From IMG/VR virus record IMGVR_UViG_3300017917_002349, positions 32,001 through 96,000 of that record: DNA of 64,000 bases. One strand, 5' to 3'. The notes below the pieces were generated by a model. The model was not told the DNA's origin and ran no database searches. It saw only the letters and a list, made by a program, of their open reading frames with translations. This stretch comes from a virus. Shown here piece by piece: positions 1-64,000 of the stretch (its first letter is position 1; every line of letters begins with the position of its first letter). Made by a program: the position numbers and the translations under genes.

Positions 1-2469
1 GGCATAACATGGACCAAAAGCAATCTTCCAGCTATCTACGAGTGGAGCTCGATCGGATATGCTCAGGGATTATTCTATGTGACCAGCCTAGGAGACTATG
101 CAGCTAGTTCCCCAGATGGTGTAACTTGGACTCTAAGAGACGGTTCGACTGCTCAGCTCAATGTCACAGCCACAGCTAAAGATACTATTTCTGCTAGCTA
201 TACAGAAACTGCAACATTGACTTCGGGCACCTGGACAGCAGTCATACATGATGGTACTAAGTTCTTAGCAGTAGGCTACAGCGGCGCAGCAGGTCTATAT
301 GCGACCAGCACCACTGGCACTACATGGACTAATAGTACACTACCTACGGTCAGCGGAGCATTTGAATATACCGCAGTGGCCTATAACGGCAGCAATCAAT
401 ATGTGGCATTGATAGGTGGCAGCGGAGGTACAAGGCACATAGCAACATCTTCCAATGCAACATCTTGGACTGGTACTGTTAATGCATTGACCGCTAACTC
501 ATACTGGAAAGACATCGTCTATGGAGCAGGTCGTTATGTGGCTATCAGAGGCGATTCTGCAGCGGTCAACTATTCTACTAACGGAACATCTTGGACCAAC
601 GCCACAGTCACATCAGGTTCTGGAGAAATGAGTGGTATCGCTTATGGTCAGATCAGCGGCGTTGATTATTTCGTAACAGTGGCAGGTTATTCTACAGGTA
701 GTCAAGTATCATCATATTCTACCAACGGCGGCGTTACATGGACATCCGGCAGCACATTACCTAGCTCAGATTTCTGGGCAGATATAGCATTTGGAGGCGG
801 AAGATTTGTAGCTGTTGCAGGCGGAACAACTAATGCAACAACCAAAGCAGCCTACAGTACCAACGGTACTACATGGACTGCGGCTACGATGCCAGGTGCA
901 GCAGCCAGGTGGAATAGAATCGTGTATGGAGGTGGCGCATTCACAGCCTTTGCTTATAACAGCAATAGAACAGCCTACTCTACTAATGGAGTAACTTGGG
1001 TAGAAGGTCCTGCACAAGCAGCAACAAGGAACTGGGCCGAAGCTGCCTACGGAGGAACAAAACTTGTTTCTCTAGCCACAGGCACTACCACAGCTTCATA
1101 TGCTGATTTTGTATTGAATACTAATTATCTAACAACTTCTAGCACTACAGATCTAAGGGTAAATGACAGAGTACGATTCACAGGTGCTACCATAGGCGGA
1201 ATCGTACCAGATGTATACTATTACATAACCAGTATCTACAGTGCTACCCAATTTACTGTTTCGACTACCAGGGGTGGTTCAAATACAGTATTAAGCACTG
1301 GCAGCGGCACAGCACCGTTCAAGTCCAGCAGAGACTTTGTAGCGGCAGCACTGGGCAATTATCAGGGAACCCCAAATTGGGTGATTCTAGCTGCTAATAG
1401 TGCAAGTGTTCAAAATATTAGAACAGGTGCCAAAACCAGAGCCAGAGCGTATGTTGTGGACGGTGCTATTTCCGAAATCTGGATACACGAACCAGGTTCA
1501 GGATATGTTAGCGCACCTACTATGACCATCACTGATCCTAATAACACAGGAGCAGATGCTACAGTCACAGTGAGATTAGGCAATGGTGCTATAGCCCAAC
1601 CTATGTTTACTAATAGAGGTACTAGTTATACCGCAGCCGCAGCTGAAATTACCGGCAATGGTTATGCTGATAATTATCAAACCAGCGCATTCGTGGCATT
1701 TGCTAATCTAACAGGAATTCCTAAAGCGGGTTCAAACGTACAGATTGCAGGCATCGATGATGTGTGGTACAGACTGGTTAATGTAACAAATCTATTACCT
1801 AATTCGGACGGTACTTATAATTGTACACTACAGATCAGTCCTGCTATCGGTGCAGCAGAAGCCCCTGAACATCAGGCAGCTGTAACTATCCGTAGACGCT
1901 ACTCGCAGGTTCGACTCACAGGACACGATCTATTAGATATCGGTACCGGAGATTTTATCAACAGTAACTATCCAGGATTACCGCTGACAGATCCAATTCC
2001 TGCACAGGAATACAAGCAAAGCAACGGTGGTCGTGTGTTCTATACCTCAACTGACCAAGACGGTAACTTCCGAGTTGGTGGACTGTTCAACGTTGAACAG
2101 AGCACAGGTGTTGCAACATTGAATGCTGACGCATTTAATATCGCAGGTTTGAACGAACTTTCGTTGGGATCTGTGGCGCTGGGCGGTGCGGGTGCTACGA
2201 TTTCTGAGTTCTCAACTGATCCGTTCTTTACTCAGGATTCTGATTCTGTAGTACCTACGCAGAGAGCTATCAAAGCATATATTACTAGCCAAATTGGTGG
2301 CGGTGGTTCTAGCTTGAACGTAAATACCCTCACTGCAGGCGTGGTCTATATAGCTGGTCAAACGATAGCTACAACTACAAATGTCCAGATTAACATAAAT
2401 ACAAAGGTAAACTTCAAAGGCGGTATTGCTGGCGATGCACTTGTATTAAACTACTTTTTACTAAATTGA
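1..2469 (+). CDS. Tail fibre / receptor-binding protein, 5'-truncated by the window edge
   Basis: Frame 1 is open from base 1 (GITWTKSNLP...), so the track start at 79 is internal. Ser/Thr/Gly-rich, with repeated Asp-box-like YSTNGxxWT motifs and a C-terminal GRVFYTSTDQDGNFRVG...VPTQRAIKAYI segment typical of large myophage fibres. Confidence 0.8.
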   Translation, partial: GITWTKSNLPAIYEWSSIGYAQGLFYVTSLGDYAASSPDGVTWTLRDGSTAQLNVTATAKDTISASYTETATLTSGTWTAVIHDGTKFLAVGYSGAAGLYATSTTGTTWTNSTLPTVSGAFEYTAVAYNGSNQYVALIGGSGGTRHIATSSNATSWTGTVNALTANSYWKDIVYGAGRYVAIRGDSAAVNYSTNGTSWTNATVTSGSGEMSGIAYGQISGVDYFVTVAGYSTGSQVSSYSTNGGVTWTSGSTLPSSDFWADIAFGGGRFVAVAGGTTNATTKAAYSTNGTTWTAATMPGAAARWNRIVYGGGAFTAFAYNSNRTAYSTNGVTWVEGPAQAATRNWAEAAYGGTKLVSLATGTTTASYADFVLNTNYLTTSSTTDLRVNDRVRFTGATIGGIVPDVYYYITSIYSATQFTVSTTRGGSNTVLSTGSGTAPFKSSRDFVAAALGNYQGTPNWVILAANSASVQNIRTGAKTRARAYVVDGAISEIWIHEPGSGYVSAPTMTITDPNNTGADATVTVRLGNGAIAQPMFTNRGTSYTAAAAEITGNGYADNYQTSAFVAFANLTGIPKAGSNVQIAGIDDVWYRLVNVTNLLPNSDGTYNCTLQISPAIGAAEAPEHQAAVTIRRRYSQVRLTGHDLLDIGTGDFINSNYPGLPLTDPIPAQEYKQSNGGRVFYTSTDQDGNFRVGGLFNVEQSTGVATLNADAFNIAGLNELSLGSVALGGAGATISEFSTDPFFTQDSDSVVPTQRAIKAYITSQIGGGGSSLNVNTLTAGVVYIAGQTIATTTNVQININTKVNFKGGIAGDALVLNYFLLN

Positions 2470-2483
2470 CGGAGAAATTATAA

Positions 2484-2804
2484 ATGGCAACAGGAATTTT
2501 AGGTCAGGCAGCTTTATCAGCAGCTACTAACACGACCGTCTACACCGTTCCAGCGACGACTTTCACGGTGTTATCAGTCTCTATTACTAATAGAGGCAAC
2601 ACTACTGTTAGCGTGAGAGTAGCCTTAGCAGCCGCAGCATCGCCAACAACAGCAGAATATATCGAGTATGATGCACAAATTGGACCAAACGGTGTTTTAG
2701 AACGCACAGGTCTAATGATGAATGCAGGCAAACTTTTGGTCTGTTATGCCAGTAACGCTAACGTCAGTGTTAGCGCATTTGGTATAGAGACATCTACAGT
2801 ATAA
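2484..2804 (+). CDS. Small virion structural protein (fibre-associated, beta-rich)
   Basis: GGAG RBS upstream; 106 aa rich in Thr/Ala/Val; directly follows the fibre gene. Confidence 0.6.
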   Translation: MATGILGQAALSAATNTTVYTVPATTFTVLSVSITNRGNTTVSVRVALAAAASPTTAEYIEYDAQIGPNGVLERTGLMMNAGKLLVCYASNANVSVSAFGIETSTV

Positions 2805-2821
2805 TAGGGGAGTAGAATAAA

Positions 2822-3148
2822 ATGGGAAGACAGGTAACATCGTTTGGTACCGACGCAGTTGTAAATAGAACCTTGACAACGTCAACCTCAGTGAATTCCA
2901 ATGAAAGAATTTTCGCTGATGCTACAGCAGGTGCATTTACACTTACGCTACCATCAAGTCCATCAGTCGGAGACACCATTCAGGTACTCGACGTAGCAGG
3001 AATCTTTTCTACAAACAACGTAACAGTTGCTAGAAACGGAAACAAGATTCAAAACTTATCAGAAGATTTAATTTTAAATCTAAACAATGCTGCGGTCACG
3101 ATGATCTTTAGTGGTTCAACCTACGGCTGGATCTTTATTGGACCATAA
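2822..3148 (+). CDS. Tail-fibre-associated domain protein
   Basis: ADATAGAFTLTLPSSPSVGDTIQVLD...NNVTVARNGNKI motif of the kind seen in T4-like long-fibre proximal domains; GGGGAG RBS. Confidence 0.65.
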   Translation: MGRQVTSFGTDAVVNRTLTTSTSVNSNERIFADATAGAFTLTLPSSPSVGDTIQVLDVAGIFSTNNVTVARNGNKIQNLSEDLILNLNNAAVTMIFSGSTYGWIFIGP

Positions 3149-3161
3149 TTAGGAATATAAA

Positions 3162-4196
3162 ATGGCGAAACTTTCTGATCTACTTTCCTCAAGAGAGATC
3201 ACTGCCTATCAGGAAAATTTACCTAAAGGAAAAATTTTCACTGCGACTGGCCTCGGCGGCATGTATTCGTGTATTAGAACGGACATGCAATGGTGTTGGA
3301 ATTCGCCAGGTTGTGGTATAGCTGTGATCGAAGTTTGGGGTGCCGCTGGATCCGCATCATGTAATTGTTGTTGCGGTGTAGGCTTGCCTGGTAACACAGG
3401 AGCTTATCTTAAAAAGACTATAGCAGTAACTCCATGTAGTTTTGTTGCAGGACGTCCAGGCGTGCCCTGCAATGGAAATAGTAACTTTTCATTCACAGGA
3501 TGCTCTGAATCTTCATGCTTTGTATGGAGTGACGCCAGAGATCTTTGTGGAAATACCAACGGATGTCTGTGCGCACAAGGTGGCGCAGCAGGTAAGAGCT
3601 GCTGTTTTGACGGCGGATCACCTTTCTGTGCATTCTATTGCACAGGTTATTGTGGAACACTGATTGTTAATGGTGCTAACGTCTGTTGTGGAATTATCTG
3701 TAATAGATGTCCCGGATTAATGGTAGCCTGTGCATGGGGCGGCGACAATAACTGCTGCGGCATAGATGGAAAAATGGAATTCCGTGGATGCCAACACATG
3801 TGTACCTGCCAATTTATAGAATATGTGCCTTATTCCCCAGCCATATTCGCTGAAGAAGGCGGTTATCTAGTGTTTCCTGTAGAGAATGATCACGGAGACT
3901 CAAACTGGGCCGGTGCAGGTATGGGTGCAGCAGGTCACGTATTGAATTCAAGTTCTAAGTCACCGTCGGGAGGCAAGCCATGGAGTGCTTGCTGGAGAGG
4001 TGATAGATTCTGTACCTGTTATGAACATCATGCATGTATGAATTACATGCCCTACGGTGTGGCAGCCAGTGCAGCTACAGTATGTCCTGGTGTGAGAGAT
4101 GTAGGACGCAGAGGCGGTGCAGGTGCGATACGAATTACATATAGAGGAACTAATCCCAACGGCGAAGTACCAAAAAAACTAGGAGGTTCTCTATAA
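3162..4196 (+). CDS. Cys- and Gly-rich putative fibre-tip/adhesin protein, paralogue 1
   Basis: 34 Cys in 344 aa (hand count); IEVWGAAGS and RGGAGAIRITY glycine-rich motifs; AGGA RBS. Confidence 0.65.
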   Translation: MAKLSDLLSSREITAYQENLPKGKIFTATGLGGMYSCIRTDMQWCWNSPGCGIAVIEVWGAAGSASCNCCCGVGLPGNTGAYLKKTIAVTPCSFVAGRPGVPCNGNSNFSFTGCSESSCFVWSDARDLCGNTNGCLCAQGGAAGKSCCFDGGSPFCAFYCTGYCGTLIVNGANVCCGIICNRCPGLMVACAWGGDNNCCGIDGKMEFRGCQHMCTCQFIEYVPYSPAIFAEEGGYLVFPVENDHGDSNWAGAGMGAAGHVLNSSSKSPSGGKPWSACWRGDRFCTCYEHHACMNYMPYGVAASAATVCPGVRDVGRRGGAGAIRITYRGTNPNGEVPKKLGGSL

Positions 4197-5404
4197 TGGC
4201 ATTATTAACTCAATTATTGGGCAACAGAGAATTAGCCTACGAAGATCAATTAGAAAAAGGTCGTATTTGGGTCTACGGTGACGGCAATGAATACAGCGGT
4301 CTATGCAACGGTTTTTGTTGGAAAGCTCCAGGCTGCGGTAAGGTCATAATCGAAATCTACGGCCCAGGTGGAGGCACTGGCCGAGGCTGCTGCTGCGGAG
4401 GTGCTGTGGCAGGAAATCCAGGGGCCTATTCAAGAAAATGTATCTGTGTATGCCCTACAAACTTTATCTGTGGTAGCATTGGTAGAGGTTGCGGTAATAC
4501 ACCTGATTATGGCAGGGGCGATGACCCAGAATCAGTACAGTTATGCTGGTTTGGCTGCGCTCCAAATGCGTTATTTGAAGGCGGTCTAAATATTCAAGCA
4601 TCTTACAAGTCTTGGAAGGGCAATAACCCCTGGGGTTGGGGCAACGGTGAAACCTACGGTAATATCTCTCAGGTAGATGCCACTAGTAGATTTTTTACTC
4701 CCATGGATAAAACACAGGCCAAGAGAATCTGCTGTGCTGCAGGAGCCAGTGCAGGTTGCATGTGCGCCCAAGGTGGTACTGGTGGGGTATATTACTGTTC
4801 AAATGACGCTATGTCGTCTTATAACTGTTTTATAAGAAATCGTTTCTGCGGACAGTTGATCGGAACCATTGAAATGTGCGGTAGCTTGTCGTCAGCAAAC
4901 TGCGGTATTATCTGTAACGTAGGTGCAGAATGTGTGCAGTGGAACATGAGAGGTATCAAGTGTGCATTTGGCGGTGACCTAAACTGCTGCGGAACGTTTT
5001 CATGCACTAGATTCCTAGACTGTGTAAGAAATAACCAAAGCTGCCGTTATCAATATCAACAGCAGACACCAGCGATGATGTATGCCACAGAGGGTGGAGT
5101 ATACACTTATACCAGTGATCATGATAGTCCTAGTGCTAGAACATCAGGCACCAATGCTCTGGGACAGATGTCAGGCATACAAACACTGATGAGAGATCCT
5201 TCTTATATCCAACCAGTATGGTGCTGGAGTGGCGGTGTGGGCTGCGGTTGTTATGAAGCATTTGGCTGCGTGGCCTGGGCACCCGTGGGCATGGGTGGAT
5301 ATCCTTCACAGACCTGCGGCGACGTTCGAGATCATGGTGGTCGAGGTGGTAACGGTGCTGTAAGAATCAGATATACGCCAACAGATGGAGGCAACACGTA
5401 CTAA
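4196..5404 (+). CDS. Cys- and Gly-rich putative fibre-tip/adhesin protein, paralogue 2
   Basis: 35 Cys in 402 aa; same motif order as paralogue 1 plus an internal insertion; TAATG stop/start coupling. Confidence 0.65.
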   Translation: MALLTQLLGNRELAYEDQLEKGRIWVYGDGNEYSGLCNGFCWKAPGCGKVIIEIYGPGGGTGRGCCCGGAVAGNPGAYSRKCICVCPTNFICGSIGRGCGNTPDYGRGDDPESVQLCWFGCAPNALFEGGLNIQASYKSWKGNNPWGWGNGETYGNISQVDATSRFFTPMDKTQAKRICCAAGASAGCMCAQGGTGGVYYCSNDAMSSYNCFIRNRFCGQLIGTIEMCGSLSSANCGIICNVGAECVQWNMRGIKCAFGGDLNCCGTFSCTRFLDCVRNNQSCRYQYQQQTPAMMYATEGGVYTYTSDHDSPSARTSGTNALGQMSGIQTLMRDPSYIQPVWCWSGGVGCGCYEAFGCVAWAPVGMGGYPSQTCGDVRDHGGRGGNGAVRIRYTPTDGGNTY

Positions 5405-5405
5405 T

Positions 5406-6407
5406 ATGGCTACCTTAAAATCATTAGTTGAAAATAAAATAAATCAGATTGATACCGACGAAATCAATCTAGAAAAAGGACAGGTATGGACATATGTGCC
5501 TTCCGGTTCCGCAGGTACTCAATTTTGGCCAAGCGGTATTTTTTGCTGGGTAGCACCGGGTACAGGTCGTGTAATAATTGACATCTGGGGTGCAGGCGGA
5601 AGTTCTGCTTCTATGAGATGTTGCGGTGCAGGTCTTCCTGGAAACCCAGGAGCATTTGCAAGGAAATGCATATGTGTTGTCGCAGGCTGTCAGATCTGTG
5701 GTCAGGTAGGTATCAGCTGCGGAAACCCAGAAACTTTCTGTTTCAAAGGCTGTTCAGAGCCTACACAAGTATGTTGGACAGGTAGAAATGCTATCACAGG
5801 CTCTGCCACCAACGGTTGTATGTGTGCCCAAGGCGGAAGAGGCGGCACAGCCTATTGTGCTCCAGGATCTGCAGCCATATTGTGCTGCTTCCAAAGCGGT
5901 GGTTTCTGTTTTACAAACTATTCTAACGGTACCTGTGGTATCGTATGTAACTATGGTTCGGGTACAGGATCATGCTGCGCAGAAGCCTATGGCGGAGACA
6001 TAAACAAACGTGGCGGATTCAGTTGTGCAACATTCTGGACCTGCTATTCAAATTGTCCATGCTCTACCCAAGGACACGTGGCTATTCCTCCAGGTCTATA
6101 TGCCTGCGATGGTGCTGTAGTAACACACGGATTTGAAGCTGATCAAGACTTTAGCCAATGGAACGGCTCTGGATATCATCAATTCATATTCATGCTCAAT
6201 GCCATGAGAAGAAGCCCATCAAGAGGTATTCCTATGGTTGCATGTTGGAGTTCGAACAAATCATGCGGCTGCTATCAGATGCAGGCCTGTATTCCATTTA
6301 TGCCCACAGGTACTGGCGGTGTAATGGGTACTCCATGCGGAGATCACTGCAACTTTGGATGGCGCGGCGGCTACGGAGCGGTTAGAATTAATTATATCTC
6401 GAGGTAA
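5406..6407 (+). CDS. Cys- and Gly-rich putative fibre-tip/adhesin protein, paralogue 3
   Basis: Start moved to ATG 5406 (MATLKSL, matching MAKLSDL and MALLTQL); 32 Cys in 333 aa; IDIWGAGGS, GCMCAQGG and RGGYGAVRINY motifs. Confidence 0.65.
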   Translation: MATLKSLVENKINQIDTDEINLEKGQVWTYVPSGSAGTQFWPSGIFCWVAPGTGRVIIDIWGAGGSSASMRCCGAGLPGNPGAFARKCICVVAGCQICGQVGISCGNPETFCFKGCSEPTQVCWTGRNAITGSATNGCMCAQGGRGGTAYCAPGSAAILCCFQSGGFCFTNYSNGTCGIVCNYGSGTGSCCAEAYGGDINKRGGFSCATFWTCYSNCPCSTQGHVAIPPGLYACDGAVVTHGFEADQDFSQWNGSGYHQFIFMLNAMRRSPSRGIPMVACWSSNKSCGCYQMQACIPFMPTGTGGVMGTPCGDHCNFGWRGGYGAVRINYISR

Positions 6408-6409
6408 AA

Positions 6410-7054
6410 ATGATTACAAAAAAATTTACACATCAACTTCCGGACCAACCATTTAAGCAGACAGCAGCGAAAAACCTCACTGTTGAGTGCGAATATAGCG
6501 GCCCAGAATTTTTATTGGTAAGAATCAAAGAAGAAAACAAGACCGTGGTCTGTGTTGAAAGATACGGCGATGATCAAGCAGCTCTAGAAGCCAGCATTGT
6601 AGACGACGGTAACATCTGGGATTTTGTGGTATTAGATGCCAAAGAACATACATGGGAAGCGGCTTATCTAACAGGAGCATACTCACATGGCGAAGTACCT
6701 GATTACAAAGAAACGTTGCCAACAGGGGAACAATATGAATTTGTCTATCCCGATGGTAACGGTGTGATTGGTACGTGTCATCCTGTTGAAGGGCTCAAGT
6801 ATGATAAAAATCTAAAGGTATATACTCGTCCTAATTTTGTTTCTCACCCTATTAATTCTATTTCTTTTTGGGAAGGTGTTGAACTACAGAAGGCGGAATT
6901 TGTCAAGTTGTTATCGTCAGACCTATCCAAGTATAACAATGAAACAATCGCAGATATACAAAACTATCATGATTTTGTCAGCACTGTAAAAACCAAATAC
7001 CACGGTGTGGACCATTGGAAAATTAGTTGGCCAAAATATCCAAATCTAGCCTAA
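6410..7054 (+). CDS. Putative tail-fibre assembly chaperone
   Basis: Acidic soluble protein directly after the fibre-tip genes, ending in ISWPKYP like the WPxxP termini of fibre assembly chaperones. Confidence 0.45.
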   Translation: MITKKFTHQLPDQPFKQTAAKNLTVECEYSGPEFLLVRIKEENKTVVCVERYGDDQAALEASIVDDGNIWDFVVLDAKEHTWEAAYLTGAYSHGEVPDYKETLPTGEQYEFVYPDGNGVIGTCHPVEGLKYDKNLKVYTRPNFVSHPINSISFWEGVELQKAEFVKLLSSDLSKYNNETIADIQNYHDFVSTVKTKYHGVDHWKISWPKYPNLA

Positions 7055-7073
7055 TTTAAACTCAGAAAAAGCC

Positions 7074-7102
7074 TTGCGCTGATGTATCTAAGGATATATA
7101 AT
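7074..7102 (+). promoter_or_regulatory. Sigma70-like promoter inside an inverted repeat
   Basis: TTGCGC (7074)-17 nt-TATAAT (7097); flanked by AGAAAAAGCCTTG and CAAGGCTTTTCT (7064-7118). Confidence 0.55.
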
Positions 7103-7130
7103 CAGACAAGGCTTTTCTATTGGAGTTTAA

Positions 7131-8066
7131 ATGACAAGATCAAAAGCGTTTTTTATAAACGGCGGTGCAGGCAGAATGATCACTTCTATTCCTGCTTTTG
7201 AAAGATACGAAAAAGAATCTGAGGACAAAGATTTTATCATCGTCTGTGAGGGCGGCACAGATGTATTCAAAGGACATCCTACATTAGATGCTAGGACCTA
7301 CGATATCTGGCACAAGGGCCTATTCCAAGACAAGCTCAAGGATAGAGATATTATCACTACAGAGCCTTACAGGATCTGGGAATATTATAACCAAAAATGT
7401 TCTATTGGCCAGGCCTTTGACATTCAAATCAATGAAAAAGGCGTAAGAGATCTAGATAAGCCCATACTTCACCTTAGCAAAGACGAACTGTTGAACGGTC
7501 GTTATGTTGTGGGTGAGGTCAAGAAAAAACTAAAAAAAGACAAGCTCATAGTATTTCAACCTTTTGGCAGAGGTATCGAATACATAGACGAAACTCTAGT
7601 CGATAAAACAGGTCGAAGTTTCGAACTTAAAGATGTGAAACAGATCATTAAAAAATTACAGCAGAACGATTTCGCTGTGATAATGATGAGCGAATTCAAA
7701 GTCGATCTGAGCGATGCCAAATTAAAAGACGAAGTAGCCACCCCAGAAAATACCAACATTAGGATTTGGGCTGCAATTATCAAATATGCCGATCACTTTC
7801 TAGGCTGCGATTCTGTAGGACAGCATCTGGCATATTCCGTAGGCACTAAATCCACGGTGGTCACTGGCGCCACATATCCTATCAACGTCACTTATCCTAA
7901 CAGCGAAGGTGTAGAAGTCCTTGACATGGGAGAAATACATAGAGAATACAGCCCTATCAGAATCACTGTAGATGAAAGAGTAGATAGAACCAATGAAAAA
8001 TTAATGGCTATGAATGATGATATCACAACACTAATAGTCAATCATGTACTAGGAAAAAAAGAATGA
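7131..8066 (+). CDS. Glycosyltransferase, GT9 (heptosyltransferase)-like GT-B fold
   Basis: N-terminal INGGAGRMITSIP and C-terminal FLGCDSVGQHLAYSVGTKSTVVTGAT resemble the GT9 GD..P and DSGxxHLA..G.P motifs. Confidence 0.65.
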   Translation: MTRSKAFFINGGAGRMITSIPAFERYEKESEDKDFIIVCEGGTDVFKGHPTLDARTYDIWHKGLFQDKLKDRDIITTEPYRIWEYYNQKCSIGQAFDIQINEKGVRDLDKPILHLSKDELLNGRYVVGEVKKKLKKDKLIVFQPFGRGIEYIDETLVDKTGRSFELKDVKQIIKKLQQNDFAVIMMSEFKVDLSDAKLKDEVATPENTNIRIWAAIIKYADHFLGCDSVGQHLAYSVGTKSTVVTGATYPINVTYPNSEGVEVLDMGEIHREYSPIRITVDERVDRTNEKLMAMNDDITTLIVNHVLGKKE

Positions 8067-9898
8067 CAGTTACTTCAATCACAAAAGAGACAGTAAAGAA
8101 ACCAATTTGGATAGCAGGCATCGCTCGGGGACATAATGCTGGAATTTGTCTGCTCAAAGATGGCGAAATAGTTTTTAGCATCGAAGAAGAGAGATTAACC
8201 AGACAAAAATATGATGGAGGTCCTTTGGCTTCTATGGTTAAGATTCTAGAATACACTGATAAACTAGATTATTTGATCATTGCTCATACACAACCTTTAT
8301 ATGAAACCGCCGGTAAGATAGATTATACCGGCGATGATATGTACACAGGCATGGCCAGAAAATTAGGACTAATTGACAGAAAAGTCAAGAATCTACACAA
8401 GCATCCTCAGGTAATTGATATGAGCTACATGCATCATAAACTACATACGGCCTGTGCATTTTATCGCAGTGGATTTAAAGAAGCAGTTTCGTTGATCGTA
8501 GATGGTGCAGGAACTTTCTTTCCTATGAGTTATAATGACAGCCAAGTTTGGTTCTGGGAAACAGAATCTATTGTAGACTGCCAATATCCTGCAGAATTTA
8601 AAACACTTTACAAGCATTATGGTACTAAAGATCCGATACCTTGTGCTTTTATTCCTCGATTTAGTTCTGATTCTCTAGGAGAGACTGGAGATACACACGA
8701 AGCTTGGTTAACTGATCGATCAGGAATCGTTAAAGTCTACGAAGGTGTGACCGAATATTGCGGATTTAGTGCCATCGAAGCAGGCAAGACCATGGGTCTA
8801 TTCCCCTATGGTAAAGCTAATCCTAATATTCCACCTTTGTTTGACCCAACTGGAAAAACACCCTTATCTAATAGGAATTTTATTATTCCTAAATATCCTA
8901 TGAGCAGCATTGTCAACATGAATCTTTTCGAGGCTGTAGAACAAGATCCAGAAAATGTAGACGAAGATCTAACTCTCATGGACAATAGACGAGACATGGC
9001 CTATGCTGTTCAGACGCAGACACAAGAACAAGTAGTTCGTTTGATCAAGTATGCTGTAGAAAAAAGTGGTAGGAAACAGGTCACTATCAGCGGAGGCTAC
9101 GGTCTCAACTGCGTGGCCAACTATTATTATCTAGAACAACTTAAAGATTCCGGAATTGAAATTTATGTAGAGCCTATCTCAAACGATGCCGGTACTGCGA
9201 TGGGTGCAGCATTAATGTTCTGGCACGGTATGTACAACGACGAAACTATTCGTCCATACGGTACGTTGTATCTAGGACCCGAATATCATTATACAGACAA
9301 AGATATTTCAGAAAAGGTCGCTGGTGTACAAGGAGCCACAGTTGTAGACGCTACACATAAAGATGTGGTCAAGCTTCTACGTGAAAAAAATATCGTTACT
9401 ATCTTCCAAGGACGTTCAGAAAACGGCCCTCGAGCACTAGGCAATCGTTCAGTATTATTTGATCCAACATTTCCGGACGGTAAAGATTTTGTCAACACTG
9501 TTAAACGTCGCGAGTATTTCCGTCCTTTTGCAGGCAGCATTTTACAAGATGATGTACATGATTGGTTTGATCTGAGAGGTATGAAAGATAGTCCTTTTAT
9601 GATGTATGCAGTAAATTGTCAACCAGGCATCGAAGAAAAGATTCCCAGCATCATTCACGAAGATCATACCTGTAGGATACAGACTGTGACCAGAGATCAA
9701 AATCCTCACTATTATGATTTGATCAAGACCTTCAAAGAGGAAACAGGAATTCCTATTTTGTTCAATACCAGCTTTAATCTAGGCGGAGAACCCCTAGTAG
9801 AAACCCTAGATGATGCAATTTGGACTCTACAGAATTCAGATATTATGTATCTGTATTTGCCAGAATACGGTAAACTGATTTACGTGCCCAACGAATAA
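8063..9898 (+). CDS. O-carbamoyltransferase, NodU/CmcH/TobZ family, full length
   Basis: EEERLTRQK, HHKLH, VDGAG, GKTMGL, SGGYGLNCVAN, DAGTAMGAA, GPRALGNRS, KRREYFRPFA and NTSFNLGGEPLV motifs. Confidence 0.92.
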   Translation: MTVTSITKETVKKPIWIAGIARGHNAGICLLKDGEIVFSIEEERLTRQKYDGGPLASMVKILEYTDKLDYLIIAHTQPLYETAGKIDYTGDDMYTGMARKLGLIDRKVKNLHKHPQVIDMSYMHHKLHTACAFYRSGFKEAVSLIVDGAGTFFPMSYNDSQVWFWETESIVDCQYPAEFKTLYKHYGTKDPIPCAFIPRFSSDSLGETGDTHEAWLTDRSGIVKVYEGVTEYCGFSAIEAGKTMGLFPYGKANPNIPPLFDPTGKTPLSNRNFIIPKYPMSSIVNMNLFEAVEQDPENVDEDLTLMDNRRDMAYAVQTQTQEQVVRLIKYAVEKSGRKQVTISGGYGLNCVANYYYLEQLKDSGIEIYVEPISNDAGTAMGAALMFWHGMYNDETIRPYGTLYLGPEYHYTDKDISEKVAGVQGATVVDATHKDVVKLLREKNIVTIFQGRSENGPRALGNRSVLFDPTFPDGKDFVNTVKRREYFRPFAGSILQDDVHDWFDLRGMKDSPFMMYAVNCQPGIEEKIPSIIHEDHTCRIQTVTRDQNPHYYDLIKTFKEETGIPILFNTSFNLGGEPLVETLDDAIWTLQNSDIMYLYLPEYGKLIYVPNE

Positions 9899-9920
9899 AA
9901 AAGCCCGCAAGGGCTTTTTT
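9897..9920 (+). terminator. Intrinsic terminator, probably bidirectional
   Basis: AAAAAA-GCCC-GCAA-GGGC-TTTTTT. Confidence 0.8.
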
Positions 9921-9929
9921 ATTTCCTGC

Positions 9930-9935
9930 TAAATA
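9930..9935 (+). promoter_or_regulatory. T4-type late promoter core TAAATA
   Basis: Follows a terminator, 7 nt before ATG 9943; the motif recurs before many structural genes. Confidence 0.6.
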
Positions 9936-9942
9936 CACTACT

Positions 9943-10380
9943 ATGATTAATTTCGCTAACTATTTCTTTCAAGGTGTTAAAAACACATTACGAGTTCAAA
10001 ACGGTGTAAATCTTGCCTATAAAGGTCCCTGGGTTTCGGTGTTCCAAGATACTCTTGTAGACGAATGGTATGTGGGCGATTTTATGGCTGCAGAATATAC
10101 CGTGGTAGTTGACGTGGGAAATACCAAAAAAGAAATAATCAAAGCTATGGTAGTAGCAGGACCTAGCCAAGCTAATGTAACTATCTACGGTAGAAATAGC
10201 CTCAATGAGAAATTAGTAGATTTATCAGTTACGGTCAACGATTCAAAAGTCCAGCTGATCGCAAATCCTGCTAGCAGTGCCACCGACAGTACCTATGATG
10301 ATTCCGGTCTTTTGGTAGGATCTAAGCTGATTTTCAGCGCCACTTATTATCATACCCTAAACGATCTCACAAGTTATTAA
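9943..10380 (+). CDS. Virion structural protein (hypothetical)
   Basis: 145 aa, beta-rich, in the tail cluster behind a late promoter. Confidence 0.5.
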   Translation: MINFANYFFQGVKNTLRVQNGVNLAYKGPWVSVFQDTLVDEWYVGDFMAAEYTVVVDVGNTKKEIIKAMVVAGPSQANVTIYGRNSLNEKLVDLSVTVNDSKVQLIANPASSATDSTYDDSGLLVGSKLIFSATYYHTLNDLTSY

Positions 10381-10447
10381 AAATCCTACCAGCATAAATA
10401 CATTAGTCTTTGTAGAAGTTGTAGTTGGAGTGATAGCGGAGATCTAA

Positions 10448-11059
10448 ATGTCAATTAATTACCTACCATTAGAATCAAAAAGCGGATTTAAAAGTCCGGG
10501 TTTTTCTGTCAACGAAAATGGTGATCTAACCGTAGATGGTGCGGTACTGTTTAACAGCCAACTCAATGTAGCCCCAGATTTCGCAGTTAACGGCGTGCTT
10601 ATCATAGATTCTACCGATTCGATAGTTGCGCTAGGCGATCAAATCAAACACAGCAGTCTTGTAAAATTAGGAGTTTTAGAAAATCTTTCTATTGACGGCG
10701 ACTTTACTGTGGCACAAGGTTCTACACCGTATGTCAGCATCGTCAACGGACACGTAGAAATAAATTCTGTGGCCAGTGTTGGTGCCATAGATAATGTAGA
10801 TATTGGTCTAAAAGATCCGGGCGATGCTAATTTTAAATCAGTAAACATCGGTCCAGGCGACAGCACCGGTGAATTATCAGTTCAAGGTAACGCTAGTATA
10901 AGTTTAGATTTAACTGTCACAGGCGATACCACAGTCAGTGGAGATATAGCAGCAAGTAACATAACGGTTTCAAACACACCTACAGCAAATAATCAAGTGA
11001 CTAGAAAAGACTATGTCGATGCTAGAGCCACAGCGTTTGCAGTTGCGTTTGGAGCATAA
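10448..11059 (+). CDS. Short fibre/shaft-like structural protein
   Basis: Repeating LxVxG beta motifs and TRKDYVD fibre motif; GGAG RBS; TAAATA at 10395. Confidence 0.55.
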   Translation: MSINYLPLESKSGFKSPGFSVNENGDLTVDGAVLFNSQLNVAPDFAVNGVLIIDSTDSIVALGDQIKHSSLVKLGVLENLSIDGDFTVAQGSTPYVSIVNGHVEINSVASVGAIDNVDIGLKDPGDANFKSVNIGPGDSTGELSVQGNASISLDLTVTGDTTVSGDIAASNITVSNTPTANNQVTRKDYVDARATAFAVAFGA

Positions 11060-11069
11060 GGATAGATAA

Positions 11070-14000
11070 ATGGCAAAGAAACAGTTAAAAAAATATGTAT
11101 TTGAACCTGGGATCAGCAAAGATGATAATCTGTATCCTCATGCAGTGGCATTGTTAAGTGCCAACAAGGCATTTTTGCAACAACAGGTAGTTGCCTTCAT
11201 TAATAATCAGATCACTAACAATATTGGAGTATATGCAGGGTATACATATGCGTCTCAAAAATGTATAAGAGACGTAGGATACTTTATTGATGCAGTTTTA
11301 CATGATCTTCGATATGGAGGTAATGTCAAATGTAGACAGGTAGCAGATTATTTTTGGATAGACGGTGAACCTCAGATCAGAGGAGATGTCAGTCCTGAGA
11401 TCACAGGACAGCAATATCTAAGAGATGTAATCAACAACTATATTTTTACCAATACCACCGTTTCTCCGTCCTACGGTAATACTGTCGCACAGGTAAAAAT
11501 AATCGGACAAAATGCAGAATCAGGAGCTTCATCAAGGAATACAACTCTTTGGAGTGTGTTTAGCAACGTAATCCAGAACGGATTGCCTGCCATGCCCAGC
11601 AAGGTCGCAGGCGTAAGTTCTATCAGAGTAATCGGTAAGTACGATCCAAGCGAAATCTTATTAATCACAGATACTAATAACGGTGAAATTTTATATAGTT
11701 TTGCTGATAATAATAACACACTGACCTGCGAATATAAACAGGGACGCAGCAGCGGTAATGGTGAATTGTTAACAGATGTTGATTTTCCTCGCTGGTGGCA
11801 CACTTCGGATACTATAACTACTATAAGTCTTTCTGCAGATACTTCTTTGTTGTCAGCAGCGGCAGATCTTCAAATCTTTGTAGAGGATCCTAATCAACAG
11901 ATTCGTCCTTGGGAATTTGGTACGGATGCTATTGAACGTATGCGTGTGGCAGCACCGCAGGCCATGTTGGACGCTGATTTTGAATACGGATTGCAGCCAA
12001 CTAAATGGCAAGCACTAGGATTGATACGTATGTATCCTTCGGTATATGAAGTACCAGGTACAGATCTAACTATTTCAGCGATCACCACTGATGCATCATC
12101 TAACACAGGTTTTTTTGGTTCTTCATTAATCACAGTTACCACTACTGGTACACATGGATTTTCAGCAGGACAACCGATCACTGTCAAAGGACTATTGTCT
12201 ACGGTCAGCGGGTTTGCTCGTGCAGAAGGATCATTCTTAATTTACAGCACACCTAGTGCAGTGTCATTTACATACTATGCATCTGCCAAAGTAGGAACTG
12301 CCAACGGTGACAGTCTATATACGAGTTTTGCGCAGATAAGACAAGCTGGATTTTACACCGGTGCTTCAGTAGGAGCACCTACATTTTCTTTATACAGCAA
12401 TGGTACTAATTTAACAATAACTTCTAAATTTATCACAGCTTCGGGATCAACAACCATTGCCTTTGATGGAACAGCGCCGACATCTGGATCACCGGTTACA
12501 GGTTCTCCTGTATTTGTACAAGGAACTGCGATATCCGGAGTGATAGGCAGCAGCACGGTCAGCGCCAAAATCAAGACAGCGACTCTTACCACAGACACTA
12601 GTGTAGAAGTTGTATCCGCCACGGGTATACAGCAACAAATGGCATTGAGCTCCGGAGGCGGAACCGCCCTGTTTATTAACTCATTGGCAGGAACCACTTT
12701 AAATCTTTCAGGCGCTATTGGTTCTACATATGTTGGAGCCAACGGTTCTAATTCAGGAGTCACAGGAACAAACATCCCGCCCATAGGTGTAGGCGCACAT
12801 TTTGCAGTTTCTAGATCAGCAGGTGTATATTCAGTGACCGATCCAGGAGATTCGACATCTAATGGACAAAATTATGCTGTGGGCGATAATTTGCTCATAG
12901 CAGGTACTGATCTAGGCGGTACATCTCCTCAAAATGATATTACAGTAGTAGTCACAGGTATTGATTCTGGTGGAACTATTACAAACTTTAGTTTTTCTGG
13001 GTCAGCAATCAGCGGAGGAGCTTCTTACAGTCTGGTATTACCTAATAGTACTACGGGGTCGGGTTCAGGTGCATATCTAGCAGTAGATAGAGCCGGCGGC
13101 ACTGGAGTTTACACAAATATCGTAGTCTCTGGCGGAAGCCTTTATTCTCCAGGAGACTATGTAACTTGGTCAGGAGCAGATCTAGGAGGTTCAAGTCCAG
13201 CCAATGATATAACCATATTAGTTCAAGGAGTAACTTCGGGAAGTATAGTTGACTATGTAGTCCAAGGAACTCCTGTAGGTGCCACAGGTAACGGTTCATA
13301 TCCTGCTGCCAATGCAACAAATATACCTAATTCGGGGGCCGGTGCTATATTCACTGTGACCAGAACAGACGGTAACTATACCGCTGTAGCTACTAATCCC
13401 GGCAGCGGATATGTGGTAGGTAATGGTATTAGAATTCTTGGCACAGCACTAAATGGTGCAACTCCTCTTAATGATTGTATATTAACTGTAAGTGGAGCGG
13501 CCGGCGGGTCTCTGACTGTAACAGCAGTAGGGGTACCGTATGCAGGAGATAGTATCAGTGTTTATCCCACAATGACTATCAGCGAACCAATTACTAGTTC
13601 TCTAGCAGCAAATACCACTTTAAATGTTGGTGCAATTCCTACAGTGCAGATAGATTTTTCAAGTAACCATGGATTGATACCTGGTACTACTATCCTTACA
13701 CAAATAACATCTAATCCGGCTCCGGCATATGCAGCCACACCAAGAACACTGACTTCTTCTCTTACATGGGTAGGAGTAGCATTCGTTGGTGGAACCTTTG
13801 TAGCAGTGGCCAACGGATCGGCTGTGACTAATAGATCTATCGACGGTCAAAATTGGACCGCAGGTGGTACTATTCCAGGCAGTACATCATGGACCAGTAT
13901 TGCAGCTGGCGCCATAGGAGCTACAAATTATTTTGTGGCCGTAGCATCCGGGGGTACGGTTGCAGCCTATTCAACCGATGGAGGTCAAAACTGGACTGCG

Positions 14001-17000
14001 GCAACACTGCCTTCTTCCAGCACTTGGAGTTCTGTGACATATTACAACGGTGTGTTTGTGGCTGTGGCATCTGGTGGTACTGCTGCCGCATATTCAACCA
14101 ATGGAACTACCTGGACTGCGGCAACATTACCGTCATCGAGTACCTGGACAGATGTTGCAGGTGGATTTATTGGAACATCAGTTTATTTCGTGGCCATCGC
14201 TTCAGGCGGAACAGCAGCAGCATATTCTCCGGACAGCGGAGTGACATGGGTAGCCACAGGAGCATTGCCTGCTACTGCAACATGGAGCAGTGTAACATTT
14301 GGTAATAATAGATTTGTGGCTGTAGCATCCGGTGGCACAGCCGCTGCGATATCTACCAATGGTATTTCATGGACTTCGTCTACATTACCAAGTTCAGCGA
14401 ACTGGAATTCGATTACCTTTGGCGATGATAATTTTATTGTGGTTGCTTCAGGAGGCACTCAAGTATTATATTCGTTTACCGGCGACACAGGCACATGGAC
14501 CAGTGCGGTTACGACATTATCTTCTACTTGGGAAGAAATTGCCTATGGTACATACTCAGGCATAGGAATTTTTGTTGCTGTGGGTAACAGTGCTACAGCA
14601 AATAGTATAGTTTTGACTTCGGCAAATCATCAATTGGTAACTGGACCACACGTGGTTGCATCTGTACCAAGTTCGACATCTATTAGATATTATGCCAGAA
14701 CTACTGGTACTATTAATGTAGATTCTCAAGGTTTAACAGGTGTGATTTATGCTAGACCTGATGCATTCTTTACACATAGGCCATTTGACGGCGGAGTGCA
14801 ATTAGGCACAGGCAACCCAAGCCACGGTGCTCAGGCCATACGTCAAAGTAAAAAGTATATTCGTTACCAGTCTGGTAAAGGTATGATGTATACCACTGGT
14901 GGTTTGTTTGCTCCTAGTTATAATATTTCAGCAGCAACAGCTGACGGACTTACAGTTAATAGTCTTATAACTTTTACCACCGATGATACAGATCACGGAC
15001 TACAAGCAGGTGCTGAAATTGAAATTATTGGTATGGTGTCATTTGAATACAACGGAGATTATACCGTAGACAGTATCGTTGATGCTAGAAGATTTAGAGT
15101 ACGAGCAGGTGTTGTGCTGAGTAGTCTCACAGGAACATTAGGAGTCGATGCTAAACTTGTATTGAAACGTTGGCACGGAGCCAGCGTTAAAATTGGTGCC
15201 TTTGATGAACAGAACGGATTGTTCTATCAATATGATGGACAGGAAATGAGTCTTGTCAAACGTTCAAGTACTAATCAGCTTACAGGCACAGTGGCCATTA
15301 ATACAGACAGTAATTTGGTCACAGGCACAGGAACACGTTTCCAAGATCAGTTAAAAGTAGGAGACAAGGTAGTAATCAGGGGCATGAGCCATATTGTGAC
15401 CGGTATTACCAGCCAAACTTCTATGACAATGGCTCCTGACTGGCGCGGTGCTAATTCTATTACCGGCGCTAGAATGGCTATCACTGAAGATACTTATATT
15501 CCTCAACGTGAATGGAATTTAGATCCTATCGACGGTAACGGACCGAGTGGATATAATATTCTGCCATGGCGAATGCAGATGTTAGGTATGCAATATTCAT
15601 GGTATGCTGCTGGTTTTATTGAATGGATGCTGCGTGGTGCAGACGGTAAATTCGTATTCTTGCACAGACTAAGAAACTCTAACGTAAACACCGAAGCGTA
15701 TATGCGTACTGCTAACTTGCCCGTGCGTTATGAAGTAGAAAATCGATCAGCGGTAAGTAAACTTTCTGCAACAGTTACTTCAGTACAGAGCACCTTGCCA
15801 TTAACTGATGCATCTAGATTCCCAACCAATGGTATAGTTTATGTTGATAACGAATTGATCAGTTACAGCGGCAAGAGCGGAAATGTTCTTACAAATTGTA
15901 CTCGTGCAGCATCAATGAACGCATTCACTGCCGGACAAAATAGAACAGTTACAGGCGGACCGGCGTCTTCTCACTCAGTTGATGCAGGTGTACAGTTAGT
16001 CAGTTGCACAGCAAGTCCTACGATTAGTCATTGGGGTTCTGCTCTGTTAACTGACGGTAGATTTGATGAAGATCGAGGATATCTATTCAACTATGCGGCC
16101 ACAGGTCTGAGTGTGGGATTAACCAAACAAACAGCGTTCTTAATTAGATTGGCTCCCAGTGTTTCCAACGCTCTAGTGGGAGACCTAGGCGAGCGCGATC
16201 TGTTAAACAGAGCACAGTTATTGTTAAATGAAATATCAGTGACTTCAGATACTGGCTCTGGGTCTATTATTATTGAAGGTATCCTTAATCCTAGAAACTA
16301 TCCTACTAACCCAACTTTGATTACCTGGACCGGATTAGCCAGTTCCGGTGCTGGCGGCCAACCAAGTTTTGCACAGATCGCATTGGGCGGTTCTATTAAC
16401 TGGGGCGGCGTACCTGCAACAACATCTACTGCTACAGTACAAGGTGCATTGACCACTACCACTACTGCTAGAGCATTTTCTACGATCACAAACAATATAA
16501 CCGCAGTGAGCCAACCAGCTGGTCTAAGCGGCTATAATGGTGCATTAGACACTGCTAGAACTGATTTTGTAATAACCAATGCTGCATATAATGCCTTATT
16601 GTCTACTACCCCGTTAAGGGTAGGAGATACACTGGCACAGAATGCAGGAGGAACCTTGGTTAATGTAAGAATTATAGGTTTCAGCGGACAGTTTGATTGT
16701 AATAGTACAACATTAGTTGTAGGTATGACTGTTACCCTCACTGGAGGCGGTACTAATTATCCTGCTAATGGAACGATATTAGGTTATACAGGTACAACAA
16801 CTTACAAAATATCTGTTACCAACGGTTCAACTACTTTTACACTAACAGAACTCAATGGATCAGCTCTTACTACAAATACCGGTAACAATCCACAGGGAAC
16901 ATTTGTTCTAAACAACAACCTCGGCACCGGAAGAAGTATCACGGCTATCACTCCATCCTATCAAGGCAGCGGATTCACAAGGATCGTTATGAACTCGGTG

Positions 17001-17783
17001 CCTCAGAACACATCCGGTACAGGTTCAAATATCTCATTGGTCGTGACTAACAGTATCAGTACTAGTTATGCCAATGCGATCAGCACAGCAAGGAGTGATT
17101 TTTTAATGACCGACAGCGATTGGACTGCATCTTATGCTGCTGTTGGAGATGTATTATCATTGGCCGGCTCTATTACAGCTAATCAGACCATACAGACAGT
17201 GTCTACCAGCTATGCTAGAGTCAGCGGTGTGTTGTATACTAGAATAGTCATGAGTAGTAATGGTAATAATACCACAGGCGGAAATAGTAATCAAACGATT
17301 ACTGTACAGGCTTCAGGAACAGCAGCCAGCTACTCTAATACTAATTACTTGTTCTTTACTTCTGCTAGTTATAATGCTTCAGGTGCCACAACAGGTACTA
17401 GGGTGGCCACATCAGACACTAAATTTCCAGCAGGTACAGCGATTTCTACTGTGACGTCAAGAAGATTAGGTTCGACTACTGTACAACGTGTGACCTTTAC
17501 CCAGTCTTCTAATACTTCAGTTGCCGCAGCAGCCACAGTGACTTTCCAATTTGGTGATCCTCAATATGCACTGCCGGGAGAACAGGTATTTTCGTTCGTT
17601 ACTAACCCAGGAAATACCACTTCGTTAGATCTAACTCAATTGAAGGAACTAACCACTACTGCAATTGGCGGAAGAGGAGCTTTCCCTAATGGACCAGACG
17701 TATTAGCTATTAATATCTATAAGATATCTGGAACAGCAAATCCGGCCAGTATTATTCTTCGTTGGGGTGAGGCTCAGGCCTAA
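11070..17783 (+). CDS. Very large tail fibre / virion appendage protein, 2237 aa
   Basis: Thr/Ser/Gly-rich; KCIRDVGY fibre motif; three GxxLxGxxPxND repeats; about seven Asp-box-like blades. Confidence 0.8.
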   Translation: MAKKQLKKYVFEPGISKDDNLYPHAVALLSANKAFLQQQVVAFINNQITNNIGVYAGYTYASQKCIRDVGYFIDAVLHDLRYGGNVKCRQVADYFWIDGEPQIRGDVSPEITGQQYLRDVINNYIFTNTTVSPSYGNTVAQVKIIGQNAESGASSRNTTLWSVFSNVIQNGLPAMPSKVAGVSSIRVIGKYDPSEILLITDTNNGEILYSFADNNNTLTCEYKQGRSSGNGELLTDVDFPRWWHTSDTITTISLSADTSLLSAAADLQIFVEDPNQQIRPWEFGTDAIERMRVAAPQAMLDADFEYGLQPTKWQALGLIRMYPSVYEVPGTDLTISAITTDASSNTGFFGSSLITVTTTGTHGFSAGQPITVKGLLSTVSGFARAEGSFLIYSTPSAVSFTYYASAKVGTANGDSLYTSFAQIRQAGFYTGASVGAPTFSLYSNGTNLTITSKFITASGSTTIAFDGTAPTSGSPVTGSPVFVQGTAISGVIGSSTVSAKIKTATLTTDTSVEVVSATGIQQQMALSSGGGTALFINSLAGTTLNLSGAIGSTYVGANGSNSGVTGTNIPPIGVGAHFAVSRSAGVYSVTDPGDSTSNGQNYAVGDNLLIAGTDLGGTSPQNDITVVVTGIDSGGTITNFSFSGSAISGGASYSLVLPNSTTGSGSGAYLAVDRAGGTGVYTNIVVSGGSLYSPGDYVTWSGADLGGSSPANDITILVQGVTSGSIVDYVVQGTPVGATGNGSYPAANATNIPNSGAGAIFTVTRTDGNYTAVATNPGSGYVVGNGIRILGTALNGATPLNDCILTVSGAAGGSLTVTAVGVPYAGDSISVYPTMTISEPITSSLAANTTLNVGAIPTVQIDFSSNHGLIPGTTILTQITSNPAPAYAATPRTLTSSLTWVGVAFVGGTFVAVANGSAVTNRSIDGQNWTAGGTIPGSTSWTSIAAGAIGATNYFVAVASGGTVAAYSTDGGQNWTAATLPSSSTWSSVTYYNGVFVAVASGGTAAAYSTNGTTWTAATLPSSSTWTDVAGGFIGTSVYFVAIASGGTAAAYSPDSGVTWVATGALPATATWSSVTFGNNRFVAVASGGTAAAISTNGISWTSSTLPSSANWNSITFGDDNFIVVASGGTQVLYSFTGDTGTWTSAVTTLSSTWEEIAYGTYSGIGIFVAVGNSATANSIVLTSANHQLVTGPHVVASVPSSTSIRYYARTTGTINVDSQGLTGVIYARPDAFFTHRPFDGGVQLGTGNPSHGAQAIRQSKKYIRYQSGKGMMYTTGGLFAPSYNISAATADGLTVNSLITFTTDDTDHGLQAGAEIEIIGMVSFEYNGDYTVDSIVDARRFRVRAGVVLSSLTGTLGVDAKLVLKRWHGASVKIGAFDEQNGLFYQYDGQEMSLVKRSSTNQLTGTVAINTDSNLVTGTGTRFQDQLKVGDKVVIRGMSHIVTGITSQTSMTMAPDWRGANSITGARMAITEDTYIPQREWNLDPIDGNGPSGYNILPWRMQMLGMQYSWYAAGFIEWMLRGADGKFVFLHRLRNSNVNTEAYMRTANLPVRYEVENRSAVSKLSATVTSVQSTLPLTDASRFPTNGIVYVDNELISYSGKSGNVLTNCTRAASMNAFTAGQNRTVTGGPASSHSVDAGVQLVSCTASPTISHWGSALLTDGRFDEDRGYLFNYAATGLSVGLTKQTAFLIRLAPSVSNALVGDLGERDLLNRAQLLLNEISVTSDTGSGSIIIEGILNPRNYPTNPTLITWTGLASSGAGGQPSFAQIALGGSINWGGVPATTSTATVQGALTTTTTARAFSTITNNITAVSQPAGLSGYNGALDTARTDFVITNAAYNALLSTTPLRVGDTLAQNAGGTLVNVRIIGFSGQFDCNSTTLVVGMTVTLTGGGTNYPANGTILGYTGTTTYKISVTNGSTTFTLTELNGSALTTNTGNNPQGTFVLNNNLGTGRSITAITPSYQGSGFTRIVMNSVPQNTSGTGSNISLVVTNSISTSYANAISTARSDFLMTDSDWTASYAAVGDVLSLAGSITANQTIQTVSTSYARVSGVLYTRIVMSSNGNNTTGGNSNQTITVQASGTAASYSNTNYLFFTSASYNASGATTGTRVATSDTKFPAGTAISTVTSRRLGSTTVQRVTFTQSSNTSVAAAATVTFQFGDPQYALPGEQVFSFVTNPGNTTSLDLTQLKELTTTAIGGRGAFPNGPDVLAINIYKISGTANPASIILRWGEAQA
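13755..14610 (+). repeat. About seven tandem Asp-box-like repeats of roughly 40 aa (predicted beta-propeller)
   Basis: Repeated W(S/T)S(V/I)...FVAVASGGTAAAYSTxGxxWT units in the translation. Confidence 0.75.
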
Positions 17784-18060
17784 CAATAAATTTAGAACGT
17801 TTCCACATATCGATCTTAGAGTCCATAGACTTTTTGATCGATATGATGTTGGCACGTATGTCTGAGATCTCTGTAGGTATTCTGCCACTGATTAATAATT
17901 GTTGATGATTTTTATCAACATATCCGACCTGCTCTTTGAGCTTTCCTAATAAATTTAATAATTCTATTCTGAGAGATTCGTCTGTGATAGCATTGATCTC
18001 AGTGACATATCTATTATAATCTTGGATATATTTAGGATTTGTTGTTAGTGATGGAATCAT
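17752..18060 (-). CDS. Hypothetical helical protein
   Basis: 102 aa, coupled to the upstream minus-strand gene; converges on and overlaps the fibre gene by 32 nt. Confidence 0.6.
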   Translation of the reverse strand: MIPSLTTNPKYIQDYNRYVTEINAITDESLRIELLNLLGKLKEQVGYVDKNHQQLLISGRIPTEISDIRANIISIKKSMDSKIDMWKRSKFIVRPEPHPNEE

Positions 18061-18433
18061 TTTTTTCTAGTACCAAAATAGTTTCTAATTTTGCTCGGAT
18101 CAGCTGATTATTTAATGTAGTTTTTAGGCCACTGTGTAAATTCCTTGGAAGATAATCTAAATTACTCCAACAAATAGTACGATCTGTGGCAGCGAAAAAC
18201 TCAGTTTCAACTAAGCATACATAGGTTCCGTATTCGAATCCTCGATCTTCGCTGAGATATAGTTCTATAGGTAAAAGTTTACCCATGGAATATCTAGTTA
18301 AAAGCTGTTGAGCATCTTCCAGCAATGAACCAGATCTAGCGAAGGTAGGCACAGTCCATTTTTCATCTTCTAAAATGAGAAAAATTCTACTGCTATTTTT
18401 AGCAAGAAAAAGTAATCCGGCACGCTGTTGCAT
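18032..18433 (-). CDS. Nudix-fold-like protein lacking a Nudix box
   Basis: AGLLFLA...FLIL...W start and W..LDYLP..LHSGL end resemble Nudix hydrolases, but no GX5EX7REUXEEXGU is present. Confidence 0.45.
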   Translation of the reverse strand: MQQRAGLLFLAKNSSRIFLILEDEKWTVPTFARSGSLLEDAQQLLTRYSMGKLLPIELYLSEDRGFEYGTYVCLVETEFFAATDRTICWSNLDYLPRNLHSGLKTTLNNQLIRAKLETILVLEKNDSITNNKS

Positions 18434-18441
18434 ACCTTTAC

Positions 18442-20067
18442 TTATTGAGGATCGAGATCAAATCTCCAATATCCTGAAGCATATTCACCTTCAAAACTCT
18501 TATACCACTGACCGTCGGTGTTCCAACGATATTGAAGGCCGGTTTTTAAATTTTGAAATATTAGAGTTACAATTTCAAAGTTTTCGCTGTCGGATGGAAT
18601 AATGATATTATCAGAATCTAAAATATTATTTTTAACTCGATATGTAACACCGTCATAGATAATGATTTGACCTACCGAATAACGCAGTACATTAGAGAAT
18701 GGGTAAAGATTCATAGTCCAAACCGGCAGTAGATCAATCCATGCAGTGCCATTCCATTCTACAATAGTATTAGCACGTATTACCGGATCAGATCCGTTTA
18801 AATTTTTCCAAGCATCCGGGCCATCATAGTTCCAATTTGGGTCTAGAGCGACCGTACTGCCTACATTTTGGCTGTTATTAACATCGTCTAATACTAGATA
18901 TCTTGTACCGGTGGTTATAGTCTGGTCCGACATTTCCTTGTTAGGTCTCTTGGGGTTAAATTTATATGGATCAACTATGGCATCAACTGTGGTTCGACCT
19001 GACGGATAAATCTCACTATAGATAACTGTATTTGAAGGAATATCTGTGATACTAACTAATAGATATGTGGGGTCTAGTTCATTAACTATAAATGTACCTC
19101 CGATTTCAGTACCGTCAACTTGTAAAAAGAAAATTTTGCTGATACCTGAAATATAGCCACCAAAATTATCCAAGACTGTATTCCAATCTATACGATCTCC
19201 TTGCTTAATTGGAAGATCAATACCTGTGGCAGCGATAACTTCTCCAGGAGAAACTATAGAAACATCATAGTCAGTAGCTTCGCCGTTATTGCTCTTTAAC
19301 AGCAATACTCTCCAATTTCCCTGCACAAAACGTTGAGAAGAATTACTGTTATCGCCATCATAGACCAAATCATCTAGACTTAATATATCTCCAGTTTCAG
19401 AAAAAACGTTCATAACTAGATTTCTTACCACTCCTAATTTTTTAACCTTAGCTGGCGGACTGATATAGATCGGCATTTCAAATTCCAGAGAACAAATGTC
19501 AATATCAGATTCTGTTCCTACAGGAATAGTCCTAGAACTAAAATTGGTACTGACAAGATTCAATACACTTAGACTGGTCCAATCAATATAATTATCAGTG
19601 GTTTGAATTTCTAAACTAGGATTAAACAACATTAGTATCTGTTCTACTATCTGGAGTTTTTGGTCGGTGTTTGAAGTCCAAATATCTGCCTTCATTTTTA
19701 ATTTGAAAGGAGTAGGCATAAGTCTTTCTACAGTATATCCGCCTCCCTGGATATTTTGGTATTGTATCTGTCCATCAACTTCGTTCCAAGAACGTTCGCG
19801 TATGTTTAATTTGCTGACAAAACTAGCGTCTGCTAATCGCGTGGTGTCCATTTCTAGACCAGAAATGAAACAGGCTATTCTTGGTACCGTGGGCATCTTG
19901 TTTTCTGAATTTTCTTTGATTATAGCAGCCACTTGTCTGGTTAAATCACCGTACAGTACGGGAATATGTTTCAGGGTGCCGTCACCGGTTTTGTATTTGA
20001 AGCCTATAAACACACGCATGAACTGTGTGACATATCTTCTTATCTGTCCATCATAAAAAAAATCCAT
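18442..20067 (-). CDS. Tail terminator / sheath stabiliser (T4 gp15-like) with C-terminal extension
   Basis: FFYDGQIRRYVTQFMRVF start, VPRIA and QKLQIVEQILMLFNP motifs; next to the neck genes. Confidence 0.8.
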   Translation of the reverse strand: MDFFYDGQIRRYVTQFMRVFIGFKYKTGDGTLKHIPVLYGDLTRQVAAIIKENSENKMPTVPRIACFISGLEMDTTRLADASFVSKLNIRERSWNEVDGQIQYQNIQGGGYTVERLMPTPFKLKMKADIWTSNTDQKLQIVEQILMLFNPSLEIQTTDNYIDWTSLSVLNLVSTNFSSRTIPVGTESDIDICSLEFEMPIYISPPAKVKKLGVVRNLVMNVFSETGDILSLDDLVYDGDNSNSSQRFVQGNWRVLLLKSNNGEATDYDVSIVSPGEVIAATGIDLPIKQGDRIDWNTVLDNFGGYISGISKIFFLQVDGTEIGGTFIVNELDPTYLLVSITDIPSNTVIYSEIYPSGRTTVDAIVDPYKFNPKRPNKEMSDQTITTGTRYLVLDDVNNSQNVGSTVALDPNWNYDGPDAWKNLNGSDPVIRANTIVEWNGTAWIDLLPVWTMNLYPFSNVLRYSVGQIIIYDGVTYRVKNNILDSDNIIIPSDSENFEIVTLIFQNLKTGLQYRWNTDGQWYKSFEGEYASGYWRFDLDPQ

Positions 20068-21341
20068 TATTCGTCTGCCTTGGGTCTAAGAGCTTTTGAT
20101 AGGCTCTGTTTTTCTTTGATCTGTTTACCATTAATGGTATTGATCTTTTCATTGTTAACAAATGATGTTTTCTGAGTCAACCTTACATCTTTATCTAGGA
20201 AAACATCGTTAGGTGAACCACCCGCTACCACATCTTCGTTGCCCATGTTGCTCATAGTCATTCGTGTTACATCCTCTACTTTTAACCAACGCCTGCCATT
20301 ATATCTGAATAATCTTTTCGGTAGATAATCTGTTCTAAGATGATATTGACCATCTGCGGGTAGTAAAGGAAAACTTATACCTGCAGTAAAAGGAGCACCA
20401 TTAGGGGGAAGTCCGTCGCCGTCTCCGATCATCGGACCGTTATATTCGGGACTTCTAAAAATCGTTGACGATGTGGGGCCCACATATATAGGACGACCAT
20501 TTTCGTCCGACAAAGGATTACCGTTCTCGTCTGTGGCCCTGGTCTGAACGCTAGCGTCGAGTTGAGTACTGTCAACAGTGACTAATTCTACCCGACCATT
20601 TTCATCCTTCTGAAGCATATAATGTCTAGTGGTATCGTAGCCACTCTTAGGAGCGTCGGCTTCAGCTTGATCAAGAACAGCGGCCGTGATCTGCATTTCC
20701 TTTTCGTAGGTGCTCATCACGTCTCTTAAAGTGGTAGTACCATCTTCTCCGGATTCATCAGCTAGGCCGTCTAAGATATCCTTGAATTCTTGACTGTCTA
20801 CAAGAGGCTTACATTTAGCACGATAGAGATGCGGATACCAAGTAACCGAAAATCCCTCAGCAGCACGGGTGACTTCTTCTATAACATAAAAACGTTTGAG
20901 AGCAAATTGTAAGTCGTTAAGAGCGAACTCATCTTTAAGATGAGGTAATTCTATAACATCTCCTGCTATGATTTTTCTTCCAAGTTTTTCTATTGTGTCG
21001 TTGATATGAAAAGTTATAAAGATTGTATCGTTCTGTAAAAACAACCCAAACTGGCTGAGATTAAAATCTGTATCTTGTATATTATAGACCCCCCGCATGA
21101 CATAGATATCGGGATCGTATTTGCGATCTCGATTTTCTAAGAACAGCAAGTCCTGTATCTGAGTCACTGCTGTTTCATTATACAAGGGTGTCGTTGGCGA
21201 ATTTTCCAGACTAGAGCCCGGACCTAGATATTTGTGTACTAGGCAGTCAGTTCCGCCAATCTGGAACATTTCCCAGACAGTTTTGTCTATAAACTTATAA
21301 TCATTGCCCTTTTCGGGACGGTATAACGAGAGTCTTGGCAT
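20067..21341 (-). CDS. Neck / head-closure protein (T4 gp14-like)
   Basis: LSQFGLFLQND and GDVIELPHL motifs; lies between the gp13-like and gp15-like genes. Confidence 0.7.
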   Translation of the reverse strand: MPRLSLYRPEKGNDYKFIDKTVWEMFQIGGTDCLVHKYLGPGSSLENSPTTPLYNETAVTQIQDLLFLENRDRKYDPDIYVMRGVYNIQDTDFNLSQFGLFLQNDTIFITFHINDTIEKLGRKIIAGDVIELPHLKDEFALNDLQFALKRFYVIEEVTRAAEGFSVTWYPHLYRAKCKPLVDSQEFKDILDGLADESGEDGTTTLRDVMSTYEKEMQITAAVLDQAEADAPKSGYDTTRHYMLQKDENGRVELVTVDSTQLDASVQTRATDENGNPLSDENGRPIYVGPTSSTIFRSPEYNGPMIGDGDGLPPNGAPFTAGISFPLLPADGQYHLRTDYLPKRLFRYNGRRWLKVEDVTRMTMSNMGNEDVVAGGSPNDVFLDKDVRLTQKTSFVNNEKINTINGKQIKEKQSLSKALRPKADE

Positions 21342-21348
21342 AGTCTTA

Positions 21349-21364
21349 TATTTAGTGGTAAATA
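21349..21364. promoter_or_regulatory. Back-to-back late promoters (TAAATA on both strands)
   Basis: TATTTA 21349-21354 lies 7 nt from the minus-strand ATG 21341; TAAATA 21359-21364 lies 5 nt from ATG 21370. Confidence 0.7.
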
Positions 21365-21369
21365 ACTGT

Positions 21370-22128
21370 ATGAGTACTAATGACCAAGCCAGACAATCAG
21401 TCTACAACTACTGCAAAACCATGCTGGGCGACGGCATGATTGATATCGAACTAGATCCTTTACATTACGAAACAGCTCTAGATAGATCATTGGGTGTTTT
21501 CCGTCAGCGCAGCGATAATGCTGTAGAGGAAAGTTACTGTTTTTTGATGCTCGAGAAAGACAAAAACGAATATATTCTACCTAAAGAAATACAACAGGTT
21601 AGACAGCTCTTTCGTAGAAGTATCGGGTCAAGGACAGGTAGCGGCTCAGGCGGCACTGTGTTTGAACCATTTAATCTAGCATATACAAATACCTATCTGC
21701 TGAGTTCGACTAACATGGGCGGATTGTTAACCTATGAATTATTCAGCCAATATCAAGAACTGGTAGGAAAAATGTTTGGATCTTTCATTAACTTCACATG
21801 GCAGCCACAGAGTCGTAAATTGATGATACAACAGCGACCAAGAGGCGAAGAAGAAATATTACTTTGGGTCTATAATACCAAACCTGATTTTGCCATCATA
21901 GAGGACACCTATGCAGGACAATGGATCAAAGATTATACCCTAGCAAACTGTAAGATGATGTTGGGTCAAGCACGTGAAAAATTTTCGCAGATCGCTGGAC
22001 CACAAGGCGGCGGCAGTCTAAACGGTGCAGCAATGAAATCAGAAGCCACTGCTGATCTAGAAAGATTGACCAAAGAATTAGAAACTCTAGTTCCGGGCGG
22101 ATCTGGCTATACTTTTATCATAGGTTAA
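21370..22128 (+). CDS. Neck protein / head-tail adaptor (T4 gp13-like)
   Basis: Start moved to ATG 21370; LGDGMIDIELD, WIKDYTLA and KFSQIAGPQGGGSLNG motifs. Confidence 0.8.
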   Translation: MSTNDQARQSVYNYCKTMLGDGMIDIELDPLHYETALDRSLGVFRQRSDNAVEESYCFLMLEKDKNEYILPKEIQQVRQLFRRSIGSRTGSGSGGTVFEPFNLAYTNTYLLSSTNMGGLLTYELFSQYQELVGKMFGSFINFTWQPQSRKLMIQQRPRGEEEILLWVYNTKPDFAIIEDTYAGQWIKDYTLANCKMMLGQAREKFSQIAGPQGGGSLNGAAMKSEATADLERLTKELETLVPGGSGYTFIIG

Positions 22129-22130
22129 GC

Positions 22131-22496
22131 ATGAGAGCACGAGAATTTATACCTGAAGGAAGAGATGTTAAACCTCTGCGTAAGAGTGTTAAACAATCGA
22201 TGAATAACCTTACTACCTATAATACATTAGATAATAATAATCATCCATATATGGCCTACAGATTTGGTATAGCATTAGCTGGTAGTCCAGAAGTAGACAT
22301 GGATAAAAAATCTACTATCGCTAGTAATTTTACCATGGCAGATTATACAGAAGCAGAAACTGAAATACGCCGTGGCGCGGAAAAAATCATGGGCGTCAAA
22401 GCTTCAACCAGTACAGGCAAGGGATCAGAAGAACTAAAAACAGTCAACGATGTTAGTCCCGTAGCCAAACCTAAAAAGAACAAATACGGCGTCTAA
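22131..22496 (+). CDS. Hypothetical protein, possibly internal to the head
   Basis: 121 aa; N-terminus MRAREFIPE resembles a capsid-targeting peptide. Confidence 0.5.
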   Translation: MRAREFIPEGRDVKPLRKSVKQSMNNLTTYNTLDNNNHPYMAYRFGIALAGSPEVDMDKKSTIASNFTMADYTEAETEIRRGAEKIMGVKASTSTGKGSEELKTVNDVSPVAKPKKNKYGV

Positions 22497-22501
22497 AACT
22501 C

Positions 22502-22530
22502 TTGACAAAAAAATAAATTGGCTTTATTAT
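22502..22530 (+). promoter_or_regulatory. Sigma70-like promoter
   Basis: TTGACA-17 nt-TATTAT, then an AGGAG RBS before 22551. Confidence 0.7.
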
Positions 22531-22550
22531 AATCATAATAGGAGACAATT

Positions 22551-23207
22551 ATGATCATAGGTATTTGCGGATTTATTGGCAGCGGTAAAGATACCATCGC
22601 TGACTATCTAGTTAATTTTCACGAGTTTAGACGGGAGAGTTTTGCGTCGACTCTTAAAGATGCTGTAAGCGCGGTGTTTGGATGGGACCGAACACTGTTA
22701 GAAGGGCGCACTAAAGAAGCTCGTGAATGGCGTGAACAAGTAGATCCGTGGTGGGCAGAACGTTTAGATATGCCCACACTCACTCCTCGTTGGGTTCTAC
22801 AATACTGGGGCACAGAAGTTTGCCGTAAAAGTTTCCATGACGATATCTGGATTGCCAGCCTCGAAAATAAACTTCGTAATTCTAAAGATCATGTGGTTAT
22901 TTCAGATTGTCGTTTTCCTAACGAAATACAAAGCATACGTAATGCTGGCGGAAAAATTATTTGGGTGACTCGGGGAGCACTACCTGAATGGTATCAGTAT
23001 GCTCTTGCTGCCAATCAATTAGGTAGTAATCTAGCTATTAATGAACTCAAAATGCGTAAAATACATGCGTCCGAAACCGCATGGGTAGGTACTGATTTTG
23101 ATCATATCATAGAAAACGATTCTACTATATCTGCATTATACGAACAGATGAGATCAATAGTCGGCGGTCAAGTCGCCCTGTCTCCAGGTGATACCCTCTT
23201 TGCCTAA
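22551..23207 (+). CDS. Deoxynucleoside monophosphate kinase (T4 gp1-like)
   Basis: IIGICGFIGSGKDT P-loop, FASTLKD, TPRWVLQYWGTE, ISDCRFPNE and HASE motifs. Confidence 0.9.
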   Translation: MIIGICGFIGSGKDTIADYLVNFHEFRRESFASTLKDAVSAVFGWDRTLLEGRTKEAREWREQVDPWWAERLDMPTLTPRWVLQYWGTEVCRKSFHDDIWIASLENKLRNSKDHVVISDCRFPNEIQSIRNAGGKIIWVTRGALPEWYQYALAANQLGSNLAINELKMRKIHASETAWVGTDFDHIIENDSTISALYEQMRSIVGGQVALSPGDTLFA

Positions 23208-23489
23208 TATTTGGGCACAGTTACAACATACAGTTTTAAGATTGGCGGGCCTACAGTTATTTAGGTCCCCGTCTACATGAAAAACTCTATATACCTCTTT
23301 GTGAGGACTCTTATAACCGCATTTGTCACAGACATTCTTTAGCTTATATCCGTGCCTGAGCCAACGGGGAATACCATGATATATTCCGTTAGACAAACAT
23401 ATTTCGCAGAGCCTACGATAGTAGGCTTTGCCTTTTTTATAATAATTAATAGCTCTGGGTCTTTGCCCACACTTACAAAGGGGTCTCAT
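23154..23489 (-). CDS. Zn-binding HNH-family endonuclease-like protein
   Basis: Several Cys pairs, and FHVDGDLNNCRPANLKTVCCNC; TAAATA 5 nt upstream. Confidence 0.7.
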   Translation of the reverse strand: MRPLCKCGQRPRAINYYKKGKAYYRRLCEICLSNGIYHGIPRWLRHGYKLKNVCDKCGYKSPHKEVYRVFHVDGDLNNCRPANLKTVCCNCAQILGKEGITWRQGDLTADY

Positions 23490-23593
23490 AAAAATATTTA
23501 AGCCTTTTCTGCCCCTTTTTCTTTTGGTATAACCGCCCGTTTTTGTAAACTACCGCTAAATAATATGAGCAACTATTACCAGGAGAATAAGGT

Positions 23594-26500
23594 ATGGCAC
23601 TAGTATCCCCAGGCGTACAAGTTACGGTAATTGATGAGAGTTTTTATACACCAGCTGAACCTGGTACAACTCCACTTATCGTAATAGCTACAGCCGAAAA
23701 TAAATCTAATGCAGCAGGCACTGGAACTGCTGTGGGCACTACCGCAGCCAATGCGGGCAAAGTATTTAAGGTCACAAGTCAGAGAGAACTTGTTGACACA
23801 TATGGAGTACCTTTCTTCGAAAAGACAGCAAGTTCTACTCCAATCCATGGTTCGGAAAGAAACGAATATGGTCTATTAACAGCTTACAGTTTCTTGGGCG
23901 TTAGCAATGCAGCATTCATTCTACGTGCAGATGTAAACTTAGACGAATTAGAAGCACAAGCCACTGTCCCGGGAGCGGAACCTATTGATGGCACTTGGTG
24001 GGTAGACACACAGGCAACTACATGGGGTATCCAAGAATGGAATGGTGCAGCAGCAACTACCACAGGCGGTCAGAAATTTGCCTTTAAGACACCTATCGTT
24101 TTAACAGACGCAGATGTGGCCAAGATCGAAAGCAATGCTCCAAAAGGATCAGTTGGTTCTATCGGTGATTATGCTATAGTTCTTGAAACAGTCAAAGGCG
24201 AAGATAATCTACTATCATTTACAGCCAGTAAAGAATTGGCCAGAGTTTGGTTCAAAAGCCCAGGCGGCACATATGCCAGCGGTTCATTAGTAGATCCGGG
24301 ACAATGGGTACTAGTAGGTAGTCCAGAATGGAAAGCTAGCTGGCCAGTAGTCACCGGCAGCGGCACTACATCTTTACCAGCAGGTAGTTTTACACTAAAT
24401 GGAACTCCTATCAGCGTTAGCGGTGGAACTAGTTATAGTACACTAGCAGGAAATATCAACAGTTTATGCAGCAGCCAAGGAATTAGTGCAAAAGTTTCTG
24501 CAGCAGGCTTCTTACAGATTTTTGTAGACGGTACAGATTCAGCAGCATCTGACTCTTCAGCTATCAGCAGAGGTATTTTAACCGTAGGCGGTTCGTCTGG
24601 TACTGGCACTGTGTTAGCTGCACTTGGAATCAGCGCAGGTGATTACTATCCTCCTTCACTACAACAGACTCCTCATACACAAGTTCCAACATGGAAATCA
24701 AGTGGTGCTACTCCTAGACCGTCGGGTTCAGTATGGATCAAGACCACAGAACCTAATCTAGGTGCTCGTTGGAGAATCAAGCGTTGGAACTCAGCAACTA
24801 AAACATGGATTGAGATTTCAGCTCCTATCTATTCTAGCACATACTCTGCTCTATACTATCTAGATCGAAGTGGCGGCGGAGTTAATCTTGGAGCCAATGC
24901 ATTATTTGTGCAGTCTAATGCCAATGAAGAGGTTGGTCAAGAAGAAACTGCATCATTTAGAATCTGGAAAAGACGTGCATCGGGTGCTACAGTAATTACT
25001 TCTGCAGCGATCACATCGAGTTCATTTACTGCAGGCGATTATACATTTGATCTAGCAGAATCTCTAGCAGGCGAGTCAGCACTAAGCTCTTATAAAACTA
25101 TAGAAATGACAGCAGCCAATGGAAACGCACTGGCACATAATGCTGCCGATGCAGATAAAATTGCAACTGCTATTAATGCAGCAGGTTTTGTACACATTGT
25201 AGCCGAAGTGACTTCAGATAACAAACTTCAAATCACACACAAAGCAGGTGGTGATATGAGATTTGATGACGGTACTGGAACACCACTGAATAATATTTTT
25301 ACAGCCTACAGCACATCAACGGGGATTGGTACAGCTAATTTCTACAGTGTAGAGTCTTTGGTAGACAGTGCTATCGGATATGTTGCTAGCAGCAAAACTA
25401 ATGAGTACCTGGCAACAAATTGGGCACCATTGGCCACAGACGAATTAAGATTCGCAGCATCCGGAGATGCACCATTGGCAGAACCAGAAGACGGACAACT
25501 ATGGTACACACCAAACTTCGGTGAAGTTGACATCATGGTACATAACGGAGAGATTTGGGTAGGCTATAAACACTCAACGTCTCCATATGCGGGAACTGAT
25601 GATAACGGTCCTATTGTAGCAGCAAGTATGCCTACTAAACAAAGCGACGGTACCAGCAATCTTGTAGCAGGTGATCTATGGATCAGTACTGCCGACATGG
25701 AAAACTTCCCAACAATTTACAGATATAATCCAGACGCAGGGACTACCGTAGCCGAAAGATGGCAGTTGGTAGACAAGACAGATCAAACCACAGAAGAAGG
25801 TGTATTGTTTGCAGATGCTAGATTCGGTATAAGTGGTGCATCAGGAAATACAGAAGGTTCAATTAAAGAACTTCTAAGTATAAACTATGTAGATCCAGAT
25901 TGTCCAGACCCAGTACTATATCCAAAAGGTATGTTGCTATGGAATCTACGTCGTAGCGGTGGCAATGTCAAGCGTTATGCAAATAACTACATCGACACAG
26001 CCAGCGACAATGTGAGATATCAAGCAGCTAACAGCGATTTAGGTAATCTCCCAACTGCAGGTGACGGTATGAGCAGTTATGCAACCGACCGTTGGGTAAC
26101 AGCTTCTCCTAATAACGAAGACGGTTCTGGCAGCTTCGGGCGTAAGGCTCAACGTGCATTAGTAGTTCAAAAATTGAAGAGTGTAATTGACACCAGCGAA
26201 GAGGCACGTGACGAAGAACGTAGAAACTTTAATTTAATTGCTTGCCCAGGATATCCTGAAGCACTCAGCAACCTAATTAACTTGAATCTAGACCGTGGAG
26301 TAACAGCATTCGTTGTTGGTGATACACCGTTGCGTTTACCTAGCAATTCAACAGCATTATTATCCTACGGTACAAATGCTAATGGCGCACTAGACAACGG
26401 CGACACAGGCATTGTTAGCTATGACGAATACTGCGCAGTATATTATCCAAACGGATTTACCACTGACCTAGGTGGTTCAAATGCAGTTGTTCCTGCAAGC

Positions 26501-27073
26501 CATATGATGCTAAGAACTATCGCTCTAAGCGATCAAGTTTCTTATCCATGGTTCGCTCCAGCAGGTACACGTCGTGGCGGAATTACTAATGCTACAGCAG
26601 TTGGTTACATAGATGCAAGTTCAGGTGAGTTCCAAAGCGTTGCGTTGAATGAAGGTCAACGTGACACATTGTATGATCTTAAGATTAATCCTATTCCGTT
26701 CTTTGTTGGTGTAGGCTTGGTCGCATATGGTCAAAAAACTCGTGCTAGAAATGCTTCTGCACTAGACAGAATCAACGTTGCACGTTTGGTGGTCTACCTA
26801 CGTAGCCAATTAAACAAACTAGCTCGTCCGTATATCTTTGAACCAAATGACAAGATTACCAGAGACGAAATCAAAGGTGCTGTAGAAAGCCTGTTATTAG
26901 AGTTGGTAGGTCTAAGAGCTCTGTACGACTTTGCTGTGGTGTGTGACGACAGTAATAACACCCCAAGCAGAATTGATCGTAATGAACTTTATGTAGACAT
27001 TGCTATTGAACCAACCAAAGCAGTTGAATTTATCTACATACCATTGCGTATCAAGAACACAGGAGAGATTTAA
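23594..27073 (+). CDS. Contractile tail sheath protein (gp18-like) with large insertion domains
   Basis: LVSPGVQVTVIDES start, PWFAPAGTRRG, ALDRINVARL and FEPNDKITR motifs; TAAATA at 23557 and AGGAG RBS. Confidence 0.93.
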   Translation: MALVSPGVQVTVIDESFYTPAEPGTTPLIVIATAENKSNAAGTGTAVGTTAANAGKVFKVTSQRELVDTYGVPFFEKTASSTPIHGSERNEYGLLTAYSFLGVSNAAFILRADVNLDELEAQATVPGAEPIDGTWWVDTQATTWGIQEWNGAAATTTGGQKFAFKTPIVLTDADVAKIESNAPKGSVGSIGDYAIVLETVKGEDNLLSFTASKELARVWFKSPGGTYASGSLVDPGQWVLVGSPEWKASWPVVTGSGTTSLPAGSFTLNGTPISVSGGTSYSTLAGNINSLCSSQGISAKVSAAGFLQIFVDGTDSAASDSSAISRGILTVGGSSGTGTVLAALGISAGDYYPPSLQQTPHTQVPTWKSSGATPRPSGSVWIKTTEPNLGARWRIKRWNSATKTWIEISAPIYSSTYSALYYLDRSGGGVNLGANALFVQSNANEEVGQEETASFRIWKRRASGATVITSAAITSSSFTAGDYTFDLAESLAGESALSSYKTIEMTAANGNALAHNAADADKIATAINAAGFVHIVAEVTSDNKLQITHKAGGDMRFDDGTGTPLNNIFTAYSTSTGIGTANFYSVESLVDSAIGYVASSKTNEYLATNWAPLATDELRFAASGDAPLAEPEDGQLWYTPNFGEVDIMVHNGEIWVGYKHSTSPYAGTDDNGPIVAASMPTKQSDGTSNLVAGDLWISTADMENFPTIYRYNPDAGTTVAERWQLVDKTDQTTEEGVLFADARFGISGASGNTEGSIKELLSINYVDPDCPDPVLYPKGMLLWNLRRSGGNVKRYANNYIDTASDNVRYQAANSDLGNLPTAGDGMSSYATDRWVTASPNNEDGSGSFGRKAQRALVVQKLKSVIDTSEEARDEERRNFNLIACPGYPEALSNLINLNLDRGVTAFVVGDTPLRLPSNSTALLSYGTNANGALDNGDTGIVSYDEYCAVYYPNGFTTDLGGSNAVVPASHMMLRTIALSDQVSYPWFAPAGTRRGGITNATAVGYIDASSGEFQSVALNEGQRDTLYDLKINPIPFFVGVGLVAYGQKTRARNASALDRINVARLVVYLRSQLNKLARPYIFEPNDKITRDEIKGAVESLLLELVGLRALYDFAVVCDDSNNTPSRIDRNELYVDIAIEPTKAVEFIYIPLRIKNTGEI

Positions 27074-27075
27074 AA

Positions 27076-27708
27076 ATGGCACTAACTTCATTAAATAGGA
27101 TTTCAGTTCCGCCAAGCAACGGTAACAGCGGTACAGCGTTGCTAATGCCTAAACTTAAATATCGCTTTAGGGTGATATTATTGGGTTTTGGAGTTGAGGC
27201 CAGCACTGAATTAACAAAACAAGTCGCTGATGTTAAAAGACCAGTGGTCACTTTCGAAGAAATGGCTATTGATATCTATAACTCCAAGGTAAAACTAGCA
27301 GGTAAGCCTAGCTGGGAAGATGTAACCATCAATCTTAGAGATGATGCTAACGGACAAATCCAGAAATTAGTCGGTCAGCAAGTTCAGAAACAATTTGATT
27401 TCATGGAACAAGCATCTGCACGTTCTGGTATCGATTATAAGTTCCAAACTAATATCGAAGTACTAGACGGTGGTAACGGTGCTTTAGAACCAGCAATCCT
27501 TGAAAAATGGGAATTATATGGTTGTTTCCTATCTAGCGCAGACTACGGTGATGCTAACTATGCAACTAATGAGCCAATGACTGTTGCTTTAACTATCAAA
27601 TACGATAACGCTGTACAATTTGCAGGTGCTACTGGTTCTGGTATCGAAAGAGGTATCGGTGCTCTAGTAGGAAGAACTATCGGCGAAACCGTAACTGGAC
27701 GTCGTTAA
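27076..27708 (+). CDS. Tail tube protein (gp19-like)
   Basis: Follows the sheath gene; PKLKYRFRV, KLAGKPSWE, WELYGCF and LTIKYD motifs. Confidence 0.88.
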   Translation: MALTSLNRISVPPSNGNSGTALLMPKLKYRFRVILLGFGVEASTELTKQVADVKRPVVTFEEMAIDIYNSKVKLAGKPSWEDVTINLRDDANGQIQKLVGQQVQKQFDFMEQASARSGIDYKFQTNIEVLDGGNGALEPAILEKWELYGCFLSSADYGDANYATNEPMTVALTIKYDNAVQFAGATGSGIERGIGALVGRTIGETVTGRR

Positions 27709-27729
27709 TTTTTAAATTGATTCAAAAGG

Positions 27730-27754
27730 ACCCAGATAATTTCTGGGTTTTTTT
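27730..27754 (+). terminator. Intrinsic terminator
   Basis: ACCCAGA-TAATT-TCTGGGT followed by a T run. Confidence 0.75.
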
Positions 27755-27771
27755 GTGGCATAAATATTTGT

Positions 27772-28899
27772 ATGGCAAATGCATTTACAAGATTTCTCAA
27801 TGGCGGTAGAAACGGTATAGTCACCGGAGGAGTCAGCGGCTTCTTGGGTGGCGTAGTACAGGGATTGACCAATCCTAAGGGTGTGGTCGCCGACTGGCGC
27901 CATGCTTCAAAATTATTCTTACCTAATTACTATCGACTAGCACCAAGAACAAAGTACATGTTCTATGTGCGATTTGAAATAGAAAAATCAGTTCTTGATT
28001 CTACAACATTCGGCAATAAACATGCAGATGAAATTGGCTATTTGATTAAGAGCACAGATTTACCTAAGTATAAATTTGATACTGTAACTAAGAATCAATA
28101 CAATCGTAAGCATGTAATTTATAAAAATTTTGCATACGAACCATTAACTATGACCTTTAGAGACGATAGTCAAGGTATTATGAATGCATTATGGGCTATC
28201 TATATGGGAACATATGTTCAAGATAGACATAATCCCGATAGTGCATTTAGTAAAACTAATCTACGTGCCGAAGGAGATCCCAGAACAGCCTTTAGATATG
28301 GCCTAGACAAGCAAGGTAAATCAGCAGATTTCTTTACATCTGTCAGCATCTATACAATGAGTCGAAGAAGATTCTTAGGCTATACCTTAATTAACCCTAA
28401 GATCACTACATGGCAGCATGGTGCCGTCGATTATACCGCAAGCGAATTCAACGAAATGACCATGAACCTAGAGTACGAATCGGTGGTTTATTCTTCCGGG
28501 GAAGTTGGTGTAGATACTCCAAAAGGTTTTGCTACCCTATATTATGATAATGTTCCTAGTCCACTGACAGTGGCAGGCGGCGGTGTTTCAAATTTATTCG
28601 GTGAAGGCGGCGTCTTGGATGGCATAGAAAGTATATTTGGAGATGTAGCCGGCGGCACAGCATTCAGTAGTCCTGGAAGTTTTCTCAGCACAGCCATAAA
28701 GGCAGTTAACACAGCTAAAAATATAGGTAATCTCAGTAGTGCCAGCATCAAAGGCGAAGTAGTAAACATACTCAGCAGCCCTTCTACAGTATCGGGTATA
28801 GTGAATACTGTGGGCGGTGTGGTTGGAGCAGCGTTTCCTAAAAATTCAGGAACCAATACAAATACCCCTGCCGTACAAAGAAATTTAACAGGAAATTAA
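27772..28899 (+). CDS. Tube-fold baseplate / tube initiator protein (gp48/gp54-like)
   Basis: STDLPKY, NQYNRK, YEPLTMTFRDD and MNLEYE tube-like motifs; TAAATA 5 nt upstream. Confidence 0.6.
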   Translation: MANAFTRFLNGGRNGIVTGGVSGFLGGVVQGLTNPKGVVADWRHASKLFLPNYYRLAPRTKYMFYVRFEIEKSVLDSTTFGNKHADEIGYLIKSTDLPKYKFDTVTKNQYNRKHVIYKNFAYEPLTMTFRDDSQGIMNALWAIYMGTYVQDRHNPDSAFSKTNLRAEGDPRTAFRYGLDKQGKSADFFTSVSIYTMSRRRFLGYTLINPKITTWQHGAVDYTASEFNEMTMNLEYESVVYSSGEVGVDTPKGFATLYYDNVPSPLTVAGGGVSNLFGEGGVLDGIESIFGDVAGGTAFSSPGSFLSTAIKAVNTAKNIGNLSSASIKGEVVNILSSPSTVSGIVNTVGGVVGAAFPKNSGTNTNTPAVQRNLTGN

Positions 28900-28900
28900 T

Positions 28901-29269
28901 GTGTCTACAAATTTACCAGCTGTAGCGATCCAAGACAGTGGATCTGCAACAAAACTTTTTTTTGATACCTACGGAAAAAGTCCGCTTGAATTTGCTGCTA
29001 ACGAAGTTACCGCTGCTGTGGGATTTTTTGAATCAAGGGGATTTGATGAGGACGCGGCTAGCTCTGTGGCAGTGGTACTGCTCAAACAGGCCAAACTTGA
29101 AGGTATTCCGATTTATAAGATATTAGATACTCTCAAGGGATTTGACAGTGTTCAGATCAGTGCATTAGTAGGGGAAATTCTTAATAATAATCGCGGAGTA
29201 GGCAGCACATTAGGATTTCGTGTGGTCACAGTAGATAAACAAAATCAAACAAGGAATATTGCTGCTTAA
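28901..29269 (+). CDS. Hypothetical protein (tail/baseplate cluster)
   Basis: 122 aa, GTG start, fills the operon. Confidence 0.55.
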   Translation: MSTNLPAVAIQDSGSATKLFFDTYGKSPLEFAANEVTAAVGFFESRGFDEDAASSVAVVLLKQAKLEGIPIYKILDTLKGFDSVQISALVGEILNNNRGVGSTLGFRVVTVDKQNQTRNIAA

Positions 29270-29709
29270 TGCCTAGATTTGCACAGGGTCGATTTGAAAT
29301 GAAAAACCCTGCGAAATATGTAGGGAAGAAAACACCACTGGCTAGGAGTTCGTGGGAGTTCGTGTTCATGCGTATGTTAGATGAACACCCTGGGGTAGAA
29401 AATTGGGCCAGCGAAAGCATACAGATTCCATACAGGGATCCGCTAACAGGCAAGTACACCATATATGTGCCTGATTTTTTTGTCGTCTATAAAGACAAAA
29501 ATGGACGTAAGCATGCCGAAGTAGTAGAAGTTAAACCGCAGAGCCAAACTATTCGAGAATCTGTTGGCAAGAGTCAGTATAATCAAGAACAATATGTGAA
29601 AAATCTAGCCAAATGGGAAGCCGCAGTGGCCTGGTGCAAACAACAGGGTATTAGATTTAGGGTAGTCAACGAAGGCGATATTTTCCATCAAGGCTCAAAA
29701 CGCAGATAA
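29269..29709 (+). CDS. Head completion nuclease (T4 gp4-like, TnsA-type PD-(D/E)xK)
   Basis: NPAKYVG, RSSWE, WASE, YVPDF, EVKP and AKWEAA motifs. Confidence 0.88.
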   Translation: MPRFAQGRFEMKNPAKYVGKKTPLARSSWEFVFMRMLDEHPGVENWASESIQIPYRDPLTGKYTIYVPDFFVVYKDKNGRKHAEVVEVKPQSQTIRESVGKSQYNQEQYVKNLAKWEAAVAWCKQQGIRFRVVNEGDIFHQGSKRR

Positions 29710-29716
29710 GTACAAT

Positions 29717-30202
29717 ATGACTAAAAAGTTAGAAGAATTATTTAATCTAGAGGATACTAAGCCTGACCCAAAAGAAGTAGAAGAGGTTAAGATCAAAGAG
29801 CACGACGAAGTAAAAAGCCTAGATCAGAGTTATGCAGCAGTGGCTAAAATTACTCAAGAATTACCAGCGATCAAAGAATTAGATACTCTAGACGAACAAG
29901 AATTAGACGCCTTGTCTAAAAAAGCAGAAGATGCCTATGATGATCTAATGGATCTTGGCATGAATGTAGAAGTACGATATGCTGGACGTATATTCGAAGT
30001 TGCTGGTACTATGATGAAAAACGCTATCGATGCCAAAGCTGCAAAGATAGATAGGAAACTCAAAGCAGTAGATCTTCAACTTAAAAAATATAAGATCGAC
30101 AAGGACAACAACGAAGAATCCAACGATAATGTAATAAATGGTCAGGGATATGTGATAAGTGATCGTAATGAACTGCTTAAAAAATTAAGCAAAAAGGAAT
30201 AA
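29717..30202 (+). CDS. Candidate terminase small subunit
   Basis: Helical 161-aa protein upstream of terL, with RIFEVAGTMMK and a DRNELLK end reminiscent of gp16. Confidence 0.45.
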   Translation: MTKKLEELFNLEDTKPDPKEVEEVKIKEHDEVKSLDQSYAAVAKITQELPAIKELDTLDEQELDALSKKAEDAYDDLMDLGMNVEVRYAGRIFEVAGTMMKNAIDAKAAKIDRKLKAVDLQLKKYKIDKDNNEESNDNVINGQGYVISDRNELLKKLSKKE

Positions 30203-30210
30203 ATACTACT

Positions 30211-30723
30211 ATGAAAACTTTTAAAGAATACCTTGCCGAAAGTCAAAAAACCTACAGCTTCAAGATCAAAGTTGCTGGAGATTTGCCCGAGTCTTTTGTA
30301 GAAAATCTAAAAACCAGCTTAGATAGATGTAAAGTATCTAAACTAAGCAAGATAAATTCTACGCCGATACAGGCGCAACCTATGGATTTTCCGACTCTTA
30401 AAAACTGTGAAGTACATATGTTTGAGGTCGTATGTGAATATCCTATTACAGTGCCTGAAATTGCCAATGATATCAAATCTGTTGGTATAGATGAAACTTA
30501 TTTCAAGATCCGCAACAGCAATGAACCAGACCTAGAAGAAGTTGCAACAAAAGAAGACAATGTCAAACATAAAGACTATTTTGGAGACGATTTCAACAAG
30601 GGGTTTTTAAAAGACTTAGACAAGGCCGCCAAGCAAAGAAAAAAAGATGGTGTGCAGACAGAATACAAGCTGCCTAAGGCCAAACAAGATAAAGCAGGTG
30701 CAAAAAGCGCCTTAGGGAGTTAA
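30211..30723 (+). CDS. Putative prohead core / internal protein
   Basis: MKTFKEYLAE N-terminus resembles the T4 capsid-targeting sequence. Confidence 0.5.
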   Translation: MKTFKEYLAESQKTYSFKIKVAGDLPESFVENLKTSLDRCKVSKLSKINSTPIQAQPMDFPTLKNCEVHMFEVVCEYPITVPEIANDIKSVGIDETYFKIRNSNEPDLEEVATKEDNVKHKDYFGDDFNKGFLKDLDKAAKQRKKDGVQTEYKLPKAKQDKAGAKSALGS

Positions 30724-30727
30724 TTAA

Positions 30728-31360
30728 ATGGATTTTCAAAGATTATTAGCAAAGATGCAGCAGTTGGATCAACCTGTGGGAGAAGAATGCGGCATGCCTG
30801 CTCCGACTATGGGTCCTATGTCAAGCCAACCTCCGATGGATCAGCCGCCACCAGCTCACCCTAGCCTAAGTATTAATCTAAATGCTCAGGGAATGGACCA
30901 CATAGAACAAATTATGAAATTAGTGGCCAAGGTAAATCCAGATATGAACAAACCTGAATTACCACCTTTACCTTCGATGGGTGCAGAGCCCAGCATTATG
31001 AGTATTAAACCAGATACATCTCCTTTGAAAATGTTGCCAGGTCTTGATCAGGATGACAGCGAAGAATCAGATGATGATGATGACGGACCTATTGTTAAAA
31101 TCAGCGGTCCGGAAGATAATGAGGATGACGAAGATAAAGACGAAGCATATGGTAATTCTCCTATAGGCGGTGCGGAACCAGAAGTTAAAGACATCGATGC
31201 AGCCGTACCAAACGGTAATGATCTTAATAAACCAAAGAAGAGTTTCAGTGATAAACCATATAGGGGAGACAATCCTATGGCTGCTGAATCTACAGATCTT
31301 CGTTCTCAAATTCGCGCAGAATTAATGAGAAGATTAAATGAATCTAAGGGAGTGAAATAA
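30728..31360 (+). CDS. Acidic, Pro-rich hypothetical protein (scaffold-like)
   Basis: 210 aa, low complexity with Asp/Glu tracts. Confidence 0.5.
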   Translation: MDFQRLLAKMQQLDQPVGEECGMPAPTMGPMSSQPPMDQPPPAHPSLSINLNAQGMDHIEQIMKLVAKVNPDMNKPELPPLPSMGAEPSIMSIKPDTSPLKMLPGLDQDDSEESDDDDDGPIVKISGPEDNEDDEDKDEAYGNSPIGGAEPEVKDIDAAVPNGNDLNKPKKSFSDKPYRGDNPMAAESTDLRSQIRAELMRRLNESKGVK

Positions 31361-31716
31361 TGGGAGCCTTTACAAGAGTAAACGGCCTACGAAATACCGT
31401 AGGAACATTGTACATGGATAACTGCAATATGTTTGTGATTCAGGTACAAAATGCAGCTAACGCTAATAGAGACCTAAGAGCTGAGGATGATGCCATTGAC
31501 GAAGCGGTTGAATACATCGTTAAAGAATTAAATCCGTTGGCATTTTTTGTAGTAGATGCTAATACTGGATTGATATATGTTGTAATGGATAAAAATATCA
31601 ACAGTGCATCTGAGCTACAGGCACGTATCCGTGCTATGGGCACAGCAGTGGGTGTTAACAGTATCGATGTTACTGGTACCGATGTAACTCTTGCCACATC
31701 ATTGACTCTAGCATAA
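31360..31716 (+). CDS. Small virion structural protein (possible capsid decoration)
   Basis: 118 aa, GGGAG RBS, followed by a terminator. Confidence 0.45.
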   Translation: MGAFTRVNGLRNTVGTLYMDNCNMFVIQVQNAANANRDLRAEDDAIDEAVEYIVKELNPLAFFVVDANTGLIYVVMDKNINSASELQARIRAMGTAVGVNSIDVTGTDVTLATSLTLA

Positions 31717-31730
31717 TCAAATACGATATC

Positions 31731-31758
31731 AAATAGGGCCGTAAGGCCCTATTTTTTT
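31731..31758 (+). terminator. Intrinsic terminator
   Basis: AAATAGGGCC-GTAA-GGCCCTATTT followed by Ts. Confidence 0.85.
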
Positions 31759-31771
31759 CAGTAAATACAGT

Positions 31772-33358
31772 ATGGGAAAATCATTAGATGGCGTCTTAAT
31801 TAAAAAGGCGCATAAAAAAGATCGATATACACTGGAGGAGATAGAACATTTAGAAAAATGTTTAGATCCAGTGGAGGGCCCTCTTTACTTCTGTAAAAAC
31901 TTTCTAAAAATACAGCATCCTACACGTGGTGCTATAAAATTTGAACCCTACGAATATCAAGAAAGATTACTCAAAGCATATCACGATAATAAACAAACCA
32001 TAGCTATGTTGCCGCGTCAGATGGGTAAGACCACATGTGCAACTGGTTATCTTCTATGGTACACTATGTTTGTACCAGAAGCACAGGTTCTTATCGCTGC
32101 TCACAAATATGAAGGTGCGCAGGACATCATGAACCGCTATCGTTATGGTTATGAAAACCTGCCCGACTTTATACGTGCAGGAGTACATAGCTACAATAGA
32201 AACACTATTGAATACGACAATGGGGCTCGTATACAGGCAACCACAACCACAGAAAATACTGGTCGTGGTAAATCTCTTTCTTTAATCTATTGCGACGAGT
32301 TTGCATTCGTCCAACCCCCAGAAAAAGCCAAAGAGTTCTGGACTGCACTGTCACCAACACTATCAACAGGTGGTAAGTGTATTATCACATCAACACCAAA
32401 CTCAGACGAAGATCAATTCGCTATGATATGGACTGAGGCAAATAATAAGTTTGATGAATATGGCAACGAACAGACCGTGGGTGTAAATGGTTTCTTTCCG
32501 TATTTCGCACATTGGAACGAGCATCCGGATCGCGACGAAGAGTGGGCTAAAGTAGAAAGGGCTAAGATCGGTGACGAACGTTTCCGTAGAGAATTTGACT
32601 GTGAATTCTTGATCTTTGATGAAACTCTAATCAACGCAGTAAAACTAGCAGACTTAAAAGGTATAGATCCTATGATGACCATGGGACAAACACGTTGGTA
32701 TAAAGAAATTGATCCTCGCTGTACATATCTAGTGGCGCTGGATCCTAGTCTAGGTACAGGTGGTGATTATGGCGCTATACAGGTCTATGAAATGCCTAGC
32801 ATGGAACAGGTAGCAGAATGGCGCCATAATCTGACTCCTATACAAACGCAGACAAAACATCTAAGAGATATTTGTAACTATATCAAGACACAAGGAGAAG
32901 AAAAAGGCGGACATCCCCAGATTTATTATTCTGTAGAAAATAATACCGTGGGAGAAAGTGCTTTGATCTGTATCCAGAACCTGGGAGAAGAAAATATTCC
33001 AGGATTATTCTTATCGGAACCTATACGCAAAGGGCATGTGCGTAGATTCCGCAAAGGTTTTAATACCACACACAAGTCTAAGATTCTAGCCTGTAGCCAA
33101 CTAAAACATTTGCTTGAAACTAAAAAAATGGCTGTATACAGTAAACCGTTGGTATCCGAGCTTAAAACATACGTGGCCACTGGGGTAGGATTTAGAGCTA
33201 AAAAAGGCGAGCATGATGATCTTGTCTCGGCTACACTGTTGATCATGCGCATGGCTAACATACTCAGCGACTGGGATCCTAAGATCTACGAAAAAATGAC
33301 GGATAAATTAACTGAAGATCAACTGCCTATGCCTATATTCGTCAGCAGCGGTTTTTGA
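31772..33358 (+). CDS. terL: Terminase large subunit (gp17-like)
   Basis: YQE adenine motif, PRQMGKTT Walker A, LIYCDEFAF Walker B, STPN, ALDPSLGTGGD and HDDLV nuclease motifs. Confidence 0.95.
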   Translation: MGKSLDGVLIKKAHKKDRYTLEEIEHLEKCLDPVEGPLYFCKNFLKIQHPTRGAIKFEPYEYQERLLKAYHDNKQTIAMLPRQMGKTTCATGYLLWYTMFVPEAQVLIAAHKYEGAQDIMNRYRYGYENLPDFIRAGVHSYNRNTIEYDNGARIQATTTTENTGRGKSLSLIYCDEFAFVQPPEKAKEFWTALSPTLSTGGKCIITSTPNSDEDQFAMIWTEANNKFDEYGNEQTVGVNGFFPYFAHWNEHPDRDEEWAKVERAKIGDERFRREFDCEFLIFDETLINAVKLADLKGIDPMMTMGQTRWYKEIDPRCTYLVALDPSLGTGGDYGAIQVYEMPSMEQVAEWRHNLTPIQTQTKHLRDICNYIKTQGEEKGGHPQIYYSVENNTVGESALICIQNLGEENIPGLFLSEPIRKGHVRRFRKGFNTTHKSKILACSQLKHLLETKKMAVYSKPLVSELKTYVATGVGFRAKKGEHDDLVSATLLIMRMANILSDWDPKIYEKMTDKLTEDQLPMPIFVSSGF

Positions 33359-33370
33359 ATAAATATACTT

Positions 33371-35242
33371 ATGGACGCAACAAACAATATTGCCACAGAT
33401 TTATTTTATAAAGTAAGAAGCAGATTTCAGGGCCTTAAATTAGGCGACGAAATGGGCCAAATTACTATTAACCCCGAACAGGCAAGATTTTTTGATTTCG
33501 ATTACATGGAAGGTGAAACTCCCATAGGACATGTCAGCATCAGCCTTGCTGAACCTAATTCTATGAAAGTTTATTTCAGTTCAGGAATAACAGAATCCAT
33601 GGACGGCAATCAAAAGACTAATTGGTACGGATTCTTAAAAGAACTTCGTGTGTTTGCCAAAAGACGACTAATGGCGTTCGATACCAGAGATATCGCCAAA
33701 GATAATTTAGATAAGAGAGATTACGCTTTTTTGAGTCAACATAATCAACCTCAAAAACCACAGGCTAATACTCTAGTGAAACCAGTTGGAGAAAATACAA
33801 TGAACGTCAGTGAAAGTATGATGTACGGTAGCAGCACTATGAGCTATCAAAAATTAATGGATACAAGATTGATTATCAAACACAACAAGGCCCTTACAGA
33901 CGATAGCCAGCCTGGTGCAAGAACTAGAAATATTTCAGCATTGTTTGTCGAAAATCAAGACGGAGAAAGATTTAAGTATCCGTTTATACATCTTGCAGGT
34001 GCTCGTGCTATGCAACGACACGTTGCCAACGGCGGTGTACCCTATGATGAAATTGGCAAAAGTATAGTAAGGATGAGCGAAGAAATCGCTGCTTTAAAAA
34101 GTTTTGGTAATTATGTAGTTCGTAATGATCTAATGAATACTGACAATAATAATATTGTTGAAAGAAGTTCACATTACCTTGATAGTCTAAGAGAACAAAT
34201 CAAAGCATTAGCAAAACAAGGTCACTATGAAGCATACAAAGAAAATTTTCAGGCACAAGAACAAGTAGAAGTTCCTGACGAAGTAATTAATCAATATACA
34301 GAACAATTTACTGTAAAGAATTTCAAAGAAGATATTAAATCAGTTTTTCCGGTATTGTTCCGCCTGATGCAGGAAGAAAATACCTTAGGCTATGACGACA
34401 TAGTCGCAATGACAACCAACGAAAATATTAATGATGAAATAGAGATAGATGAATCCGATGATCCGTTTGAAAAATTCGAATCATGGATAATGAATCTAGG
34501 AGAGGAATCGGCGATCACAAGCCAAGACAGCGAAGAACAAGCACAGGCAGTGAAAGAATTACAAGAATTAGTAGGACAGCATTTTCCTGCAGGTGTAGAT
34601 GGCACTAATGCCATTCAAAGTCTAAAGGGTATAATCGATGATCCTAAATTATTCAAACAAATTAAAGAAATCAGTAAAGAAGATCCCGACAGTTGTGTTA
34701 GAGGCCTTGTTAAAGATTGGTTAGAACAAAATGCTCCAGAGACATTGGAACAACTAGACTTTGGCGATTATACTGAAGAACCAGAAACAGAATACAACGA
34801 CGCCACCGATTCTTATCCAGGAGAACCTAACGGTCCTGCAGAAGAGGCCAGCGATCCTAATCATCCTGAATATGACAAGGCCGACGACTACGATCTATCA
34901 CCGGCCCAGAGAGGCAAAGGCACTGACAAATATCGTTTACCGGATACAAAGAAACACGATGATCGACATAAACGAGATTTTCAAAAACGTGCAGGCACTT
35001 ATAAAGGTGAAGGCAGTGAACAATTAAATGTACAAGAACTCGCAGAATTTATCACTTCATTCTATGACAGAGATTCTGGAACATTTCCAAAAGGCCCAGA
35101 AGGTGTAGCATTGATGGTAGGCAAGAAATTTGGTGAACAGGCAGAGTCGGTAGCTCGTAAATTTGTCGAAAGAATGGCTCCGCAGCAAACCACAGAGCAT
35201 AATCCTGAATTGGCACGTATTAAAGAACTAGCAAGAATTTAA
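33371..35242 (+). CDS. Conserved-looking late acidic protein (possible head core protein)
   Basis: 623 aa; TAAATA 5 nt upstream; ends ELARIKELARI. Confidence 0.6.
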   Translation: MDATNNIATDLFYKVRSRFQGLKLGDEMGQITINPEQARFFDFDYMEGETPIGHVSISLAEPNSMKVYFSSGITESMDGNQKTNWYGFLKELRVFAKRRLMAFDTRDIAKDNLDKRDYAFLSQHNQPQKPQANTLVKPVGENTMNVSESMMYGSSTMSYQKLMDTRLIIKHNKALTDDSQPGARTRNISALFVENQDGERFKYPFIHLAGARAMQRHVANGGVPYDEIGKSIVRMSEEIAALKSFGNYVVRNDLMNTDNNNIVERSSHYLDSLREQIKALAKQGHYEAYKENFQAQEQVEVPDEVINQYTEQFTVKNFKEDIKSVFPVLFRLMQEENTLGYDDIVAMTTNENINDEIEIDESDDPFEKFESWIMNLGEESAITSQDSEEQAQAVKELQELVGQHFPAGVDGTNAIQSLKGIIDDPKLFKQIKEISKEDPDSCVRGLVKDWLEQNAPETLEQLDFGDYTEEPETEYNDATDSYPGEPNGPAEEASDPNHPEYDKADDYDLSPAQRGKGTDKYRLPDTKKHDDRHKRDFQKRAGTYKGEGSEQLNVQELAEFITSFYDRDSGTFPKGPEGVALMVGKKFGEQAESVARKFVERMAPQQTTEHNPELARIKELARI

Positions 35243-35264
35243 TATCATATGTAGCAGATAGATT

Positions 35265-35289
35265 GGGCACTTCGGTGCCCTTTCTTTTG
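35265..35289 (+). terminator. Intrinsic terminator with C(UUCG)G tetraloop
   Basis: GGGCAC-TTCG-GTGCCC-TTTCTTTT. Confidence 0.88.
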
Positions 35290-35300
35290 GATAAAAATGT

Positions 35301-35354
35301 GTTACACAAATTTACAATAAATGTCAACGAAAAATCTCTCTGTGGCGTTATAAT
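35301..35354 (+). promoter_or_regulatory. Possible OmpR/CpxR-type box plus ECF- or sigma70-like promoter
   Basis: GTTAC-N5-TTTAC (35301-35315); TCAAC-17 nt-CGTT overlapping TATAAT (35349). Confidence 0.35.
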
Positions 35355-35384
35355 AGTAAGTAGTTAGACAACAGGAGAACATTT

Positions 35385-35687
35385 ATGAAAAAACTCGTTT
35401 CCGTTACATTAGCTGTATTAATGATGTCAGCTACCGCAAGTCAAGCCAATCCAAATCATCATCATCACGGTCACGGTCACTATGGTTGGGTGGCACCTTT
35501 GGTATTGGGGGGTGTAGCAGGATATGTTATAGCCAACAGACCACAACCACAACCACCCACAGTTATCGTACAACAACCACCAAATCCTACATCTGTTCCG
35601 TTTCCAGTCCCACCGTACGGATATAGATATGAACAAATTCTCGATGCCTATTGTAATTGTTATCGATGGGTATTGGTATCAAACTAA
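35385..35687 (+). CDS. Small exported His/Pro-rich protein
   Basis: Signal peptide MKKLVSVTLAVLMMSATASQA, His tract, LVLGGVAGYVIA Gly-zipper-like helix, CNC near the end; AGGAG RBS. Confidence 0.7.
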   Translation: MKKLVSVTLAVLMMSATASQANPNHHHHGHGHYGWVAPLVLGGVAGYVIANRPQPQPPTVIVQQPPNPTSVPFPVPPYGYRYEQILDAYCNCYRWVLVSN

Positions 35688-35728
35688 TTGTAGTAAATTA
35701 GTACTTCATAAACTTTAAGGAGATTAAT

Positions 35729-35929
35729 ATGAAGAAAGTAGCTCTAGTAATCGCATCATTATTTGCAGTCACAGCTTTTGCAGCTGAGCCAGCAAAGAAA
35801 GAAGAAAAGAAAGCAGAAGCCAAGCCGGCCGCAGCAGCACCAGCAGCACCAGCATCAGCAGCCAAACCCGCTGAAAAGAAAGCTGAGCCTGCCAAAAGCG
35901 ACAAAAAGGCAGAGCCTGCTAAGAAGTAA
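35729..35929 (+). CDS. Small exported Ala/Lys/Pro-rich protein
   Basis: Signal peptide ending AFA, AEPAK(K) repeats, AAGGAG RBS. Confidence 0.75.
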   Translation: MKKVALVIASLFAVTAFAAEPAKKEEKKAEAKPAAAAPAAPASAAKPAEKKAEPAKSDKKAEPAKK

Positions 35930-36110
35930 TCCTCATAGGGTCTATGTTCTAACAGCCGATGAATCAGAAGTCGAGCTAGCATTTGATGATGCTGTTCACC
36001 GAAGTTACAGACGCCCAAGAATAGAAGAACCCGACGAAGATGACGATCTTCCAGAATATATTAAATGGAGATTGTTTTTAGCAAGACAGTTAGCATTGCT
36101 GAAGTATAAG

Positions 36111-36139
36111 GAAAAGCGGGCATGACCCGCTTTTCTTTT
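36111..36139 (+). terminator. Intrinsic terminator
   Basis: GAAAAGCGGG-CATGA-CCCGCTTTTC-TTTT. Confidence 0.8.
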
Positions 36140-36162
36140 GGCAAAAAATATTTAGAAAATCA

Positions 36163-36191
36163 TTGACCTTGCTAAATAAAATACGCATAAT
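36163..36191 (+). promoter_or_regulatory. Sigma70-like promoter with a nested TAAATA, upstream of the SSB gene
   Basis: TTGACC-17 nt-CATAAT; TAAATA at 36173. Confidence 0.6.
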
Positions 36192-36245
36192 ATACATATG
36201 CGCAAGGCATACATTTTAAGGCAAAATATAGGAGGCTAGATTAAA

Positions 36246-37223
36246 ATGGCAACATTAGCAGAAATCCGTGCGAAACTTCAAGAAGCACAAAACAAGTCTA
36301 CAGGAAACTCCACCGGCGGTGGCGACAACGCAATTTACCCACATTGGAACATGCAAGAAGGCAAAGAGGCCGTGGTACGGTTCTTACCTGATGGCAATCC
36401 TAACAACACATTCTTTTGGGTAGAACGTGCGATGATTAAATTGCCGTTCGCAGGCGTAAAAGGTGAAACAGATTCACGTCAAGTACAGGTGCAGGTGCCC
36501 TGCGTTGAAATGTACAACGATGGATCAGTATGTCCAATCCTTAGCGAAGTACGTGGTTGGTTCAAAGACAAGAGCCTAGAAGAAATGGGTCGTAAGTATT
36601 GGAAGAAGCGTTCATACATCTTCCAAGGATTTATTGTCGAAGATCCACTAAAGGAAGATACAACACCAGAAAATCCAATCCGTAGATTTATCATCGGTCC
36701 TCAGATCTATCAAATCATCCGTTCTGCTCTAATGGATCCTGAGTTGGAAGAACTGCCAACTGACTATCTTAGAGGCGTTGATTTCCGCATCGCAAAAACC
36801 AGTAAAGGCGGATTTGCAGACTATTCTACTAGTAAGTGGAGTCGCAGAGAACGTGCATTGACTGATATTGAAAAAGCAGCCATTGAGACTCATAACCTAT
36901 TCGACCTATCAGCATTCTTACCAAAGAAGCCAACTGATGTTGAACTTAAGGTCATGAAAGAAATGTTTGAAGCATCTGTAGACGGCGAAGCCTATGACAT
37001 GGAACGTTGGGGTCAGTATTTCAAGCCAGCAGGTATGAGTGCTGCCACAGGTGATCCAGTGGCTAAAACATCTGCTCGTTCTGCTCCGGTAGACGAAGAC
37101 CAAGACGACGAACCAGCTAGTGCTCCGGCGCCAACGCCAACAGCGGCACCAGCGGCATCTAATGAAAGCGCATCACGTGCTCAAGATATATTGGCAATGA
37201 TTCGCAATCGTCAAAAACAATAA
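36246..37223 (+). CDS. Single-stranded DNA-binding protein (T4 gp32-like)
   Basis: VVRFLP, C...CP Zn ligands, YWKKRSY, DFRIAKTSKGGFADYSTS, acidic tail; GGAGG RBS. Confidence 0.88.
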   Translation: MATLAEIRAKLQEAQNKSTGNSTGGGDNAIYPHWNMQEGKEAVVRFLPDGNPNNTFFWVERAMIKLPFAGVKGETDSRQVQVQVPCVEMYNDGSVCPILSEVRGWFKDKSLEEMGRKYWKKRSYIFQGFIVEDPLKEDTTPENPIRRFIIGPQIYQIIRSALMDPELEELPTDYLRGVDFRIAKTSKGGFADYSTSKWSRRERALTDIEKAAIETHNLFDLSAFLPKKPTDVELKVMKEMFEASVDGEAYDMERWGQYFKPAGMSAATGDPVAKTSARSAPVDEDQDDEPASAPAPTPTAAPAASNESASRAQDILAMIRNRQKQ

Positions 37224-37289
37224 ACACGGCTCGGGCCTCTGTGATCTAGTCACACGCCCAAGTTCTCACACCTATTAGGAGAATATAAA

Positions 37290-37481
37290 ATGGCAAAATT
37301 AAACAAACTGGCAAAAGTAAATGAAAGTATCACTATCAATCGTTATGACAATGCATGGATGGTTGAGATCGGTGGCCGCGACAAAAAAGAAGAATGGAAG
37401 ACCGCCAAGACTGTGTGTAATACAGAACAAGAACTCATTGAATTAATCAAAGAGTACAACACTATGGACTTAGACAACTAA
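37290..37481 (+). CDS. Small hypothetical protein
   Basis: 63 aa with AGGAG RBS, directly before uvsX. Confidence 0.65.
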   Translation: MAKLNKLAKVNESITINRYDNAWMVEIGGRDKKEEWKTAKTVCNTEQELIELIKEYNTMDLDN

Positions 37482-37482
37482 T

Positions 37483-38562
37483 ATGGCAAAAGCATTCGAT
37501 GTAAGTAAATTTAGAAAAAGCCTTACTAAAAATATCGAAGGTCTTAGTATTGGTTTTAATGATCCCACAGATTGGGTCAGCACAGGTAACTATGCTCTCA
37601 ATTATCTAATCAGTGGTGATTTTCATAGGGGAGTCCCTCTAGGTAAAGTTACTGTGTTTGCTGGCGAGAGTGGTGCAGGAAAATCATTTATCTGTTCAGG
37701 CAACCTAGTTCGACATGCACAACAACAAGGAATTTTTGTTGTGCTGATTGACTCAGAAAATGCCTTAGATGAAAAATGGCTGCATGCTCTTAATGTCGAT
37801 ACTTCGGAAGATAAATTGCTTAAGTTGAACATGGCAATGATTGACGATGTGGCCAAAACCATAAATGAGTTCATGGCAGAATACAAAGGCATGCCGGAAG
37901 AAGATCGTCCTAAGGTGCTGTTTGTTATTGATTCTTTGGGAATGTTGTTGACTCCCACAGATGTCAATCAGTTCGAAGCAGGTGATTTGAAAGGTGACAT
38001 GGGTCGTAAGCCCAAGGCCTTAACAGCATTGGTTCGTAACTGTGTTAACATGTTTGGTAGTGCAAATGTTGGATTGGTGGCAACTAATCATACCTATGCC
38101 AGTCAAGACATGTTTGACCCCGATGATAAAATCTCAGGCGGACAAGGATTTATCTATGCGTCTAGTATTGTTGTTGCTATGAAAAAACTCAAGCTCAAAG
38201 AAGATGAGGATGGCAACAAAATCTCAGAAGTCAAAGGTATTCGCGCTGCCTGTAAGATTATGAAAACACGATATGCAAAACCTTTTGAAAGTGTACAGGT
38301 AAAGATTCCTTACGAAACAGGTATGAATCCATATAGCGGGTTAACAGACTTAGCAGAAGCAAAAAATCTTCTTAAGAAAGATGGTAACAGATTATCTTAC
38401 GTCAGCAAAGACGGCGAGATATTAAAATTATATAGAAAAGAGTGGGAAAGAAACGAAGGCGGGTGTCTTGATATTGTTATGGCTGACTTTTCAAAAGTCG
38501 GTGAAAATTCTTCAACAGAGATAACTAATACTGTTACACCAACCTTGGAGACCGCTGAATGA
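37483..38562 (+). CDS. uvsX: RecA/UvsX recombinase
   Basis: STGNYALNYLISG, AGESGAGKS, IDSENA, VIDSLG and SGGQGFIYASS motifs. Confidence 0.93.
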   Translation: MAKAFDVSKFRKSLTKNIEGLSIGFNDPTDWVSTGNYALNYLISGDFHRGVPLGKVTVFAGESGAGKSFICSGNLVRHAQQQGIFVVLIDSENALDEKWLHALNVDTSEDKLLKLNMAMIDDVAKTINEFMAEYKGMPEEDRPKVLFVIDSLGMLLTPTDVNQFEAGDLKGDMGRKPKALTALVRNCVNMFGSANVGLVATNHTYASQDMFDPDDKISGGQGFIYASSIVVAMKKLKLKEDEDGNKISEVKGIRAACKIMKTRYAKPFESVQVKIPYETGMNPYSGLTDLAEAKNLLKKDGNRLSYVSKDGEILKLYRKEWERNEGGCLDIVMADFSKVGENSSTEITNTVTPTLETAE

Positions 38563-38795
38563 AGGAAGATTTAATTGCAGATCTCTGGAGCGTGATGATT
38601 GAACACATTCCAGAAAAATATCGTAAAGATGTTGCTGCCGATTATGTTAACACATTGCTAGATCATGGCATAAAAACTTCTATACTAGAAGGATTACAAG
38701 GCATCGATCCTTATCTAGATGATGCTCTTGACTATGCCATGGATGGTGATGATCCATCGGATGACGACGAAGATTATTACGAAGACGAGGATTAA
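38559..38795 (+). CDS. Small acidic hypothetical protein
   Basis: 78 aa, coupled between uvsX and uvsY. Confidence 0.65.
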   Translation: MKEDLIADLWSVMIEHIPEKYRKDVAADYVNTLLDHGIKTSILEGLQGIDPYLDDALDYAMDGDDPSDDDEDYYEDED

Positions 38796-39250
38796 TGAAC
38801 TGGTACGATCGAGTTTCAAAAGATATTTCAAATATACCAGATGCTGTGGCATTCTATGAGGCTGAATTATTAGCAGCGAAGAATGATGCTCGCATAGCGG
38901 GAAACATTGAAAGAGCCTCTGCTGCGATGCCTGGCATTGTTGAAAATAGATTTAATCAACTTCAAGAAATTGAAGCTATACTTGAATATCTAAACATTGA
39001 GCTCCGTCGACTTCGTAGCCAACATTTTCGTAAGTATCTCGAAAACTATCAACGTGCTTTGTCCTCTAGAGATTGTGAAAAGTTTGTAGAGGGCGAAGCA
39101 GACGTTGTTGATTTTGAAAAAATTATCAATGATTTTGCCTTGCTTAGAAATAAATGGTTAGGCATTATCAAAGCCTTGGATATTAAACAATGGCAGTTGA
39201 GTAATATTGTAAAACTTAGAACTGCCGGATTAGAAGATGCTACTCTATGA
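38795..39250 (+). CDS. uvsY: Recombination mediator UvsY-like
   Basis: Helical 151-aa protein ending IKALDIKQWQLSNIVKLRTAG, like UvsY; next to uvsX. Confidence 0.75.
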   Translation: MNWYDRVSKDISNIPDAVAFYEAELLAAKNDARIAGNIERASAAMPGIVENRFNQLQEIEAILEYLNIELRRLRSQHFRKYLENYQRALSSRDCEKFVEGEADVVDFEKIINDFALLRNKWLGIIKALDIKQWQLSNIVKLRTAGLEDATL

Positions 39251-40212
39251 ATATCTTAGTTACAGGCGGGTTAGGCCTCATCGGTCATAACATAGTACAG
39301 AAATTAAATAATCAAGGACACAAGGTTATTGTTTACGATAACTGTACTACCTATGGAATTATCCCTCAAGCAGAATTAGATTATCTCATCGCCGAGCGTA
39401 AAAAATTAATCGGCGATGTAGAAATACATGAAAATGATATTCTTCAAGGTAGTATGTTTGATTGGCTGCTACCTAAACATAACATCGAAGCCATTATTCA
39501 TCTAGCAAGTTTTCCCAGGCAGAAAGTAGTTAATGCTAATCCTTGTTGGGGTAGCACTGTGATGAGTACAGGACTTTTGATGCTACTAGAAAAAGCAGTT
39601 CAACACGGTGTTCGTAGATTTACCTATGCAAGCTCTAGCATGGTATATGGAGATTTCGAAGACTACGTTACCGAAGATGCGGTATGTAGACCACAAGGCC
39701 AATACGGCATTTTGAAATTAGCAGGCGAATGGTTAGTCAAAGACTATACCCGCAAGTATGGCATCGAGCACACTATTCTTAGACCCAGCGCCGTCTATGG
39801 GCCATTAGATGTTGAAGATAGAGTTATTTCTAAATTCTTACTTACTGCGATGCGAGGTCAAACCCTCAAGGTAAATGGACGCAATGAGACTTTAGATTTC
39901 ACATATGTAGACGATGCAGCCACAGGATTTGTAAATGCTACCTTGTCTCCTATTGCGGCTAACAACACCTATAATATAACCAAGAGTCATAGTTATACCT
40001 TATTGGCCGCTGCTGAACTAGCTATAACGTTAGCAGGAAGAGGCGGTATTGAAGTTAGAGACAAGGACGCAGATTTTCCTAGTCGTGGTGCTCTGGATAT
40101 AACCAAAGCTCGTAGAGATTTTGATTTTTCCCCTAAAGTAGATATAGAAGAAGGTTTTGAAATTTATTACAAGTGGTTAACAGAATCGCCTTATTGGCAA
40201 TCTAATCTTTAA
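39247..40212 (+). CDS. NAD-dependent nucleotide-sugar epimerase/dehydratase
   Basis: ILVTGGLGLIG, ASSSMVYG, YGILK and DFTYVDD motifs. Confidence 0.9.
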   Translation: MNILVTGGLGLIGHNIVQKLNNQGHKVIVYDNCTTYGIIPQAELDYLIAERKKLIGDVEIHENDILQGSMFDWLLPKHNIEAIIHLASFPRQKVVNANPCWGSTVMSTGLLMLLEKAVQHGVRRFTYASSSMVYGDFEDYVTEDAVCRPQGQYGILKLAGEWLVKDYTRKYGIEHTILRPSAVYGPLDVEDRVISKFLLTAMRGQTLKVNGRNETLDFTYVDDAATGFVNATLSPIAANNTYNITKSHSYTLLAAAELAITLAGRGGIEVRDKDADFPSRGALDITKARRDFDFSPKVDIEEGFEIYYKWLTESPYWQSNL

Positions 40213-40243
40213 TCTGCAATAAAATACCCATATAAATAAGACT

Positions 40244-41008
40244 ATGAAAATAGTCTTAGTCACAGGGGGTTTTGACCCCATACATTCTGGGCATATTGCC
40301 TATTTCAAGGCAGCCAAACAACTTGGTGATATTTTGATAGTTGGTGTCAATTCTGACGCATGGCTGGCACGGAAGAAAGGTGCAGCATTTATGCCCAGCA
40401 CTGAACGTATATCTATAATCGAAAATATCAAAGCAGTAGATGGTGTTCTACTGTTCGACGACAACGATGGATCAGCCAAAGAAGCTATTAAAAATGTACG
40501 TCGATTATATCCAGACAGTAAAATAATTTTCGCCAATGGCGGTGATCGCACCTCATCAAATATCCCGGAAATGGACATCATAGATGATAACCTAGAGTTT
40601 GCCTTTGGTGTAGGCGGCGAAAACAAAATGAATTCTAGTTCTTGGATACTTGAAGAATGGAAAGCACCTAAAACACAACGTCCTTGGGGATATTATAGAG
40701 TCTTGCACGAAAACGGTAAAGAGGTTAAGTTGAAAGAGCTAACTGTAGATCCTGGTAAGAGACTATCAATGCAACGCCACAAGGACAGAGGTGAAATATG
40801 GTTTGTTGCAGAGGGCATAGCTACATTGTATTATATCGATGATCGAACTACTGACGTTGAACTAAGTGGACACTATAAAAAGTTTCAAACATTGTTTATT
40901 TCTAACAACGAATGGCATCAGCTCAGCAACGAATCTGATCGACCACTAAAAATCGTTGAAATCCAATACGGCGAGCGATGTGAAGAAGAGGATATAGAAA
41001 GAAAATGA
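40244..41008 (+). CDS. HxGH nucleotidyltransferase (TagD/HldE-C-like) fused to a type II phosphomannose-isomerase-like cupin
   Basis: GGFDPIHSGH and GVNSD, then RPWGYY, LSMQRH and IVEIQYG...EEDIER; TATAAATA at 40231. Confidence 0.85.
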   Translation: MKIVLVTGGFDPIHSGHIAYFKAAKQLGDILIVGVNSDAWLARKKGAAFMPSTERISIIENIKAVDGVLLFDDNDGSAKEAIKNVRRLYPDSKIIFANGGDRTSSNIPEMDIIDDNLEFAFGVGGENKMNSSSWILEEWKAPKTQRPWGYYRVLHENGKEVKLKELTVDPGKRLSMQRHKDRGEIWFVAEGIATLYYIDDRTTDVELSGHYKKFQTLFISNNEWHQLSNESDRPLKIVEIQYGERCEEEDIERK

Positions 41009-41685
41009 TTCCTGTATTCATTGGTTACGATCCTAGAGAAGCTATCGCATATCATGTTTGTTCTAACAGTATTATTAGGCGTTCTAGTCAACCTGTTACC
41101 ATAGCGCCATTGGCTCTTAACATATTAAAAGATTATAAAGAAACTCACACAGACGGTAGTAATCATTTTATCTACAGTCGATTTCTAGTACCGCATCTAA
41201 TGAACTATAGAGGATGGGCCATATTCATCGACGGTGATATGATATTCAGAGACGATGTAGTTAACTTATGGAATCTTCGAGATGAATCAAAAGCCGTTAT
41301 GGTGGTCAAACATGATTATCAAACTAAGATGCTGGAAAAATATCTTGGTTCAAAAAATGAAAACTATCCCAGAAAGAATTGGTCAAGCGTCATCCTATGG
41401 AATTGCGGGCACCCCGCTAATCAATCCGTTACACCAGAATTCGTCCAACAAGCCACAGGAGCACAGGTCCACAGATTCTCTTGGTTGACCGATGATCTTA
41501 TAGGTGCCTTACCCATGGAATGGAATTGGTTAGATTTAGAATACGAATATAATCATGATGCCAAACTAGTACATTATACTTTAGGAACTCCTTGCTTTCA
41601 CGAATTTGCAGATCAGGGAGATTTTGCCGACGAGTGGCATCGGGAACGCATATACACAGATTACTGCCAGCAAAAAAATATATGA
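41005..41685 (+). CDS. Glycosyltransferase, GT8-like GT-A fold
   Basis: FIGYDPRE, SRFLVP, FIDGDM, RKNWSS, LPMEWNWL and VHYTLG motifs. Confidence 0.8.
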   Translation: MIPVFIGYDPREAIAYHVCSNSIIRRSSQPVTIAPLALNILKDYKETHTDGSNHFIYSRFLVPHLMNYRGWAIFIDGDMIFRDDVVNLWNLRDESKAVMVVKHDYQTKMLEKYLGSKNENYPRKNWSSVILWNCGHPANQSVTPEFVQQATGAQVHRFSWLTDDLIGALPMEWNWLDLEYEYNHDAKLVHYTLGTPCFHEFADQGDFADEWHRERIYTDYCQQKNI

Positions 41686-42500
41686 ACAATTGGATTTTTC
41701 TCAGCAAGGACGGCGAAGATGAATATGTCAATATGTTTGCCATCGGTACCGGAGGTAGAGTAATATCTACACAAGATTTCGTATTTGAAGATTCAAACGA
41801 CCCCTTGGTTATTAGGGGAATACTTAAGAAAAAGATCATACAAGAATGTTGGAAAACCAATAGAGATTTTTATTTTATAGATACCGGATACTTAGGTAAT
41901 CAAAAAGGTCCGCTTAACCCCATGGGATGGAAATACTATCATCGTATTGTCAAAAATGATCTTCAATATGCGGGTGACATTATTCCTAGACCCGACGATC
42001 GTTTTAGAAAATTAGCTGTTCCTATCATGCCGTGGAAACGTGGAGGAAGGAAAATATTGATTGCTAAACCCGATGATAAACCTATGAGATTTTACGGATT
42101 AGATCTAGAGCAGTGGTTAGAACAAACTATTAATACGATTCAACAATATTCAGATAGAGAAATAGTTGTCCGAGAAAGAGTGAAGAGTAGGACAGATAGA
42201 ATGGTACATAATACTCTTAAAGAGGCTCTAGATGATGATGTACACTGTCTAGTAACTTTTAACAGCAATGCCGCTACAGAATCAGTATTACATGGAATAC
42301 CTGCCTTTACACTGGCTCCTAGTCATGCTGCGGGACCAGTATGTAGCAATGATCTTTCTCGGATTGAAAATCCTTATTATCCAGACAAAGACAAAGTGCA
42401 TGCATGGGCCTGTCATTTAGCATATCTTCAGTTTCATAATCATGAGCTTAGGGATGGTTCTGCTAAAAGACTTATAGAACAAACTTATTCAGGAATCTAA
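41682..42500 (+). CDS. KpsC/KpsS-like (capsule-synthesis family) transferase, paralogue A
   Basis: Start moved to ATG 41682 (ATGA overlap); IDTGY, IVVRER, TFNSNAATESVLHGIP and LAYLQF motifs. Confidence 0.55.
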   Translation: MNNWIFLSKDGEDEYVNMFAIGTGGRVISTQDFVFEDSNDPLVIRGILKKKIIQECWKTNRDFYFIDTGYLGNQKGPLNPMGWKYYHRIVKNDLQYAGDIIPRPDDRFRKLAVPIMPWKRGGRKILIAKPDDKPMRFYGLDLEQWLEQTINTIQQYSDREIVVRERVKSRTDRMVHNTLKEALDDDVHCLVTFNSNAATESVLHGIPAFTLAPSHAAGPVCSNDLSRIENPYYPDKDKVHAWACHLAYLQFHNHELRDGSAKRLIEQTYSGI

Positions 42501-42502
42501 AA

Positions 42503-43183
42503 ATGGATTTACATTTTATTACGAGTGTATCTAAAAATTATTGGAATGAAACGGGTCAGTACTGTATCAAAACTTGGAACAGTTTACCGGGAAAAATTAC
42601 AGTATATATAGATCAAAAAGACGGCGATTTAGACTGGATCAAAGATATTCCGTTTCATAAGGAACTTTTATATGTACCTAATCTAGAAGCCAGAGTCGCA
42701 GATAGAGCCAAGGTGAGAAAATTCTGGGGCAAGGCCACGGCACAGATTACAGCCTGTAGAAATCGAGGCCTGGACGAAAGAATAATCTGGATCGATGCAG
42801 ATGTAGAAAATACTCTGGCCAATATGCCTCCTGTAATTTTCAATTTTGAATTTCCTGAACCAGTGGCTGTGATGAATTCGGGAGATCATGAAGATTGTTG
42901 GGAATCAGGAATAGTGATTTTTAATCAGAGAGGTGAAAAGTTTGATCGATTTGTAAGACTATACGAAAAGGCATGGCTAGACGAAGACACTCTTTTGGGA
43001 TTATATAGGCCATATGATGCTCAGGTAATAGGACATGTGGCTTCTGAGCGAGGATATAAAAATCTATGTCAAAGAGAATGTAAAAATATAAATGCCATGG
43101 AAAATACTCATTTTGCTCCTTATTTTAAGCATTGGATTAACAAAGATAACAAAAAGAAATTACAAGAACAAAGAGCTCAGTGA
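42503..43183 (+). CDS. GT-A (DxD) nucleotide-sugar transferase-like protein
   Basis: IIWIDAD and ESGIVIFN motifs; related to 48610-49416. Confidence 0.6.
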   Translation: MDLHFITSVSKNYWNETGQYCIKTWNSLPGKITVYIDQKDGDLDWIKDIPFHKELLYVPNLEARVADRAKVRKFWGKATAQITACRNRGLDERIIWIDADVENTLANMPPVIFNFEFPEPVAVMNSGDHEDCWESGIVIFNQRGEKFDRFVRLYEKAWLDEDTLLGLYRPYDAQVIGHVASERGYKNLCQRECKNINAMENTHFAPYFKHWINKDNKKKLQEQRAQ

Positions 43184-44115
43184 TGTCGACCATAGCCGTT
43201 TACCATAACTCCGTTCCTAATAAGAAAAGCCAAGAAAAAATTGATCTGTTGATAAATTTTTCTACGGGTGCAAAACGTTGTGGCGAATTAGTATTTGATT
43301 ATTACGATTATAATTATAGACCATCAGATGTGGCTATTATTCAAGGATGGATAGCTCCAGGGGTACCGACAGGTAAACATCTTCAATTGAGAAATACTGT
43401 AATACAACAACAGATCAGATCTCAAAAATACGTAGTAGGAGTAGACAGTAATTTATTCTTATATGCTAACAAGGAAAATCCCAAACATTATCTAAGATAT
43501 AGTTTTAACGGAATATTTCCCAATGCCGGTATTTATTGCGACAGTGAGATAGATCCTAGTCGCTGGCGCAAAATTAGTCAAGACTTTGATATTCATCTTA
43601 AAGATTATAGAAAAACAGGAGATCATATACTGTTATGCCTACAACGCAATGGCGGATGGAGTATGGATGGTTTTGATGTACAGGACTGGGCTAATAATGT
43701 GATAGATACTATTAAAAAACATACAGACAGGACCATAGTAATTAGGCCTCATCCAGGAGACAAAGCTTCTGCTAATTATCTCAATCCTAGAATGCCTGGC
43801 TGTAAAATAAAATTTAGTAAAAGAGTTATTCTAAGCTATGAAAAAAATCTCAAGGATGATCTCAAAGATTGCTGGGCCGCTATAAACTATAATTCTAGCC
43901 CAGTTGTGGGAGCTGCTATAGAAGGTGTACCTATTTTTGTCACAGATCCTGTACGTAGTCAATGTGCCGAGATCGCCAACCTCGATCTAACGCAAATAGA
44001 AAGTCCGCAATTACCTGATAGACAAAAATGGGTAGAACGACTGTCTATGTTTCATTGGAACTTCGACGAGTTGAAATCGGGTGAATGTTGGCAGCATATG
44101 AAAAGGTTCATATGA
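43183..44115 (+). CDS. KpsC/KpsS-like transferase, paralogue B
   Basis: ILLCLQ, IVIRPHP and NYNSSPVVGAAIEGVP motifs. Confidence 0.6.
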   Translation: MSTIAVYHNSVPNKKSQEKIDLLINFSTGAKRCGELVFDYYDYNYRPSDVAIIQGWIAPGVPTGKHLQLRNTVIQQQIRSQKYVVGVDSNLFLYANKENPKHYLRYSFNGIFPNAGIYCDSEIDPSRWRKISQDFDIHLKDYRKTGDHILLCLQRNGGWSMDGFDVQDWANNVIDTIKKHTDRTIVIRPHPGDKASANYLNPRMPGCKIKFSKRVILSYEKNLKDDLKDCWAAINYNSSPVVGAAIEGVPIFVTDPVRSQCAEIANLDLTQIESPQLPDRQKWVERLSMFHWNFDELKSGECWQHMKRFI

Positions 44116-44118
44116 AAT

Positions 44119-44916
44119 ATGTATCAAATTTTGTTTAAAGACTACGAACAAGGTCATTCATGGTTTGATAATTGGAAGAACCTACGTATTTTAGATTCCT
44201 ACGAATATGTAGATAGATCTAAGCCTCTTATAATTGGTTCAGATCTCTTAAGACGAGAAGTAAGACATTCACTTAATACACATCAACCAGCAATCTATAT
44301 AGCTAGAGGTTATGTAGGTAACCATATGTATAAAAAAAGACAGCTGTGGAGATATAGTGTCAACGGATGGGCAAATACAAAATTATTAGATGTTCCTTAT
44401 TCTAGGTGGGATGTTATGAATTTAGAAAGACATCCTTGGAAAGTTAAAGAAGTTAAAAACGTGTTAATAGCTCCTAGTAAGATGACCATGCCTATATGGG
44501 ATCCGGAGTTTGGTTGGAACTGGGCCGATGACATGTCTAAAAAATTTCCGGGTGCTGAAACAAGAATAAGATATAAGCGAGGAAAAAGCGGTTTACGTTG
44601 GGCAACATTATTTGAAGATTTAGATTGGGCTGATCTAGTCGTAGCTCAGGGATCTGCTATCACTGCCGAAGCTTTTTGGTACGGAAAAAAAGTTATCAGT
44701 ACACATCCGTGCATTACCTGGGCAGCTCAAAAAAATACATTAGACGATTGGCAGGATCCAACCGAACCTACATTTAGAGATCTATGGCACGAGCACCTGG
44801 CATGGTGTCAATTTACCTCTGCTGAATGGGAATCGGGGGAGGTGTTGGATTTGATAGAAAAATATACAGGAAACCCGCTAGAATATATCGTTAATTATCC
44901 GTATGATTTCAAATAA
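44119..44916 (+). CDS. KpsC/KpsS-like transferase, paralogue C
   Basis: ARGYVG, VLIAPS, GSAITAEAFWYGKK and LAWCQF motifs. Confidence 0.5.
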   Translation: MYQILFKDYEQGHSWFDNWKNLRILDSYEYVDRSKPLIIGSDLLRREVRHSLNTHQPAIYIARGYVGNHMYKKRQLWRYSVNGWANTKLLDVPYSRWDVMNLERHPWKVKEVKNVLIAPSKMTMPIWDPEFGWNWADDMSKKFPGAETRIRYKRGKSGLRWATLFEDLDWADLVVAQGSAITAEAFWYGKKVISTHPCITWAAQKNTLDDWQDPTEPTFRDLWHEHLAWCQFTSAEWESGEVLDLIEKYTGNPLEYIVNYPYDFK

Positions 44917-45730
44917 AATTCTTTAAATCCAATAGCTGTTTTTGGTAATCCGGTATTTCAAAATTAATAGATTGCCTAGTGTCTACTAATATTTTGTTGA
45001 TTGTTTTAGGGCCGTGGGTCCTAATAATATTTTTATCTAAATTAAAAATATCATTAATTTTACAAAGTAAATCGTATTTGTTTATATAAACATGATTATT
45101 GACCAAATTATATATACCAAATATACTAGGATCATTAATATATTTTTCTATGCACTTTGCTAATTGTAGAGTAGTAATACCATTCCACATAGCATTCTCC
45201 CAACCGGGAATATCTCTCTCTTTGTTATGAATTAGCCAATTAAATAAACCAGAACCACTAGTTTTTAATTCGGGTCCTATAATACTCAATCTAAATGTAA
45301 TATCCTTAGAATTGTTTACTTCTCCCAAGGATTTAGATCTTCCATAAAAATTTCTTTCGGTATGAATATCATCTTCTTTATAATTACCTGATAATCCGTC
45401 AAAGACACAATCAGTAGATAGATGAATTAATTTAGTCTCGGAGTATTTAATTGCATTTTCTATGGTGTGAGGAAGCCATGAATTTATAATAATTGCTCTA
45501 TTAGGATTTTCGATACTATCTTTAACTAACAAACCTATACAATTAATAATGAAATCAAAATCTTCTGAACATAGTTTAAAAAATTTTTCTGTTGAAGATA
45601 TTTCTTCAATATCTAGTATAAAATCAGCATTGGATCTGGCTAAAGTCGAAACAGAATGACCTTGTTGACGTAAATATTTCACTATCATATGACCCGCCAT
45701 GCCATTTGATCCTAAAACTAAAATTTTCAT
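44909..45730 (-). CDS. RmlD-like NDP-4-keto-sugar reductase
   Basis: LGSNGMAG, INCIG, HLSTDCVFDG and YGRSK motifs. Confidence 0.88.
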   Translation of the reverse strand: MKILVLGSNGMAGHMIVKYLRQQGHSVSTLARSNADFILDIEEISSTEKFFKLCSEDFDFIINCIGLLVKDSIENPNRAIIINSWLPHTIENAIKYSETKLIHLSTDCVFDGLSGNYKEDDIHTERNFYGRSKSLGEVNNSKDITFRLSIIGPELKTSGSGLFNWLIHNKERDIPGWENAMWNGITTLQLAKCIEKYINDPSIFGIYNLVNNHVYINKYDLLCKINDIFNLDKNIIRTHGPKTINKILVDTRQSINFEIPDYQKQLLDLKNFI

Positions 45731-46707
45731 ATAAATTTTCCCTTGGTAAGCATAGTATGAATTTCTTCGTTATTCATAATTTTAGTTTTAGAAGAAAATT
45801 CCTCGTAAGGAAATTTTAGAAAATTTTGATATCTAGTCCTTAAAGTAGAATTAAATCCTGCCGGCAGAGTCACGTAATAATGATCATCATAACAATAGGT
45901 TAATTGAGATTCATGATGTGAAATTAACATTTCGTTTAGTTTTTCTCCAGGTCGCATTCCTGTTTCGATAATGTCAACCTTTCCGTATTCGTCCATAAGC
46001 ACATCTGCTAGATCTTTTATGTAACAAGCCGGCATATTCATTACAAAAGTCTCTCCTCCTATACTGTCGATAGATGCTTTAAATAATAGTTGTATCGCTT
46101 CTTCTAAAGTAAGAAAAAATCTAGTCATCTTTGTATCAGTTATAGTAATCGGACCTCCATTTTTTATCTGCTCAATAAAATAAGGAATCACCGATCCACT
46201 TGAACCCATGACATTTCCTCCTCTGATACAGACAAATTTTGTATAATCACTTAAATCATTTGCTTGAACAATAATTTTTTCTCCCACAGCTTTGGTCATT
46301 CCATAGAGATTAATGGGTTCCACTGCCTTATCGGAAGAAACATCAATAACTTTTTTTATTTTGTTTTCAATAGCTGCATTTACAATATTTGTAGTACCTA
46401 AAATATTTGTTTTAATGGTCTCTTGTACATTGATTTCGCATACTGGTACATGTTTAAGTGCAGCTAGGTGAAATACAAAATCTACACCTCTTGTTGCAAG
46501 TCTAACAGATTCGTAGTCTCTAACATCACCTATAATAAACTTGAGTTTAGGATTATTAAACTTTCTCGACATGAGAACTTGTTGAAGTTCTCCCCTAGAA
46601 AAGCATATTATTTCTTCAACATTATAATTTTTTAACAAAAGTGAAATTAGGGTCTGGCCCCAAGAACCAGTAGCGCCACTAACAAAAATTCTTGAATGAT
46701 CAAACAT
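45727..46707 (-). CDS. UDP-GlcNAc 4,6-dehydratase (PseB/FnlA/CapD family)
   Basis: SGATGSWG, HLAALKHVP, SSDKAVEPINLYGMTK, RGGNVMGSSGSVIP and GMRPGEKL motifs. Confidence 0.9.
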   Translation of the reverse strand: MFDHSRIFVSGATGSWGQTLISLLLKNYNVEEIICFSRGELQQVLMSRKFNNPKLKFIIGDVRDYESVRLATRGVDFVFHLAALKHVPVCEINVQETIKTNILGTTNIVNAAIENKIKKVIDVSSDKAVEPINLYGMTKAVGEKIIVQANDLSDYTKFVCIRGGNVMGSSGSVIPYFIEQIKNGGPITITDTKMTRFFLTLEEAIQLLFKASIDSIGGETFVMNMPACYIKDLADVLMDEYGKVDIIETGMRPGEKLNEMLISHHESQLTYCYDDHYYVTLPAGFNSTLRTRYQNFLKFPYEEFSSKTKIMNNEEIHTMLTKGKFI

Positions 46708-47260
46708 TTTGTTCCTCTAAAATTTTAATAATTTCATCATTAGAATATAATCTTACATTCTTTATAAAATCTAAGAATTCGTTGTATGACAAGTTCTTGT
46801 AATAATCCGAAGGGAACACTTTTTTTGCAGGCATTTTGATAAGAGTTAGTCCAAAATTTTCATTCATAGGAAAAATTTTAAAATCCTCTTCTTTTAAAAA
46901 ATAATATAATAGCTTATAGGAATCCGAACAAAGATGAGATTGTGCATGTTCTTCGCTAGGAGGTATCATGTCATGAATTAGAATCCACTCATTACAATGA
47001 TCAACCGAATTATTAAAATCTCTTAATACAAAATCATAATCGTGATTCGCATCAATAAAAATTATATCAAATTTTTTATCAATGTCTAAGCCGGCGAAAT
47101 ATTCATCTGTTGTGCCTGTAAACAATGCTTTGCCATTAAGATCCACTGAAAATTTATCATTTGATCTAATCGACATAAAATTATAATTTTTAAAAACACC
47201 TAATTCCAGATAACTTTTATTTTCGATATCGGGTAAGTGATTAATTACTTGACAACTCAT
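46700..47260 (-). CDS. Class I SAM-dependent methyltransferase
   Basis: YLELGV, FDIIFIDANHDY and ILIHD motifs. Confidence 0.8.
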   Translation of the reverse strand: MSCQVINHLPDIENKSYLELGVFKNYNFMSIRSNDKFSVDLNGKALFTGTTDEYFAGLDIDKKFDIIFIDANHDYDFVLRDFNNSVDHCNEWILIHDMIPPSEEHAQSHLCSDSYKLLYYFLKEEDFKIFPMNENFGLTLIKMPAKKVFPSDYYKNLSYNEFLDFIKNVRLYSNDEIIKILEEQNV

Positions 47261-47928
47261 TTTTTCTCCTTTGGAATTTTTGGTGCTCCGGTATATTTTC
47301 TACCTTTTGATGGCGGACAAAATGTATAATCCCAAGTTAGAAATTCTTCATTAGTTGCTACACCAAAGTTATACCCAAGTTCTATTTCAGGTAAATTTCT
47401 TTTTACAGCATTGTGATGTAACTTAACAGTGTTCCAACTCGGATCTGTGGGATCTAGCCATTTATCTATAAAATGTTTACATGCCTCTACAGGTTGCCAT
47501 GATGATGGTCTTTTCTCATATTCAACTTCCTCGGTAACATACATACCGATATTAGCTTCTTTTAATCTTATATAATAATCATCGTCCTCGTACCCACCAC
47601 CGACAAATCTTTCATCAAATGGTCCTATTCGTCTGAACAATTCTTTTTTGAATCCAAAAAAAGCCAGTCTGTAGAGCGCCACAAATCCGTATCCTTGATC
47701 AATTAATGACAAAAGTTTTTTAATGTCTGTTGATTTAGGCAACACCTTATCGGACATCATAATAACTATCTCTGATTCGCAACCGTCCACGCACGAATTT
47801 ACCAGTTTTGAAAAACTAGGACAATTTTCACCATTATGAAAGTGTAGAGTCTCGGGGGCTACACTCTTAGCTATGGGTGTATAATATTGAGGTTTATTAG
47901 AGATTAAAAAACATTTGTAATCATTCAT
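47257..47928 (-). CDS. Glycosyltransferase, GT2/GT7-like
   Basis: IGPFDERFVGGGYEDDD motif. Confidence 0.7.
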   Translation of the reverse strand: MNDYKCFLISNKPQYYTPIAKSVAPETLHFHNGENCPSFSKLVNSCVDGCESEIVIMMSDKVLPKSTDIKKLLSLIDQGYGFVALYRLAFFGFKKELFRRIGPFDERFVGGGYEDDDYYIRLKEANIGMYVTEEVEYEKRPSSWQPVEACKHFIDKWLDPTDPSWNTVKLHHNAVKRNLPEIELGYNFGVATNEEFLTWDYTFCPPSKGRKYTGAPKIPKEKK

Positions 47929-48613
47929 CTTTAAATTTATCCCAGAATGTTTTTGACGATGTTAAACTCTTTTTACCTTCGTGTTTGGTCATTGCAATTC
48001 CCATGACATAACTATGGATCTGTATAATAACATGGTGCTGATTGATTGCATTGTCTGCTGGTAGGTACGTTTTAGAATACGTTTCTACTAATTTTTTTGC
48101 CGCATGTGGCTTGATTGCATAACCGCAATTTCCGGGCATTGAACTTTGATAATAATCAGCAGCTATGGCTTCTCCTGTGGGATTATCTAGGTAATGGCGA
48201 TATTTCTCAGTTTTACTAGGATGTCCTAGTGCCAATACCAAAACATCTTGCCAGTCAATGGGGATATAATTTCTAGATAAAACAATGTCATCTTCCCAAA
48301 TAATAATGGGCTCATTTAACTCAACACATTTTTTCCAGAGCCTATAATGACTATAGAAACATCCCTGTATACCCGGTCCCCAATGGAAATTCGGATCAGG
48401 CAATTCAACCACATCATTATCTTTAGGAGGACCCTTGATACCCCAAGGATGCAGAGTTCTACCTTCTTCTTTCATCATCAATCTAGCATCGTTACCATAG
48501 GTACCTTCAAATAACTCAACATCCGCACCGTATTCTTCTAGTTTATTTTTTAGGTCAGTGGCTGTTTTAAGAGATGCTTCAATCTTAGAAAGGCAGATAA
48601 TAAAATTCTTCAT
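47921..48613 (-). CDS. Glycosyltransferase family 25-like
   Basis: FIICL, GCFYSHYRLW, IWEDD, GYAIKPHAAKKL and PAD motifs. Confidence 0.82.
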   Translation of the reverse strand: MKNFIICLSKIEASLKTATDLKNKLEEYGADVELFEGTYGNDARLMMKEEGRTLHPWGIKGPPKDNDVVELPDPNFHWGPGIQGCFYSHYRLWKKCVELNEPIIIWEDDIVLSRNYIPIDWQDVLVLALGHPSKTEKYRHYLDNPTGEAIAADYYQSSMPGNCGYAIKPHAAKKLVETYSKTYLPADNAINQHHVIIQIHSYVMGIAMTKHEGKKSLTSSKTFWDKFKDE

Positions 48614-49416
48614 TGCCAGTATGCCTCTTTTCTTCTTATTTTAAGATCATTAGGTTTACTACGACCTAGATTCTTTCTTTCACCTTTGAGATGATCAAGA
48701 TAGGCGCCCCACGCACTGTTAATTAATGGATGCCCTTCTCCTTTGACAATGCCCTGACTCCAATTGAGTGTCTGTAGAAACGGCATCCTTGATTTTACCT
48801 CATCAAATACAAAACTATCATGCCATTCGTCTAGATAAAAAATTCCTCGCTCGGCATGATCGTACATCCATTTAAATGCCGATAAAAAAGTCTTGGTCTG
48901 TTCAGATTTAAGGTTGAGAGAATATAATCCGCATTCTGAATATTTGCCATCACGTCCTAGATATCCTAGATCTATATTATTAGGACAAAATTCTTTGATT
49001 TTTTCTATACTTATAGGACTATGGCATACTGTATCAGCATCCATCCAGAACAATACATCAGCATCTGTCTCTTTGGCACAGTCAAAAATAGCGTAGACCT
49101 TATGAGCGAATCTAACAGCATCCCACTTAAATCCTTTACCAGCATCTTTTCTCTTAGATCTTACAGGATCATCGGATACGTCGCCATTGGCCTTGGGTAC
49201 ATTTGCCCAACGTTCCTTGAATTCTCGTAAATCTTTGACTTCTTCTAATCTTTTCAAGGTAACTCTACTATGATCAGAGATTCTTGGATTACATTCTTCG
49301 GGGTATAGGTGTAGAGTTACCTCAGCTGGCCAATTTTGCATAAATGTATCTATCATACGTTGACCATATTGTCTGAGTCCTCGATCGTTGAAGGTAGTTA
49401 CTACACTTATTTTCAT
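48610..49416 (-). CDS. GT-A (DxD) glycosyltransferase-like protein
   Basis: Start probably ATG 49416 (ATGA overlap); RFAHKVYA, WMDAD, ECG, EWHDSFVFD and DHLKG motifs. Confidence 0.65.
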   Translation of the reverse strand: MKISVVTTFNDRGLRQYGQRMIDTFMQNWPAEVTLHLYPEECNPRISDHSRVTLKRLEEVKDLREFKERWANVPKANGDVSDDPVRSKRKDAGKGFKWDAVRFAHKVYAIFDCAKETDADVLFWMDADTVCHSPISIEKIKEFCPNNIDLGYLGRDGKYSECGLYSLNLKSEQTKTFLSAFKWMYDHAERGIFYLDEWHDSFVFDEVKSRMPFLQTLNWSQGIVKGEGHPLINSAWGAYLDHLKGERKNLGRSKPNDLKIRRKEAYWQ

Positions 49417-49808
49417 TGTATTTTCCATATATGATATTTTTTTGTATAATCCACGACTTGGAATCTTTCTTTTCTTAAAAACTTTACCTGTTCGCTGCTA
49501 TTAGAAGGATCACCTTCAATGATCAGCAGACATCGATTACGTTTCCATAAAGGAATCAGCTCTCTTACCAAATTAGTTTGATCTGCATCTATCAAAACGA
49601 AATCTATGTCGTAGAGTGTGTGTATAGTTTCTAAATTTTCACGGTAAATTAAATTTTTTGCCTTGATTAACGGCTCTTTAGGATATACTATGAAAATCGT
49701 ATCAGTACTTTCTAACAGATCTTCTAAATTTCCAAATCCTGAACCTATGACCAGACCATAACGAACATGTTGGCTGATTTTTTTTATCCGTTTTGAAAAT
49801 TTTCCCAT
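49413..49808 (-). CDS. Hypothetical protein, possibly a degenerate methyltransferase fold
   Basis: LVIGSGFG and DFVLIDAD motifs. Confidence 0.45.
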   Translation of the reverse strand: MGKFSKRIKKISQHVRYGLVIGSGFGNLEDLLESTDTIFIVYPKEPLIKAKNLIYRENLETIHTLYDIDFVLIDADQTNLVRELIPLWKRNRCLLIIEGDPSNSSEQVKFLRKERFQVVDYTKKYHIWKIQ

Positions 49809-49818
49809 GATTTGCTAT

Positions 49819-49836
49819 TAAATACTACTATATTTA
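49819..49836. promoter_or_regulatory. Face-to-face late promoter pair
   Basis: TAAATA 49819-49824 (+) and TATTTA 49831-49836 (-) between divergent genes. Confidence 0.55.
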
Positions 49837-49844
49837 TTCCCTAT

Positions 49845-50687
49845 ATGAGAGTCAAACTTTATAAAGAATACGGTGCGCTGAACAGTGGTCCTGTCTTTGC
49901 GGCAGTAGAGCAAGGATTGAAGCACATAGGCTGTCAGATAGTCAACGAGGGTCAAGACCTAGATGTGATTTGGTCAGTTTTATGGCAAGGACGTATGCAG
50001 GCCAATAAACGTGTATATGAAACAGCCAAATCACAGTGCAGACCCGTAATGATCATCGAAGTTGGAAATTTATTCAGAGGCAGAACATGGAGATTGTCTT
50101 TAGATAATATCAACGGGCTAGGAAATTTCGCCAATGACACTAACCTTGACCCGAATAGACCTAAAAAACTAGGAATAGATCTCAGGCCACCTGCTACTGC
50201 TAGAAAAAAAGACATATTAGTCATTGGGCAACATCATCACAGCCTTCAATGGCATAAAAAACAGCCAATGTCCGATTGGGTTTCGCAGACTCTGACAGAA
50301 ATACGGCAGCACACAGACAGACCTATAGTGATTAGGCCGCACCCACGTAACCCGTTTTCATTAAACATACCTGGAATCCGGGTTGAGTATCCTCAACAGG
50401 TTCCAGGAACCTATGACGATTTCAATTTTGATCCTTTTTATCATTGTGTACTTAATTTTAACAGTGGTCCTGCAGTGAAAGCAGCCATAGAAGGTGTCCC
50501 AGTCATCACAGATATGTCTAGTTTGGCCTATCCGGTCAGCGACAAATTAGAAAATATAGAAAATCCTCAACTTCCTTCTAGAGAAGATTGGTTTATCAGG
50601 CTCTGCCATACCGAATGGTTCATACCAGAACTGCAACAAGGAATTCCGCAACAGCGGTTGATAGAATATCTGGCCAGAAAGTCTTGA
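49845..50687 (+). CDS. KpsC/KpsS-like transferase, paralogue D
   Basis: Start moved to ATG 49845; IEVG, ILVIGQ, IVIRPHP and NFNSGPAVKAAIEGVP motifs. Confidence 0.6.
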   Translation: MRVKLYKEYGALNSGPVFAAVEQGLKHIGCQIVNEGQDLDVIWSVLWQGRMQANKRVYETAKSQCRPVMIIEVGNLFRGRTWRLSLDNINGLGNFANDTNLDPNRPKKLGIDLRPPATARKKDILVIGQHHHSLQWHKKQPMSDWVSQTLTEIRQHTDRPIVIRPHPRNPFSLNIPGIRVEYPQQVPGTYDDFNFDPFYHCVLNFNSGPAVKAAIEGVPVITDMSSLAYPVSDKLENIENPQLPSREDWFIRLCHTEWFIPELQQGIPQQRLIEYLARKS

Positions 50688-50712
50688 CTTCAGAGACTTT
50701 TTTTGCTATTAT
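50684..50712 (+). promoter_or_regulatory. Sigma70-like promoter with extended -10
   Basis: TTGACT-17 nt-TATTAT with upstream TG; ATG 6 nt downstream. Confidence 0.65.
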
Positions 50713-50718
50713 TGTATT

Positions 50719-51906
50719 ATGACTAATTTTGCCTACATAGAAGACGTCTTTCTTCGATTCTGCGACCTCATCTGGCAGGATAAAATCGAAGTCTTGCCCT
50801 ATGACTTTAATATTTGTAGTAGTCTTACCCAGCAGCTTCATGATCAAAAGCTGATTACAGCCAATCAGGCAAATTTTATTCTCAAGATTTTATCAAGGTA
50901 TGTCTCGATAGCAGCCGAACACGGTGTGATATATCAGGACAACCTTGAAAATCCAATATGGAAAAATAAATTCCGTGTAGTGGACCTAGAAAAAAGAATT
51001 TTCATAGAACACACCGCTGATAGTATCAATATCTGTTTCAAATTTCCTTACTCGCTGAAAAATTTATTTGATAAAGAAATTGAAAAAGATGTTCCCTATG
51101 GCACCAGCTCATGGGATGCTGATAGAAAATTGAGAATAGGTAATTTCTACAATTATAATATCATACAGGTCTATGAATTTTGTAAGAAACATGACTTTTC
51201 TATCGACGACACCTTCCTTGATGCTGTCAGCCAAGTAGAAGAAATCTGGGAACAACAGGAAGAAATGAATTTTACCTCAAAAATTCTTGACGGTGAAATC
51301 ATATTATCTAATACGTCCGAAGACGTGTCAAATTATTGGTCGCAACATCGAAGCGATGATGTGATCAAAGACAGTTTTTTGGCAAAATCTATGGGTTACC
51401 CTATCAGATATGATCATACACCTAACAGTATATTTGAAAAAATCTGTTCCGAATCAGAAAAAATGTTCTGGTTGAAAACCTATGAAGATTTTTTCAGTGT
51501 ACACACAGCGGTAGGCGGAATCTCTGTGATCTTGTTAGACAGGAATACTAAGGATTTGGTCGAATATCTTAAAAACTTAGTTTCTATAGCCGATCAATTT
51601 GTTGATCGATCAGATATCAAGATCTGTTTCAGGGAAGAAAAAGCACAAAATTCAAATTTAAACAACTGGATTAAATCGTCGGGCCTAGGAGGTAAGGTTG
51701 ATCAAGGAAAAATCTTGATTTTTCAACACAAACCGGCCAAATGGTTGTTTACAAAAAATGTAGATGTTAAAATTATTGGTACTAACAGTTATACTCCTCA
51801 CATGGAACCTATATCGTCTAGTTGGATACAGAGTCATCCCTGTGTATTATACATAGGCGATGTTAAACCAACATCGACAAGGAATAAAAAAATTGTCAAC
51901 TTGTAA
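50719..51906 (+). CDS. Hypothetical protein upstream of uvsW
   Basis: 395-aa ORF with its own promoter. Confidence 0.65.
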   Translation: MTNFAYIEDVFLRFCDLIWQDKIEVLPYDFNICSSLTQQLHDQKLITANQANFILKILSRYVSIAAEHGVIYQDNLENPIWKNKFRVVDLEKRIFIEHTADSINICFKFPYSLKNLFDKEIEKDVPYGTSSWDADRKLRIGNFYNYNIIQVYEFCKKHDFSIDDTFLDAVSQVEEIWEQQEEMNFTSKILDGEIILSNTSEDVSNYWSQHRSDDVIKDSFLAKSMGYPIRYDHTPNSIFEKICSESEKMFWLKTYEDFFSVHTAVGGISVILLDRNTKDLVEYLKNLVSIADQFVDRSDIKICFREEKAQNSNLNNWIKSSGLGGKVDQGKILIFQHKPAKWLFTKNVDVKIIGTNSYTPHMEPISSSWIQSHPCVLYIGDVKPTSTRNKKIVNL

Positions 51907-53347
51907 ATTAATCATAAAAGATGAAGTCAATATCCGAGTAGAAGGACTTGCAGTTGAGACAAGACGTAAAATTGTCAACGAATTAAAATTCGATCTACCA
52001 TATGCACGCCACATGCCAGCATATAAATTAGGTCGATGGGACGGAACCAAGACCTATTTTGGTATCGGGGGTACAGGTTACCTTGCTCATCTAGATGTTA
52101 TATTACCTATCATAGAACAATCTGGATATGATATCGAAATTGAGGATTTAAGACAGCATCTATCATTTAAATTTCCTACCATAGGAGAAAATTACTGGGC
52201 AGATCAAGGTAAGACTTGGCCTAAAGGACATCCTGAAGCAGGTAAGCCTATTATCCTACGTGATTATCAATATGACGTTGTCAATAAATTTTTAGAAAAT
52301 CCACAGGCTCTACAGGAGGTAGCCACAGGTGCAGGCAAGACTATTACTACGGCGACGTTATCGCATCTTTGTGAGGTATATGGTCGTACAATGGTTATTG
52401 TTCCGAACAAATCGCTTGTTGTCCAGACTGAAGAAGACTACAAAAATCTAGGATTAGATGTAGGTGTTTATTTTGGCGACCGTAAAGAATTAAATCGTAC
52501 ACACACTATCTGCACATGGCAAAGTCTTAATGTGCTAGACAAGAAAAGTTATGATTCTGAGACATTATCCTTAGCTGAATTCTGCGAAGGAGTTGTAGCA
52601 GTAATAGTAGACGAAGTGCATCAGGCCAAAGCCGATGTTCTGACGAAATTGCTCACACAGAATTTTAGACATTGTGCCATACGATGGGGACTTACAGGAA
52701 CAGTACCGAGAGAAAAATGGGAGTTTCATGGAATACTAGCCAGTATAGGACCTGTGATTAATCAGGTTTCGGCACATGATCTACAACAGAAAGATGTATT
52801 GGCTCAATTGCATATCAATATACTTCAAACCACTGATGTTCAGGTGTTCAGGTCCTACCAAGAAGAATATACGTATCTGGTCACAGATAGTACTAGGATG
52901 GATTGGCTGGGTGCAAAAATCAAAGAAATTTCTCAATCAGGAAACACATTGGTATTAGTTAACAGGATTGATACCGGAAATAAATTGATGACTTTGATAC
53001 CCGAAGCAGTGTTTATTTCCGGTGCGGTAAAACTAGATGATAGAAAAGAAGAATATGATGAAATTAAAACAAGCGATAACAAGATTATTGTGGCGACTTA
53101 CGGTGTGGCCGCTGTTGGTATTAATATCCCTAGGATTTTTAATCTGGTTCTTTTGGAACCCGGAAAGAGCTTTGTTCGCGTTATACAATCAATTGGACGC
53201 GGTATTCGCAAAGCAGAAGACAAAGACTTCGTACAGATCTGGGATATAACCAGCACCTGCAAATATGCCAAGAGACATCTTACAGAAAGAAAAAAATATT
53301 ATAAAGAAGCCAAATATCCTTTTACAGTATCCAAGGTAACAATATGA
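51893..53347 (+). CDS. uvsW: SF2 DNA helicase UvsW-like
   Basis: Likely TTG start at 51893 after AAGGA; LRDYQ, ATGAGKT, DEVH, GLTGT and QSIGRGIR motifs. Confidence 0.9.
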   Translation: MSTCKLIIKDEVNIRVEGLAVETRRKIVNELKFDLPYARHMPAYKLGRWDGTKTYFGIGGTGYLAHLDVILPIIEQSGYDIEIEDLRQHLSFKFPTIGENYWADQGKTWPKGHPEAGKPIILRDYQYDVVNKFLENPQALQEVATGAGKTITTATLSHLCEVYGRTMVIVPNKSLVVQTEEDYKNLGLDVGVYFGDRKELNRTHTICTWQSLNVLDKKSYDSETLSLAEFCEGVVAVIVDEVHQAKADVLTKLLTQNFRHCAIRWGLTGTVPREKWEFHGILASIGPVINQVSAHDLQQKDVLAQLHINILQTTDVQVFRSYQEEYTYLVTDSTRMDWLGAKIKEISQSGNTLVLVNRIDTGNKLMTLIPEAVFISGAVKLDDRKEEYDEIKTSDNKIIVATYGVAAVGINIPRIFNLVLLEPGKSFVRVIQSIGRGIRKAEDKDFVQIWDITSTCKYAKRHLTERKKYYKEAKYPFTVSKVTI

Positions 53348-53850
53348 AAATTTTAACACTCAATAACAGATCTTTTGATCTAAACGAATTGCCCGATGAA
53401 GTCGATGAAGACACTAGATTTTCAGTCTTAGACAACAGTAACTCTGTCGAACCTGATTTCTTTTTCATGCCATTGATTTTTCTTGAGTCATTTAACAGTC
53501 CTGCGATTTTATTAAACATCGGTGGTTACGAAGTTCAAATGCCGTTAGATTGGTGTATGGTAGTAGGCGATAAAGATTGTGGTCTAGATCCCGAAGTACT
53601 GCCTCTGACCAGCCTAAATGAAAGAGGGTTTGATGCATTTGTGTTCAACCCCATCGGAGGATTTAGATGTGAATACATGCCCATCGAGATAGTAAATATC
53701 TATCAAGATGTCCGCTGGTATTTTCCTAAAATGAAAAACGGACAACTTTTAACCGTGCCCTTAAACGACGATGAAAATCCGCCATGTGTATATTTTGTCA
53801 AAGAGATTTCTAGACAGAGTGAAATTATTCAATTGGATAAATTAATCTAA
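53344..53850 (+). CDS. Hypothetical beta-rich protein
   Basis: 168 aa, coupled to uvsW. Confidence 0.65.
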   Translation: MKILTLNNRSFDLNELPDEVDEDTRFSVLDNSNSVEPDFFFMPLIFLESFNSPAILLNIGGYEVQMPLDWCMVVGDKDCGLDPEVLPLTSLNERGFDAFVFNPIGGFRCEYMPIEIVNIYQDVRWYFPKMKNGQLLTVPLNDDENPPCVYFVKEISRQSEIIQLDKLI

Positions 53851-54089
53851 TGCCCATGGATAGTCTTTTTTATGAAAGTTCCGACGACGCATTTAAAAGA
53901 AGATGCATCGGTTGGGAATTAAAATTTATTCTATGGCCTAGACAATGCCATTACTCGAAAAAATGGTTATGGTTAAAGAATGCCTACCTAGGTGTGAGCA
54001 TGTTAACAGGTCCCGGAGAACCTATATTTGAATATAGGTGGTGTGATAAAAATCAATATCTATTTGAAAAAATAAAGGGCAGAATATGA
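53850..54089 (+). CDS. Small Trp-rich hypothetical protein
   Basis: 79 aa, coupled on both sides. Confidence 0.55.
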   Translation: MPMDSLFYESSDDAFKRRCIGWELKFILWPRQCHYSKKWLWLKNAYLGVSMLTGPGEPIFEYRWCDKNQYLFEKIKGRI

Positions 54090-54622
54090 AAACAGGAAAA
54101 AAATTATTATCTGTTTCGGCGGCCTATACCACTAAAAATGCTTCTAATAGACGAGAACTATTCATCAATGATCTTGTTAAATTATTTAATTGGACCGTGG
54201 GTGCTGAAATTGGTGTTAGGGAAGGAAGGACTTCTTTCTGTTTATTGAATGATAATAAAACGCTGAAAATATATGCTGTGGATAAAGATATTTCTCAATT
54301 TTATAATTCAAAGATAAGAGAAAAATACAAAGAACGATTAATAGCCTTAGAGGGAATTAGTTGGGAAATGTCCCAAGGTGTAGCTGACGAAAGTCTAGAT
54401 TTTGTATTCATTGATGCAGGACATGGCTATAAATCTGTGATGAAAGATCTTGAATCATGGATACCTAAATTGAAAAAAACAGGATGGCTAATAGGCCATG
54501 ATATTAATTTTCCTGCTGTGTATCAAGCAGTATCGGAACGCTGTAAAGATTTTAAAATAGGACCGGATAATGTTTGGTTCTTATCGCCCAGTGGCGATTA
54601 CACTATGTTGGAGAAAATATGA
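54086..54622 (+). CDS. Class I SAM-dependent methyltransferase
   Basis: AEIGVREG, YAVD, LDFVFIDAGHGY and GWLIGHD motifs. Confidence 0.82.
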   Translation: MKTGKKLLSVSAAYTTKNASNRRELFINDLVKLFNWTVGAEIGVREGRTSFCLLNDNKTLKIYAVDKDISQFYNSKIREKYKERLIALEGISWEMSQGVADESLDFVFIDAGHGYKSVMKDLESWIPKLKKTGWLIGHDINFPAVYQAVSERCKDFKIGPDNVWFLSPSGDYTMLEKI

Positions 54623-54972
54623 TCGCAGGTAAAGTGTGGGGTAAAACTGAATTGTTAGAAGCCAACGGAGTTTTAGAATTCCATAGAATAGAAATTAAAA
54701 AGGGCGGTGTCTGTTCGAAACACAAACATCGGCACAAATGGAATGGTTTCTTTGTAGAAAAAGGCGCATTGGTCGTACGTGTCTGGAAAAATAATTACGA
54801 TCTTATAGATGAGACGGTGCTTATGGATGGCATGTATACAAAGGTTGCGCCTGGAGAATATCATCAGTTCGAGGCACTAGAAGATACAGTAGCATTCGAA
54901 TTATATTGGGCAGAATTTGATCACGACGACATTGAAAGAGAGACTGTGGGGTATAAAAATGGGCAGACTTAG
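54619..54972 (+). CDS. Cupin-fold protein (sugar isomerase-like)
   Basis: Start moved to ATG 54619; KVWG, SKHKH and PGEYHQF motifs. Confidence 0.75.
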   Translation: MIAGKVWGKTELLEANGVLEFHRIEIKKGGVCSKHKHRHKWNGFFVEKGALVVRVWKNNYDLIDETVLMDGMYTKVAPGEYHQFEALEDTVAFELYWAEFDHDDIERETVGYKNGQT

Positions 54973-55207
54973 ACCCGGAGCCACGTATATCTACGAGCAG
55001 GCCGATGGTGTGACCTATGCTCGAGAATCAGGAGCGCCGGTTACTGAAAGATTCGAAATTGGAAGAACCGTTGGTAGACGAGAATTAGATGAACACAACG
55101 AATGGGTTCAAATAAGATTGGCCGCTAAGAAAAATCCTGCTTTACAACGTGCCGTGGATCATGTTAAACTATTATATAAGATGACAATGGATTATGGGCA
55201 AAAATAA
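54959..55207 (+). CDS. Small hypothetical protein
   Basis: Start moved to ATG 54959; the 3' end contains a TTTACA...TAAACT promoter-like pair. Confidence 0.55.
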   Translation: MGRLRPGATYIYEQADGVTYARESGAPVTERFEIGRTVGRRELDEHNEWVQIRLAAKKNPALQRAVDHVKLLYKMTMDYGQK

Positions 55208-55673
55208 ACATATAGATCTTTTCAAGGACATGATTCCTGCAGTAGATATGGGGCTAAAAGATCTATGGGAAGCTGCTACCGAAGAAGGACGAAAAGAAAT
55301 CAAGGGAGATCTTTGGAATTTAAATCGTTATATCAGTAGTGTCAAAACCAATAATCGAGAACTCCAAGAACACTATGTTCTCACTGTAAATGAATTTTAC
55401 AATAAGAACTGGAACGAGATCTCTAAACATCCCAAGCTTCAATGGATGACCTTGACCTTGGCCAGTCACGAAAGCCGAAAAACACAATTCCATGAATGGC
55501 TGCCTCTCAAAAGAGAAAAAAATAAAAAAGAAGAATTTCTAGCGCAGTTATTTCCTAATATGAAATGGACCGATGTTGAAACACTAGCCAAGGTTACCAC
55601 AGATAAAGAAGTCAAAGAATATTGTACGTCATTAGGCTGGGATAAGAAACAAATTGCAGACATTAAATTATAA
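55194..55673 (+). CDS. Possible clamp-loader small subunit (gp62-like)
   Basis: D...A.D, LNRYIS, N..N, LQW and ..W pattern loosely like gp62; replication context. Confidence 0.4.
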   Translation: MGKNKHIDLFKDMIPAVDMGLKDLWEAATEEGRKEIKGDLWNLNRYISSVKTNNRELQEHYVLTVNEFYNKNWNEISKHPKLQWMTLTLASHESRKTQFHEWLPLKREKNKKEEFLAQLFPNMKWTDVETLAKVTTDKEVKEYCTSLGWDKKQIADIKL

Positions 55674-56340
55674 GTGTGAATACTGCGGCAAAGATTTTGC
55701 TAGAGAAAAGACTCTTGCTGTACATATCTGCGAACAAAAACGTAGACATCTTAGCAAAACCGAAAAGCACGTTCAAGCAGGATTATTAACTTTTCAAAGA
55801 TTCTATGATATTGCACAGAAAGGTAAGACTAAAAAAACATTTGACGAATTTGCACAGAGTCCTTACTACACAGCCTTTGTAAAATTTGGCAGCTTTTTAG
55901 TTAATACTGCTCCCATCTATCCGGAAAGGTTTATAGATTTTGTAATCAAGAGCGGTGTTAAATTAGATCACTGGTGTAGAGACGAACTATATGATCAATA
56001 CATCGTAGAGATGATAAAATCAGAGCCGGCCGACGGGGCTATACAGAGAACCATCAAAACAATGATGGATTGGGCAGATACAAATTCTGCTCCGTGGGAG
56101 CACTATTTTCAATATGTTAATCTAAACAGAGCTACCCACGATATCAAAGAAGGACTGGTCAGTCCGTGGATGGTGTTAAATACCAAGTCAGGCAAGGATA
56201 TGCTTAAAAGGATGAATGACGAACAATTAGAAATAGTTGGTCCAATCATTGATCCGCAATTTTGGTTGCGAAGATTTAAAGCATTACCTGCAGATGTTGA
56301 ACTAATCAAAGATGTGATTAAAGAAGGTAAAATTTTATAA
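55654..56340 (+). CDS. Zn-finger-containing hypothetical protein
   Basis: YKCEYCGKDFAREKTLAVHIC at the N-terminus; TTG start. Confidence 0.65.
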   Translation: MQTLNYKCEYCGKDFAREKTLAVHICEQKRRHLSKTEKHVQAGLLTFQRFYDIAQKGKTKKTFDEFAQSPYYTAFVKFGSFLVNTAPIYPERFIDFVIKSGVKLDHWCRDELYDQYIVEMIKSEPADGAIQRTIKTMMDWADTNSAPWEHYFQYVNLNRATHDIKEGLVSPWMVLNTKSGKDMLKRMNDEQLEIVGPIIDPQFWLRRFKALPADVELIKDVIKEGKIL

Positions 56341-56564
56341 TGAGTAAAAGGCCTAAACAGGAACCTGAAATCGAAGAACTGCGAGAAAACGAAGAATTTA
56401 TTTCAAGAGATGATATAGATATCGAAGTTGTAGTTGCTGATGACAATCCTAGTGTATATGTAAAATTTTCTGGATTTGATGACAACGAAGATGCCGAAGA
56501 ATATGCTCAATTTCTAGCAGAAACATTGCCTCTATTACTTTTCGAAACAACGAGGATACAATGA
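56340..56564 (+). CDS. Small acidic hypothetical protein
   Basis: 74 aa, coupled on both sides. Confidence 0.55.
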   Translation: MSKRPKQEPEIEELRENEEFISRDDIDIEVVVADDNPSVYVKFSGFDDNEDAEEYAQFLAETLPLLLFETTRIQ

Positions 56565-57412
56565 AAAAAATATTAATCATGGGACTGCCCGGATCGGGTA
56601 AAACCTATTTCGCAGAACGGTTGAAAAAATTTCTTGAAGAAAATTCAACCTTAAATCACATGCCTGTAGAAAGCATGATAAATCTTGAGATATTGCCGCA
56701 GTCATGGAATGCCAAGGTTAAATGGTTTAATGCTGACGAAGTCAGAAAGCGATATAACGACTGGGATTTTAGTAAGGAAGGTCGTATCAGACAAAGTATC
56801 AGGATGGCAGAATTCGCATTGACATCTAATGCAGATTTTGTAATTTGTGATTTTGTAGCACCGTTGGTCGAGATGCGCAACAATTTCAAAGCAGATTGGA
56901 CCATCTGGATGGATACTATCAGCGAAGGTAGATACGAAGATACCAATAAGGCATTTATAGCTCCCGAAGTTTATGATTTCCGTATCACAGAACAAAACGC
57001 TGAAAAATGGGTTGAATTTGTAGGCATGCATATCTTAGAGAACAAGCGGCGCCCGAAATTTGACTGGCAGAAAGAAACCGTACAGATGCTGGGACGTTGG
57101 CAGCCATGGCACGACGGTCATCGCGCATTGTTCGAACGTGCCATTGCGAAAACTGGTCAAGTAGTAATACAAATCAGAGACTGCCAAGGATGGCAAGGTT
57201 CTAATCCTTTTGCGATTGAACAGGTTAAAAGCTTCATTAAAAAAGATTTAGATCCTATCTATCAAGGACAGTACGAAATACAGGTAGTGCCGAATGTAGT
57301 TAATATCACCTACGGTAGAGATGTGGGTTATAAGATCGAACAAGAAACCTTTGATGAAAATGTAACTTCTATCTCTGCGACCAAAATTAGAAAAGGTCTA
57401 GGTCTAGCATGA
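56561..57412 (+). CDS. APS-kinase (CysC)-like P-loop kinase fused to an HxGH nucleotidyltransferase
   Basis: GLPGSGKT and NADEVRK...DFSKEGR, then GRWQPWHDGH and ISATKIR. Confidence 0.75.
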   Translation: MKKILIMGLPGSGKTYFAERLKKFLEENSTLNHMPVESMINLEILPQSWNAKVKWFNADEVRKRYNDWDFSKEGRIRQSIRMAEFALTSNADFVICDFVAPLVEMRNNFKADWTIWMDTISEGRYEDTNKAFIAPEVYDFRITEQNAEKWVEFVGMHILENKRRPKFDWQKETVQMLGRWQPWHDGHRALFERAIAKTGQVVIQIRDCQGWQGSNPFAIEQVKSFIKKDLDPIYQGQYEIQVVPNVVNITYGRDVGYKIEQETFDENVTSISATKIRKGLGLA

Positions 57413-57633
57413 ACAAATACCACATCAGATTCAATACCAAACATGGCGGTAGTGATTTGGTGTGGCGTATATTTGAAAATGGTATCGAACATCTGGCCAC
57501 AGATGTTCGCATCGTAGGCGAAACATTCACCGAATGCACATTTGAACACGGTGAAACTAAATGGAACATATCGTGTCTAGGACGTATGGTATGGGTCGAT
57601 CGTGTAGCAGTGATTGTAACAGGCAAAGACTAA
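57409..57633 (+). CDS. Small hypothetical protein
   Basis: 74 aa, ATGA-coupled. Confidence 0.55.
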   Translation: MNKYHIRFNTKHGGSDLVWRIFENGIEHLATDVRIVGETFTECTFEHGETKWNISCLGRMVWVDRVAVIVTGKD

Positions 57634-57649
57634 CAACAGATAAAATAAT

Positions 57650-58228
57650 ATGCCAGATATTGATATAGATTTCTTAGACAGAGACAAAGCACTTCAATGC
57701 TTAGATTTTATAGGTGCTAGTAGGTTAGATAATGGAAAGCTAGTTAAACATAACACAGGAATTTACCTACATGATGTACCAGTTGATGCAGTCACTGGTC
57801 TGTGCCAGTTACCTTATGAACAAGCAGAAAAAGAAGGTTATTTTAAAATTGATTTTTTAAATGTTGGAATTTATAAAGGTGTTCGAGATGAAGAACATCT
57901 TACTAGCCTGATGACTACGGAGCCGTTATGGGATCTATTACAACAAAAAGACTTTGTGGATCTATTATTTCATTTGAACGGACATGGGGATGTTCTGAAG
58001 AAGACCTGCCCTACTTCCGTGGAACAATTAGCTGCGGTCCTTGCCATGATCAGACCCGCCAAGAGACATTTGATTGGTCAGAACTGGACTACGATCATGA
58101 AGGAAGTATGGATCCGTCCGACTACTGAAGAATACTACTTTAAGAAAAGTCATGCCACTGCTTATGCTATGGCGATTGTTGTTCAAATGAATCTCATCTG
58201 CGAAAGTATCAGTTATGGATACAGTTGA
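57650..58228 (+). CDS. Minimal family-C DNA polymerase (DnaE/Pol III alpha) catalytic fragment
   Basis: MPDIDIDF, HNTGIY, FKIDFL, LAMIRP and FKKSHATAYA motifs in DnaE order within only 192 aa. Confidence 0.8.
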   Translation: MPDIDIDFLDRDKALQCLDFIGASRLDNGKLVKHNTGIYLHDVPVDAVTGLCQLPYEQAEKEGYFKIDFLNVGIYKGVRDEEHLTSLMTTEPLWDLLQQKDFVDLLFHLNGHGDVLKKTCPTSVEQLAAVLAMIRPAKRHLIGQNWTTIMKEVWIRPTTEEYYFKKSHATAYAMAIVVQMNLICESISYGYS

Positions 58229-58790
58229 TCTTGATGCGTTTGCGTCTAGCCAGATACAGAGCAAGTTGTGGTTAGTTAAGACGCTAGAGAGAACCTTAGA
58301 ACACAACGAACCTATAGAACCACATATAGGTTATGACATATGGATCTTAGCAGGTTGGTATGGTCTCATTAATTTTATGTTGCAGATAAGAAGCAATATT
58401 AGATTGAACAGTGTTAGATCATTTGATGTAGATCCATTGTGTGCAGAAATTGCAGAAAAAATTAATAGCCTATGGGTTTGGAAAAATTGGGAATTCAAGG
58501 CTGAAACCCAGGATATAAATCAATTAGATTATGTCAGTTCCCCTCATGTTATTATTAATAGTTCAGTAGAACATATGACTTCAAATATATGGTGGGAAAA
58601 TATTCCTATCGGAACTGTGGTATGTCTACAGGCCAGTGATATGGATCATGAAGATCATATCAATAAATTTCACAGCACACATGATATGTTACTGACATAT
58701 CCGCTGAGTGATCTATATTATGAAGGCGTTAAGCGATTTGAATACGATGATTTTTCATTTCATCGTTATATGATTATAGGGATTAAGTAG
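58215..58790 (+). CDS. SAM-dependent methyltransferase-like protein
   Basis: ILAGWYG, SFDVDP, INSSVEHM and RYMIIG motifs. Confidence 0.6.
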   Translation: MDTVDLDAFASSQIQSKLWLVKTLERTLEHNEPIEPHIGYDIWILAGWYGLINFMLQIRSNIRLNSVRSFDVDPLCAEIAEKINSLWVWKNWEFKAETQDINQLDYVSSPHVIINSSVEHMTSNIWWENIPIGTVVCLQASDMDHEDHINKFHSTHDMLLTYPLSDLYYEGVKRFEYDDFSFHRYMIIGIK

Positions 58791-59154
58791 GTTTTCTTAC
58801 CAGCGTGATACTTTTACGTTTGATTCTTTTGACAATTATGTCATTTAGGCTAGTGCAGGGCCCTAAATTTACCTTAACATCCTTGGTAGAAAAATTACGG
58901 ATAGCATATCGAAATTCAGATATCTCTTTTAACAAAAAGATATTGATAGGAATTTGTCGATTTGATTCCCACCACCAAACTTCACCTAGCTCGATAAATT
59001 TAGCCTTTTCTGGCTCGCTTTTTATCAGGCTGTAATCATACATGCTAGTGACCTGTGAGTCTTGGTTGATGATGATGCCTACATATTCCTGATCTACGTG
59101 AGTAAGTATACTAATGAATGGAAAATTTTGTTGTAAGTTTTCAGTTATTCTCAT
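58783..59154 (-). CDS. Hypothetical protein
   Basis: 123 aa with WWWESNRQIPINIFL; fills the gap between plus-strand genes. Confidence 0.65.
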   Translation of the reverse strand: MRITENLQQNFPFISILTHVDQEYVGIIINQDSQVTSMYDYSLIKSEPEKAKFIELGEVWWWESNRQIPINIFLLKEISEFRYAIRNFSTKDVKVNLGPCTSLNDIIVKRIKRKSITLVRKPT

Positions 59155-59182
59155 AGATAAATATTGCTAAGGGTCCAAAATT

Positions 59183-60013
59183 ATGCAAGCAATTTCAGTT
59201 TATTTATATCCAAACAAACTAGATGTATTTACTAATTTACCAGACTCCTGGACTTCAGAGAGGTATCGTAGAGTGTACAACAGAACTTTAAAATTATTTC
59301 GAGGTGTATCTAATAGGATTGACATCCAGGTTAGAAATTCTGATCAAAAATCTCTAGACATTACAGGATATAGTTTGGTTTTTAATCTGATCAACAGAGA
59401 AACCAAAGCACTGATTTTGCAGCAAGATTTTCTGCCCATCGACGGCAGTAGTCTTATACGAGGAAAACTAAGTCTAGATCTTTCGGAATCTGCACTAGAA
59501 TCAGTTAGATCTGGATTCTATCATTATTCTATCGTGAAAGAAATTAGATCTACAGATAATAATGGTAACTATACCGTTACAGAAAGGACTCCTTTGTACA
59601 TAGACAGTCAATACGGTACATTTGCTGCTGTGGAAATAAACGACAATATTCTAGGCGAACCGGTCGATAGTAGAAAAATAATCGCTTTCAATCAATATAA
59701 CCCGTTTGAAAATCCTAGATACTTTATCAGCAGTATCATTGATGCCAAACCCGAATTATCTTCTAGTCAAAGCCTTCATACCTTTCAATTTAATATGACT
59801 AGCTATTATGGTCAAATTATCATACAAGGTTCCCAGAGTGAAGGCGGCAACCCACAGGTTTGGGTTGATGTTCCAGACGGAAATTTCAACCTCACTGGCG
59901 AATCTATTACCTATAAAAATATATCTGGTAAGTTCGATTATTTTAGAATCAAACATATACCAGATCAAACTATAACTTCACATGGAACCGTTGACAGCGT
60001 ACTATACAGATAG
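59183..60013 (+). CDS. Putative virion structural protein
   Basis: Beta-rich 276 aa; TAAATA at 59158. Confidence 0.5.
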   Translation: MQAISVYLYPNKLDVFTNLPDSWTSERYRRVYNRTLKLFRGVSNRIDIQVRNSDQKSLDITGYSLVFNLINRETKALILQQDFLPIDGSSLIRGKLSLDLSESALESVRSGFYHYSIVKEIRSTDNNGNYTVTERTPLYIDSQYGTFAAVEINDNILGEPVDSRKIIAFNQYNPFENPRYFISSIIDAKPELSSSQSLHTFQFNMTSYYGQIIIQGSQSEGGNPQVWVDVPDGNFNLTGESITYKNISGKFDYFRIKHIPDQTITSHGTVDSVLYR

Positions 60014-60019
60014 TATACT
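59991..60019 (+). promoter_or_regulatory. Sigma70-like promoter
   Basis: TTGACA-17 nt-TATACT; ATG 6 nt downstream. Confidence 0.75.
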
Positions 60020-60025
60020 GTATGT

Positions 60026-61054
60026 ATGACCCTGGTTATAGATAAATTTCGTTCGCTACTACCCCCTAGAGCCAAACATAGTCCCAGTGGATGGACCAGT
60101 TTCAATGCGCCTTGCTGTCAGCACAGGGGTCACAGTCCGGACACTAGAAAGCGGGCTGGTATCCGTTTTGATGGTAACGGTATAATCTATAATTGTTTCA
60201 ACTGCAAATTCACCACGGGATGGCAGCCCGGATCTCCTTTGGGAGAAAAAATGAAAAGTCTTTGTAGGTGGTTAGGTGCCAATGATGACGATATCAAGAC
60301 TATGGTGTTTGAGGCTCTCAAAACCGAAGGCGAAGATTACCAACCTGCAGAATATCAGATCAAAGTAGATTTCGAAGATAAACCACTACCAGAGCATGCC
60401 ATGAGCCTAATGGACTGGAGCGGAATCATGGAAGGCGAAATAGAAGAAAAATTAGGTCCGCAATTTATTGATGTTTTAAGATATCTAATGACCAGAGGAT
60501 ATGAAAATCCTTTTGATTATGATTTCTATTGGAGTCCCGCACCGGGCTATGAAAACAGAATCATAATTCCCTTTCGTTGGCAGGGTAGGATCGTAGGTAA
60601 TACAGCTAGAAGAATCACCGACGGAAAACCAAAATATCTATCAGATCAACACCCCTATTTCGTCTTTAATGTTGATAAACAGAAAGAAGAATATAGGTAT
60701 GTCTTTGTCTGTGAAGGACCATTTGATGCATTGGCTATCGGCGGTGTGGCATTACTCACTAACGAAGTAAGCGATCAGCAGGCGAGAATAATTAACAGTA
60801 TAGGCAAACAAGTAATAGTAATACCAGATCAAGATCGAGCAGGCTCAATTTTAATCACTCAGGCTGCCGAATTAGGATGGTCAGTGGCTTTTCCTAATTG
60901 GGACGATGATGTAAAAGACTGTGCAGAGGCAGTGTTGAGATATGGAAAACTGTTCACTATCGTAGATGCTATTGAAACGTCAACAAGCAATCTCGCAAAA
61001 ATAGAAATAGAAAAAAGAAAATTGTTGACGAAATTGGAGATATTGAATGCTTAA
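60026..61054 (+). CDS. DNA primase (T4 gp61-like)
   Basis: Zn ribbon PCC...YNCFNC, RIIIPF, PKY, and TOPRIM motifs VCEGPFDA, PDQDRAG and KD. Confidence 0.9.
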   Translation: MTLVIDKFRSLLPPRAKHSPSGWTSFNAPCCQHRGHSPDTRKRAGIRFDGNGIIYNCFNCKFTTGWQPGSPLGEKMKSLCRWLGANDDDIKTMVFEALKTEGEDYQPAEYQIKVDFEDKPLPEHAMSLMDWSGIMEGEIEEKLGPQFIDVLRYLMTRGYENPFDYDFYWSPAPGYENRIIIPFRWQGRIVGNTARRITDGKPKYLSDQHPYFVFNVDKQKEEYRYVFVCEGPFDALAIGGVALLTNEVSDQQARIINSIGKQVIVIPDQDRAGSILITQAAELGWSVAFPNWDDDVKDCAEAVLRYGKLFTIVDAIETSTSNLAKIEIEKRKLLTKLEILNA

Positions 61055-61163
61055 AAAGATTTTAGGGTTTTTACTCTATCCTTTTGTGAAATACAAAGAA
61101 CATAGGGCATGGAAAAAACGTTTAGAAGAACTTAAAAAACGCGATCCATTTATCTATAAATGA
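61047..61163 (+). CDS. 38-aa peptide ending RDPFIYK, absent from the ORF track
   Basis: MLKKILGFLLYPFVKYKEHRAWKKRLEELKKRDPFIYK; GGAG RBS; overlaps the primase stop and is ATGA-coupled to the next gene. Confidence 0.7.
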   Translation: MLKKILGFLLYPFVKYKEHRAWKKRLEELKKRDPFIYK

Positions 61164-62128
61164 TTACCTGGGGAATAAATGCTCTGAATCATGATGCCAG
61201 TATTGCCGTAATGGTAGGCAATGATCTACGATTCTGGGAAAGATCCAGTAAGTATTCAAATATCAAAGGCGACGACAAACTTAATAGTACTTTGATTAGA
61301 GCAGCTATAGATGCAAGTGGCGGTAAAGGACCTTCTGATATTGTTTGGTACGAAAAACCCTGGCTGAAAAAAACCAGACAGTTTTATGCAGGTCAGTATC
61401 GTTGGGCGTTTGATCTGAAAGAATTGCCTAGTGTATATCTAAAAGAATTTAGGTTAAATTATGCAAAAATTCATTACTTACCACATCATCTCAGTCATGC
61501 TGCTGCAGGATTCCTAACATCACCGTTTAAAGATGCAGTAGTAATCGTTTTAGATGCCATGGGAGAATGGGAATCGGCGACTATATGGCAGGGACACAAT
61601 AACAGTCTAAAGAAACTGTGGAGTCGAAGCTATCCGACTAGTCTTGGTTTATTTTATTCTGCATTTACTGATCTAATAGGTTTCAAGCCAATCGCAGAAG
61701 AACACCTCCTGCAACAGTTTAGTGACAAAGGAGATCCTAATAGATTCGGCAGCGATATTTACGCATACTGGAAAAAAGGCTGGCATCTAAAATATAATCT
61801 ACACAAAGGTGTAAGGAACTGGCCTTATCCTATACAAACAGATCAAGACAGATATGACATAGCTGCCGCAGTACAGGCAGTGTTTCAACTACAGGCCTAC
61901 GAAGTCGTGCAAATAGCGAAAAGATTATCAAATGATCGGAATCTAGTATACATGGGCGGCTGTGCTATGAATTCTAAATTCAACGAAATACTGCCTGGCG
62001 AGTTTGATCATATCTGGAGTTTACCTATTCCGGGTGATGCTGCAAGTTCTATGGGTGCCGCACTGTATTTTAAGAAAGCAAGATACAAGTATCAAGGTGA
62101 TCTTGCAAAACACATACAAATCAAGTAA
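61160..62128 (+). CDS. Carbamoyltransferase N-terminal (Kae1-like) domain only
   Basis: NHDASIA, YEKP, HHLSHAAA, LDAMGE, SLGLFY, GGCAMN and PGDAASSMGAA motifs; ends before the GPRALG domain. Confidence 0.85.
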   Translation: MITWGINALNHDASIAVMVGNDLRFWERSSKYSNIKGDDKLNSTLIRAAIDASGGKGPSDIVWYEKPWLKKTRQFYAGQYRWAFDLKELPSVYLKEFRLNYAKIHYLPHHLSHAAAGFLTSPFKDAVVIVLDAMGEWESATIWQGHNNSLKKLWSRSYPTSLGLFYSAFTDLIGFKPIAEEHLLQQFSDKGDPNRFGSDIYAYWKKGWHLKYNLHKGVRNWPYPIQTDQDRYDIAAAVQAVFQLQAYEVVQIAKRLSNDRNLVYMGGCAMNSKFNEILPGEFDHIWSLPIPGDAASSMGAALYFKKARYKYQGDLAKHIQIK

Positions 62129-62131
62129 AAT
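62103..62131 (+). promoter_or_regulatory. Sigma70-like promoter
   Basis: TTGCAA-17 nt-TAAAAT; ATG 6 nt downstream. Confidence 0.55.
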
Positions 62132-62137
62132 AATAAG

Positions 62138-63562
62138 ATGATAAAAGATTACGGTTTTGAAGTTCAAAAACTTTATTTAGAATTAATGTTGGCAGATGCA
62201 GAAGTGTTTGTTCGCTGCCAAGGTATTTTTGATCACACATTGTTTGATCGAAAACTACAAGATGCAGCAGAATTTGTCAATGAGTATTCAAAGAAATATT
62301 CTGTGTTGCCTGATTATGAAATGGTCAATTCTACCTGCGCGGTCAGTTTGAAAAAACCCGAAGATGTCAAACATGGACACATGGATTGGCTCATGGACGA
62401 GTTCGAATCGTTTACTAGACACAAGGCTCTAGAACGTGCCATTATTAATTCTGCAGACCTATTAGAAAAACATGATTACGGTCAAGTAGAGACCATGATT
62501 AAAGAAGCTGTTCAAATTGGTCTCGCCAAAGACATGGGCACAGATTATTTCGCAGATCCTAGAGCAAGATTAATGCGCATCAAAGACAAAAATGGTCAGA
62601 TCAGCACAGGTTGGCCTAGTCTTGATCGCAGATTATTTGGAGGAATGAACCGTGGCGAGCTTAATATTTTTGCTGGTGGTAGTGGTGCAGGTAAATCGTT
62701 GTTCCTTGCCAACTTGGGTGTTAACTGGGCATTGCAGGGGCTCAATGTTGTCTATCTAACCTTAGAACTTTCAGAAGATCTAGTATGTATGCGTGTAGAC
62801 GCAATGACTACGGGTATATCAACTAAAGAAATTTTTAAAGAATTAGATGACCTAGAAATGAAGGTCAAGATAATCGGTAAAAAATCCGGAGCCTTTCAAG
62901 TCAAATATATGCCGTCTGGCAAGACCTGTAATGATCTTCGAGCCTATCTAAAAGAATTTGAAATCAAAACAGGAAGAAAGGTAGATGTTCTATTAGTCGA
63001 TTACCTAGATCTATTAATGCCTATCAGTAGAAAAATTAGTCCAGCAGACTTATTCATTAAAGACAAATATGTATCTGAAGAGTTAAGAAATTTAGCTGTA
63101 GAACGTCAATGTATATTAGTAACTGCATCACAGTTAAATCGTGGTGCAGTTGAAGAAGTAGAATTCGACCATAGCCATATTTCGGGTGGTTTATCTAAGA
63201 TTCAAACTGCTGATAACGTGTTTGGTATCTTCACTAGTCGTGCTATGCGTGAACGTGGCAGATATCAGATACAGCTAATGAAGACTCGTTCAAGCAGCGG
63301 AGTTGGACAAAAAGTTGATCTAGAATTTAATCTAGAAACCTTGAAAATTTCAGATCTCCCTGAAGACGAACAAGAAAGTCATAATGGTGCTGGCCGAGGC
63401 GGGTCTAGTATTATTGACCAAATCAAACGTAAAACAGAGGTACAGCGTGAGGAACCATCAGACGGTAGTCCTGCTCCAAAGGTAAGAGCCCATGTAGAAA
63501 GTACCAAATTACGTGAGATTCTTAGCAACATGGGCGGAGACGATGAAGACGCACCGTTTTGA
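62138..63562 (+). CDS. Replicative DnaB-family helicase (T4 gp41-like)
   Basis: STGWPSLD, AGGSGAGKS, TLEL, VDYLDL, TASQLNR and MKTR motifs. Confidence 0.92.
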   Translation: MIKDYGFEVQKLYLELMLADAEVFVRCQGIFDHTLFDRKLQDAAEFVNEYSKKYSVLPDYEMVNSTCAVSLKKPEDVKHGHMDWLMDEFESFTRHKALERAIINSADLLEKHDYGQVETMIKEAVQIGLAKDMGTDYFADPRARLMRIKDKNGQISTGWPSLDRRLFGGMNRGELNIFAGGSGAGKSLFLANLGVNWALQGLNVVYLTLELSEDLVCMRVDAMTTGISTKEIFKELDDLEMKVKIIGKKSGAFQVKYMPSGKTCNDLRAYLKEFEIKTGRKVDVLLVDYLDLLMPISRKISPADLFIKDKYVSEELRNLAVERQCILVTASQLNRGAVEEVEFDHSHISGGLSKIQTADNVFGIFTSRAMRERGRYQIQLMKTRSSSGVGQKVDLEFNLETLKISDLPEDEQESHNGAGRGGSSIIDQIKRKTEVQREEPSDGSPAPKVRAHVESTKLREILSNMGGDDEDAPF

Positions 63563-63794
63563 AGTAGCTAAATTCTTCCCTGGAGAGGGCGACGGTTCGG
63601 GCAATATCTATATAGATTGGCCTTGTATTCATCGACAAGTTGGAGTAGAACACATCACGTGGATTAAAAATCAAGACCCTCTGGAGTGCCAAATGGTGTT
63701 GGAAACTCGTCCTAGTGATAGCTATACCTATGTAGTAGCAGAAATCTACTCAGATAAATTAGCCACGCTCTACGGATTGTTATGGGCTAAATAA
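63543..63794 (+). CDS. Small hypothetical protein
   Basis: Start moved to ATG 63543 after GGAGA. Confidence 0.5.
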   Translation: MKTHRFEVAKFFPGEGDGSGNIYIDWPCIHRQVGVEHITWIKNQDPLECQMVLETRPSDSYTYVVAEIYSDKLATLYGLLWAK

Positions 63795-63797
63795 TGG

Positions 63798-64000
63798 ATG
63801 CGTTTAAGAGAACTTAAAGAACGATCCGACATCATTACAATAAATCGTCGCCTTAATCCTAAAATATGGAACGACGATGACCTCAAGCCGGAAGTCAAAT
63901 CCAAGCTCATAGAAATAGCTCGTGCATTCGAAGAATTCGTTGGTATAGAGCTAGAAGTTGAAGATTATACAATAACCGGCTCTAATGCTAATTTTACATG
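63798..64000 (+). CDS. Pol-beta-superfamily nucleotidyltransferase-like protein, 3'-truncated by the window edge
   Basis: Manual translation MRLRELKERS...LNPKIW...LKPEVKSKLIEIA...DYTITGSNANFT; hGS motif; TAAATA 4 nt upstream. Confidence 0.5.
   Translation, partial: MRLRELKERSDIITINRRLNPKIWNDDDLKPEVKSKLIEIARAFEEFVGIELEVEDYTITGSNANFT

Follow-up and report, generated by a model that had tools for sequence, protein, structure and literature searches.

Autotransporter heptosyltransferases of the TibC and AAH type (4rap, 4rb4) have a GT9 fold and are encoded beside the adhesins, TibA and AIDA-I, respectively, that they O-heptosylate. In the Pseudomonas LPS inner core, WaaC and WaaF, together with a putative carbamoyltransferase, WapO (PA5005), give rise to 7-O-carbamoyl-heptose II (PMC8005017). 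The receptor of cyanophage Pam3 is recognized by fiber protein gp24 via TNF-like as well as glycine-rich domains (PMC9608196). Large cyanomyoviruses have a long-annotated, uncharacterized region known as the "LPS gene cluster," at the edge of which lie T4-GC 297-303 (P-SSM2 gp302-308, S-SSM7 gp114-121, S-CAM1 gp228-221); their published annotation is mostly hypothetical and assigns no function to the block (PMC3037559). The genes described here correspond to part of such a region.

Organization of the host-recognition module

The block under study occupies positions 2484 to 9898 of the window, the whole 64,000-nucleotide stretch of DNA that was analyzed. It comes from a giant uncultured T4-like water phage, represented by a 162-kb contig that is a fragment estimated to be 46% complete. 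All open reading frames of the block were found, on the + strand, in the order two small fiber-domain proteins, three Cys/Gly-rich paralogues, a 214-aa gene, and an enzyme pair (Table 1). The region is best explained as a giant T4-like phage's distal host-recognition module, to which a dedicated glycan-modifying cassette is joined.

Table 1. Features of the block and its flanks, in window coordinates
Feature	Position	Strand	Basis
Long tail-fiber protein, C-terminal part	1..2469	+	ORF runs off window start; phrog_9851 tail fiber, E 3e-50
Small fiber-domain protein "a" (s106, 106 aa)	2484..2804	+	phrog_11338 tail fiber
Small fiber-domain protein "b" (s108, 108 aa)	2822..3148	+	17 PHROG matches, mostly tail fiber, tail spike, or baseplate
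Cys/Gly-rich fiber-tip paralogue 1 (344 aa, 34 Cys)	3162..4196	+	phrog_4205; paralogy, composition
Cys/Gly-rich fiber-tip paralogue 2 (402 aa, 35 Cys)	4196..5404	+	Paralogy, composition
Cys/Gly-rich fiber-tip paralogue 3 (340 aa counted from 5385, 32 Cys)	5385..6407	+	AF2 fold
214-aa protein "H," candidate fiber-assembly chaperone	6410..7054	+	Position; weak leads
Hairpin and T-rich run enclosing sigma70-like site	7070..7119	+	Direct reading of sequence
GT9-fold glycosyltransferase (GT, 311 aa)	7131..8066	+	AF2 fold, motif, phrog_8954
NodU/TobZ-type O-carbamoyltransferase (CT, 611 aa)	8063..9898	+	Carbam_trans_C / Carbam_trans_N Pfam
Intrinsic terminator after GT-CT	9897..9923	+	GC hairpin and T-run
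T4-type late-promoter-like box CTAAATAC before next structural gene	9929..9936	+	Conserved in relatives
x145 (9943-10380) and x203 (10448-11059)	9943..11059	+	Synteny with block

The C-terminal 150 aa of the long tail fiber are 47 to 49% identical to annotated tail fiber proteins of S-CAM1, P-SSM2, and S-SSM7. The two genes that follow had been read in the initial annotation as small fiber adaptors, and both s106 and s108 do match segments of tail-fiber PHROGs. Protein "a" shows 54 to 58% identity to its S-CAM1 and P-SSM2 orthologues, its domain is also embedded in a downstream tail-fiber protein in those phages, and among isolates it is restricted to those that bear the GT. A domain homologous to protein "b" is fused to the C terminus of the S-SSM7 long fiber (residues 1386 to 1472). 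At the other end of the block, x145 and x203, the latter with weak tail-fiber PHROG matches, travel with it in ∼70 loci and precede a 2237-aa structural protein; a late-promoter-like box, (G/C)(A/T)TAAATA, is kept 6 to 15 nt ahead of the x145 start in relatives.

Cys-rich tips and protein H

The description of the next three genes as Cys/Gly-rich paralogues is borne out by their composition (8.7 to 9.9% Cys, 15 to 17% Gly) and by pairwise BLASTP, which gave 30 to 36% identity at E values of 1e-34 to 2e-57, far past chance. In the paralogue alignments, paralogue 3 takes part from residue 8 on; its true start is therefore probably the ATG at 5406, not 5385. An AF2 model of this protein (pLDDT 82.7) was compared with solved structures by VIA-align, and it matched Pam3 fiber gp24 with Z scores of 14.3 (7ypx; rmsd 13.1 over 216 residues) and 13.9 (7yfw; rmsd 3.2 over 194 residues), the Bxb1 tail tip with 11.7, and the ALK/LTK glycine-rich domain with ∼7. 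[quoted passage not shown] When conservation in the Cys-rich family was examined, no Ser or Thr proved to be conserved, which leaves a TibC-like O-Ser mechanism acting at a conserved position unsupported.

For the following gene, previously described as a WPxxP chaperone-like gene, the 214-aa open reading frame stands, its product ending in ...SWPKYPNLA, and the chaperone label becomes a candidate one, drawn from position and weak language-model leads. H sits downstream of a fiber gene, as does the chaperone gp25 in Pam3 (PMC9608196), and in several relatives Cys-rich genes and copies of H take turns along the locus. The ESM-Atlas leads, Phage_tail_APC and Caudo_TAP, score just 0.87 to 0.89, and a Pfam search with H gave no match.

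The glycosyltransferase-carbamoyltransferase pair

The GT9-like label given to the glycosyltransferase agrees with both its fold and its motif. The AF2 model (pLDDT 88.5) gave Z scores of 23.1 with 3tov, 20.6 with WaaF, 19.6 with TibC, and 18.9 with WaaC, and overall 18 to 23 for all solved GT9 entries, whereas no other GT-B fold exceeded 12. D227-S-x-G-x-H232 aligns with D261-T-G-x-x-H266 of WaaC, and all members of the GT family keep this sugar-nucleotide motif, D-S-x-G-x-H, unchanged. The protein falls in phrog_8954 (E 2.5e-137) and has weak NCBIfam matches to heptosyltransferase III and RfaQ; in profile searches it lay below the Pfam and NCBIfam GT9 models. By alignment, G-R seems to stand throughout the family at the loop that bears catalytic Asp13 in WaaC. 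The N-terminal (acceptor) domain, with a pI of ∼8, is much less basic than that of the E. coli LPS heptosyltransferases (9.6 to 10). Family members were found solely on phage-like contigs, and none was cellular among 185,579 species genomes scanned, except on mis-binned phage contigs. The GT is a probable ADP-heptose-dependent heptosyltransferase.

The second enzyme scored far over the Pfam cutoffs for Carbam_trans_C (191.7 bits) and Carbam_trans_N (102.6 bits) and matched the solved carbamoyltransferases 7xb6, NovN, TobZ, and GdmN at E values of 2e-54 to 4e-43, and its HxxxH and DG motifs line up with theirs. Its gene overlaps that of the GT by 4 nt, ATGA, by which it is judged to be translationally coupled to the GT, so that its prior identification as a coupled NodU/TobZ carbamoyltransferase holds.

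The pair had also been credited with its own sigma70-like promoter and with a terminator that closes the block, and both elements are present. Read directly, the promoter-like site is TTGCGC (7074-7079)-N17-TATAAT (7097-7102); a consensus promoter scanner passed over it because the -35 element matches at 3/6 bases. A long hairpin, with arms at 7070-7076 and 7107-7113 and a T-rich run after it, encloses the site; the arms vary compensatorily across related loci, with TATAAT retained in the nearest clades. Across the 162-kb contig, the + strand has the pattern TTGNNN-N17-TATAAT at this site alone, versus 17 occurrences on the - strand, in the early region. The terminator reads AAAAAGCCC-GCAA-GGGCTTTTTT, and an equivalent hairpin and T-run is kept after the CT in most close relatives. 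With a host-type promoter and a terminator to itself, and being invertible, the pair is probably not cotranscribed with the late fiber genes. Such autonomy fits an early-acting, host-directed "moron" as well.

Linkage to Cys-rich genes and heptose supply

The order TF-a-b-C-C-(C)-H-GT-CT was found in 80 IMG/VR loci, and in ∼100 loci, with GT identity as low as 34%, the gene directly upstream of the GT encodes a Cys-rich fiber protein. In every lineage, the upstream protein contains 7 to 12% Cys, whether it is encoded by one to three genes or is a single 1257-aa fusion. These linked loci share ancestry, and the counts are not independent. The enzyme pair stays at the fiber genes when the cassette is inverted (L081, L083) and when, as in the present genome, the heptose genes have moved away. 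In the reverse direction, tblastn with P-SSM2 Cys-rich proteins returned isolate records that all bear the GT (22/22), as did S-SSM7 queries (17/17), and the locus of a distant Cys-rich representative again reads C-H-GT-CT. Within the reach of the tools, the co-occurrence test that had been proposed thus gave a positive answer both ways. Distant GT-family members lie among tail-fiber genes in an unrelated Aeromonas myophage and in a Vibrio N4-like podophage. Linkage in every relative examined suggests that the phage decorates its own host-recognition tips; linkage in a hypervariable host-recognition region can also arise from receptor-masking genes or a recombination cassette.

In S-CAM1, S-SSM7, P-SSM2, and several metagenomic loci, heptose-type genes lie directly 3' of GT-CT, encoding an HldE-like kinase and adenylyltransferase, GmhA, a cupin, and an epimerase, or a GmhB-like HAD phosphatase. 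The genome under study has a cupin/HAD/adenylyltransferase/PfkB/epimerase set at 133.6 to 136.5 kb, ∼95 kb from the block; GmhA was not found in this 46% complete fragment. Cyanophages without this GT, such as S-SM2, still have ADP-heptose genes (PMC3037559).

Proposed function and alternatives

The most likely reading, with a probability of roughly 0.45, is that the GT-CT pair places a carbamoyl-heptose on the fiber-tip apparatus of the phage. The long fiber would be followed by two small adaptor domains and then by three alternative Pam3-gp24-like tips, each bearing a docking helix at the N terminus ahead of its receptor-binding domains, TNF-like and glycine/cysteine-rich, with H as the probable assembly chaperone. 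The pair would be transcribed separately from its host-type promoter, and phage kinase, phosphatase, adenylyltransferase, and epimerase genes elsewhere in the genome would make the ADP-heptose donor. The GT9-fold enzyme would move heptose from ADP-heptose onto a cytoplasmic acceptor, and the CT would O-carbamoylate the transferred heptose, consuming carbamoyl phosphate and ATP. The acceptor would be the phage's own Cys-rich tip apparatus, modified before assembly, as TibC and AAH heptosylate neighboring adhesins. Gene content, folds, motifs, synteny, and linkage are what was observed; heptose as the sugar, its carbamoylation and, above all, the acceptor are what we infer. The linkage evidence favors a virion target, as does the LPS of marine Synechococcus, the hosts of several block-bearing isolates, which lacks heptose and Kdo, the usual GT9 acceptor context (PMC4515613). 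Against modification of the tips stand the failure of GT9 profiles, the apparent G-R at the Asp13 loop, the lack of conserved Ser/Thr, the ADP-heptose genes of S-SM2, which lacks this GT, and the missing GmhA.

A serious rival, although a less likely one, is that the pair modifies a host envelope glycoconjugate during infection, an LPS-like glycolipid or another surface glycan, so that the receptor bound by these same tips is masked and superinfecting phages are excluded, or progeny are spared trapping on infected or lysed cells. The autonomous host-type promoter, of a kind otherwise confined to the early region, favors this, and so do the separate terminator and a cassette that still works as a unit when inverted. 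A receptor-masking gene beside a receptor-binding gene, as in T5 llp-oad, would be coselected with it. LPS cores are canonical GT9 substrates, carbamoyl-heptose is known from the Pseudomonas LPS core, where WapO makes it (PMC8005017), and the prevailing view takes cyanophage "LPS genes" to be host-surface modifiers (PMC3037559, PMC7029224, PMC12801897). However, the classical acceptor is missing in the known hosts of the isolates (PMC4515613), no cellular member of the GT family turned up in the genomes scanned outside mis-binned phage contigs, its acceptor domain is not strongly basic as it is in membrane-facing LPS heptosyltransferases, the cassette has no flippase or membrane protein, and the distant members in lytic Aeromonas and Vibrio phages lie between fiber genes with no other envelope genes. 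Less likely again is that a recombination hot spot carries the pair as a passenger, which acts on another acceptor (for example, a glycan built by a second, late-promoter glycan island of the phage at window positions 39247 to 50687, another virion protein such as capsid or sheath, or a small molecule), its adjacency to the Cys-rich genes having no direct biochemical meaning. That island of 14 genes lacks a flippase or polymerase, unrelated glycosyltransferases pile up in marine myophage host-recognition clusters (PMC7029224), 142 phage records have NodU-type carbamoyltransferases, in a wide range of other settings, and S-SM2 has heptose genes without this GT (PMC3037559). Yet the adjacency outlasts copy-number change, fusion, inversion, inserted genes, and heptose-gene relocation, down to 34% identity, and it recurs in two unrelated phage families, which makes hitchhiking alone hard to accept. 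Very improbable, finally, is a catalytically dead GT9-fold protein with a structural or assembly role in the fiber, on the model of the GT9-like PnsB1 subunit of chloroplast NDH, with the CT acting independently. PnsB1-type chains match the model as well as WaaC does (Z 18.3 to 18.6), GT9 sequence models fail, and Gly-Arg seems to take the presumed catalytic-Asp position, but D-S-x-G-x-H is invariant, and the gene is tightly coupled to one for a sugar carbamoyltransferase and, across many phages, to a full ADP-heptose pathway, which would make no sense if the protein transferred nothing.

Comparison with known systems

The TibC/AAH systems resemble the locus in the GT9 fold (Z 19.6), the presumed ADP-heptose donor, an enzyme gene beside an adhesin gene, and, as inferred here, cytoplasmic modification of a neighboring surface-recognition protein. 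The GT model covers TibC residues 92 to 391 only, the TibC N-terminal region having no counterpart, and its match to TibC is no closer than that to WaaF. TibC has an iron-finger, which is not evident in the GT, where only two Cys are invariant. TibC systems also lack a carbamoyltransferase partner, and the tips here lack conserved Ser/Thr. The pair is predicted to share its chemistry with the Pseudomonas pathway, in which L-glycero-D-manno-heptose is handled by a GT9 heptosyltransferase together with an enzyme of the carbamoyltransferase family. That pathway is cellular and membrane associated with a Kdo-lipid A acceptor, whereas the phage pair lies in a fiber module, has a GT of a phage-only subfamily, and is found in phages whose known hosts make LPS free of heptose and Kdo.

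Pam3 gp24/gp25 (7YPX; PMC9608196) is similar in the N-terminal helix, the TNF-like as well as the glycine-rich receptor-binding domains (Z 14), and a small gene in the chaperone position right after the fiber gene, H being likened to gp25 by position alone. Pam3 has a single fiber gene in place of three tandem paralogues, its glycine-rich domain is 39% Gly whereas the tips here are ∼10% Cys and just 15 to 17% Gly, and an adjacent GT or carbamoyltransferase is not reported for it. In mycobacteriophages, structural-module glycosyltransferases glycosylate virion proteins (Freeman et al. 2023, PMC10527164, cited in PMC12619734); the enzymes, sugars, hosts, and targets (capsid and tail-tube C termini) differ, with nothing like heptose or carbamoylation.

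As a set of genes, the block is not entirely new. T4-GC 297-303 likewise combine, in an unchanged order, a tail fiber, small domain proteins, Cys-rich proteins (10 to 11.6% Cys), an H-like gene, a GT (44 to 55% identity to that of the block), and a carbamoyltransferase (47 to 62%). They differ in that ADP-heptose genes follow directly, versus ∼95 kb away here, and in that their GTs have a 60- to 110-aa low-complexity C-terminal tail that the GT of the window lacks.

Source contig and gene layout

The stretch belongs to a 161,938-bp IMG/VR contig that CheckV rates as 46% complete. Related contigs attain 353 to 370 kb, and the contig is thus one piece of the genome of a giant T4-like aquatic myophage. 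When the region was compared by megablast with 50,697 phage records, nothing matched, so there is no close cultured relative. All genes that the initial annotation listed for the block were found in the window on the + strand. For the third Cys-rich paralogue, the ATG at 5406 is the probable start rather than 5385, which removes a 20-nt overlap with the preceding gene. The N-terminal two thirds of the fibre protein ahead of the block carry repeated YSTNG(T/V)(T/S)W motifs that recall BNR/Asp-box beta-propeller repeats.

Features of the block and of related sites (window positions unless marked otherwise)
Feature	Position	Strand	Size	Remarks
Long tail fibre	79-2469	+		C-terminal part (to 2469) phrog_9851
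Small protein a	2484-2804	+	106 aa	Domain reappears within cyanophage tail-fibre proteins
Small protein b	2822-3148	+	108 aa	As for a
Cys-rich paralogue 1	3162-4196	+	344 aa	All three: 32-35 Cys each, 15-17% Gly, pairwise identity 30-36%, E down to 2e-57
Cys-rich paralogue 2	4196-5404	+	402 aa	
Cys-rich paralogue 3	5385-6407	+	340 aa	
H	6410-7054	+	214 aa	Between Cys-rich genes and GT
Palindromic promoter	7085-7102			
Glycosyltransferase (GT)	7131-8066	+	311 aa	Overlaps CT by ATGA
Carbamoyltransferase (CT)	8063-9898	+	611 aa	
Gene x145	9943-10380			
Gene x203	10448-11059			
Second glycan-building island	39247-50687			
Cytidylyltransferase-like/cupin fusion	40244-41008			In the island
Palindromic promoter	about 76109	-		
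Heptose gene set	genome 133.6-136.5 kb			L004:5603-8542, outside the window
Palindromic promoter	genome 151527	-		Outside the window
GT orthologue, S-CAM1	L001:9004-10143			
GT orthologue, S-SSM7	L002:8989-10236			
GT orthologue, P-SSM2	L003:8998-10110			

Identity of the two enzymes

Domain and motif comparisons make the 611-aa CT unambiguously a NodU/TobZ-type O-carbamoyltransferase, as it had been read originally. Its Kae1-like N-terminal and YrdC-like C-terminal domains both scored above the curated cut-offs (Carbam_trans_N, 102.6 bits against 24; Carbam_trans_C, 191.7 bits against 27), and the protein matched phrog_1601 with an E value of 7e-164. Similarity extended to the solved enzymes 7xb6 (E, 2.1e-54), NovN (2.5e-45), and TobZ (3.8e-43). 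Of the metal/nucleotide motifs, the HHKLH sequence of CT aligns with HHRAH at HxxxH, and the D-G motifs (VDGA/NDGQ) align as well.

The GT is assigned to phrog_8954, a family without known function. A Pfam search gave no hit at E≤0.01, so the Glyco_transf_9 model was not matched, and the NCBIfam matches to TIGR02201 (heptosyltransferase III; 16.8 bits, cut-off 170) and RfaQ (16.3 bits, cut-off 467) were confined to the C-terminal motif. Searches of PDB sequences with the single sequence and with a profile returned no GT9 entry and chance hits only, and a comparison of folds was therefore needed. A model built from 38 homologues (pLDDT 88.5) was most similar to the Veillonella GT9 structure 3tov (Z 23.1; rmsd 3.4 over 278 aligned residues), followed by WaaF (Z 20.6), TibC (19.6), WaaC (18.9), and the GT9-like plant protein PnsB1 (∼18.5). 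All solved GT9 entries topped the ranking, other GT-B families then falling to Z 12, and Foldseek gave an E value of 1.8e-10. As modeled, the 311-aa protein belongs to GT9 by its GT-B fold with GT9-specific topology.

The D-(S/T)-G-x-x-H ADP-heptose-binding motif of the GT9 C-terminal domain is present. Residues D227, S228, G230, and H232 are invariant in the 38 sequences, and D227-S-x-G-x-H232 aligned with D261-T-G-L-S-H266 of WaaC in hhalign comparisons with WaaC, WaaF, and WaaU that were limited to the C-terminal domain. In WaaC, the catalytic residue is Asp13, in the loop after strand 1. E. coli WaaC, WaaF, and WaaU all share the pair G12-D13; the equivalent loop of the phage family carries an invariant N10-G-G-x-G14-R15. 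ADP-heptose is a candidate donor, supported indirectly by its pathway genes, which adjoin the pair in several phages and lie elsewhere in this genome.

Truncation of the GT, which at 311 aa is shorter than the 370 to 415 aa seen in isolates, was rejected: the motif lies at a normal distance from the C terminus, hundreds of metagenomic homologues are 311 to 313 aa long, and the extra residues in isolates are low-complexity tails. The orthologues of S-CAM1, S-SSM7, and P-SSM2 have Pro/Gln/Ser-rich C-terminal tails of 60 to 110 aa that end in Lys-rich patches and are missing from the 311-aa form that dominates metagenomes.

Fibre-tip paralogues and the H protein

The proposal that the three Cys-rich paralogues are fibre-tip proteins is well supported, because a match to Pam3 tail fibre gp24 is joined by the same layout and a kept N terminus. 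The family structure, predicted from an alignment of 55 diverse members (pLDDT 82.7), matched Pam3 gp24 at Z 14.3 in 7ypx_A (rmsd 13.1, 216 residues) and Z 13.9 in 7yfw_a (rmsd 3.2, 194 residues). Next came a mycobacteriophage Bxb1 tail-tip chain (Z 11.7), then the glycine-rich domain of ALK/LTK (Z ∼7); unrelated entries scored Z≤3.9. The model has a helix at residues 11 to 25 followed by a beta-rich body, and it shares the gp24-type layout of an N-terminal helix, a TNF-like beta-sandwich, and a glycine-rich lattice. The N-terminal sequence MA.L..LL is kept even in distant members.

Pam3 encodes the chaperone gp25 beside gp24 (PMC9608196). Directly downstream of the Pam3 fibre stands this TfaMu-like protein, and here H takes that place, immediately after the Cys-rich genes, with which it alternates in several relatives. 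Language-model (Atlas) leads for H, all below threshold, pointed to clusters of tail-assembly chaperones.

Linkage of the enzymes to the Cys-rich genes across phages

The block is syntenic with P-SSM2 gp302 to gp308, S-SSM7 gp113 to gp121, and S-CAM1 gp229 to gp221, all of them cultured phages. The co-occurrence of GT and CT with the Cys-rich genes that had been proposed as a check held in both directions across the isolates and loci covered. As the genes of the block have a common history, correlated trees would say little about their co-evolution. In 80 IMG/VR loci recovered with the GT, the order was nearly invariant: fibre, a, b, two or three Cys-rich genes, H, GT, CT, x145, x203. In reverse, tblastn with the Cys-rich protein of the window itself gave no match at 1e-5; the family diverges too fast, and members from P-SSM2 and S-SSM7 and HMMs were used as queries for that reason. 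Every isolate matched by the P-SSM2 and S-SSM7 proteins also has the GT, and small protein a is confined to GT-bearing isolates. Starting from distant Cys-rich representatives, five more locus scans produced a single usable locus (L102), where the order was again Cys-rich gene, H, GT, CT; apart from it they returned one 1.3-kb fragment and nothing else.

The linkage accommodates several rearrangements. A second GT paralogue (52 to 57% identity) directly follows CT in L048, L053-L056, L058, L060-L063, L066, and L068-L072; the GT-CT unit is inverted in place between H and x145 in L081 and L083; and in L091 CT precedes GT. Other variants have heptose genes after CT or extra genes between GT and CT. 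By HMMs and composition, every lineage, down to 34% GT identity, encodes a protein with 7 to 12% Cys immediately upstream of the GT, in one case a single protein of 1257 aa. More distant phrog_8954 members occur among tail-fibre genes in two unrelated phages, a Vibrio N4-like podophage and an Aeromonas myophage, in the latter between a fibre-like protein and the sheath gene; neither has a carbamoyltransferase beside it.

In a scan of one genome per prokaryotic species, the GT was found only on contigs with phage fibre genes, in MAGs of incoherent taxonomy. The block-bearing contigs L088-L100, one of them 335 kb long, lie in MAGs labelled Chitinophagales, Methanobacteriota, Neomarinimicrobiota, Woesearchaeota, Polynucleobacter, and others, and these assignments evidently reflect mis-binned giant-phage DNA.

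Transcription signals

Between H and GT, a long hairpin followed by a T-rich run encloses TTGCGC-N17-TATAAT. The hairpin arms vary in a compensatory manner across relatives, with TATAAT retained in the nearest clades; in more distant clades a terminator and then other sigma70-like sites precede the GT. CT is followed by a clean terminator and then by a T4-type late box (CTAAATAC) before the next structural gene, both conserved. The sigma70-like promoter and closing terminator first claimed for the pair were flagged by neither arm of a consensus promoter/terminator scanner; both were read directly, and conservation across relatives bears them out. Because of this promoter-like site, terminator, and late box, GT-CT looks like an autonomous unit read by host polymerase and set within late structural genes.

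Throughout the contig, TTGNNN-N17-TATAAT has a single + strand occurrence, at the GT, versus 17 on the - strand, whose early region is driven by strong GTTGACA-N17-TATAAT promoters. These - strand sites lie at genome 97 to 152 kb (window about 65000-96000 and beyond). Most of them, clustered at 97 to 130 kb, have the form (G)TTGACA with a GGAGCGA-type ribosome-binding site after it; the sites mark the early region. The GT has a GGAG ribosome-binding site without that extension. A palindrome in the spacer and -10 element defines a small promoter class (consensus in relatives, ATATCC-N4-GGATAT-ATAAT), which on the contig comprises the GT promoter and one or more others. The palindrome may serve as a regulator's operator or fold into an RNA hairpin.

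Heptose and other glycan genes

In P-SSM2, S-SSM7, and S-CAM1, GT and CT are directly followed by ADP-heptose genes (kinase, adenylyltransferase, GmhA, cupin, and epimerase), and genes of this pathway adjoin GT-CT in several metagenomic loci too. The genome of the window has a cupin, a HAD phosphatase, an adenylyltransferase, a PfkB kinase, and an epimerase far from GT-CT; this relocated set adjoins genes for a ClpP protease and a class I/II aminotransferase. An SIS-type GmhA and psbA were searched for and not found in the contig, a negative that carries little weight at 46% completeness. We infer, on solid grounds, the enzyme identities and the link to heptose. In the three isolates, the region is the edge of the cyanophage "LPS gene cluster," whose function the literature leaves open (PMC3037559).

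A second glycan-building island in the window holds two or three NDP-sugar epimerase/dehydratase/reductase genes, the cytidylyltransferase-like/cupin fusion, a methyltransferase, transferases resembling GT8, GT2/7C, and GT25, and several genes without an assignment; neither a flippase nor a polymerase was recognised among them. The island could supply or extend the glycan on which GT-CT acts.

The acceptor

We favor, at a probability of roughly 0.45, decoration of the phage's own fibre apparatus by the GT-CT pair. The linkage persists through many rearrangements and recurs in unrelated phage families, and the GT is phage-only in distribution, with an acceptor domain that is not strongly basic like that of the E. 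coli LPS heptosyltransferases. Marine Synechococcus LPS is reported to be without heptose and Kdo (PMC4515613), which we count for a fibre acceptor and which would also explain why phages carry the donor pathway. Against these points, modification of the host envelope would fit a unit with its own host-type promoter, the task that GT9 enzymes canonically perform, the carbamoyl-heptose known in the Pseudomonas LPS core (PMC8005017), and the general logic of placing a receptor-masking gene beside a receptor-binding gene; taking both sides together, we consider it less likely than fibre decoration but a serious alternative. It is improbable that the pair, so steadily found beside fibre genes, acts on an acceptor unrelated to fibre and envelope, and very unlikely that the GT, with its invariant motif residues, is inactive.

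Should the fibre tips be the substrate, the reaction could differ from that of TibC, because the tip family alignment contains no conserved Ser or Thr. Its only conserved nucleophiles are Cys, Asn, Tyr, and Arg, and for this reason carbamoyl-heptose might be attached S-linked on a conserved Cys, or through Asn, Arg, or Tyr, a specific proposal that we regard as a long shot. To our knowledge, none of these linkages is known for GT9 enzymes.

Significance and comparison with known systems

Since 2005, the "LPS genes" of large cyanomyoviruses have lacked an explanation; the usual assumption is that they remodel the host surface. The gene set described here is present in published cyanophage genomes, annotated as hypothetical plus a "Nol-like carbamoyltransferase," and our literature search found no paper connecting the two enzymes with Cys-rich, Pam3-like fibre tips. 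A phage-only GT-CT pair tied to Cys-rich receptor-binding tips across many aquatic phages, including isolates whose hosts make no heptose, makes an alternative testable, namely, that phages infecting Gram-negative bacteria and cyanobacteria may glycosylate the organelle with which they recognise their hosts. If so, the host range of viruses that are among the most abundant in the ocean would also be determined at a chemical level, and GT9 enzymes would gain a new acceptor class. An unusual linkage, if real, would be a new virion post-translational modification tuning host recognition in abundant aquatic phages. According to Freeman et al. 2023, as cited in PMC12619734, phage enzymes glycosylate virions in mycobacteriophages, and virion glycosylation would then extend beyond that group.

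TibC has a specific N-terminal region, a Cys-coordinated iron finger, and a dodecameric assembly. The GT model aligns to TibC residues 92 to 391 only, and the GT family has just two invariant Cys residues, C90 and C226. GT9 enzymes heptosylate adhesins in E. coli. In the TibC/AAH systems, the enzyme gene adjoins that of the modified surface protein; likewise, every lineage sampled has the GT immediately after Cys-rich fibre genes.
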